Shown here piece by piece: positions 1 through 64,000 of a stretch of DNA of 64,000 nucleotides. Source of the stretch: Anolis carolinensis (Eukaryota). The stretch spans positions 8,679,256 through 8,743,255 of the forward strand of contig NC_085842.1 of NCBI RefSeq assembly GCF_035594765.1, given 5' to 3'. The position numbers were made by a program, and so were the translations under genes. Under the pieces are notes generated by a model, which was given only the letters and a program-made list of their open reading frames with translations, was not told the DNA's origin and did not search any database. The stretch's first letter is position 1; each line of letters starts with the position of its first letter.

Positions 1-11599: not shown

Positions 11600-11770
11600 G
11601 AAGGAACTCTCTGCCCCGGGCCGTGGTGGAGGCTCCTTCTTTGGAGGCTTTTAAGCAGAGGCTGGGTGGCCATCTGTCGGGGGTGCTTTGAATGCGATTT
11701 CCTGCTTCTTAGCAGTGGGTTGGACTGGATGGCCCATGAGGTCTCTTCCAACTCTACTATCATTCTACGA
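11600..11770 (+). mobile_element. CR1 3' fragment
   Basis: [28 protein letters not shown] followed by the CR1 3'UTR. Confidence 0.85.
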
Positions 11771-14249
11771 GTTATTTAAGTTAAAAGGAGGGATCGCCTC
11801 AGTAAATAACCCTAATGGAGCCATGGGGTCAAATTCCATAGGTTGCTTGAGCATTCCTCCTGCAGGTAAACTTAAAGAGTCTCCTGCATTGGGATAAAAG
11901 GTGAAATGAACAGAGGGTGCCTTCCCTCACCTGGCGGCTGGACTTCTCCCAAGGGAGACTGCTTTTCTTGCCCGGCAGAAGGGGTTGGACTAGATGGCCC
12001 ATGGGGTCTCTTCCAACTCTACTCTTCTAGGATTCTTTGATTTGGGTAAAAAGGTAAAAAAAATATGCTATGAACTTCTGATTTGGGTAAGAAGGCAAGG
12101 GCCTTGAGATGTGGGGAGTCCTCCCTCTGGATGACCCCAAAAAGGGGCTGGAGAGGGACCTGCGGAGGATGCTCTGGCTGGTGACGCTGCCTGGAGCAGA
12201 ATGGGGCTGGACTGCAAGGCCCCACGGGATCAATGGTTTTAGGGTGAAAGAACACACATCTCCTCCCCCTCCGTCTGTTTTTCTTGTGTGCTGATGGGCT
12301 AATCATCCTCAGACCATGCAGGAATAAATAACCAAAGCACCCCCAACAGATGGGCATGCCGTCTCTGCTTACAAACCTCCAAAGGAGACTCCTATGGACT
12401 CCCAGAAGGAGCAGACTCCACTACTCAACAGCTTTACCTTCAGGAAATTCTTTCTATTGTGTAGGTGAGGCCTGCACAACTAGTCAGTGTTAGCAAGGGA
12501 TGGAAGAAAAGGAGAAGCAGAGTAAAAACACACACGACACTTCTGCTAGACAGGCAAGTTCATTCAATCCTCTCACGACCTCCTCCAGCTGTGCAAGGGG
12601 ACAGACTGTCTCAAAGGCAAGTAGATTCCAGCCCCCAAAACACTGCAGAGTCCTGGTCAGTTTCACAGCCTCTGGCCTTGTAAAGGAGCTCATCTCTTTG
12701 AATAAACACTCTCGAGTTCTGACTTTCATCCAAAGTTCTTGGAGGTTTTATTCTTGATTTATTTGCTACTCAAACTATTTACAGGTCTTCTCTTAATATA
12801 CAAAGATACTCACAAACACACAAGGATGGCGATGGATTACACATGCCGACAATTAGGGCAAGGCCTCCAACAAATGGCAGAGAGGAAGTCACATGGCAGA
12901 GAAGGAAGGGCACATACAAGCCACCCCCAATCTTCCTTCCGGAGGACAGTAGACGACTCGGGTGTCCCTCTAGGATCATCTTCTCTGTTTCCTTAAACCT
13001 TCAGAGTACTGTGCTGTGAACACACGCCTACTGAGAACTGTATGGTTACACACTGGAAATCTGTGTAATGCACTCCTATCTATTCCATCTTTTTCTACAT
13101 GTCAGTCAGGGGGTCCTATTAACCCAAAAACATTGGGTGGCCTATTCCTCCCTCCCTGCCGAGGGAGAAGCCCTTCCTTCTTTTCTCCAAGCTAAACATA
13201 CCCAGCTCTCTCACCCTTCTCTGGAGATATTCTAACCTGTCAATATCCGTCTTGAATTGTGCAACCGAGAAACAGAGACAGAATTATTCCAGGTGAGGTC
13301 TGACCAAAGCAGAATAAAGGAGGCTGCGACTTCCTTGGATACAGATAGAATCCTCCTACTTGTACAGCCTAGAATCACATTGGCATTTATAGCTGCCACG
13401 CCACACTGTTTTTAAAAAAACAATTCAGATTCAAGGACACGAAAGTAAAACTAAAACATGTTCATACAAATTACAATGTTGGCATTTTTTTTAAAAAAGG
13501 ACTACTTAAGAAACCTAAAAGACTCAATGCCACATACCTACAGAAGAACAAAACTAATAGAAAAATGACTCTACAAAATTCTTGCTGCATGCTGATTTTT
13601 ATCTCCGTTTACTCCCTTTAAATGCTATTCTATGTTTACTCTTTGATTTTTAATTGTATTAAACTAATTCCTAAAACCCACAATAAACAAATGCCCTCTC
13701 ACTGCTATAACTAGTGAATTAGTAGGTCCCAATCTTGCTTGTAGTTAAATATTTCCCTTTCTCAACGGAGAAGATTTGTCTATCTCAACAGATTCAAGAC
13801 TCTTCATCAGCTGATGTCATCATTCGTTGTCTTCCATTTTCTGAACTTGGGGAGAGATGCTGTGTATCCTAATGGACCCTTTGCCAATGGTAATGACTGA
13901 ACAATCTCAATTAGTAACGGGGGATCACTCTAAGCAGTTATTACTACTACTACTATATTTATTTATAGTCTGCTTTATATCTCCCGAAGGAGATCCAAAG
14001 CAGCTTACACTGAAAAGTATACCCACCTAATTTACTGATATTTGCCAAGGCCAAAGTCCAACAGTCAGATGTCAGGAATGCAGTCACCACAGTTCATAAA
14101 ATAACAACCAAGAGTGCAAGAGTACAAACCGAAGTCAGAATTCCAAAGTCAAGCAAGAGAGGCAGAGATGTAGTCCAAGTCTATAAATCAAGCCAAGCAG
14201 TCAGTCCAGAATGTAAAGTCAATGACTCAGTGTACAATGGAGTCCAGAA

Positions 14250-14552
14250 AAAGGGAGCAAGCTTGTTTTCTGCTGCCCTGCAGACTAGGACACAATGGAG
14301 CAATGGCTTCAAGCTACAGGAAAGGAGATTCCACCTGAACATCAGGAAGAACCTCACAGTGAGAAGGGCTGTTCGGCAGTGGAACTCTCTCCCCCGGACA
14401 GTGGTGGAGGCTCCTTCCTTGGAGGCTTTTAAGCAGAGGCTGGATGGCCATCTGTCGGGGGTGCTTTGAGTGCGATTTCCTGCTTCTTGGCAGGGGGTTG
14501 GACTGGATGGCCCAGGAGGTCTCTTCCAACTCTACTATTCTATGATTCTATG
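14250..14552 (+). mobile_element. CR1 3' fragment with ATTCTATG tail
   Basis: [13 protein letters not shown]...DGHLSGVL plus (ATTCTATG)2; shares the extra codon (TVRRAV) with CR1 copy 2. Confidence 0.9.
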
Positions 14553-14921
14553 AAAAGGATTATACGAATAAGGCCAGAGTCCAGAATTCTATTCAAGGGG
14601 CAGCAGAGCAAAGATCCAGGGCAAGATGACATTATTTGCTACAAAATAACTATTTTTTTTCCTTTTCTCGTGAGATCTCAGCTGCTGCTCATTTCAGAAG
14701 GCCTTTACAGATCATCCCCAGAAGCAGTCAAGCCAGAACACACACATTGCTGTACATGGCAGATACAGAGCAAGGTGGAGGCCTTCCTTTTTCTGTCCAT
14801 TGTCTAATTTTTTTCTTCCTGGAACCCTTGGTAGAACTAGGAAACATGCAGGCAGGTCTCCTCTAGCTGTGTGTGTGTTCTTTGATGTCTAATGCATGCT
14901 GAGCCTTGTGTGCAGCTCAGT

Positions 14922-16655
14922 TCACATTCCATGCATTTGTGTGGCTTCTCTTCCTGTGTGGGTTCTTTGATGGGTACGTAGACTTGAACTATGACTGAAG
15001 CTGTTTCCACATTCCATGCATTTCTGTGGCTTCTCTCCTGTGTGGGTCCTTTGATGGGAACGCAGATGTTCATTCTGACTGAAGCACTTTCCACATTCCA
15101 TGCATTTATGTGGCTTCTCCCCTGTGTGGGTCCTTTGATGGGAACGCAGGGTTCCACTCTGACTGAAGCTCTTTCCACATTCCATGCATTTATGTGGCTT
15201 CTCTCCTGTGTGGGTCCTTTGATGAATACGCAGACTTGTACTGTGAATGAAGCTCTTTCCACATTCCAAGCAGTTGTGTGGCTTCTCTCCTGTGTGGGTC
15301 CTTTGATGGATATGCAGATGTTGTCTCCTACTGAAGCTCTTTCCGCATTCCATGCATTTATGTGGCTTCTCTCCTGTATGGATCCTTTGATGGATACGAA
15401 AACTTGTACTGTGACTGAAACTCTTTCCACATTCCATGCACTTATGTGGCTTCTCTCCTGTGTGGGTCCTTTGATGGATACGCAGATGTCCACTCTGAAT
15501 GAAGCTCTTTCCACATTGCATGCATTTATGTGGCTTCTCCCCTGTGTGGGTCCTTTGATGGGAATGCAGATGTCCACTCTGACTGAATCTCTTTCCACAT
15601 TCCATGCATTTATGTGGTTTCTCCCCTGTGTGGATCCTTTGATGGGTATGCAGCTGTCCACTCTGACTGAAGCTCTTTCCACATTCCATGCATGTATGTG
15701 GCTTCTCTCCTGTGTGGGTCCTTTGATGGTTACGCAGACCCGCACTGTGACTAAAGTTCTTTCCACATTCTATACATTTATGTGGCTTCTCCCTTGTATG
15801 GATCCTTTGATGTGAATGCAGACTCGCACTCTGACTGAAGCCCTTTCCACATTCTATGCATTTATGTGGCTTCTCCCCTGTGTGGGTCCTTTGATGGGAA
15901 CGCAGGGTTCCACTCTGACTGAAGCTCTTTCCACATTCCATGCATTTATGTGGCTTCTCCCCGGTATGGATCCTTTGATGGGTATGCAGCTGTCCACTGT
16001 GACTAAAGCTCTTTCCACATTCCTTGCATGTATGTGGCTTCTCTCCTGTGTGGGTCCTTTGATGGGAACGCAGACTCCTACAGTGACTGAAGTTCTTTCC
16101 ACATTCCATGCATTTATGTGGCTTTTCCCCTGTATGGATCCTTTGATGGGAATGCAGACTCGCACTCTGACTGAAGCCCTTTCCACATTCTATGCATTTA
16201 TGTGGCTTCTCCCCTGTGTGGGTCTTTTGATGGGAACGCAAATTTCCACTCTGACTGAAGTTCTTTCCACATTCCATACATTTATGTGGCTTCTCTCCTG
16301 TGTGGGTCCTTTGATGGGTATGGAGATCTCCACTTTGACTGAAGCTCTTTCCACATTCAATGCATTTATGTGGCTTCTCCCCTGTGTGCGTCCTTTGATG
16401 GGTACGCAGATGTGAACTCTGACTGAAGCTCTTTGCACATTCCATGCATTTATGTGGCTTCTCCCCTGTGTGCGTCCTTTGATGGGTACGCAGATTCGAT
16501 CTGTTACGGAAGCTCTTTCCACATTCCACGCATGTATGTGACTTCTCTCCTGTGTGAGTTTGTTGATGTTGAGTGAGAGAACTCTTCCCGCAGTCCATAC
16601 AATCGTGTCGCTTCTCCCCTGTGTGTGATCTTGACAAAGAGTTGAGGCTTTCCAT
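14922..16655 (-). CDS. C2H2 zinc-finger gene B1, 577 aa from ATG 16655: 1 deleted plus 19 intact fingers, no effector domain seen
   Basis: Continuous HTGEKP-linked array; ATG in AAAAGAATGG context; the exon starts at 16940 after acceptor TTCTTCTGGCAG. Confidence 0.88.
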
Positions 16656-17658
16656 TCTTTTACAATTATGATTCAAATATTATCCCAGTTCACAGATATG
16701 TTCTCTTGAACAGCACAAGATTTCCTCTTCTTAGTCTTTGTATTGTTGTAGTCTTCTTTCCTCTTTACCAAGCCCCTCTTTTTACAGCACAATCCTCTCT
16801 TTCCTCCTTGAATACACAGGCATGTAGCTTGAAATATAATTTCTCCAGTTTATTTCCAGTTTTTTTCAGTGCTGTGTACTTTCATTTCAGACCCAAGGCA
16901 AAGGGCAGAGTGTTCTTCCCAAGGTTCATTCAGAGGATACCTGCCAGAAGAATGAGAAGACAATCTCATTGGGGCAGAGAAAAGAAAGATCTCACTGGAC
17001 ATGAAGAACAATAGCCTAGTGCTGTAGCAAATGCAGGGGAAGAAGGGGGAAGGATTGCTCCAACTCAGAAAAGCCAATTGCCCAACAAAGGAAAATCCCT
17101 GCTCAGATATAAAGGGGATGGTGGCCCAGGATTCTGTTAATGAGATTGTTTGCTCTGCAATGTGTTAAGAGTGTAATCCTATCACGAAAGTTGAGATAAA
17201 TCACCGTTCTTATCTCAGCTGCTTCTAACGTGCAAGGCACTTCTTGAAGGCATGAAGTTGAATGAACACCAGACTTCACTAATTCAGCCTTCATCAAAAA
17301 GCAGTACTTTGACTTTATTTACAAAATATAGAGCACAGTCTCTAGTCATGTCTGATCACATCTTAACATGCTGGACAAAGCAGACTGACCTTCTTTACTG
17401 GTCAGTACAAGAAATTCCAAAAGTAAGACTCTACCCATTCTGCACATCTCTTATTGTTTTAATCCTTGCATTACTGAAACCATATTGTTTAAACTATAAG
17501 CAATTTTCAGATCACGTAACATTACATACTGACAAATCCAACCTTTGTAAGGGAAGACCTCTAACAATATGGCCAGCACATAATAGGGCTAAGGTTGCAA
17601 AGCATTTCCTGTCTGGATCCCACTTCCTCACACCCCAACTCAGAAGTTGAGTTACCAC

Positions 17659-17731
17659 CTGTATGGAAAGACAATCCCAAGTGATCTGTCTTGGGAGAAA
17701 AGTTCTTCATTGTCTTGTGGATTTTGTCCAG
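17659..17731 (-). other. Candidate small upstream exon of B1 (73 nt)
   Basis: Acceptor TCTTTTTCCTTAG, donor ACAG|GTGGTA; homologous sequence in B2 at ~55636-55698. Confidence 0.45.
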
Positions 17732-18149
17732 CTAAGGAAAAAGATATTTTCAAAAGCAAGGAATCTGGAGACTTTGAAGGCACATTAGGCTGCAGAAGTA
17801 CACTCAGCCTAGAAGCTGTACATGAGAGAAGGGGTGTAGAGGAGGCGGATGGATGGACCCCCAGGGCGAGTGGGAACCCGGCTGCTCTCCAGATGTTTCT
17901 GTACTCCAACTCCCACCAACCCTTCCTTCAGAGAAAGACAAGGGTTATAGTGGGTTGCAGTCCAGCAACACCTGGGGTGGGAGACACAATTCCTGCCCAG
18001 TTCAGCCCATTTTAGAAAGGACATCGACAAACTGCAGCAGATTCAGAGAAAGGCAACAAGGACGAGGAAACATTAAAATTGTAAAGGGAGGTCATTTTGG
18101 TTTTGTAAAAAGTCTGCATTTGCTATGGAGACAATGTTGTGGCCCAAAC

Positions 18150-18530
18150 TAAAGATGATGTTTATGCTATGGCTGAAGGGGTAGGAGGGAAGCCACCAAG
18201 TTCACTGCATCCACTACAGGCCCCTCTTTGGCCCCGGAAGCCCATTTGCAGGGGTTTTATTGAGGATCAGCTGCCAGTTGAGCTGAGACTGTCATCTGGG
18301 TAGTACTAGGGTTGTTTCCTAAGCAGTGCATTGTATAGCTTGTGCCACCAGATAAATGGTCCCCTAATTAACCAGAGGGTTTATTGATCACATTCACAAG
18401 TACCATGGCTTTCTCCTTACAATAATTGCTGATTGTGGGGCCCAATTTGCCTCCTAGTTTTGGAGAGGGCTCTTGAGTCTACTGGGAGGACAGCCAGCTC
18501 CGAGTCCTGCTTGTTGCCCTCAAACATATT
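18150..18530 (+). mobile_element. Degenerate Gypsy-type integrase fragment (paralogous piece at ~63485-63680)
   Basis: Decayed GKPP..LHPL and HKYHGF..IIADCGAQFAS*FWRGL, similar to the integrase core LHG.P..IVSDRG.QF.S.FW. Confidence 0.55.
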
Positions 18531-19049
18531 GGCTATATGCACAGATGTCTATTATATAAAGTAAGTTATGTTATAGTTCTATATTTCTATAGTGATATAG
18601 TCACTTATATATTATGACTGACCGTAACTCCATTCCTGTGGCTTACACAATGAATAATGGTAGACTTATGTATAGTATCAATATCAATATAACAAACCAC
18701 GTATAATCCAATGTCCAATTTCAACAAATATAATTATTGGTACATAAAGTAATCTTATTAAAGTCTTGATAACATTCTCAAGGTTTGTAACACTCTTCTT
18801 CAAAATCAGTCATTCAAAGTAAATCAAAGTTCCATGTCAATGGAAACAAAGAAGGATAACTCCCTGGTTAAAGGAGTATATTGGTGGATTGCAGAGTTTA
18901 TACAGTATATGGATCCCGGAGATAATGTGGTCAATCAAATCGGGTTGATACCAAATCTGGTTGATACGACTGGTCTCCCGGGTATGCATCCAGTTTCGGT
19001 GACCTTCTTCAGATAATCCCGGAGTTCCCTCTGTTTGCTTTAGATAGTA

Positions 19050-19372
19050 CAGTAGAGTCTCACTTATCCAACATTCGCTTATCCAACGTTCTGGATTATC
19101 CAACACATTTTTGTAGTCAATGTTTTCAATACATCATGATATTTAGGTGCTTAATTCGTAAATACAGTAATTACTACATAGCATTACTGCGTATTGAACT
19201 ACATTTTCTGTCAAATTTGTTGTATAACATGAAGTTTTGGTGCTTAATTTGTAAAATCATAACCTAATTTGATGTTTAATAGGCTTTTCCTTAAGCCCTC
19301 CTTATTATCCGACATATTTACTTATCCAACATTCTGCTGGCCCGTTTATGTTGGATAAGTGAGACTCTATTG
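19050..19372. mobile_element. Complete Tc1/mariner (pogo/Tigger-like) MITE, 323 bp
   Basis: TIRs CAGTAGAGTCTCACTTATCCAAC / GTTGGATAAGTGAGACTCTATTG, flanked by TA on both sides. Confidence 0.9.
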
Positions 19373-19516
19373 TATATCTTGATGCTCTGCTGTCTTATTT
19401 CTTCTTATAAAAATAAATATAAAAGAACTATCTAGTACTCTAAGTTCAGTCAAAATAATACAAACCATACTGAAAATAGACATGTATAATACACCCCAAT
19501 AATATCTTATATAGTA

Positions 19517-20033
19517 CTAGCTGTGCCCGGCCACGCGTTGCTGTGGCGTTGTCTGGTGGTGTTGGTGAGAAATTGTCGAGGTAGTGGTGGTATTGAATGT
19601 CTGTTGTTTGGTTGTCTTTATGTTTAGTATGCACACTGAAGTGGATTATATGGCAGTGTGGAGTCAAGATAATCCAGTTCAAAGCAGATAAGATTATAAA
19701 TGGGTTATATAGCTGTGTGGACTGCCATATAATCCAGTTAAAATCTGATAATCTGTGGAAGAGGCCTAAGTGAGGCCTAACTGTGCCTGTCCCCTGGGCT
19801 GAGTAGGTTGCTAGGAGACCAAGTGGGCGGAGCTTAGCCTTCAAACTGGCAGCAATTGGATAAAAACTATTATTCCTCTCCCTGTAATTAAGACTTTATT
19901 TTTCTTTTCTTTTTGTTGTATCAACCTAGAGCCGTGAATGATGGGTTGTGTTGTCAAATTTCGAGGTTGGGGGGCCTGTAGTTTTGTTGTTTTGTCCGCT
20001 GCCCTGATGCCATCACTCTTTTATATATATAGA
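19517..20033 (-). mobile_element. Non-autonomous Helitron, 517 bp
   Basis: Minus strand A|TCTATATATATAAAAGAGTGATGGCATC ... GCCACAGCAACGCGTGGC hairpin, CGGGCACAG, CTAG|T; no target-site duplication (TSD). Confidence 0.88.
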
Positions 20034-20189
20034 TAGATACAAGATTCACAACAAATGAAACTTACATGTCTGTGGAGGATCCTTACATGTAGTATTCTAC
20101 CTCAGGTTGCGAGCATTCAGTAGTAGTTCTGTAAAGACTTAAGTATTTCTAATCCCATTATAAGAAGCAGGTGAAATCTAGCCTATCGT

Positions 20190-20256
20190 TCAGGCCTGGC
20201 TTCCCCAGGCAAGGAGTTCCAGAGCTGAGGGGCATTTGCCACCGAGAAGGAAGGAA

Positions 20257-20290
<34 letters not shown>

Positions 20291-21350
20291 CCCACCAATT
20301 AAGCTTGTGATGGAGGAGGGACTGAGAGAAGGAAGGGCCTCTCCTGAGGGAATCCCAGGGCCCGGGCAGGTTCATACAAGGGGATGCGGTCAGACAAACA
20401 GCCTGGGCCTGAACCATCCAGGGCTTGAAAGCAACAGACTGGCAGCCAGTGGAGGGGGGATGTCTGGTCCCTGCAGCCAGCCCGTTAGCAACCTGGCTTC
20501 ACCTTTTTGGACCAACCGAAGCTTCCAAGCATTCTTCAGAGGCAGCATGTAGAGCGTGTTACAGTCATTCAGGAGGGATGTAACTATGGCGTGGACCACC
20601 ATGGCTAGATCTGGCTTCTCAACGAATGGGCGCAGTTGGCGTGTAAGCATTAATTGAGCAAAGGTCCTCCTGGCCACTGCTGACACCTGGGCCTCCAGGT
20701 TCAAGTCAAGCGGCAGGACAGAAACATCTGGCTATTCCAAAGGGATCCCTGCCTCTTCAATTGGAAACTTCAATTGGTCCAGCGATCGGCAGCCAGACTA
20801 CTAACCGGAGCGAATTACAGGGAGTGGTCAACCCCCTTTAAGGAGCTCCATTGGCTGCCGTTCCTTTTCCGGTCCCAATTCAAGGTGCAGGTCATCACCT
20901 ACAAAGCCCTGAACGCTTTGGGCCCCGCCTTCCTTCGTGACCACACTTCCCCCTATGAACCTACGCGATCTCTTCCATCTTTGGGGAGGACCTTCTCTCG
21001 CTTCTGCCTCCACCACAAGCGCGGCTGGTGGGGACGAGGGAGAGGCCTTCTCCGTGGTGGCCCCTTGGCTCTGGAACTCGCTTCCCAGGGAGATTAGGCA
21101 AGCTCACACCCTGTATGCCTTTAGGAAAATTTTAAAAACTTGGCTTTTCCAGTGTTTTGGGGTTGAATGAATAATTAATCCTCTTATCAATGTTCCTTCC
21201 TTGTTGATTTTATTTTTGAATGAGACTACTGTCTTCCTGATTACCCTATATTTTATCTTGAGCCTTACGTTGAAACTGTATAATTTTTGTCTCTCTATAT
21301 ATTGCACTATGCTCTGACTCATTGTTCTGATATGCTGTTTTATACTGTTT
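20190..21350. mobile_element. Two L2 LINE fragments (~20390-20704 minus; ~20760-21350 plus)
   Basis: LEAQVSAVARRTFAQL..LRPF and VQRSAARLLTGA..FKELHWLP match the L2 C-terminus at 40177-40845. Confidence 0.8.
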
Positions 21351-21361
21351 TATAATAATAA

Positions 21362-21547
21362 CTAGCTGTGCCCGGCCACGCGTTGCTGTGGCTTTTTTTT
21401 AGTGATGTTGGTCAATCTACATTGGGTTTTATTTTTGTTGTGACCATCAACAAAAATTATACAGTATTATTTATTCATTTATTACATTAAAGACATATGA
21501 TAGGATATTACGCTATAACATATACGACTATTTCACAATATTAGTAG

Positions 21548-21595
<48 letters not shown>

Positions 21596-23816
21596 TTGTT
21601 TTGTTATTAGTATTATATTGTAGTGTATTATAATATTATTAGTAGTATTATATGTATATACAATGTATTGTATTATATATGTATTGTATTATTATATATA
21701 TTAATATATTGCAAATTGGCCCCAGAGTACGGAATGGCCTTGTAGTTTCAAAGCTTGGGTGGTTCCGTGTGTTAGAGGGGGGGGAATGCTTTGTTGGGAG
21801 GTGCTAGGTGGTCCTGATTGTTTCCTGGATGGAATTTGTGTGTTTTCAGACTGTTGTTGTTTATTTACTGTGCTGAGATGAGAGAGTGATGAGTACGGAA
21901 TGGCCTTGTAGGTTCAAAGTGTGGGTGGTTTCCTGTGTGAAGGGGGGAATCCTTTGGTGGGAGGTGTTAGATGGCCCTGATTGTTTCCTGGATGGAATAG
22001 CTGTGTTTTTAGAGTGTTGATCTTTATTTACTGTCCTGAGATGATATTGTTGTGTATTATTGTACCACAGTAATTATTTCATATTACAGTAGAATCTCAC
22101 CCAACATTCGTTTATGCAATGTTCTGGATTATGCAATGGAGTCTGCCTTTTAATAGTCAATGTTTTTGGAGTGAGTGTTTTTAATGTATTGTGATATTTT
22201 GGTGGTAAATTTGCAAATACAGTAATTACTACATAGCATTACTGCGCATGGAACTACTTTTTGTGTCAAATTTGTTGTATAACATGATGTTTTGGTGTTT
22301 AATTTGTATAATGATGACCTAATTCGATGTGTAATTGGTTTTCCTGAATCCCTTCTTATTATCCAACATATTTATTTATGCAACGTTCTGCCGGCTTGTT
22401 TATGTTGGATAAGTGAGATTCTAGTGTATATTTATAATGTGATATTATTTGTTTAGAAGTGGATTATATGAGGCGCCTTCTGTTATAACAATAATAATTA
22501 TTATAGTCTTGAATGATTATCATTGTGATAAAAATAATAACTACTTATTATTAGTTGTTATTATATTGTTGAATGATTATCAATGTTATAATAATAATTA
22601 TTAATTTGTGAATGATTATTACTATAATAATAATAATAATTTTCTATTATTACGATTTGTTAATACATTGTTGAATGATTGTCAGTGTTATAATAATAAG
22701 AACTGACTATTATTATGAATTATTATGTTCTCGAATGATTATCAGTATTATACTAATAATAAATTAGTATTATTATTGGTGATTATGACATTCTTAACTG
22801 ATGATCAGTTATTATATTAATAATTATTACAGGGAAGGGAAAGGTGAGGGCGATAGGGTTTGAGAGGGGAAAAAGGGGGGCTTCTGAGGCATTGGAGGGG
22901 TTGTCATTTGTGGGTGAGAACAACAACAACAATAACAACAACAGAAAAGGGGGAAGCTCAGCCTGGGCCAACTGGGGCCTTCCCTTGACTTGTTTTGGGC
23001 GCCAACTTCCACCCTTCCTGGCCTGAGGCTCTTTCCTTTTCCCCATCAGCCGTTTAACCGGGTGAGGGGGAAAAGGAAGGGCCCTGAGGCCGGGAAGGGC
23101 GGGGGGGGGTTGGCGCCCCAAACCACTCGAGGGGAGGTCCAGGCCTGCTCGAGGGCCGTGCCCTCCTCTTCCCCCCTCACCTTGAAGAGCTTGAAGACCT
23201 CCGAGAAGAACCGAGAAGGGAGGAGGAGGAGGAGAGAGGGTGAGGCGGGGGGGGGAGGCTCCGCGGGGCCTTCCTCGCATTGGGGGGAGGGGAGAGGGAC
23301 GGGAGGAGGGGGCCTGAACGGCAACCGGGGCCCTCCATGGGCCCTGAGGGGGGAGGACATTGAGGGGGAGAGGGCAGAGAGCGACGTGAGGCCCGCACGC
23401 CTCCCAGCGCGGCCTCCTCCATCCCGCGCCCAGCAAGGAATCGGCCTCCCTGCCTTCCTTCCTTCAGCTCTGAGGCGAGGTGTGTGTGTGCGCGCGCGGG
23501 AAGGGATGGGGGGGTGCGCGCAGGCGCACATCGCCTGTTGCAGTTTTTGGCCGTTTGTGGCCCTGTGATTGTGTTTGTCCTATAAATCTTACTGGAGCCG
23601 CGCGAGCGCCATAAAGGGTTGAAGCATGGTGTTTTTGCGCATGCGTACTTAGTTTTGGCATTTTTTGGTGTTGTGATAGTGTTTTATGTGTAAATTTGTT
23701 GTATCTTACTGGAGGCGGGGATGATGGATTGCGTTGCCAATTTTCGAGTTTGGGGGGGCTGTAGATTTGTTGTTTTGTCCATCGCCGTGATGCCATCACT
23801 CTTTTATATATATAGA
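21362..23816 (-). mobile_element. Non-autonomous Helitron, 2455 bp, with captured cargo
   Basis: Same 5' TC end and 3' hairpin+CTAG as 19517-20033; inserted at A|T inside the (TAA)n tail of the L2-like fragment that resumes at 23817. Confidence 0.88.
22830..23650 (-). promoter_or_regulatory. CpG-island-like promoter/first-exon cargo inside the Helitron
   Basis: GC/CpG-rich; NRF1-like TGCGCATGCG (23636-23645) and GCGCAGGCGCA (23518-23528); minus-strand donor AAG|GTGAGG at 23180. Confidence 0.55.
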
Positions 23817-25120
23817 TAACTTTATTTTTATACCCCGCCCCAGCTCCCCAAAGGGACTCGGGGCGGCTTACATGGGGCCTGGCCCGATAAAACAAACAAA
23901 TAACAGTAACAAAGCAATAAAACAATTATCCCAGTAAAAAACATCAACATCAATTAAAACAATCATTAAAATCAACAAGCAGGATACAGTGTTAAAAACA
24001 GGAGACTAATGCTGTTAGATGGTCTTATTGTCTATATTGGTTTTAATGTATGACTGTTTATTGTATGTGACATTGGGCTTGTTCCTCATGTGCGCCGCCC
24101 CGAGTCCCCATGGGGGAGATGGGAGCGGGATATAAAAATAAAGTTATTATTATGACAGGTCCCGCCTCAGTGACAATCACTGTATCTGACGCATTTTATT
24201 CTGCTCCATCAGTTGGAAATAATTTCACCGTTTATCCCGCCCCAAGTCTCCCATTAAATGCAGCACTTTACCCATCTTCCTCACCCATTGGGTTTACAAT
24301 ATACACTCCTCGCCCTTTGGCCCAGTTCCTCCTGTTTGATCCTTGATCTGTTTTTTGAATTATGTTCTACTATGCCATTTTTACTCTCTTACTATTTTAC
24401 TATGTTACTGTGTATAATTGTGTTTTTATCTTGATTTTATCTTTTTACTTATTGATGATGCATGCTGTGCATGTATTTTATTTTGTTTTATTGTCATTAC
24501 CTGGGCTTGGCCCCATGTTAGCCGGCCCGAGTCCCTTTGGGGAGATGGAGGTGGGGTAAAAAATAAAGTTGTTGTTGTTGTTGTTATGGTTGGGTAATGG
24601 AGCTGAAGAAGCAGGAGGGGAAATTCAGCACAGAAGAGGAAAAAGGGCTGCACAGGGATATCCTAAGCTAATATAATGGGGCCGAAGAGGCAGGAGAGAA
24701 AATGCAGTAAGTACTTAGGCAGCAGAGGAACATCTGGCTCTTCCAAAGGGATCCCAGTCTCTTTGGGCAAATCAAGGATCAGAGGAGGCAGGGGAGGAAA
24801 CGCAACACAGAAGTTAAAACTTTTTGGGGATTTATTGTAAATGTTGACCCAGCTCGTGTCCATTGCGAATTGTAATTGTGTTAATTTCTTCTGACCACTA
24901 CTAGAGTCATTACAGAAATGTGTCCCAATTATTTTATTCTATAAATTAAATTTCTCACTTGTCACTTTGAGTGGTTTTGTAAGTATATCCCGATGTATGT
25001 GATTTTTATTATCTGAATAGTGTTTATGTTCTATTTCTCAGGCATTGGACGTTTGGTGATTTTTTGTTGCTCACCACCCCGAGTCCCTTTTGGGAGATAG
25101 AGCGGGATAGAAAAAGGTTT
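23817..25120. mobile_element. Cluster of short L2-like 3' tails in both orientations
   Basis: Repeated CCCCGAGTCCC..GGGAGAT..GGG(G)TATAAAAATAAAG(TTA)n motifs at ~23817-24010 (-), ~24020-24152 (+), ~24350-24590 (+) and ~24870-25120 (+). Confidence 0.7.
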
Positions 25121-25222
25121 GGTCTAGGTCAAGTAGAATCATAGAATCATAGAATAGTAGAGTTGGAAGAGACCTCAAGGGCCATCTAGTCCAACCCCCC
25201 GCTAAGAAGCAGGAAATCGCAT

Positions 25223-27962
25223 TCAAAGCACCCCCGACAGATGGCCATCCAGCCTCTGCTTAAAAGCCTCCAAGGAAGGAGCCTCCACCACGGCCCGGGG
25301 GAGAGAGTTCCACTGCCGAACAGCCCTCACAGTGAGGAAGTTCTTCCTGATGTTCAGGTGGAATCTCCTTTCCTGTAGTTTGAAGCCATTGTTCCGTGTC
25401 CTAGTCTGCAGGGCAGCAGAAAATAAGCTTGCTCCCTCCTCCCTATGACTTCCCCTCACATATTTGTACATGGCTATCATGTCTCCTCTCAGCCTTCTCT
25501 TCTGCAGGCTAAACATGCCCAGCTCTTTAAGCCTCTCCTCATAGGGCTTGTTCTCCAGACCCTTAATCATTTTAGTTGCCCTCCTCTGGACGCTTTCCAG
25601 CTTGTCAACATCTCCCTTCATCTGCGGTGCCCAAAACTAGACACAGTATTCCAGGTGTGGTCTGACCAAGGCAGAATAGAGGGGGAGCATGACTTCCCTG
25701 GATCTAGACGTTATTCCCCTATTGATGCAGGCCAAAATCCCATTGGCTTTTTTAGCTGCCGCATCACATTGTAGGCTCATGTTTAACTTGTTGTCCACGA
25801 GGACTCCAAGATCTTTTTCGCACACACTGCTGTCAAGCCAGGCGTCCCCCATTCTGTATCTTTGATTTCCATTTTTTCTGCCGAAGTGAAGTATCTTGCA
25901 TTTGTCCCTGTTGAACTTCATTTTGTTAGTTTCGGCCCATCTCTCTAGTCTGTCAAGATCGTTTTGAATTCTGCTCCTGTCTTCTGGAGTGTTAGCTATC
26001 CCTCCGAGTTTGGTGTCATCTGCAAACTTGATGATCGTGCCTTCTAACCCTTCGTCTAAGTCGTTAATAAAGATGTTGAACAGAACCGGGCCCAGGACGG
26101 AGCCCTGCGGCACTCCACTTGTCACTTCTTTCCATGATGAAGACGACGCATTGGTGAGAATCACCCTTTGGGTTCGTTCGCTTAGCCAATTACAGATCCA
26201 CCTAACCGTAGTTTTGTCTAGCCCACATTTTACTAGTTTGTTTGCCAGAAGGTCGTGGGGGACTTTGTCGAAGGCCTTACTGAAATCTAGATATGCTACA
26301 TCCACGGCATTCCCTGTATCGACCCAACTCGTAACTCTATCGAAAAAAGAGATCAGATTAGTCTGGCATGACTTGTTTTTGGTAAATCCGTGTTGACTAT
26401 TAGCAATGACCGCATTTGTTTCTAAGTGTTTGCAGACCACTTCCTTAATGATCTTTTCCAGAATCTTGCCTGGTATTGATGTGAGGCTGACCGGACGGTA
26501 ATTGTTTGGGTCGTTCTTTTTTCCCTTCTTGAAGATAGGGACCACATTCGCCCTCCTCCAATCTGCTGGGACTTCTCCTGTTCTCCAAGAACTCTCGAAG
26601 ATGATTGCCAGTGGTTCTGAAATAACTTCCGCTAGTTCCTTCAATACTCTTGGATGTAGCTGATCTGGCCCTGGGGACTTGAATTCGTTTAGAGTGGCCA
26701 GGTGTTCCTGGACAACTTGTTTCCCTATTTGGGGTTGGATTTCCCCCAATCCTTCGTCCATTCCATGTTGCTGAGGTTGAAGATGGCTTTCTTTTTGTGA
26801 GAAGACCGAGGCAAAGAAGGCATTAAGCAGTTCTGCCTTTTCCCTATCCCCTGTCACCATCACCCCATCTACTCCTTGCAGTGGCCCTATCGCCTCCTTT
26901 TTCTTCCTTTTTCTACCAACATAAGCAAAAAAAACCTTTTTTGTTGTTTTTTATGTCCCTGGCAAGCCTGAGCTCATTTTGCGCTTTAGCCTTGCGAACC
27001 TTTTCCCTACAGGAGTTGGCTATACGTTTGAATTCTTCTTTGGTGATTTCTCCCCTTTTCCACTTCTTGTGCATGTCACTTTTGAGCTTTAGCTCAGTTA
27101 GAAGTTCTTTGGACATCCATTCTGGCTTCTTTGCACTTGTCTTATTTTTCTTCTTTGTTGGCACTGTTTGCATTTGCGCCTTGAGTATTTCACTTTTGAA
27201 AAACTCCCATCCATCCTTAACTCCCTTGTTTTTTAATATCGGCGTCCATGGAATGCCGCTCAGTAATTCCATCATTTTTTGGAAGTCAGCTCTCTTAAAG
27301 TCCAGAATGCGTGTTTGACTTGTCTTAGTTTCAGCATTCCTTTGTATTGCAAACTGCAGGAGCACATGGTCACTTGCCCCTAAGGATCCAACCACTTCAA
27401 CTGTATTGATCAGGTCTTCCACATTTGTTAAGATTAGATCAAGAGTTGCTGATCCCCTTGTTGCCTCTTCTACCTTCTGGACCATAAAATTATCTGCAAG
27501 GCAAGTGAGGAATTTGTTGGACTTTGTACTCTTGGCTGAGTTTGTTTTCCAGCAGATATCGGGATAATTGAAATCGCCCATGACTACTATATCTCTTCTT
27601 TGTGCCTGTTTGGTCAGCTGTTGACAGAAGGCTTCATCAAGTCCTTCATCCTGACTCGGAGGTCTGTAGTAGACACCCACGACAAGATCTTTTTGAGTCC
27701 CGGTTCCCTTGATTCTTATCCAGATGCTTTCAAGCTGGTTTCCCGGATTACAGTCTTGCATTTCTTCTGCAACGTAACTGTTTTTGACATATAAAGCTAC
27801 TCCCCCTCCTCTCCCCTTTGTTCTATTTATGTGAAAGAGGTTATAGCCCTCAATGGTTAAATTCCAGTGATGGGAGTCATCCCACCAGGTTTCAGTGATG
27901 CCTATGACATCGTATGTGTGGTGCTGTGCTAGGAGTTGGAGTTCGTCTTGCTTATTTCCCAT
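25223..27962 (-). pseudogene. CR1 ORF2 (APE + RT) in three pieces
   Basis: ITETWW, GDFNYP, SDH; [26 protein letters not shown]; split by one frameshift and one stop. Confidence 0.92.
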
Positions 27963-28153
27963 GCTCTGAGCATTAGTGTAAAGACATGTAAGCCCCTGTG
28001 ACCTCCCCTCGAACTGTTTATTTGGGATTATTGTGCTCTCTGTACTTGGTCCTTGCTGTGTTTGTGCAGCCCTCCGTTTAGCCTTACGGCGGTTCCCTGT
28101 GGTCGTGGGTAATATAGTGTTCGCCAGGCTGTTGTTCCCCTCCCCCAGTGGAT

Positions 28154-29425
28154 TTAGTTTAAAGTGCGCCTGATGAGGTTTGTGAGTCTGTGTGCAAAAA
28201 GATGTTTTCCTACTTGTGTGAGATGCACCCCATCGCTTGCCAGTAGTCCATCCTCTTGGAAGAGTAGACCATGGTCAAGGAAGCCAAAATGCTCCTCTTG
28301 ACACCATTTTCTGAGCCAGTTATTGACCTGTACTATTTTTCCGGCCCTTGTAGAGCCATGTCCTACAACGGGGAGGAGGGATGAAAAGATCACATGTACA
28401 TTATACAGTTTTAGCTTTGTTCCCAGAGCTCGAAAATCATTTGTGATCTTTTGAAAAGTATGCCTAGCGGTGTCATTGGTACCTACATGAATCAACATAA
28501 GGTGGGGAGGGTGATGGGGCTTTAGGAGCCTGCTGAGCCTCTGAGTGATATGGTGTATTTTTGCCCCCGGGAGGCAGCATGTTTCTCGAGCCATCCCATC
28601 CGGTCTGGAAATGATGGCTTCCGTTCCTCTAAGGAGGGAGTCACCTACTACCAAGACCTGTTTCCTTTGAGGATTGACAGGGTCCCTTTTGTGCAAGACA
28701 GTGTGTATGTCCCCTGAAGAGTGTTCCTGTTGAAGTGAATCATGTAGGTGTAAAGTGTTGTCCTCCTCCTCAACATCCCCAGTGCATTCATCAATGACAA
28801 TCCATTGAGATACATCCGAGAGCCCATTACTCTCCCAAGGATGTTCCTGTTGCTCCTGGTCTATGATTGGGGGTGGAGCATTTGCATGATTACATAAGTG
28901 TGACTGTGGTGATGCACTGTCCCTGTCAGGGCTATCCCCTGCGCATTGATCCAGGATGGTCCACTGAGTGGTATCTAAGAAACTGTGGTCCTCCACAAGA
29001 TGTGTTTCCTGATTGTATGTTAATGATGTAAGAATTTCAAATCTGTTGTGTAAATGCAGCTGAGCAGAGGAGTTCTGTGGAGGCTGCCTGGTCCTGCGTC
29101 TCCTTCTATGGGTGACCTCCTTCCAAGCCTGAGGGTTGTCTACCTTTGAGTTGATCTCCCCATAAGGTTCCTGATCATGGTCTTGGTGGTGTTGGTGTGA
29201 TGCAGGCTGCTGATCTACAGCAGCGTGTTGTGCAGTGTCCAAGAAGAGCTCGAGTGCCTGAATGTCCTTAAGGGTCTTAATACGGTGCTCGAGCTGTTGG
29301 ATCCTCTGCTCCATCAGAGTCATCTGTTTGCATTTGGAGCAGATGTAGTTGTCTAGTTTTTGTGTGAAAAAGCGGAACATGCCACAGCTGGTGCATGTGA
29401 TGGGAATGTTTTGCTTTTGTTGCAT
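28154..29425 (-). CDS. CR1 ORF1p (Cys4 motif, coiled coil, SGNH esterase), 423 aa
   Basis: CTSC..CSKC; VVGDSLL, HVGTND and DGVH esterase blocks. Confidence 0.9.
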   Translation of the reverse strand: MQQKQNIPITCTSCGMFRFFTQKLDNYICSKCKQMTLMEQRIQQLEHRIKTLKDIQALELFLDTAQHAAVDQQPASHQHHQDHDQEPYGEINSKVDNPQAWKEVTHRRRRRTRQPPQNSSAQLHLHNRFEILTSLTYNQETHLVEDHSFLDTTQWTILDQCAGDSPDRDSASPQSHLCNHANAPPPIIDQEQQEHPWESNGLSDVSQWIVIDECTGDVEEEDNTLHLHDSLQQEHSSGDIHTVLHKRDPVNPQRKQVLVVGDSLLRGTEAIISRPDGMARETCCLPGAKIHHITQRLSRLLKPHHPPHLMLIHVGTNDTARHTFQKITNDFRALGTKLKLYNVHVIFSSLLPVVGHGSTRAGKIVQVNNWLRKWCQEEHFGFLDHGLLFQEDGLLASDGVHLTQVGKHLFAHRLTNLIRRTLN

Positions 29426-30026
29426 CTCTTGGTGAGCGTGGTGGCCAAGTGGGATCTTTGTACAGTTAAGTAATATGCACGCACTTTATGTGCAGACTGC
29501 AACAAACCACGTCTTTGTGTATTTGTTTATGTTGCTTTGTTTCCTGTATGTACTGCAAAGGATAGTTAGTAAAGGTGCCTTTTTCTTCTGCGAGAACCAA
29601 CTGCCCTTCTGGGATCAGGCTCTGGCAGAAACTCACACTGGCAAATAAAGCTTTCCCAGAAACTCAATTAACAGGGGACAATGCCTGCTGTCAATCAACT
29701 TAAGTACCTGGCTCTCTTTCAACACAACAGTCACACAACAGTTAGACTTTGACCACAGGAGCCAAGCCCAAACTCAGTTTAAAATCTTAGCCAAATCTTA
29801 GCCAAATCCTACCTGAAGCCAGGGAGCAAAAATGTCCTCCTGCTTCCTCTGCTTCTGCGAGAACCAACTGCCCTTCTGGGATCAGGAGGACAGGGTTTGC
29901 TGTGAGTCTGCCCCAGAAGCAAGCAGACATGGCTGAAGGTTGATCCATAAAGGAATGAGGAGAGTAAAGAACGACAGAGCTGGTTGAAGATGAAAAGCCC
30001 CTCCCACGCCATGCGTTCTCCCTGGA

Positions 30027-30350
30027 CTTCCTTCGTCGTCTCATGGACCAGTCCAGGCCAGAGCTCCCCGTCAGCTGTCACCGCCCCCAGTTCCTTCAAG
30101 GTCAACCCAGTCCCTTCAAGGATACTGTCCATCCATCTCGCCCTTGGTCGTCCTCTCTTCCTTTTTCCTTCCATTTTCCCCAGCATCGTGATCTTTTCCA
30201 AGCTTTCCTGTCTCCTCATGATGTGGCCAAAATACTTCAACTTTGCCTGTAATATCCTTCCCTCCAGTGAGCAGCCATTGGGCATTATTTCCTGGAGGAT
30301 GGACTGGTTGGATCTTCTTGCCAAGGTCCAAGGCACTCTCAGGATTTTCC
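30027..30350 (-). mobile_element. RTE/BovB 3' ORF fragment
   Basis: PWT.RRSNQSILQEI..LKYFGHIMRRQESLEK..MLGK.EGKRKRGRPRARWMD. Confidence 0.85.
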
Positions 30351-30433
30351 TCCCTTTAAAGGGCTTCTTTGGAGTCTGACACTTGGCAGAACTTGTGACC
30401 CTCGCTAGGAATAGTGGTGTCCCTCAGGGAGTA

Positions 30434-31433
30434 CAATAGAGTCTCACTTATCCAACATAAACAGGCCGGCAGAATGTTGGATAAGCGAATATCTTGGATC
30501 ATAAGGAAGGATGAAGGAAAAGCCTATTAAACATCAAATTAGGTTATGATTTTACAAATGAAGCGCCAAAACATCATGTTAGACAACAAATTTGGCAGAA
30601 AAAGTAGTTCAATATGTAGTAATTCAAAGTGCTGGTGATCACCTATAAAGCTCGGAACAGTTTGGGACCCATCTACCTTGGGGATCGTCTCTCCCCCTAC
30701 GAACCTGTACGGTCTCTTTGGTCATTGGGGGAGGCCCTCCTCTCGCTCCCGCCAGCGTCACAAGCGCGGTTGGTGGGGACGAGGGCCCCCCGGTTATGGA
30801 ATTCGCTGCCTGGGGAGATCAGGCAAGCCCCCACCTTAATGGCATTTCGGAAGAGTCTGAAAACCTGGCTTTTCACCCAGGCCTTTGGTTAAGATCAGCT
30901 TTTTCCATCACAATTATTATGCCCCTCGACCTTTTGCACTGGTCGCTCTTCCCGATTCCTGATTGCTTGATATTATTCAGGACTCCTCCCTACCGTACCT
31001 AATGTGACCTTAAATGATTCTAATACACTTTATCTATTTACGAATTGGCTACCCATAATGTGCACCTTGCTTATCCACTATTGCAACCTCATTGTTTTTA
31101 ATTTGATGTTTTAATTCTGTGTTGTATTTTTAACCTATTGTGTATATATTTTTTTATTGGTTTTTGTTTTTGTCTTTTGATGTTTTATATTTTATCATTG
31201 CTTGTATTTTGATTTTGCTGTAAGCCGCCCCGAGTCCCCATTGGGGGAGATGGAGGCGGGATATAAATAAACTTATTATTATTATTATCATTATTATAAT
31301 GCTATGTAGTAATTACTGTATTTACGAATTTAGCAACAAAATATCAAGATGTATTGAAAACATTGACTACAAAAATGCGTTGGATAATCCCGAACGTTGG
31401 ATAAGCGAGTGTTGGATAAGTGAGACTCTGCTG
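30434..31433. mobile_element. Tc1/mariner MITE split by an L2 3' fragment (~30624-31297, +)
   Basis: TIR halves at 30434 and 31433 with TA flanks; L2 peptide PRLWNSLPGEIRQAPTL..F and a (TTA)n tail lie between them. Confidence 0.82.
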
Positions 31434-32099
31434 TATTTCGGAGCTTCCCTTCTGCCTTCATCACGTGAGCACCTGAGGCGATGTGCCTGCGGGGACTCCT
31501 CTCATCCGGTTCAAGGCAGAGCGTGTGTGTGTGTGTGGGGGGGGGGGGGAGATCCTGGGAGAGGGGGAGGGGCAGGTCCCACAGGCGGAGGGGTCTCTGG
31601 AGTTCCGAACGGGGAAGAACGGGTCTGATTTTATGTTTGAAATGTATATTTTTAATTCATAATGTATTTCAATAGTTTAACTGTCTCATGTGCTGTTTTA
31701 TATTGGTTTTTATGGGCATCTAATGGTTGCCACTGAGGTAAGCTGCTCTGAGTCCCGTCGGGTGAGAAGGGCGGGATTACTATTATTATTATTATTTATT
31801 AAACTTTATTTGTACCCCGCTAGCATCTCCCAAAGGCCTCGATGCGGCTTACAAAGGCCAAGGCCTCAACACACAATATAACAATACAAAACAAAAAGCA
31901 AATTAAAAACAGTATAAACCACAAGCAATAACAATACGCTAGAACACAATAAAACTGGGCCGGGCCAGAGTAATGGGTACAAGATTAAAAGTGCTGATGT
32001 GACAGGTGATATATAAGGCTTACAGGGCATATCAGGGATATAAAGGTGAGAAATAAATAATAAATAAATAAGGGTCAGTCCCACGAGGCCAAGACGTGG

Positions 32100-33108
32100 C
32101 TCCCAGGGCTTTCCTTGCAGAGTGTGCCGGGCCCTCCCTCCCTCCCTCCCTCCTCTCTCTCAGAGAGCACAGAGTCCACACAGAGACCCGCGTCTGCACT
32201 GCGCTCTAACCCGGTTCAAGGCGGCTGGTTTGGGTTTCCTCTGGCAGTGAAGGAAGGAATGAGAGAGGGAGGGAGGCGCATGCGCAGTGGCGCCGCCACG
32301 GGCCCAGAGGGCAGAGCAGGCCGCAGCCTCACCAGGGCAGACCGGGCCCCGACCGGGAGGGAGGCAGGCCCGTGAGCAGAGGCAGAGCCCGGGCGGAGGG
32401 CAAGGCGCGGGGGGCAAACTCGGAGACCCACACAGCCCCCCACTCGCACTCGCACTCGCACTCACCCTCTCCTCAGCTTTCTTCTTCTCTCTCCGAAAGG
32501 CCTTTCCTTCCTCCTCCGGAAGTGAGCTCACAGGGAAAGGCGCCGGCCCGTCTCCGCTCTAGGAAAGGCCTCCTTTTCTCGGTGGACTTCCGCCCGGGCC
32601 TAACATGGCAGCCGCGGGCAGGATGCCCATAGAGGGGCGGGGCTTCTCGGCAGTTGAACGGAGCCCGACACAGACAGACAGAGAGAGACGCTCCTCCGTT
32701 CTTTGCCGCAAAACGTCCAATGGGAATCCGCCTCCCTCCCTGACGTCATCAGTCTCCGGGCAGAATCTCCCCCGGCCCTTTCCTTCCCCGTTCGGTCATT
32801 AACGGTCATTCCCGGGACCCGCCCATGGGGATCGGCCCCCGCTCGAGGAAGCGGGAAAGGGAGGGCCAGGCCAGGAAGGAAGGAAGGAAGGATTGAGGGG
32901 TCGTGTCGGGGAAGCAGCCTCCTCCGGCCTCCTCCAGACGGTGTTTCCCTGCTGCCTAATGTGTCGCTTCAGAACCTGAAGTGTAGCTCTGACGGGATTG
33001 GGAGTTTCCTCCTCTCCCTAGACCCAGAGACGTGGGCGGGGTCACGTGAGTGGCCGAGGGACCGTTGGGAAGGCCGAGGCCTCATCCGGGTGAAGGAAGG
33101 GCGCTGAG
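32100..33108. promoter_or_regulatory. CpG-island bidirectional promoter between B1 and A2, with divergent non-coding first exons
   Basis: NRF1 GCGCATGCGCA 32276, ETS CCGGAAGT 32516, GC box 32634, CCAAT 32717, CRE TGACGTCA 32741, E-box GTCACGTG 33041; minus donor AGG|GTGAGT at 32465 and plus donor GAG|GTAAGA at 33109. Confidence 0.72.
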
Positions 33109-33427
33109 GTAAGAAGACAATAGACTGTACATACAGATAATAATACATAATAATGTTGTAATAGGCAAAAGGTCAAGGTTTTCCCCTCATACCAATATTG
33201 TGCTATGCTAATAATATAATAGACTGTATATGCTTATAATAATACATAATAATGTTGTAATAGGCCTCCCAAAGTCTCTTTGTGTAATTCTGCCTTTCTT
33301 TCACAGAGGATTTTTGGCTGAGAATTTCGGAGTAGAGCCTGTGGAGGGATTTCCTTCCCTTGAAAGAAATAAGAGGAAGGAAAAGCATCTTGGATACGGT
33401 TGGGTTCTTCACCAGAGTGGTTCCAGC

Positions 33428-33817
33428 ATGGAGAGACCCAACTCACGTGGGCCTGAAGCAGGACCTGGGGGCAGTGGGGAATCCTGGGAAAGAACCAGAC
33501 ATGAGTCCCTGAGTGTGGACCTTGACAGCTCGGACACACAGCGCCAGCGCTTCAGGCAGTCCTCCTACCAAGAGGGTGAAGGACCCAGAGGGGTTTGCAG
33601 TCGTCTCCACGATCTGTGCCGCCAGTGGCTGAAGCCAGAGCAGCACACCAAGGCCGAGGTGCTGGACCTGGTGACCCTGGAGCAGTTCCTGAGCATCCTG
33701 CCCCCAGAGATGGGGAGCTGGGTCCGAGAGTGTGGGGCAGAGACCTGTTCCCAGGCGGTGGCCCTGGCGGAAGGCTTCCTCCTGAGTCGGGCCGAGGACA
33801 AGGAGCAGGAAGGACAG
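33428..33817 (+). CDS. A2 SCAN exon
   Basis: Nearly identical to 328-717. Confidence 0.93.
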
Positions 33818-36713
33818 GTGAGAGCATTCCCTCTGGGTTTCACTAACCTGGGGACTGATGGACAGGTTGAACGTACATCCTGCCTTTCTTCCGAGATGGG
33901 ACCGATGTGGGGGATAAGCAAGGCCCTGCTCCCTCGACCTCTCTCCCCACCTGCTCTGCCCCTCCATCTCTACCCTCAGCTTGGTTGATGCTCTGCTCAA
34001 GATAGAACATAGACAATGATGGGAGGGGGGGGGGCATTGGTTCCAAACTAGGTTGCCATCTCAGAGTTATTCTTTCCAAAAAGGTCTAGAGGTCTGTGAT
34101 ATTTCTGAACTTTTCCCAAACTCCTTCTGGAATGCTCTGTGCTCTTCCAGGCCCATAACAATAACTCCATGGAAGTCCCTGCACCAGAGGAATCTCCACC
34201 AGACACCACCCAGAGTCTCAGGCAGAAGGAGCTGAAGCGGGAAGGAGACGGGGCTGCCGCCTTGCAGGGTGAGAAGGGACTCTTCAGGGAGTTTTGGGGG
34301 TTTGTGCCAGTGGAAATCCCACTTTGGGGGGATGATTGCACACCCACAGTTTGAGCTTCAGAAGGTGAAGGATCATTTGGCCTTGAGATGGGTATATATC
34401 TTAAACTCATGTCCTTTGTGTGATCTTTTATGGACTTCAATATGAATTTTATAGAAATGCAGTTTTAATGTGGATCTTTTATAGAAATGTGGATCTTTGT
34501 TGAATTTTGGCAATGTTTGTGTTTTTAAAATTGTGTTGTAACCTGCCTAGAACTGCAAGAAGAGGCGAGTAAAAAAATAAAATTATTATTATCATTGTTA
34601 TTGTTATTTATGTGACCAGCTTTCCACCCCTTGCTCTCTCTCCAGGGTCTGGAATGATGCTGTTGCCGAATCCTCAGCCGTTTCTCCCCCTTTGCGATGG
34701 AGTGGGACTGAGTCAGGTAAGCAGAAGGATTCCTGGGAGCAGAGGACTGGGCCTGCCGGGGTGCCTTTGGTTCCAGGATTAATTGTAAAATATCTGTTGA
34801 AACAGGCAAGATGGAATGTGTTTCCTTAGAAGTGAAATACTGACGGCACAATTGCAAACAGCACCAACAAGGAGGGAAAAAAATATAGAGAAAACTAAAG
34901 AAACCAGAATGGATGTTCAAAGAACTTTCAACGGAGCTAAGATTGAAGAGGGGCGTGTACAAGAAATGGAAAGGAGGGGGGATCACCAAAGAATGTAAAC
35001 GACTAACCAGCATAAATAGGGAAAAGGTCTAACGATCTAAATCAGAAAATGAGGTTAGAAGAGAAAATGAGCCAAGAGTAGGGTCTGTGCCTGGAGAAGG
35101 TGGTGAGATGCTAACCAGGGATAGGGAAGAGTTAGAACATGGCCTCAGTCTTCTCCCAAAGGGAAATGGGTATTCTGCCTGAGCAAGATGGAGCAACTGG
35201 GGAAATGCAACCCAAAATAGGTAAAGAAGGAGTCTAGGAATACCTGGCCACTCTCAATGAATCCCAGTCTCCAGGGCCAGGTGAACTACACCCAAGAGTA
35301 TTGAACTAACAGCAGTAATCCCAGAACCACTGGCAATCCTCTTTGTTCATTTTTGGGAACAGGAGAAGTCCCAGCCGGGTGGAGGAGGCAAAGGTTGTCT
35401 CTATCTCCAAGAATGGACCAAAAAGAGGTCCCCTAACAATGACCATCCAGTTATCTTGACCTGTCCCATAAGCAGTTGGAGCAGCTGTTTAGACTCTTGA
35501 ATTTTTATAAGGAGGAGATCGTTTGATGTGGATCAATAATCGTTATAGAGGAAGCATTTCTGTTTGTTTGCTATTATGCACTCGTTATCAAACCAGTTTT
35601 TGGGTCTGACCCTGGGATGCCTCGGCATTATTTGCCAATCGTATAGTTTTTAAAAGATAGATTTTATAAGGGATTCAAACCCGGTGATGCCTCCTCGAAA
35701 TCTGGGATTTCAATGATCGTAGTTTCTATGGACAACACTTCCTAAGAGTTCAAGATATCTAGGCACACCCCCTTCATCTTAAGGTTCCGCTTCAGCCTAG
35801 TGCATTGTGGGTAGGTTTCTCCAGGTGGGGAAGAGCTTCTCTCCAAAACCAGGGGAAGTGGGAGATAGATGATCACTAAGCAAGGAATTGTCTATAGCAA
35901 ATGAATCAATGTCGCTAGCTATGGAGGGTGAAGTCAGAAGATAGTCTATGACACTAGAGCCCCTTGGTGAGACCAATGTATATTCTCCAGAGTCAGGAAA
36001 TTGAGTTAGTCCATTTAGCCGGGACAGGTTGAGCTGCGTGGCCATTTTGGTCAGGCACGTTTCGGCTTGGTTGCACGCTTGGTCCTTAGAGTGTCGGGCT
36101 TCTGGTGTCAGGAGAGAGTTGAAGGGATCTTCCTCCAGGCCCTCTTCTCTCAACACATTTACCAAACTAGATCCTACCCTTGCATTGAAGTCGCCCGTTA
36201 TCTTGACCTAAATAGCAGGGAAGATGTTGGAGCAGATCATGAAGAAGGCCGTCTGGAATCACTGAAGGGCAAGATGGGTTTCTCCAAAACAAGTCATGTC
36301 AGACTAATCTGTTTTTGAATTGAGTTCCAAGCTTGGGAGATGAAGGAAATGCAGTGGATGTAGCACATCTTGCTTTCAGCAAGACCTTTGGAAAGTAATG
36401 TAAATCTGCTTTAAAGAATTTCTTGTTTTTTTTTGATAGCTCTCACGTGTGAAGGGATTTTTTTTTCTTCTTCCGCCAGGGCCCAATCGCCTTTGAGGAC
36501 GTGGCTGTGGATTTCTCCCTGGAGGAGTGGGTTCTCCTGAATCCTGACCAGAAAGCCTTGCACAAGCAGGTCATGGAGGAGATGAATGGGATTGTGGACT
36601 CTCTTGGTAAGGCTCCCTCACTGATGGGATTTCTGTTTCAAAAGGCAGTATTAGCCTAAATCATCACAGTCACCGAGGGTCCGCAAGGCAGGGCTTATGT
36701 TAGAAATATATGA

Positions 36714-36765
<52 letters not shown>

Positions 36766-48480: not shown

Positions 48481-50241
48481 TTGGTACAGCCTAGAATCAC
48501 TTGGGCATTTATAGCTGCTACATCACACTCTGGTTTTTAAAAAATTATATTCAATAACAAGAAAGAAAACAATAGCATGTTTATACAAATTACAATTTGG
48601 GCATTTTTTTTTAAAAAAGTACTTAACAAACATTAATACTCAGTGACCCATACCTACCCCAAAAAAAACAAAATTAATAGAAAAACTAATCTATAAAACC
48701 ATTGCTGCATGCTGGTTTTTATCTCTATTTACTCACTTTAAATGCTGTTCTATATTTCCTCTTCCATTTTTAATTACACTAAATTAATTCCTAAAGCCCG
48801 CAATAAACAAAGCCACCCTCACTGTTATAACCAGTAAATTAATAGGTCCTAATCTTGGTTGTAGTTCGACAAATATTTCCCTTCGTCAACTTAGTTAAAT
48901 TGTCTATCTCAACAGATTCAAGACTCTTCATCAGCCGATGTCATCATTCTTTGTCTTCCATTCACTACAATTAGAGAGAGATGCTGTGTATCCTAAAGGT
49001 AGTGACTGAACAGGAGGGTGGCTTGGGTGGAAAGGGGTCTGGGACAGCATGGGGCGCATGAGGTTTGCGCCCCACAAACTCGGACTGCTACTGTTGAATG
49101 GCATCCAGTACTGCCATCTTGAGGTCAGTCCTTTATCTTATTGGACGGCCAACTTACTGGACTGGCTTCTCAGAAGCCCCTCTCTTCATCTCTAATGCAT
49201 GCTGTGCCTGGCTCGATAAGAGATCTACATGTGAAAAAGATCTTAGAGTCTTACTGGACGACAAGTTGACCATGAGCCAACAGTGTGATGAGCCAACAGT
49301 GTGATGAGCCAACAGCAAAAAATAGCCAATCAGATTTCCGGCTGAATCAAAAGGAAAATAGGGTCTAAATCAGCAGTTCTTAAAGAGTGCTCTGCAGCTC
49401 TTAAAAGGTTCAACATGGGGCCATGGGTTCAAATGCCATTAGTTGCTTGAGAGTCCCAGTTGCAGGCAAACGGAGAGTCTCCTGCATTGAGATAAAAGGT
49501 GAAATAAAAAGAGCACGCCTTCCCTCACCTGTCCGCTGGAATTCTGCCAAGGGATTCTGTTTTTCCTGCCTGGCAGAAGAGGGTTGGCCCAGATGGCCCA
49601 TGTGGTCTCTTCCAATTCTACTATTCTATGATTCTCTGATTTGGGTAAGAAGGCAAGACTGAGCTGGAGGATTATTTATACCTTGCTTTATCTTTTCCGA
49701 AGGAGGCCCAAAGGGGATTACAATTAAAAGTGTGACCACATAATTAACTACAACTATTTGCCGAAGCCACAGTCAAACAGTCAGACGTCAGGAATGCATT
49801 CACCATGGAAAAGTCCAGAAAAGGATTGTGGGAACAAAGCCAGAGTCCAGAATTCTATCCGAGGGGCAGCAGAGCCAAGATCCAGGGCAAGAGTATGAAT
49901 GCATGACGTTATATGTTACAAAAGAGATATTCTTTTCCAGAAGCCTTTTATCATGAGATCTCAGCTGCTGCTCATTTCAGAAAGCCTTCACGGATCATCC
50001 CAGAAATCTGCAATGCTTTTCTTAAGGAGGAAAAGGTCAGATTAAACCCTTCAAAACTGGATGCACTACTGAGAAAAGTCCTCCTCTGTGGGAGACCTGC
50101 CCCCAGAATCAGTCGAGCCATAACACACAAACTGCTGTGCATCACAGATAAAGAGAAATCTTGTGGCCTTCCTTTTTGTTAATTTTCCCATTTTTTGTCT
50201 GCCTGGGACTCTAGCCTGAAGATTATTTTTTACCTGAACTA

Positions 50242-52561
<2,320 letters not shown>

Positions 52562-52948
52562 TCTTTTACATTTATGATTCAAATATTATGCCGGAAGTTC
52601 ACAGATATGTACTACTAAGCAAGACGTGATTTCCTCTTCTCAGTCTGTATTGTTGTAGCCTTCTTTTCTCTTTACCAAGCCTCTCTTTTCACAGCACAAT
52701 CCTCCCTTTCCTCCTTGAATAAACAGATATGTAACTTGGAATATAATTTCTCCAACTTATTTCTTGTTCTTGCCAGTGCTGTGTACGTTCATTTCACAGC
52801 TAAGGCAAAGGCCAAAGTGTTCTTCCCAAGGTTCATTCAGAGGTTACCTGCCAGAAGAATGAGAGGAAAATCTTATCAGGAGCAGAGCACAGAAAGGTCT
52901 CATTGGACATGAAGAACAGTAACCTAATGCTGTAGCAAGCACAAGAGA

Positions 52949-53093
52949 NNNNNNNNNNNNNNNNNNNNNNNNNNNNNNNNNNNNNNNNNNNNNNNNNNNN
53001 NNNNNNNNNNNNNNNNNNNNNNNNNNNNNNNNNNNNNNNNNNNNNNNNNNNNNNNNNNNNNNNNNNNNNNNNNNNNNNNNNNNNNNNNNNNNN
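52949..53093. other. Assembly gap (N run)
   Basis: Ns in the sequence. Confidence 1.
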
Positions 53094-53438
53094 NCTCGGG
53101 GTGGCTTACAACGAGAATATGACAACAACATAGCATATACTACACACGATCCACTAAAACAATGAGATTTAAAAACAATGCAATACAAGATAAAACAACA
53201 TAATAATTACTTAAAAAACCAGAATATCAAATTGTTCTGCACAGCAGAGGGTGACTAATACATCATTCCACCAGGTCCAAGAATAGAATCAAAATGAGTA
53301 AAGAAGGAACAAGGGAACAATTTCACTTAAAATGCTATACCATGTAGAGTGAGGACAAGATAAAGTGCCATTAAGGTTGTAAACATAGAGTAGATTCCAA
53401 GTCAGATGGGCTATTTGTTCAAACACGCTCCGGAACAT

Positions 53439-54540
53439 GGGGGAAATGGCTATCTCTAGGTCGGTTTACCCTTTAATTATACCTCAAACCCCAAAGTAAA
53501 TACTCTTGAAGATGGTTAAAAATAACCAAAAATATATTTATTGAACACAGGAAACAGTCCTTTTATTGTATTAGAAATAATATGAGGTAAAATCACTGAA
53601 ATTATACAGAAATAAAACTATGGATAGAGAATGAAGGTTATACAGACTATAAAGAATAAACACACAAGCTATGAGGAAACTATAAGGTAAGGACTATAGG
53701 GTACGTACAAGGCTATGATAAGCACTATATGACTCTGAGGTAAACTATTAGCTATGCTCTTGGTAAGTACATAAGCTATGGTGAACTATAAGGTAAGTAT
53801 GTGAGGTAAGTACATGAGGCAAATACAAGACTATGAGGTAAACTATAAGCTCTATCTATAATGACTTAAGTGGTAAATACCAGCTATAGTGAACTATCTA
53901 TAATAACTCTGAGGTAAACTATAAGGTGATAAGCTATAAGGTAAGTACCAGCTTTGCTATCTATGAGTCTGAGGTAAACTATAAGCTCTATCTATAATAA
54001 CTTAAGTGGTAAATACGAGGTGAACTATAAGCTTTGCTATCTTTGAGGTAAATACGAGGTGGTAAGTACATAAGGCTATGATGTGACTATAAGGTAAGTA
54101 CGTGAGGTAAGTACATGAGGTAAATACAAGACTATGAGGTAAGTCCGAGGCTATGGTAAACTATCTATAATAACTATGTGGTGGTAAGTACGTGATTTAT
54201 GTTGCCTGTTTGAATTTGCCAGGTCAAAGAACCCAGACCAAATTCTAAGACCTATCTCTAAGAGGTTTTTCTCTGGAATGCCAAATGAGAGGAAAAAGCC
54301 TCCAGACCAGGGGTCCCCAAACTTTTTAAGCAGGGGGCCAGTTCACAATCCTTCGGACCGTTGGAGGACCGGACTATAGTTGGCCACCAAGCAATAAATA
54401 ATAATAATAATAATAATAGCAATAATAATAAAAAGAGGGTTGGAAGAGACCCTTTGGGCCATTGAGTCCAATCCCCTTCTGCCTTTGTGAACCGAAAGCA
54501 CAAGCAAAGCACCCCTGACAGATGGCCACCCAGCCTCAAT

Positions 54541-54592
<52 letters not shown>

Positions 54593-54851
54593 GCAATAAT
54601 AATTTTAAAAGGGTTGGAAGAGACCCTTTGGGCCACTGAGTCCAACCCCTTTCTGCCTTTGTGCACCAAAAACACAAGCAAAGCACCCCTGACAGATGGC
54701 CACCCAGCCTCAATGTTAATAATAATAATAATAATAATTAATAAAGAGGGTTGGAAGAGACACCTTGGGCCATTAAGTCCAACCCTCGTCTGCCTCTGTG
54801 CACCAAAAGCACAAGCAAAGCACCCCTGACAGATGGCCACCCAGCCTTAAT

Positions 54852-54895
<44 letters not shown>

Positions 54896-55178
54896 GGGTT
54901 GTAAGAGAAGAAGAGACCCCTTGGGTCATTTAGCCCAACCCCCTTCTGCCCTTGTGCCATGGGGGCCGGATGAATGGCTTCGATGGGCCGCATCCGGCCC
55001 CCGGGCCTTAGTTTGGGGACCCCTGCTCCAGAGCCTAGCTCACAGGCTGAACCATCTCATCCAAACCTACAGGGGAGTCCCAAGCCCCACCCCCAAAACA
55101 GGAGCCAATGGAACATTCCACCCAAGAACAGCAAAGCAGGAAATAAGCCGGGGATAGGAACCCAGTAAGACAGCACAA
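53439..55178 (-). mobile_element. LTR-like insertion with an AT-rich GAGGTAAACTATAAG-type minisatellite (~53640-54200), inside an L2 fragment
   Basis: Minus-strand start TGTCTTAC at 55172 and AATAAA near 53540; flanked by a 48-bp direct repeat. Confidence 0.45.
54308..55025. mobile_element. hAT MITE, 718 bp, containing a tandem array of CR1-tail-derived units
   Basis: TIRs CAGGGGTCCCCAAACT / AGTTTGGGGACCCCTG; TSD CTCCAGAC / CTCCAGAG. Confidence 0.88.
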
Positions 55179-56181
55179 TAGATTCCAAGTCAGATGGGCT
55201 ATTTATTCAAACACGCTCCGGAACATCCATGTCTTCAGTTGACGATGAAAGATGGGCAATGACGGAGCTAACCCGATCTCCCTGGGGAGAGTTCCAAAGC
55301 CAGGGGGCCACCACCGAGAAGGCTCTCTCCCTCGTGCCCGCCAGCCGCATTCGAGGCAGGGGCGGGAGCGAGAGAAGAGCCTCATCAGATGGTCTTAAGG
55401 CTCGTGTAGGTTCATAGGGGGAGGAGGCCCAACAAAGGACAGTCTCTGTAAAAAAGATAGTCTCCCAAGATTCTGTGTGTGAGATTATTAGCACTGCCAT
55501 GTGTTACAAGTGTAATCCAACCTTTATAAAGGAAGACCCCTAACAATATGGTCAGCACAGAAAGGGGCTAAGGTTGCAAAGCATTTCCTGCCTAGATCCT
55601 GCTTCCTCACATCCCAACTCAGAACTTCAGTGACCACCTGTATGGACAGGCCATCCCAAATGATCAGTCCTGGGAGAAACATATTTCATTGTCTTGTGTA
55701 GATTTTATGAATTTTAATGTTTTGAATTTTAATTATGTATGTGTACGGTTGTAAATTTGTTGTTTTTATCATTTCATATTTATGTATTATCTATACGCGG
55801 CAGTTTACTATATTTTGTTGGGCGCCCCAAGTTCCTTCGGGGAGATGGTGCTGGGGTAGAAACAAAATTTATTATTACTATCATTATTATTTCTTCCAAC
55901 CTGGAGACACTGAGAGCACATTAGGCCACAAAATTCCTTGACATATTGCATTCTTATAAAACCTATATCACAAAGGTATGTAACCTCAGGCAGAACAAAT
56001 GCAAAGAGAAAAACAAAGGAAAATGCAAACTTCTACACCAAGACCACAAAAACAGAGATAGAGATGCAGAGGCTCAGGGTGGAAAACACCCAGCCTAGAG
56101 GCAATACATGAGAAAGGAGGTGTAGAGGAGATGGATGGATGGACCCCGAGGGCGAGTGGGGACTCTGCTGGCCTTCAGAAG

Positions 56182-57128
56182 TTTATTTATTTATTTATTT
56201 ACAGTATTTATATTCCGCCCTTCTCACCCCGAAGGAGACTCAGGGCAGATTACAATGAACACATATATGGCAAACATTCAATGCCAACAGACAACAACAT
56301 ACATTAGACAGACTCAGAGGCATTTTTAACATTTTTCCAGCTTCACGATTCTGGCCACAGGGGGAGCTGTTGCTTCACCGTCCAGTAGTGGCTGTACTTC
56401 CGCATTCCTTTCCTCGTGTTTTGCTGGCAGTTTTATGGTGTTGTAAATTAGCCTCCCGCATAAAGCGTCCCTAAATTTCCCTAACTGACAGCTGCAACTG
56501 TCTTTCGGGGCTGCATAGGTCAACAGCAAGCCGGGGCTATTAATGGTCGGAGGCTTAACCCGACCCGGGCTTCGAACTCATGACCTCTCGGTCAGTAGTG
56601 ATTTATAGCAGCTGGTTACTAGCTTCATGAGAACTTCATGAGAAGGACTTCATGAGAACCACCACTCCTCTTGATGTTCCTCCAGCAGCAGCAAGGGTGT
56701 CTCTCTGGGCAGCTAAACCTGGCAATTCTAACTGGATGGCCCCCCAAGAGGGTCTTCCTTCCTCCAGGGCCAAACCAAGAATGGGCAACTTGGAAGTCCC
56801 TGAACAGACTCAGAAGCGGAGTGGGCAGATCCAAAGGGAACCTGGCAAGGTGGCACTACCTGGAGGAATCCTCCACCTTGTGTGACTGTGGAGCTGAACA
56901 AACAACTCCGCATATGTATGCTTGCCCACAATGCCCTGCCTCATGTACGGAGGAGGAGTTGTTTAAAGCTACAGACAATGCCATTGCTGTTGCCCGCTTT
57001 TGGTCCAAAACTATTTAGTTGCTTGTGATTTCTTTTTCTTTTTTTAATTTCCATTATTTGAAATGTATTTGTTGTACAATGCTTTTGACACGAAATAAAT
57101 AAATAACTAGCCAGCTGTGCCACAGCCC
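56182..57128 (-). mobile_element. Anolis SINE2-like element interrupted by a LINE fragment
   Basis: Near-identical to 8431-8881 once 56624-57111 is removed. Confidence 0.85.
56624..57105 (+). mobile_element. Vingi/Ingi-like LINE 3' fragment
   Basis: WKSLNRLRSGVGR..W..CDCG.EQT..H...C C-terminus, (TAAA)n tail, TSD ACTAGC; the clade name is by recognition. Confidence 0.7.
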
Positions 57129-57414
57129 GGCCCCCACTCCAACTCCCATCAACCCTTCCCACACAGAAACACACGGGATACAGGGGATTGCAGGCCAGCA
57201 ACACCTGGGGTGGGTGGGAGACATGATTCCTGCCCAGTTCGGCTCAATTCAGCCCATTTTAGAAAGGACATTGACAAACTGCAGCAGATTCATGGAAAGC
57301 CAACAAGGACGAGCAAACATTAAAATTGGAAAAGCAGGACATTTTGGTTTTGTAAAATGTCTGCATTTGCTCAGGAGACAATATTGTGGCCAAAACTAAA
57401 ATGATATGCTAAAG

Positions 57415-57462
<48 letters not shown>

Positions 57463-58787
57463 TAATAATAAGAAGGCCTGATCCTTGCAGCCCAGGAGCA
57501 AGCCATCAGAACAAATGCAATCAAGGCCAAGATCGAAAAATCAGCTGATGACCCAAAGTGCAGACTGTGCAAGGAAACCGACGAAACCATTGATCATCTC
57601 CTCAGCTGCTGTAAGAAAATTGCACAGACAGACTACAAACAGAGGCACAACTATGTGGCCCAAATGATTCATTGGAACCTATGCCTCAAGTATCACCTCC
57701 CTGCAGTTAAGAACTGGTGGGATCACAAACCTGCAAAGGTTGTGGAAAACGAACACGCAAAGATACTGTGGGACTTCCGAATTCAGACTGACAAAGTTCT
57801 GGAACACAACACACCAGACATCACAGTTGTGGAAAAGAACAAGGTTTGGATCATTGATGTTGCCATCCCAGGTGACAGTCACATTGAAGAAAAACAACAG
57901 GAAAAACTCAGCCGCTATCAGGACCTCAAGATTGAACTCCAAAGACTCTGGCAGAAACCAGTGCAGGTGGTCCCGGTGGTGATGGGCACACTGGGTGCCG
58001 TGCCAAAAGATCTCAGCTGGCATTTGGAAACAATAGACATTGACAAAATTACGATCTGCCAACTGCAAAAGGCCACCTTACAGAGCCTGATCCCAGAAGG
58101 GCAGTTGGTTCTCGCAGAAGCAGAGGCAGCAGGAGGACATTTTTGCTCCCTGGCTTCAGGTAGGATTTGGCTAAGATTTGGCTAAGATTTTAAACTGAGT
58201 GTGGGCTTGGCTCCTGTGGTCAAAGTCTAACTGTTGTGTGACTGTTGTGTTGAAAGAGAGCCAGGTACTTAAGTTGATTGACAGCAGGCATTGTCCCCTG
58301 TTAATTGAGTTTCTGGGAAAGCTTTATTTGCCAGTGTGAGTTTCTGCCAGAGCCTGATCCCAGAAGGGCAGTTGGTTCTCGCAGAAGCAGAGGCAGCAGG
58401 AGGACATTTTTGCTCCCTGGCTTCAGGTAGGATTTGGCTAAGATTTGGCTAAGATTTTAAACTGAGTGTGGGCTTGGCTCCTGTGGTCAAAGTCTAACTG
58501 TTGTGTGACTGTTGTGTTGAAAGAGAGCCAGGTACTTAAGTTGATTGACAGCAGGCATTGTCCCCTGTTAATTGAGTTTCTGGGAAAGCTTTATTTGCCA
58601 GTGTGAGTTTCTGCCAGAGCAGAAAGAAAGAAAGGCACCTTTACTAACTATCCTTTGCAGTAAATACAGGAAACAAAGCAACATAAACAAATACACAAAG
58701 AGGTGGTTTGTTGCAGTTTGCACATAAAGTGCGTGCATATTACTTAACTGTACAAAGATCCCACTTGGCCACCACGCTCACCAAGAG

Positions 58788-60059
58788 ATGCAACAAAAGC
58801 AAAACATTCCCATCACATGCACCAGCTGTGGCATGTTCCGCTTTTTCACACAAAAACTAGACAACTACATCTGCTCCAAATGCAAACAGATGACTCTGAT
58901 GGAGCAGATGATCCAACAGCTCGAGCACCGTATTAAGACCCTTAAGGACATTCAGGCACTCGAGCTCTTCTTGGACACTGCACAACACGCTGCTGTAGAT
59001 CAGCAGCCTGCATCACACCAACACCACCAAGACCATGATCAGGAACCTTATGGGGAGATCAACTCAAAGGTAGACAACCCTCAGGCTTGGAAGGAGGTCA
59101 CCCATAGAAGGAGACGCAGGACCAGGCAGCCTCCGCAGAACTCCTCTGCTCAGCTGCATTTACACAACAGATTTGAAATTCTTACATCATTAACATACAA
59201 TCAGGAAACACATCTTGTGGAGGACCACAGTTTCTTAGATACTACTCAGTGGACCACCCTGGATCAATGCGCAGGGGATAGCCCTGACGGGGACAGTGCA
59301 TCACCACAGTCACACTTATGTAATCATGCAAATGCTCCATCCCCAATCATAGACCAGGAGCAACAGGAACATCCTTGGGAGAGTAATGGGCTCTCGGATG
59401 TATCTCAATGGATTGTCATTGATGAATGCACTGGGGATGTTGAGGAGGAGGACAACACTTTACACCTACATGATTCACTTCAACAGGAACACTCTTCAGG
59501 GGACATACACACTGTCTTGCACAAAAGGGACCCTGTCAATCCTCAAAGGAAACAGGTCTTGGTAGTAGGTGACTCCCTCCTTAGAGGAACGGAAGCCATC
59601 ATTTCCAGACCGGATGGGATGGCTCGAGAAACATGCTGCCTCCCGGGGGCAAAAATACACCATATCACTCAGAGGCTCAGCAGGCTCCTAAAGCCCCATC
59701 AGCCTCCCCACCTTATGTTGATACATGTAGGTACCAATGACACCGCTAGGCATACCTTTCAAAAGATCACAAATGATTTTCGAGCTCTGGGAACAAAGCT
59801 AAAACTGTATAATGTACATGTGATCTTTTCATCCCTCCTCCCTGTTGTAGGACACAGCTCTACAAGGGCCGGAAAAATAGTACAGGTCAATAACTGGCTC
59901 AGAAAATGGTGTCAAGAGGAGCATTTTGGCTTCCTTGACCATGGTCTACTCTTCCAAGAGGATGGACTACTGGCAAGCGATGGGGTGCATCTCACACAAG
60001 TAGGAAAACATCTTTTTGCACACAGACTCACAAACCTCATCAGGCGCACTTTAAACTAG
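58788..60059 (+). CDS. CR1 ORF1p with SGNH esterase, 423 aa
   Basis: Only a handful of substitutions relative to 28154-29425. Confidence 0.9.
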
Positions 60060-60250
60060 ATCCACTGGGGGAGGGGAAAAACAGCCTGGCGAACAATATA
60101 TTACCCACGACCACAGGGAACCGCCGAAAGGCTAAATGGAGGGCTGCACAAACACAGCAAGGACCAAGTACAGAGAGCACAATAATCCCAAATAAACAGT
60201 TCGAGAGGAGGTCACAGGGGCTTACATGTCTTTACACTAATGCTCAGAGC

Positions 60251-62989
60251 ATGGGAAATAAGCAAGACGAACTCCAACTCCTAGCACAGCACCACACATA
60301 CGATGTCATAGGCATCACTGAAACCTGGTGGGATGACTCCCATCACTGGAATTTAACCATTGAGGGCTATAACCTCTTTCACAGAAATAGAACAAAGGGG
60401 AGAGGAGGGGGAGTAGCTTTATATGTCAAAAACAGTTACGTTGCAGAAGAAATGCAAGACTGTAATCCGGGAAACCAGCTTGAAAGCATCTGGATAAGAA
60501 TCAAGGGAACCGGGACTCAAAAAGATCTTGTCGTGGGTGTCTACTACAGACCTCCGAGTCAGGATGAAGGACTTGATGAAGCCTTCTGTCAACAGCTGAC
60601 CAAACAGGCACAAAGAAGAGATATAGTAGTCATGGGCGATTTCAATTATCCCGATATCTGCTGGAAAACAAACTCAGCCAAGAGTACAAAGTCCAACAAA
60701 TTCCTCACTTGCCTTGCAGATAATTTTATGGTCCAGAAGGTAGAAGAGGCAACAAGGGGATCAGCAACTCTTGATCTAATCTTAACAAATGTGGAAGACC
60801 TGATCAATACAGTTGAAGTGGTTGGATCCTTAGGGGCAAGTGACCATGTGCTCCTGCAGTTTGCAATACAAAGGAATGCTGAAACTAAGACAAGTCAAAC
60901 ACACTTTCTGGACTTTAAGAGAGCTGACTTCCAAAAAATGAAGGAATTACTGAGCGGCATTCCATGGACGCCGATATTAAAAAACAAGGGAGTTAAGGAT
61001 GGATGGGAGTTTTTCAAAAGTGAAATACTCACGGCGCAAATGCAAACAGTGCCAACAAAGAAGAAAAATAAGACAAGTGCAAAGAAGCCAGAATGGATGT
61101 CCAAAGAACTTCTAACTGAGCTAAAGCTCAAAAGTGACATGCACAAGAAGTGGAAAAGGGGAGAAATCACCAAAGAAGAATTCAAACGTATAGCCAACAC
61201 CTGTAGGGAAAAGGTTCGCAAGGCTAAAGCGCAAAATGAGCTCAGGCTTGCCAGGGACATAAAAAACAACAAAAAAGGCTTTTTTGCTTACGTTGGTAGA
61301 AAAAGGAAGAAAAAGGAGGCGATAGGGCCATTGCAAGGAGAAGATGGGGTGATGGCGACAGGGGACAGGGAAAAGGCAGAACTGCTCAATACCTTCTTTG
61401 CCTCGGTCTTCTCAGAAAAAGAAAGCCATCTTCAACCTCAGCAACACGGAATGGACGAAGGATTGGGGGAAATCCAACCCCAAATAGGGAGACAAGTTGT
61501 CCAGGAACACCTGGCCTCTCTAAACGAATTCAAGTCCCCAGGGCCAGATCAGCTACACCCAAGAGTACTGAAGGAACTAGCGGAAGTTATTTCAGAACCA
61601 CTGGCAATTATCTTCGAGAGTTCTTGGAGAACGGGAGAAGTCCCAGCAGATTGGAGGAGGGCGAATGTGGTCCCTATCTTCAAGAAGGGAAAAAAGAACG
61701 ACCCAAACAATTACCGTCCGGTCAGCCTCACATCAATACCAGGCAAAATTCTGGAAAAGATCATTAAGGAAGTGGTCTGCGAACACTTAGAAACAAATGC
61801 GGTCATTGCTAATAGTCAACACGGATTTACCAAAAACAAGTCATGCCAGACTAATCTGATCTCTTTTTTCGATAGAGTTACGAGTTGGGTCGATACAGGG
61901 AATGCTGTGGATGTAGCGTACCTGGATTTCAGTAAGGCCTTCGACAAAGTCCCCCACGACCTTCTGGCAAACAAACTAGTAAAATGTGGGCTAGACAAAA
62001 CTACGGTTAGGTGGATCTGTAATTGGCTAAGCGAACGAACCCAAAGGGTGCTCACCAATGCGTCGTCTTCATCATGGAAAGAAGTGACAAGTGGAGTGCC
62101 GCAGGGCTCCGTCCTGGGCCCGGTTCTGTTCAACATCTTTATTAACGACTTAGACGAAGGGTTAGAAGGCACGATCATCAAGTTTGCAGACGACACAAAA
62201 CTGGGAGGGATAGCTAACACTCCAGAAGACAGGAGCAGAATTCAAAACGATCTTGACAGACTAGAGAGATGGGCCAAAACTAACAAAATGAAGTTCAACA
62301 GGGACAAATGCAAGATACTTCACTTCGGCAGAAAAAATGGAAATCAAAGATACAGAATGGGGGACGCCTGGCTTGACAGCAGTGTGTGCGAAAAAGACCT
62401 TGGAGTCCTCGTGGACAACAAGTTAAACATGAGCCAACAATGTGATGCGGCTGCTAAAAAAGCCAATGGGATTCTGGCCTGCATCAATAGGGGAATAGCG
62501 TCTAGATCCAGGGAAGTTATGCTCCCCCTCTATTCTGCCTTGGTCAGACCACACCTGGAATACTGTGTCCAATTTTGGGCACCACAGTTGAAGGGAGATG
62601 TTGACAAACTGGAAAGCGTCCAGAGGAGGGCGACTAAAATGATTAAGGGTCTGGAGAACAAGCCCTATGAGGAGCGGCTTAAAGAGCTGGGCATGTTTAG
62701 CCTGCAGAAGAGAAGGCTGAGAGGAGACATGATAGCCATGTACAAATACGTGAAGGGAAGTCATAGGGAAGAGGGAGCAAGCTTGTTTTCTGCTGCCCTG
62801 CAGACTAGGACACGGAACAATGGCTTCAAACTACAGGAAAGGAGATTCCACTTGAACATCAGGAAGAACTTCCTCACTGTGAGAAGGGCTGTTCGACAGT
62901 GGAACTCTCTCCCCGGGGCCGTGGTGGAGGCTCCTTCCTTGGAGGCTTTTAAGCAGAGGCTGGATGGCCATCTGTCGGGGGTGCTTTGA
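60251..62989 (+). CDS. CR1 ORF2p (APE endonuclease + reverse transcriptase), at least 912 aa
   Basis: All APE/RT motifs in one frame; LYTNAQS just upstream of the Met indicates the domain begins before 60251. Confidence 0.95.
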
Positions 62990-63221
62990 ATGCGATTTCC
63001 TGCTTCTTAGCAGGGGGTTGGACTAGATGGCCCATGTAGTCTCTTCCAACTCTACTATTCTATGATTCTATGATTCTATGATTCTATACTGGGATCTGCA
63101 CGCACCATCCGAAAATACATCACACAGTCCTAGACACTTGGGAAGTGTTCGACCTGGGATTTTGTGAAACGAAATCCAGCATATCTATCTTGTTTGCTGT
63201 GTCATACAACGTTGTTGTGTC

Positions 63222-63269
<48 letters not shown>

Positions 63270-63470
63270 TTTGTTTTTATACCCCGCCCCATCTCCCCGA
63301 AGGGACTCGGGGTGGCTTACATGGGGCCTAGCCCGATAAAACAATCAATATCAGTAACACGACTATAAAACAATTATACCAGTAAAACATCAATAGCAAT
63401 AAAACAATCGTTAAAATCGGCAAGAAGCATACGAAAAACATCCAATATTAAAACAGGAGACTAATTCATA
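63222..63470 (-). mobile_element. L2-like 3' tail hosting the R4/CR1 nest
   Basis: Nearly the same sequence as 23817-24010. Confidence 0.75.
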
Positions 63471-63974
63471 AAATCCAGAACAGAATGATGATGTTTGTGC
63501 CATGGCTGAAGGGGTAGGAGGGAAGCCACCAAGTTCACTGCACCCACTACAGGCCCCTCTTTAGCCCTGGGAGCCCATTTGCAAGGATTGTATTGAGCAT
63601 CACCTGCCCGCTGAGCTGAAACTATCATCTGGGGAGTCCCAGGGTTGTTTCCTAAGCAGCACATTATATACCTTGTGCCACGACGACAATGATGATGCTA
63701 TAACTCTGTAAATTGCAAGGCTGGGCCTTTGCCTTCTGAAACCCTTTGGCCTTCACCGACTTGTGACCATCCCCTTTGACCCCTGGTGTTGTGAGATTGG
63801 GCACTGAAGGTCAAAGGTGCCTGGCCTCACACGGAAGAGGCACCGGAGGAGGGCAAAGAGGCTTGCAGGAGACCTGCAGAGGGAAATGGAGGGGCAAGTG
63901 GGGATTTAAACTGTTGGAGTATGGTTGTATTTGTATGAAATGTAAATCAAGTGTTTACTGCTGATGAGCTAGAG

Positions 63975-64000
63975 CAGGGGTCCCCAAACGTTTGAAGCAG
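63975..64000. mobile_element. Start of another hAT MITE, cut by the window end
   Basis: CAGGGGTCCCCAAAC, same TIR as at 54308. Confidence 0.7.

What the first reader, a model, noticed from the sequence alone, without database searches (positions are those of the whole stretch)
21362..23816. Helitron carrying a captured CpG-island promoter and first exon, in sense orientation upstream of B1
Seen: the termini match the 517-bp Helitron at 19517-20033, but this copy is 2455 bp. Read 5'->3' on the minus strand, the cargo is NRF1-like motifs (23645, 23528), a GC/CpG-rich block with an ATG at 23422 open for ~80 codons up to donor AAG|GTGAGG (23180), then an abrupt change to AT-rich intron-like DNA, a decayed mariner MITE (22087-22426) and a 166-bp tandem repeat (21725/21891). 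Known: Helitrons capture host fragments and can spread promoters. Inference: this is a mobile promoter/exon-1 cassette taken from another gene that could give B1 an alternative start ~6 kb upstream of its finger exon. Splicing to 17731 or 16940 would not fuse in frame with the fingers, so it would act as an alternative 5'UTR/uORF.
Basis: partly seen in the sequence, partly recalled or inferred. Interest (0 to 1): 0.85.

Follow-up and report, generated by a model that had tools for sequence, protein, structure and literature searches.

The report
Lizard Helitron carrying decayed kinase exon
A 2.5-kb rolling-circle transposon (Helitron), present in tens of near-identical copies in an anole lizard genome, carries a decayed gene-start fragment that looks like the first coding exon of a TESK kinase; this is a known kind of event, I found no sign that it drives the neighbouring zinc-finger gene, and the odd part is that its cargo has lost G bases on one strand only.

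Summary
The element is real: a 2455-bp non-autonomous Helitron (TC...CTAG, 3' hairpin, inserted A|T in a SINE-like tail). Several first-reader details need correcting. The informative frame is not the ATG at 23422: the phase-0 frame ends FFSEVFK(LFK) at the donor, a motif of TESK1/TESK2 kinases, so the cargo is probably a decayed TESK first coding exon plus intron start (donor locus not retrieved). Both NRF1-like sites lie in a duplicated ~115-bp leader unit. The AT-rich part is a minisatellite. Near-identical contigs stand at 300-700x against about 5-13x for B1 intron DNA, so the whole composite is a young multi-copy family. It probably sits in intron 1 of B1, whose own promoter is likely the CpG island at 32.3-33.0 kb. 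No splice joint or exon enrichment was seen, but the test was weak. The captured MITE lost 21 of 60 G on the Helitron top strand (outside copies 19 of 171, p=1e-4); other bases are unaffected. The scan noted both the TESK capture and the G loss before, on other DNA of this genome. Closest known case: bat HelibatN3/NUBPL.

The parts
21362..23816 (-). non-autonomous Helitron, whole composite element, 2455 bp
   Evidence: multi-copy by contig depth
23695..23816 (-). 5' terminus starting TC, shared with the 517-bp Helitron (85%, first 29 nt identical)
23606..23719 (-). leader unit 1, with NRF1-like site 23637-23646
23492..23602 (-). leader unit 2, diverged copy of unit 1, with NRF1-like site 23518-23527; other copies keep 9 nt that this copy lacks at 23585
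   Evidence: score 67, best of 2000 shuffles 44; table 4
23181..23490 (-). CpG-rich, C-skewed exon-like cargo; decayed, probably 5' UTR and first coding exon of a TESK kinase (5' border approximate)
23190..23210 (-). codons for FFSEVFK, followed by a 9-nt imperfect duplication (23181-23189, LFK)
   Evidence: motif in TESK1/TESK2 only among 497 kinase domains
23175..23180 (-). splice donor GTGAGG, start of captured intron
22975..23140 (.). 166-bp imperfect inverted repeat (hairpin), origin unknown
22490..22824 (.). AT-rich minisatellite (periods 39, 60-63, 102)
22081..22431 (.). captured Tc1/mariner MITE with the terminal repeat of TcMar-N7/N8_AC; strand-specific G loss
21725..22044 (.). two tandem copies (166-bp spacing) of a fragment of a very high-copy repeat; recalled from memory as Penelope/Poseidon-like, not tested
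21362..21412 (-). 3' terminus: hairpin 21375-21392, then 13 nt ending CTAG; last 31 nt identical to the 517-bp element
23817..23899 (-). SINE-like repeat whose A/T tail is split by the insertion (A|T, no duplication); tail continues at 21361
19517..20033 (-). 517-bp non-autonomous Helitron of the same end family
14922..16655 (-). B1 C2H2 zinc-finger reading frame (577 aa), wholly inside the last exon
32251..33000 (.). CpG island with NRF1-like site (32276) and a minus-strand donor at 32465; likely the shared native promoter of B1 and the SCAN gene A2 (inferred)

Best explanation
A non-autonomous Helitron lineage of an anole lizard picked up, as DNA, the 5' end of a TESK-type kinase gene (first coding exon, donor, start of intron 1), and also a hairpin, a minisatellite, a mariner MITE and a piece of another repeat. 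The cargo decayed while it was carried, mainly by loss of G on the element's top strand. The finished composite was then copied in trans to tens of near-identical copies. One landed between A and T in a SINE tail in what is probably intron 1 of B1, in sense orientation, where it is a passenger. Shown: ends, target site, anatomy, many near-identical copies, G loss in the MITE, no fusion frame. Inferred: the TESK donor, the intronic position, the lack of use as a promoter, and mobilisation by an autonomous RepHel partner.
For: Ends and target. TESK-like end: FFSEVFK directly before the donor region; chance at a fixed place 3e-10 to 3e-12; FFSEV occurs only in TESK1 and TESK2 in the 497-kinase file (PMC6930252); the four codons before it differ from I-G-S-G codons by four changes, all to C (compared by eye). 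Multi-copy: contigs with 0-4 other letters at depth 319-713 in two deep runs (one labelled DNA?, one unlabelled) against about 5-13 on B1 intron DNA; one 630-nt contig joins MITE, minisatellite and hairpin edge. G loss: 21/60 against 19/171 outside, p=1e-4; non-G 16/257 against 60/826, p=0.68. All four splice routes stop before the fingers. Bias to capture 5' gene ends is published for bats and Xenopus (PMC4224331, PMC12001565).
Against: The donor locus was not retrieved: protein searches with the cargo frame found nothing, so the TESK call rests on 7-11 codons plus earlier unchecked notes. That TESK genes have an intron after this lysine is my own knowledge. Contig depth is a rough measure of copy number. 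Silence is not shown: only contigs were available and 423 joints were not listed.
Confidence: 0.7

Rival explanations
1. One reading: the cassette is a working mobile promoter, and this copy gives B1 an alternative first exon (5' UTR with upstream reading frames), like bat HelibatN3/NUBPL insertions.
For: Sense orientation; intact donor (the only [ACG]AG|GT[AG]AG site between 16900 and 33000 on this strand); two NRF1-like sites; CpG o/e 0.8; precedent PMC4778049. B1's reading frame lies wholly in its last exon, so a new 5' exon would not truncate it.
Against: No joint from 23181 among those listed; depth of the GC block against the AT block is 1.6-1.8 in RNA-labelled runs and 1.5-2.7 in the two deep runs, so no exon enrichment. 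CpG richness is expected of a young copy and says nothing of activity here. Such a transcript would carry 8-11 upstream ATGs. In bats only 3 transcripts had a start inside the insertion (PMC4778049).
Confidence: 0.12
2. The GC block is the Helitron's own promoter and leader exon (native, or captured long ago and adopted by the autonomous element to express RepHel); the kinase likeness is chance or a relic.
For: NRF1-like sites are in a duplicated unit that begins inside the Helitron's shared 5' end; the block is multi-copy; PMC3014272 describes anole non-autonomous Helitrons as deletion derivatives of autonomous ones.
Against: The TESK peptide at the donor is hard to get by chance; the 517-bp relative lacks the block; other cargo is plainly captured (MITE).
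Confidence: 0.12
3. The insertion acts on B1 without being a promoter: as a cassette exon or a premature poly(A) site inside intron 1 that lowers B1 output.
For: Sense donor; six AATAAA in sense orientation downstream of the donor inside the element.
Against: No acceptor for the exon was identified, no junction seen; AATAAA is expected in such AT-rich DNA.
Confidence: 0.06

Closest known systems
HelibatN3 carrying the NUBPL promoter, first exon and donor (Myotis; PMC4224331, PMC4778049)
   Same: Non-autonomous Helitron with TC and CTAG ends, a gene 5' fragment with splice donor and intron start, amplified to many copies; can in principle trap downstream exons when inserted in sense in an intron.
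   Different: Lizard, TESK-like donor, tens rather than a thousand copies; cargo heavily decayed and G-depleted; promoter part not traced to the donor; no transcript shown.
Anolis carolinensis non-autonomous Helitrons, Helitron-2N2 to 2N5_AC (PMC3014272)
   Same: Size class (about 2 kb; 550 bp for 2N4, like the 517-bp neighbour), young and multi-copy; 2N3 is a composite with fragments of other repeats.
Heli1Xen1 gene-fragment captures in Xenopus laevis (PMC12001565)
   Same: Captured coding fragments come mostly from gene 5' ends (17 of 19) and are amplified several-fold.
   Different: Frog; other donors; no strand-specific decay in the passages I read.
TcMar-N7_AC / N8_AC mariner MITEs (PMC3014272)
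   Same: Terminal repeat matches the free copies in the window with 0-3 mismatches; length near 330 bp fits N7.
   Different: The copy inside the Helitron is 12% diverged, with the excess entirely at top-strand G.

Membership tests
Helitron (Helitron1 type), non-autonomous | 5' TC terminus | tested here: met
   starts TC at 23816
Helitron (Helitron1 type), non-autonomous | 3' CTRR terminus | tested here: met
   ends CTAG at 21362
Helitron (Helitron1 type), non-autonomous | short palindrome just upstream of the 3' end | tested here: met
   18-nt hairpin 21375-21392, 13 nt from the end
Helitron (Helitron1 type), non-autonomous | insertion between A and T without target duplication | tested here: met
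   joined flanks rebuild the SINE tail seen in free copies near 63265 and 39866
Helitron (Helitron1 type), non-autonomous | dispersed copies showing mobility as a unit | tested here: met
   near-identical contigs at 319-713x against about 5-13x; shared ends with 19517-20033; flanks of other copies not seen
Helitron (Helitron1 type), non-autonomous | no RepHel coding capacity | tested here: met
   no RepHel motif and no ORF above 217 aa in the element
Helitron (Helitron1 type), non-autonomous | ends shared with an autonomous RepHel partner (Helitron-1_AC or -2_AC) | not testable with these tools
Helitron gene 5'-end capture (HelibatN3/NUBPL type) | exon end with splice donor and intron start, i.e. 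capture as DNA | tested here: met
   FFSEVFK(LFK) then GTGAGG
Helitron gene 5'-end capture (HelibatN3/NUBPL type) | alignment to a non-Helitron donor locus | not testable with these tools
   no TESK sequence could be had by reference; searches with the decayed frame blank
Helitron gene 5'-end capture (HelibatN3/NUBPL type) | captured piece includes the donor's promoter | tested here: inconclusive
   NRF1-like sites lie in a duplicated leader unit overlapping the Helitron 5' end
Helitron gene 5'-end capture (HelibatN3/NUBPL type) | drives chimeric transcripts at the new site | tested here: inconclusive
   no joint listed, no exon enrichment; contigs only, acceptors 17658 and 16940 outside the stretch laid
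TESK1/TESK2 kinase first coding exon | Gly-loop peptide I-G-[AS]-G-F-F-S-E-V-[YF]-K | tested here: inconclusive
   7 of 11 residues exact to TESK2 (FFSEVFK), S kept, I/G/G reachable by four changes to C; the rest of the exon not alignable without a reference; TESK1 against TESK2 unresolved
TcMar-N7/N8_AC MITE | terminal repeat given in PMC3014272 Table 2 | tested here: met
   2 mismatches at 22407-22426; 79% to the free copy 19044-19377

The most novel reading that the evidence does not exclude
Anole Helitrons impose their own strand-specific mutation on whatever they carry: G on the top strand goes to A or C (C to T or G on the bottom strand, as cytosine deamination followed by abasic-site bypass would give) during rounds of rolling-circle copying. 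This would be a replication footprint of a DNA transposon that I found in no paper, would hide the origin of captured genes, and could count transposition rounds. The lesser novel reading, that this copy is a working second promoter of B1, I put at about 0.12.
Probability: 0.5. Interest if true: 0.7.

Novelty: new member of a known kind. Interest (0 to 1): 0.4.

Why it matters
The capture itself extends a pattern known from bats, Xenopus and maize to anole lizards and to a TESK-type kinase; I found no paper on Helitron with TESK1. Alone that is modest. If copies of this family act as promoters they would be a ready, young set of natural exon traps. The one-strand G loss matters more: it points to a mutagenic step in Helitron replication or to a host deaminase acting on it, and it is directly testable on the many copies in this genome and with the existing Helraiser assay.

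Tried and rejected
Protein searches with the phase-0 cargo frame: homologs, representatives, Pfam, PDB, Atlas, exact look-up: all blank; uninformative for a decayed fragment and under the length limit. DNA patterns for the exon end and the Helitron 3' end in metagenome and viral contigs: none. B1 protein not on record, so no annotated gene start was obtained; one search gave generic zinc-finger proteins. An Anolis sagrei locus (L001) shares repeats at 70-90% with the window but holds no copy of the cargo. Paper searches for the peptide, Helitron with TESK1, Helitron with APOBEC or strand bias, and TESK exon structure gave nothing relevant. Rejected: ATG 23422 as the donor's frame; AT-rich part as plain intron; an in-frame fusion with the fingers; a paralogous empty site in B2 (the matching part of B2's intron is not in the window). 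A TpC (APOBEC-like) context for G>C was only borderline (6/21 against 3/39, p=0.054). Left out: a search with the published TESK kinase sequences (no reference id, human, not typed) and any search with a joined spliced model; frames were only counted locally. The N run at 52949-53094 was not touched.

Full report
Setting. The window is a cluster of C2H2 zinc-finger genes: SCAN-KRAB genes A1 and A2 on the plus strand, finger arrays B1 (14922-16655) and B2 on the minus strand. It is most likely from an anole lizard: its mariner MITEs carry exactly the terminal repeat published for TcMar-N7/N8 of Anolis carolinensis, and its repeats are 70-90% like those of an Anolis sagrei locus. The species is inferred, not shown.

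The element. 21362-23816 on the minus strand begins TC and ends CTAG, with an 18-nt hairpin 13 nt before the end. Its first 122 nt are 85% and its last 51 nt 88% identical to the 517-bp element at 19517-20033. Joining the flanks rebuilds the A/T tail of a SINE-like repeat as seen in free copies, so it inserted between A and T with no duplication. It has no RepHel motif or long frame. It meets the tested features of a non-autonomous Helitron (definition in PMC2997563).

Anatomy, 5' to 3'. After the shared end come two diverged copies of a ~115-bp unit (23719-23606 and 23602-23492; score 67 against a best of 44 in 2000 shuffles). Other genomic copies keep 9 nt at 23585 that make unit 2 more like unit 1 (table 4). 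Each unit holds one of the NRF1-like sites at the matching position. The sites are real, but unit 1 starts inside the Helitron's shared end, so they cannot simply be counted as captured promoter. Then follows the CpG-rich exon-like block and the donor at 23180, about 350 bp of GC-rich DNA with a 166-bp hairpin (z -5.0), an AT-rich minisatellite, a MITE (22081-22431), two tandem copies of a fragment of a very abundant repeat, AT-rich DNA and the 3' end.

What the exon is. The phase-0 frame ends ...PSRFFSEVFKLFK at the donor; LFK is a 9-nt imperfect duplication. Earlier notes of the scan on other copies suggested TESK1. I checked the motif: in the sequence file of 497 human kinase domains FFSEV occurs twice, in TESK1 and TESK2 (PMC6930252). 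The chance of these seven codons at a fixed place is 3e-10 to 3e-12; allowing about 1e5 phase-0 exon ends in a vertebrate (my estimate) leaves it below 1e-4. The four codons before it differ from codons for I-G-S-G, as in TESK2, by four changes, all to C (by eye). From my own knowledge, TESK genes have an intron after this lysine and in TESK1 this exon is the CpG-island first exon. The letters fit human TESK2 better, the context TESK1; I leave that open. I could not fetch the donor: every search with the decayed frame was blank, and the published sequences have no reference here, so that search was left out.

Copy number. Public runs of the organism hold 59-80% of the words of 22830-23816, including contig sets of only 7-9 million letters. 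Laid on 17660-23659, contigs with 0-4 other letters cover the tandem pair's edge, MITE, minisatellite, hairpin and GC block at depth 491-605 (X13) and 319-713 (X6), against about 5-13 for non-repeat B1 intron DNA. One 630-nt contig joins MITE, minisatellite and hairpin edge. The tool warns that depth is no copy number; I read it only as tens of copies. So the composite, decay included, was amplified recently as a unit.

Position relative to B1. A CpG island at 32251-33000 with an NRF1-like site and a minus-strand donor at 32465 lies just before the SCAN exon of A2. It is the natural shared promoter of B1 and A2, which would put the Helitron, its small relative and a young CR1 LINE (25134-29886) in intron 1 of B1. 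This is inference; no transcript or annotation was obtained. B1's fingers are read from an ATG inside the last exon, with six stops upstream in that frame; all four routes from 23181 stop before it and carry 8-11 upstream ATGs (one search had one exon border off by one base, corrected). The AG at 17731 is not kept in B2, whereas a candidate exon 17658-17543 is.

Is it used? Only contigs were available. No joint from 23181 is among the 15 listed (423 not shown). The two RNA-labelled runs cover introns and repeats like DNA, and the GC block is not enriched over the AT block compared with the deep runs (1.6-1.8 against 1.5-2.7). Acceptors 17658 and 16940 lay outside the 6000 letters laid. So there is no support for promoter use, and no proof of silence. 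CpG richness is expected in a young copy.

One-strand G loss. Against the majority base of six free copies in the window, the captured MITE changed 21 of 60 top-strand G (12 to A, 9 to C) but 3 of 45 C (p=8e-4). Free copies changed 19 of 171 G (p=1e-4); at other bases inside and outside are alike (16/257 against 60/826). In the hairpin, A-C mismatches outnumber G-T 8 to 1 (p=0.04); 11 of 20 differences between the tandem copies involve G, which is 11% of their bases; the changes in the TESK-like codons go to C. The many copies share the G-poor state, so it arose before the last burst. My inferred mechanism is damage to bottom-strand cytosines while one strand is exposed during rolling-circle copying, fixed as C>T and C>G; the TpC context is only borderline (p=0.054). 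Error-prone synthesis or selection on the mobile strand are not excluded. The lead came from s1-517356; I found no paper on it.

Comparison and verdict. Helitron capture of promoter, first exon and intron start, with amplification and occasional chimeric transcripts, is established for bat HelibatN3/NUBPL and 14 other promoters (PMC4224331, PMC4778049), and 5'-biased capture for Xenopus (PMC12001565). Anole Helitrons of this size are described, without gene capture (PMC3014272). This is a new member of that kind. The regulatory story is unsupported (about 0.12). The G loss is the part a specialist would want to follow. Interest 0.4.

Noticed in passing
window 22975-23140: 166-bp imperfect hairpin right after the captured donor (z -5.0); origin unknown: fold-back at a capture junction or another small element.
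   Followed up: partly
window 19517-20033: Contigs go from the 5' end back to the 3' end of the small Helitron (20022 to 19516) in two runs, as head-to-tail arrays or circles of the family would; others skip it whole (19516 to 20043).
   Followed up: no
window 22456-22470 and 19638-19652: 15-nt exact match between the interiors of the large and small Helitron; contigs join 22481 to 19629 in all four runs, so relatives exist with the large element's 5' part and the small one's 3' part.
   Followed up: no
window 25134-29886 (-) and 58086-63078 (+): Two near full-length CR1 LINE copies, 96-99% alike, with esterase ORF1 and endonuclease/RT ORF2, in the introns of B1 and B2 in opposite orientation.
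   Followed up: partly
window 32251-33000: CpG island between divergent B1 and A2; the head-to-head unit seems tandemly repeated (A1/A2 offset about 33 kb, B1/B2 about 36 kb).
   Followed up: partly
window 16655-17731 and 52500-55750: B1 and B2 have no recognisable KRAB or SCAN exon in the window; the region upstream of the finger ATG is 84-86% alike between them but full of stops, so both look like finger-only genes.
   Followed up: partly
window 21183-21353: A 90%-alike contig of the 3' flank stops matching 8 bases short of the element and goes on unlike it, as an empty paralogous site would (X11 record 4).
   Followed up: no
window 40251-43000: Further CpG-rich stretches coincide with an endonuclease/RT LINE frame (40812-43178), not with a gene start.
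   Followed up: no
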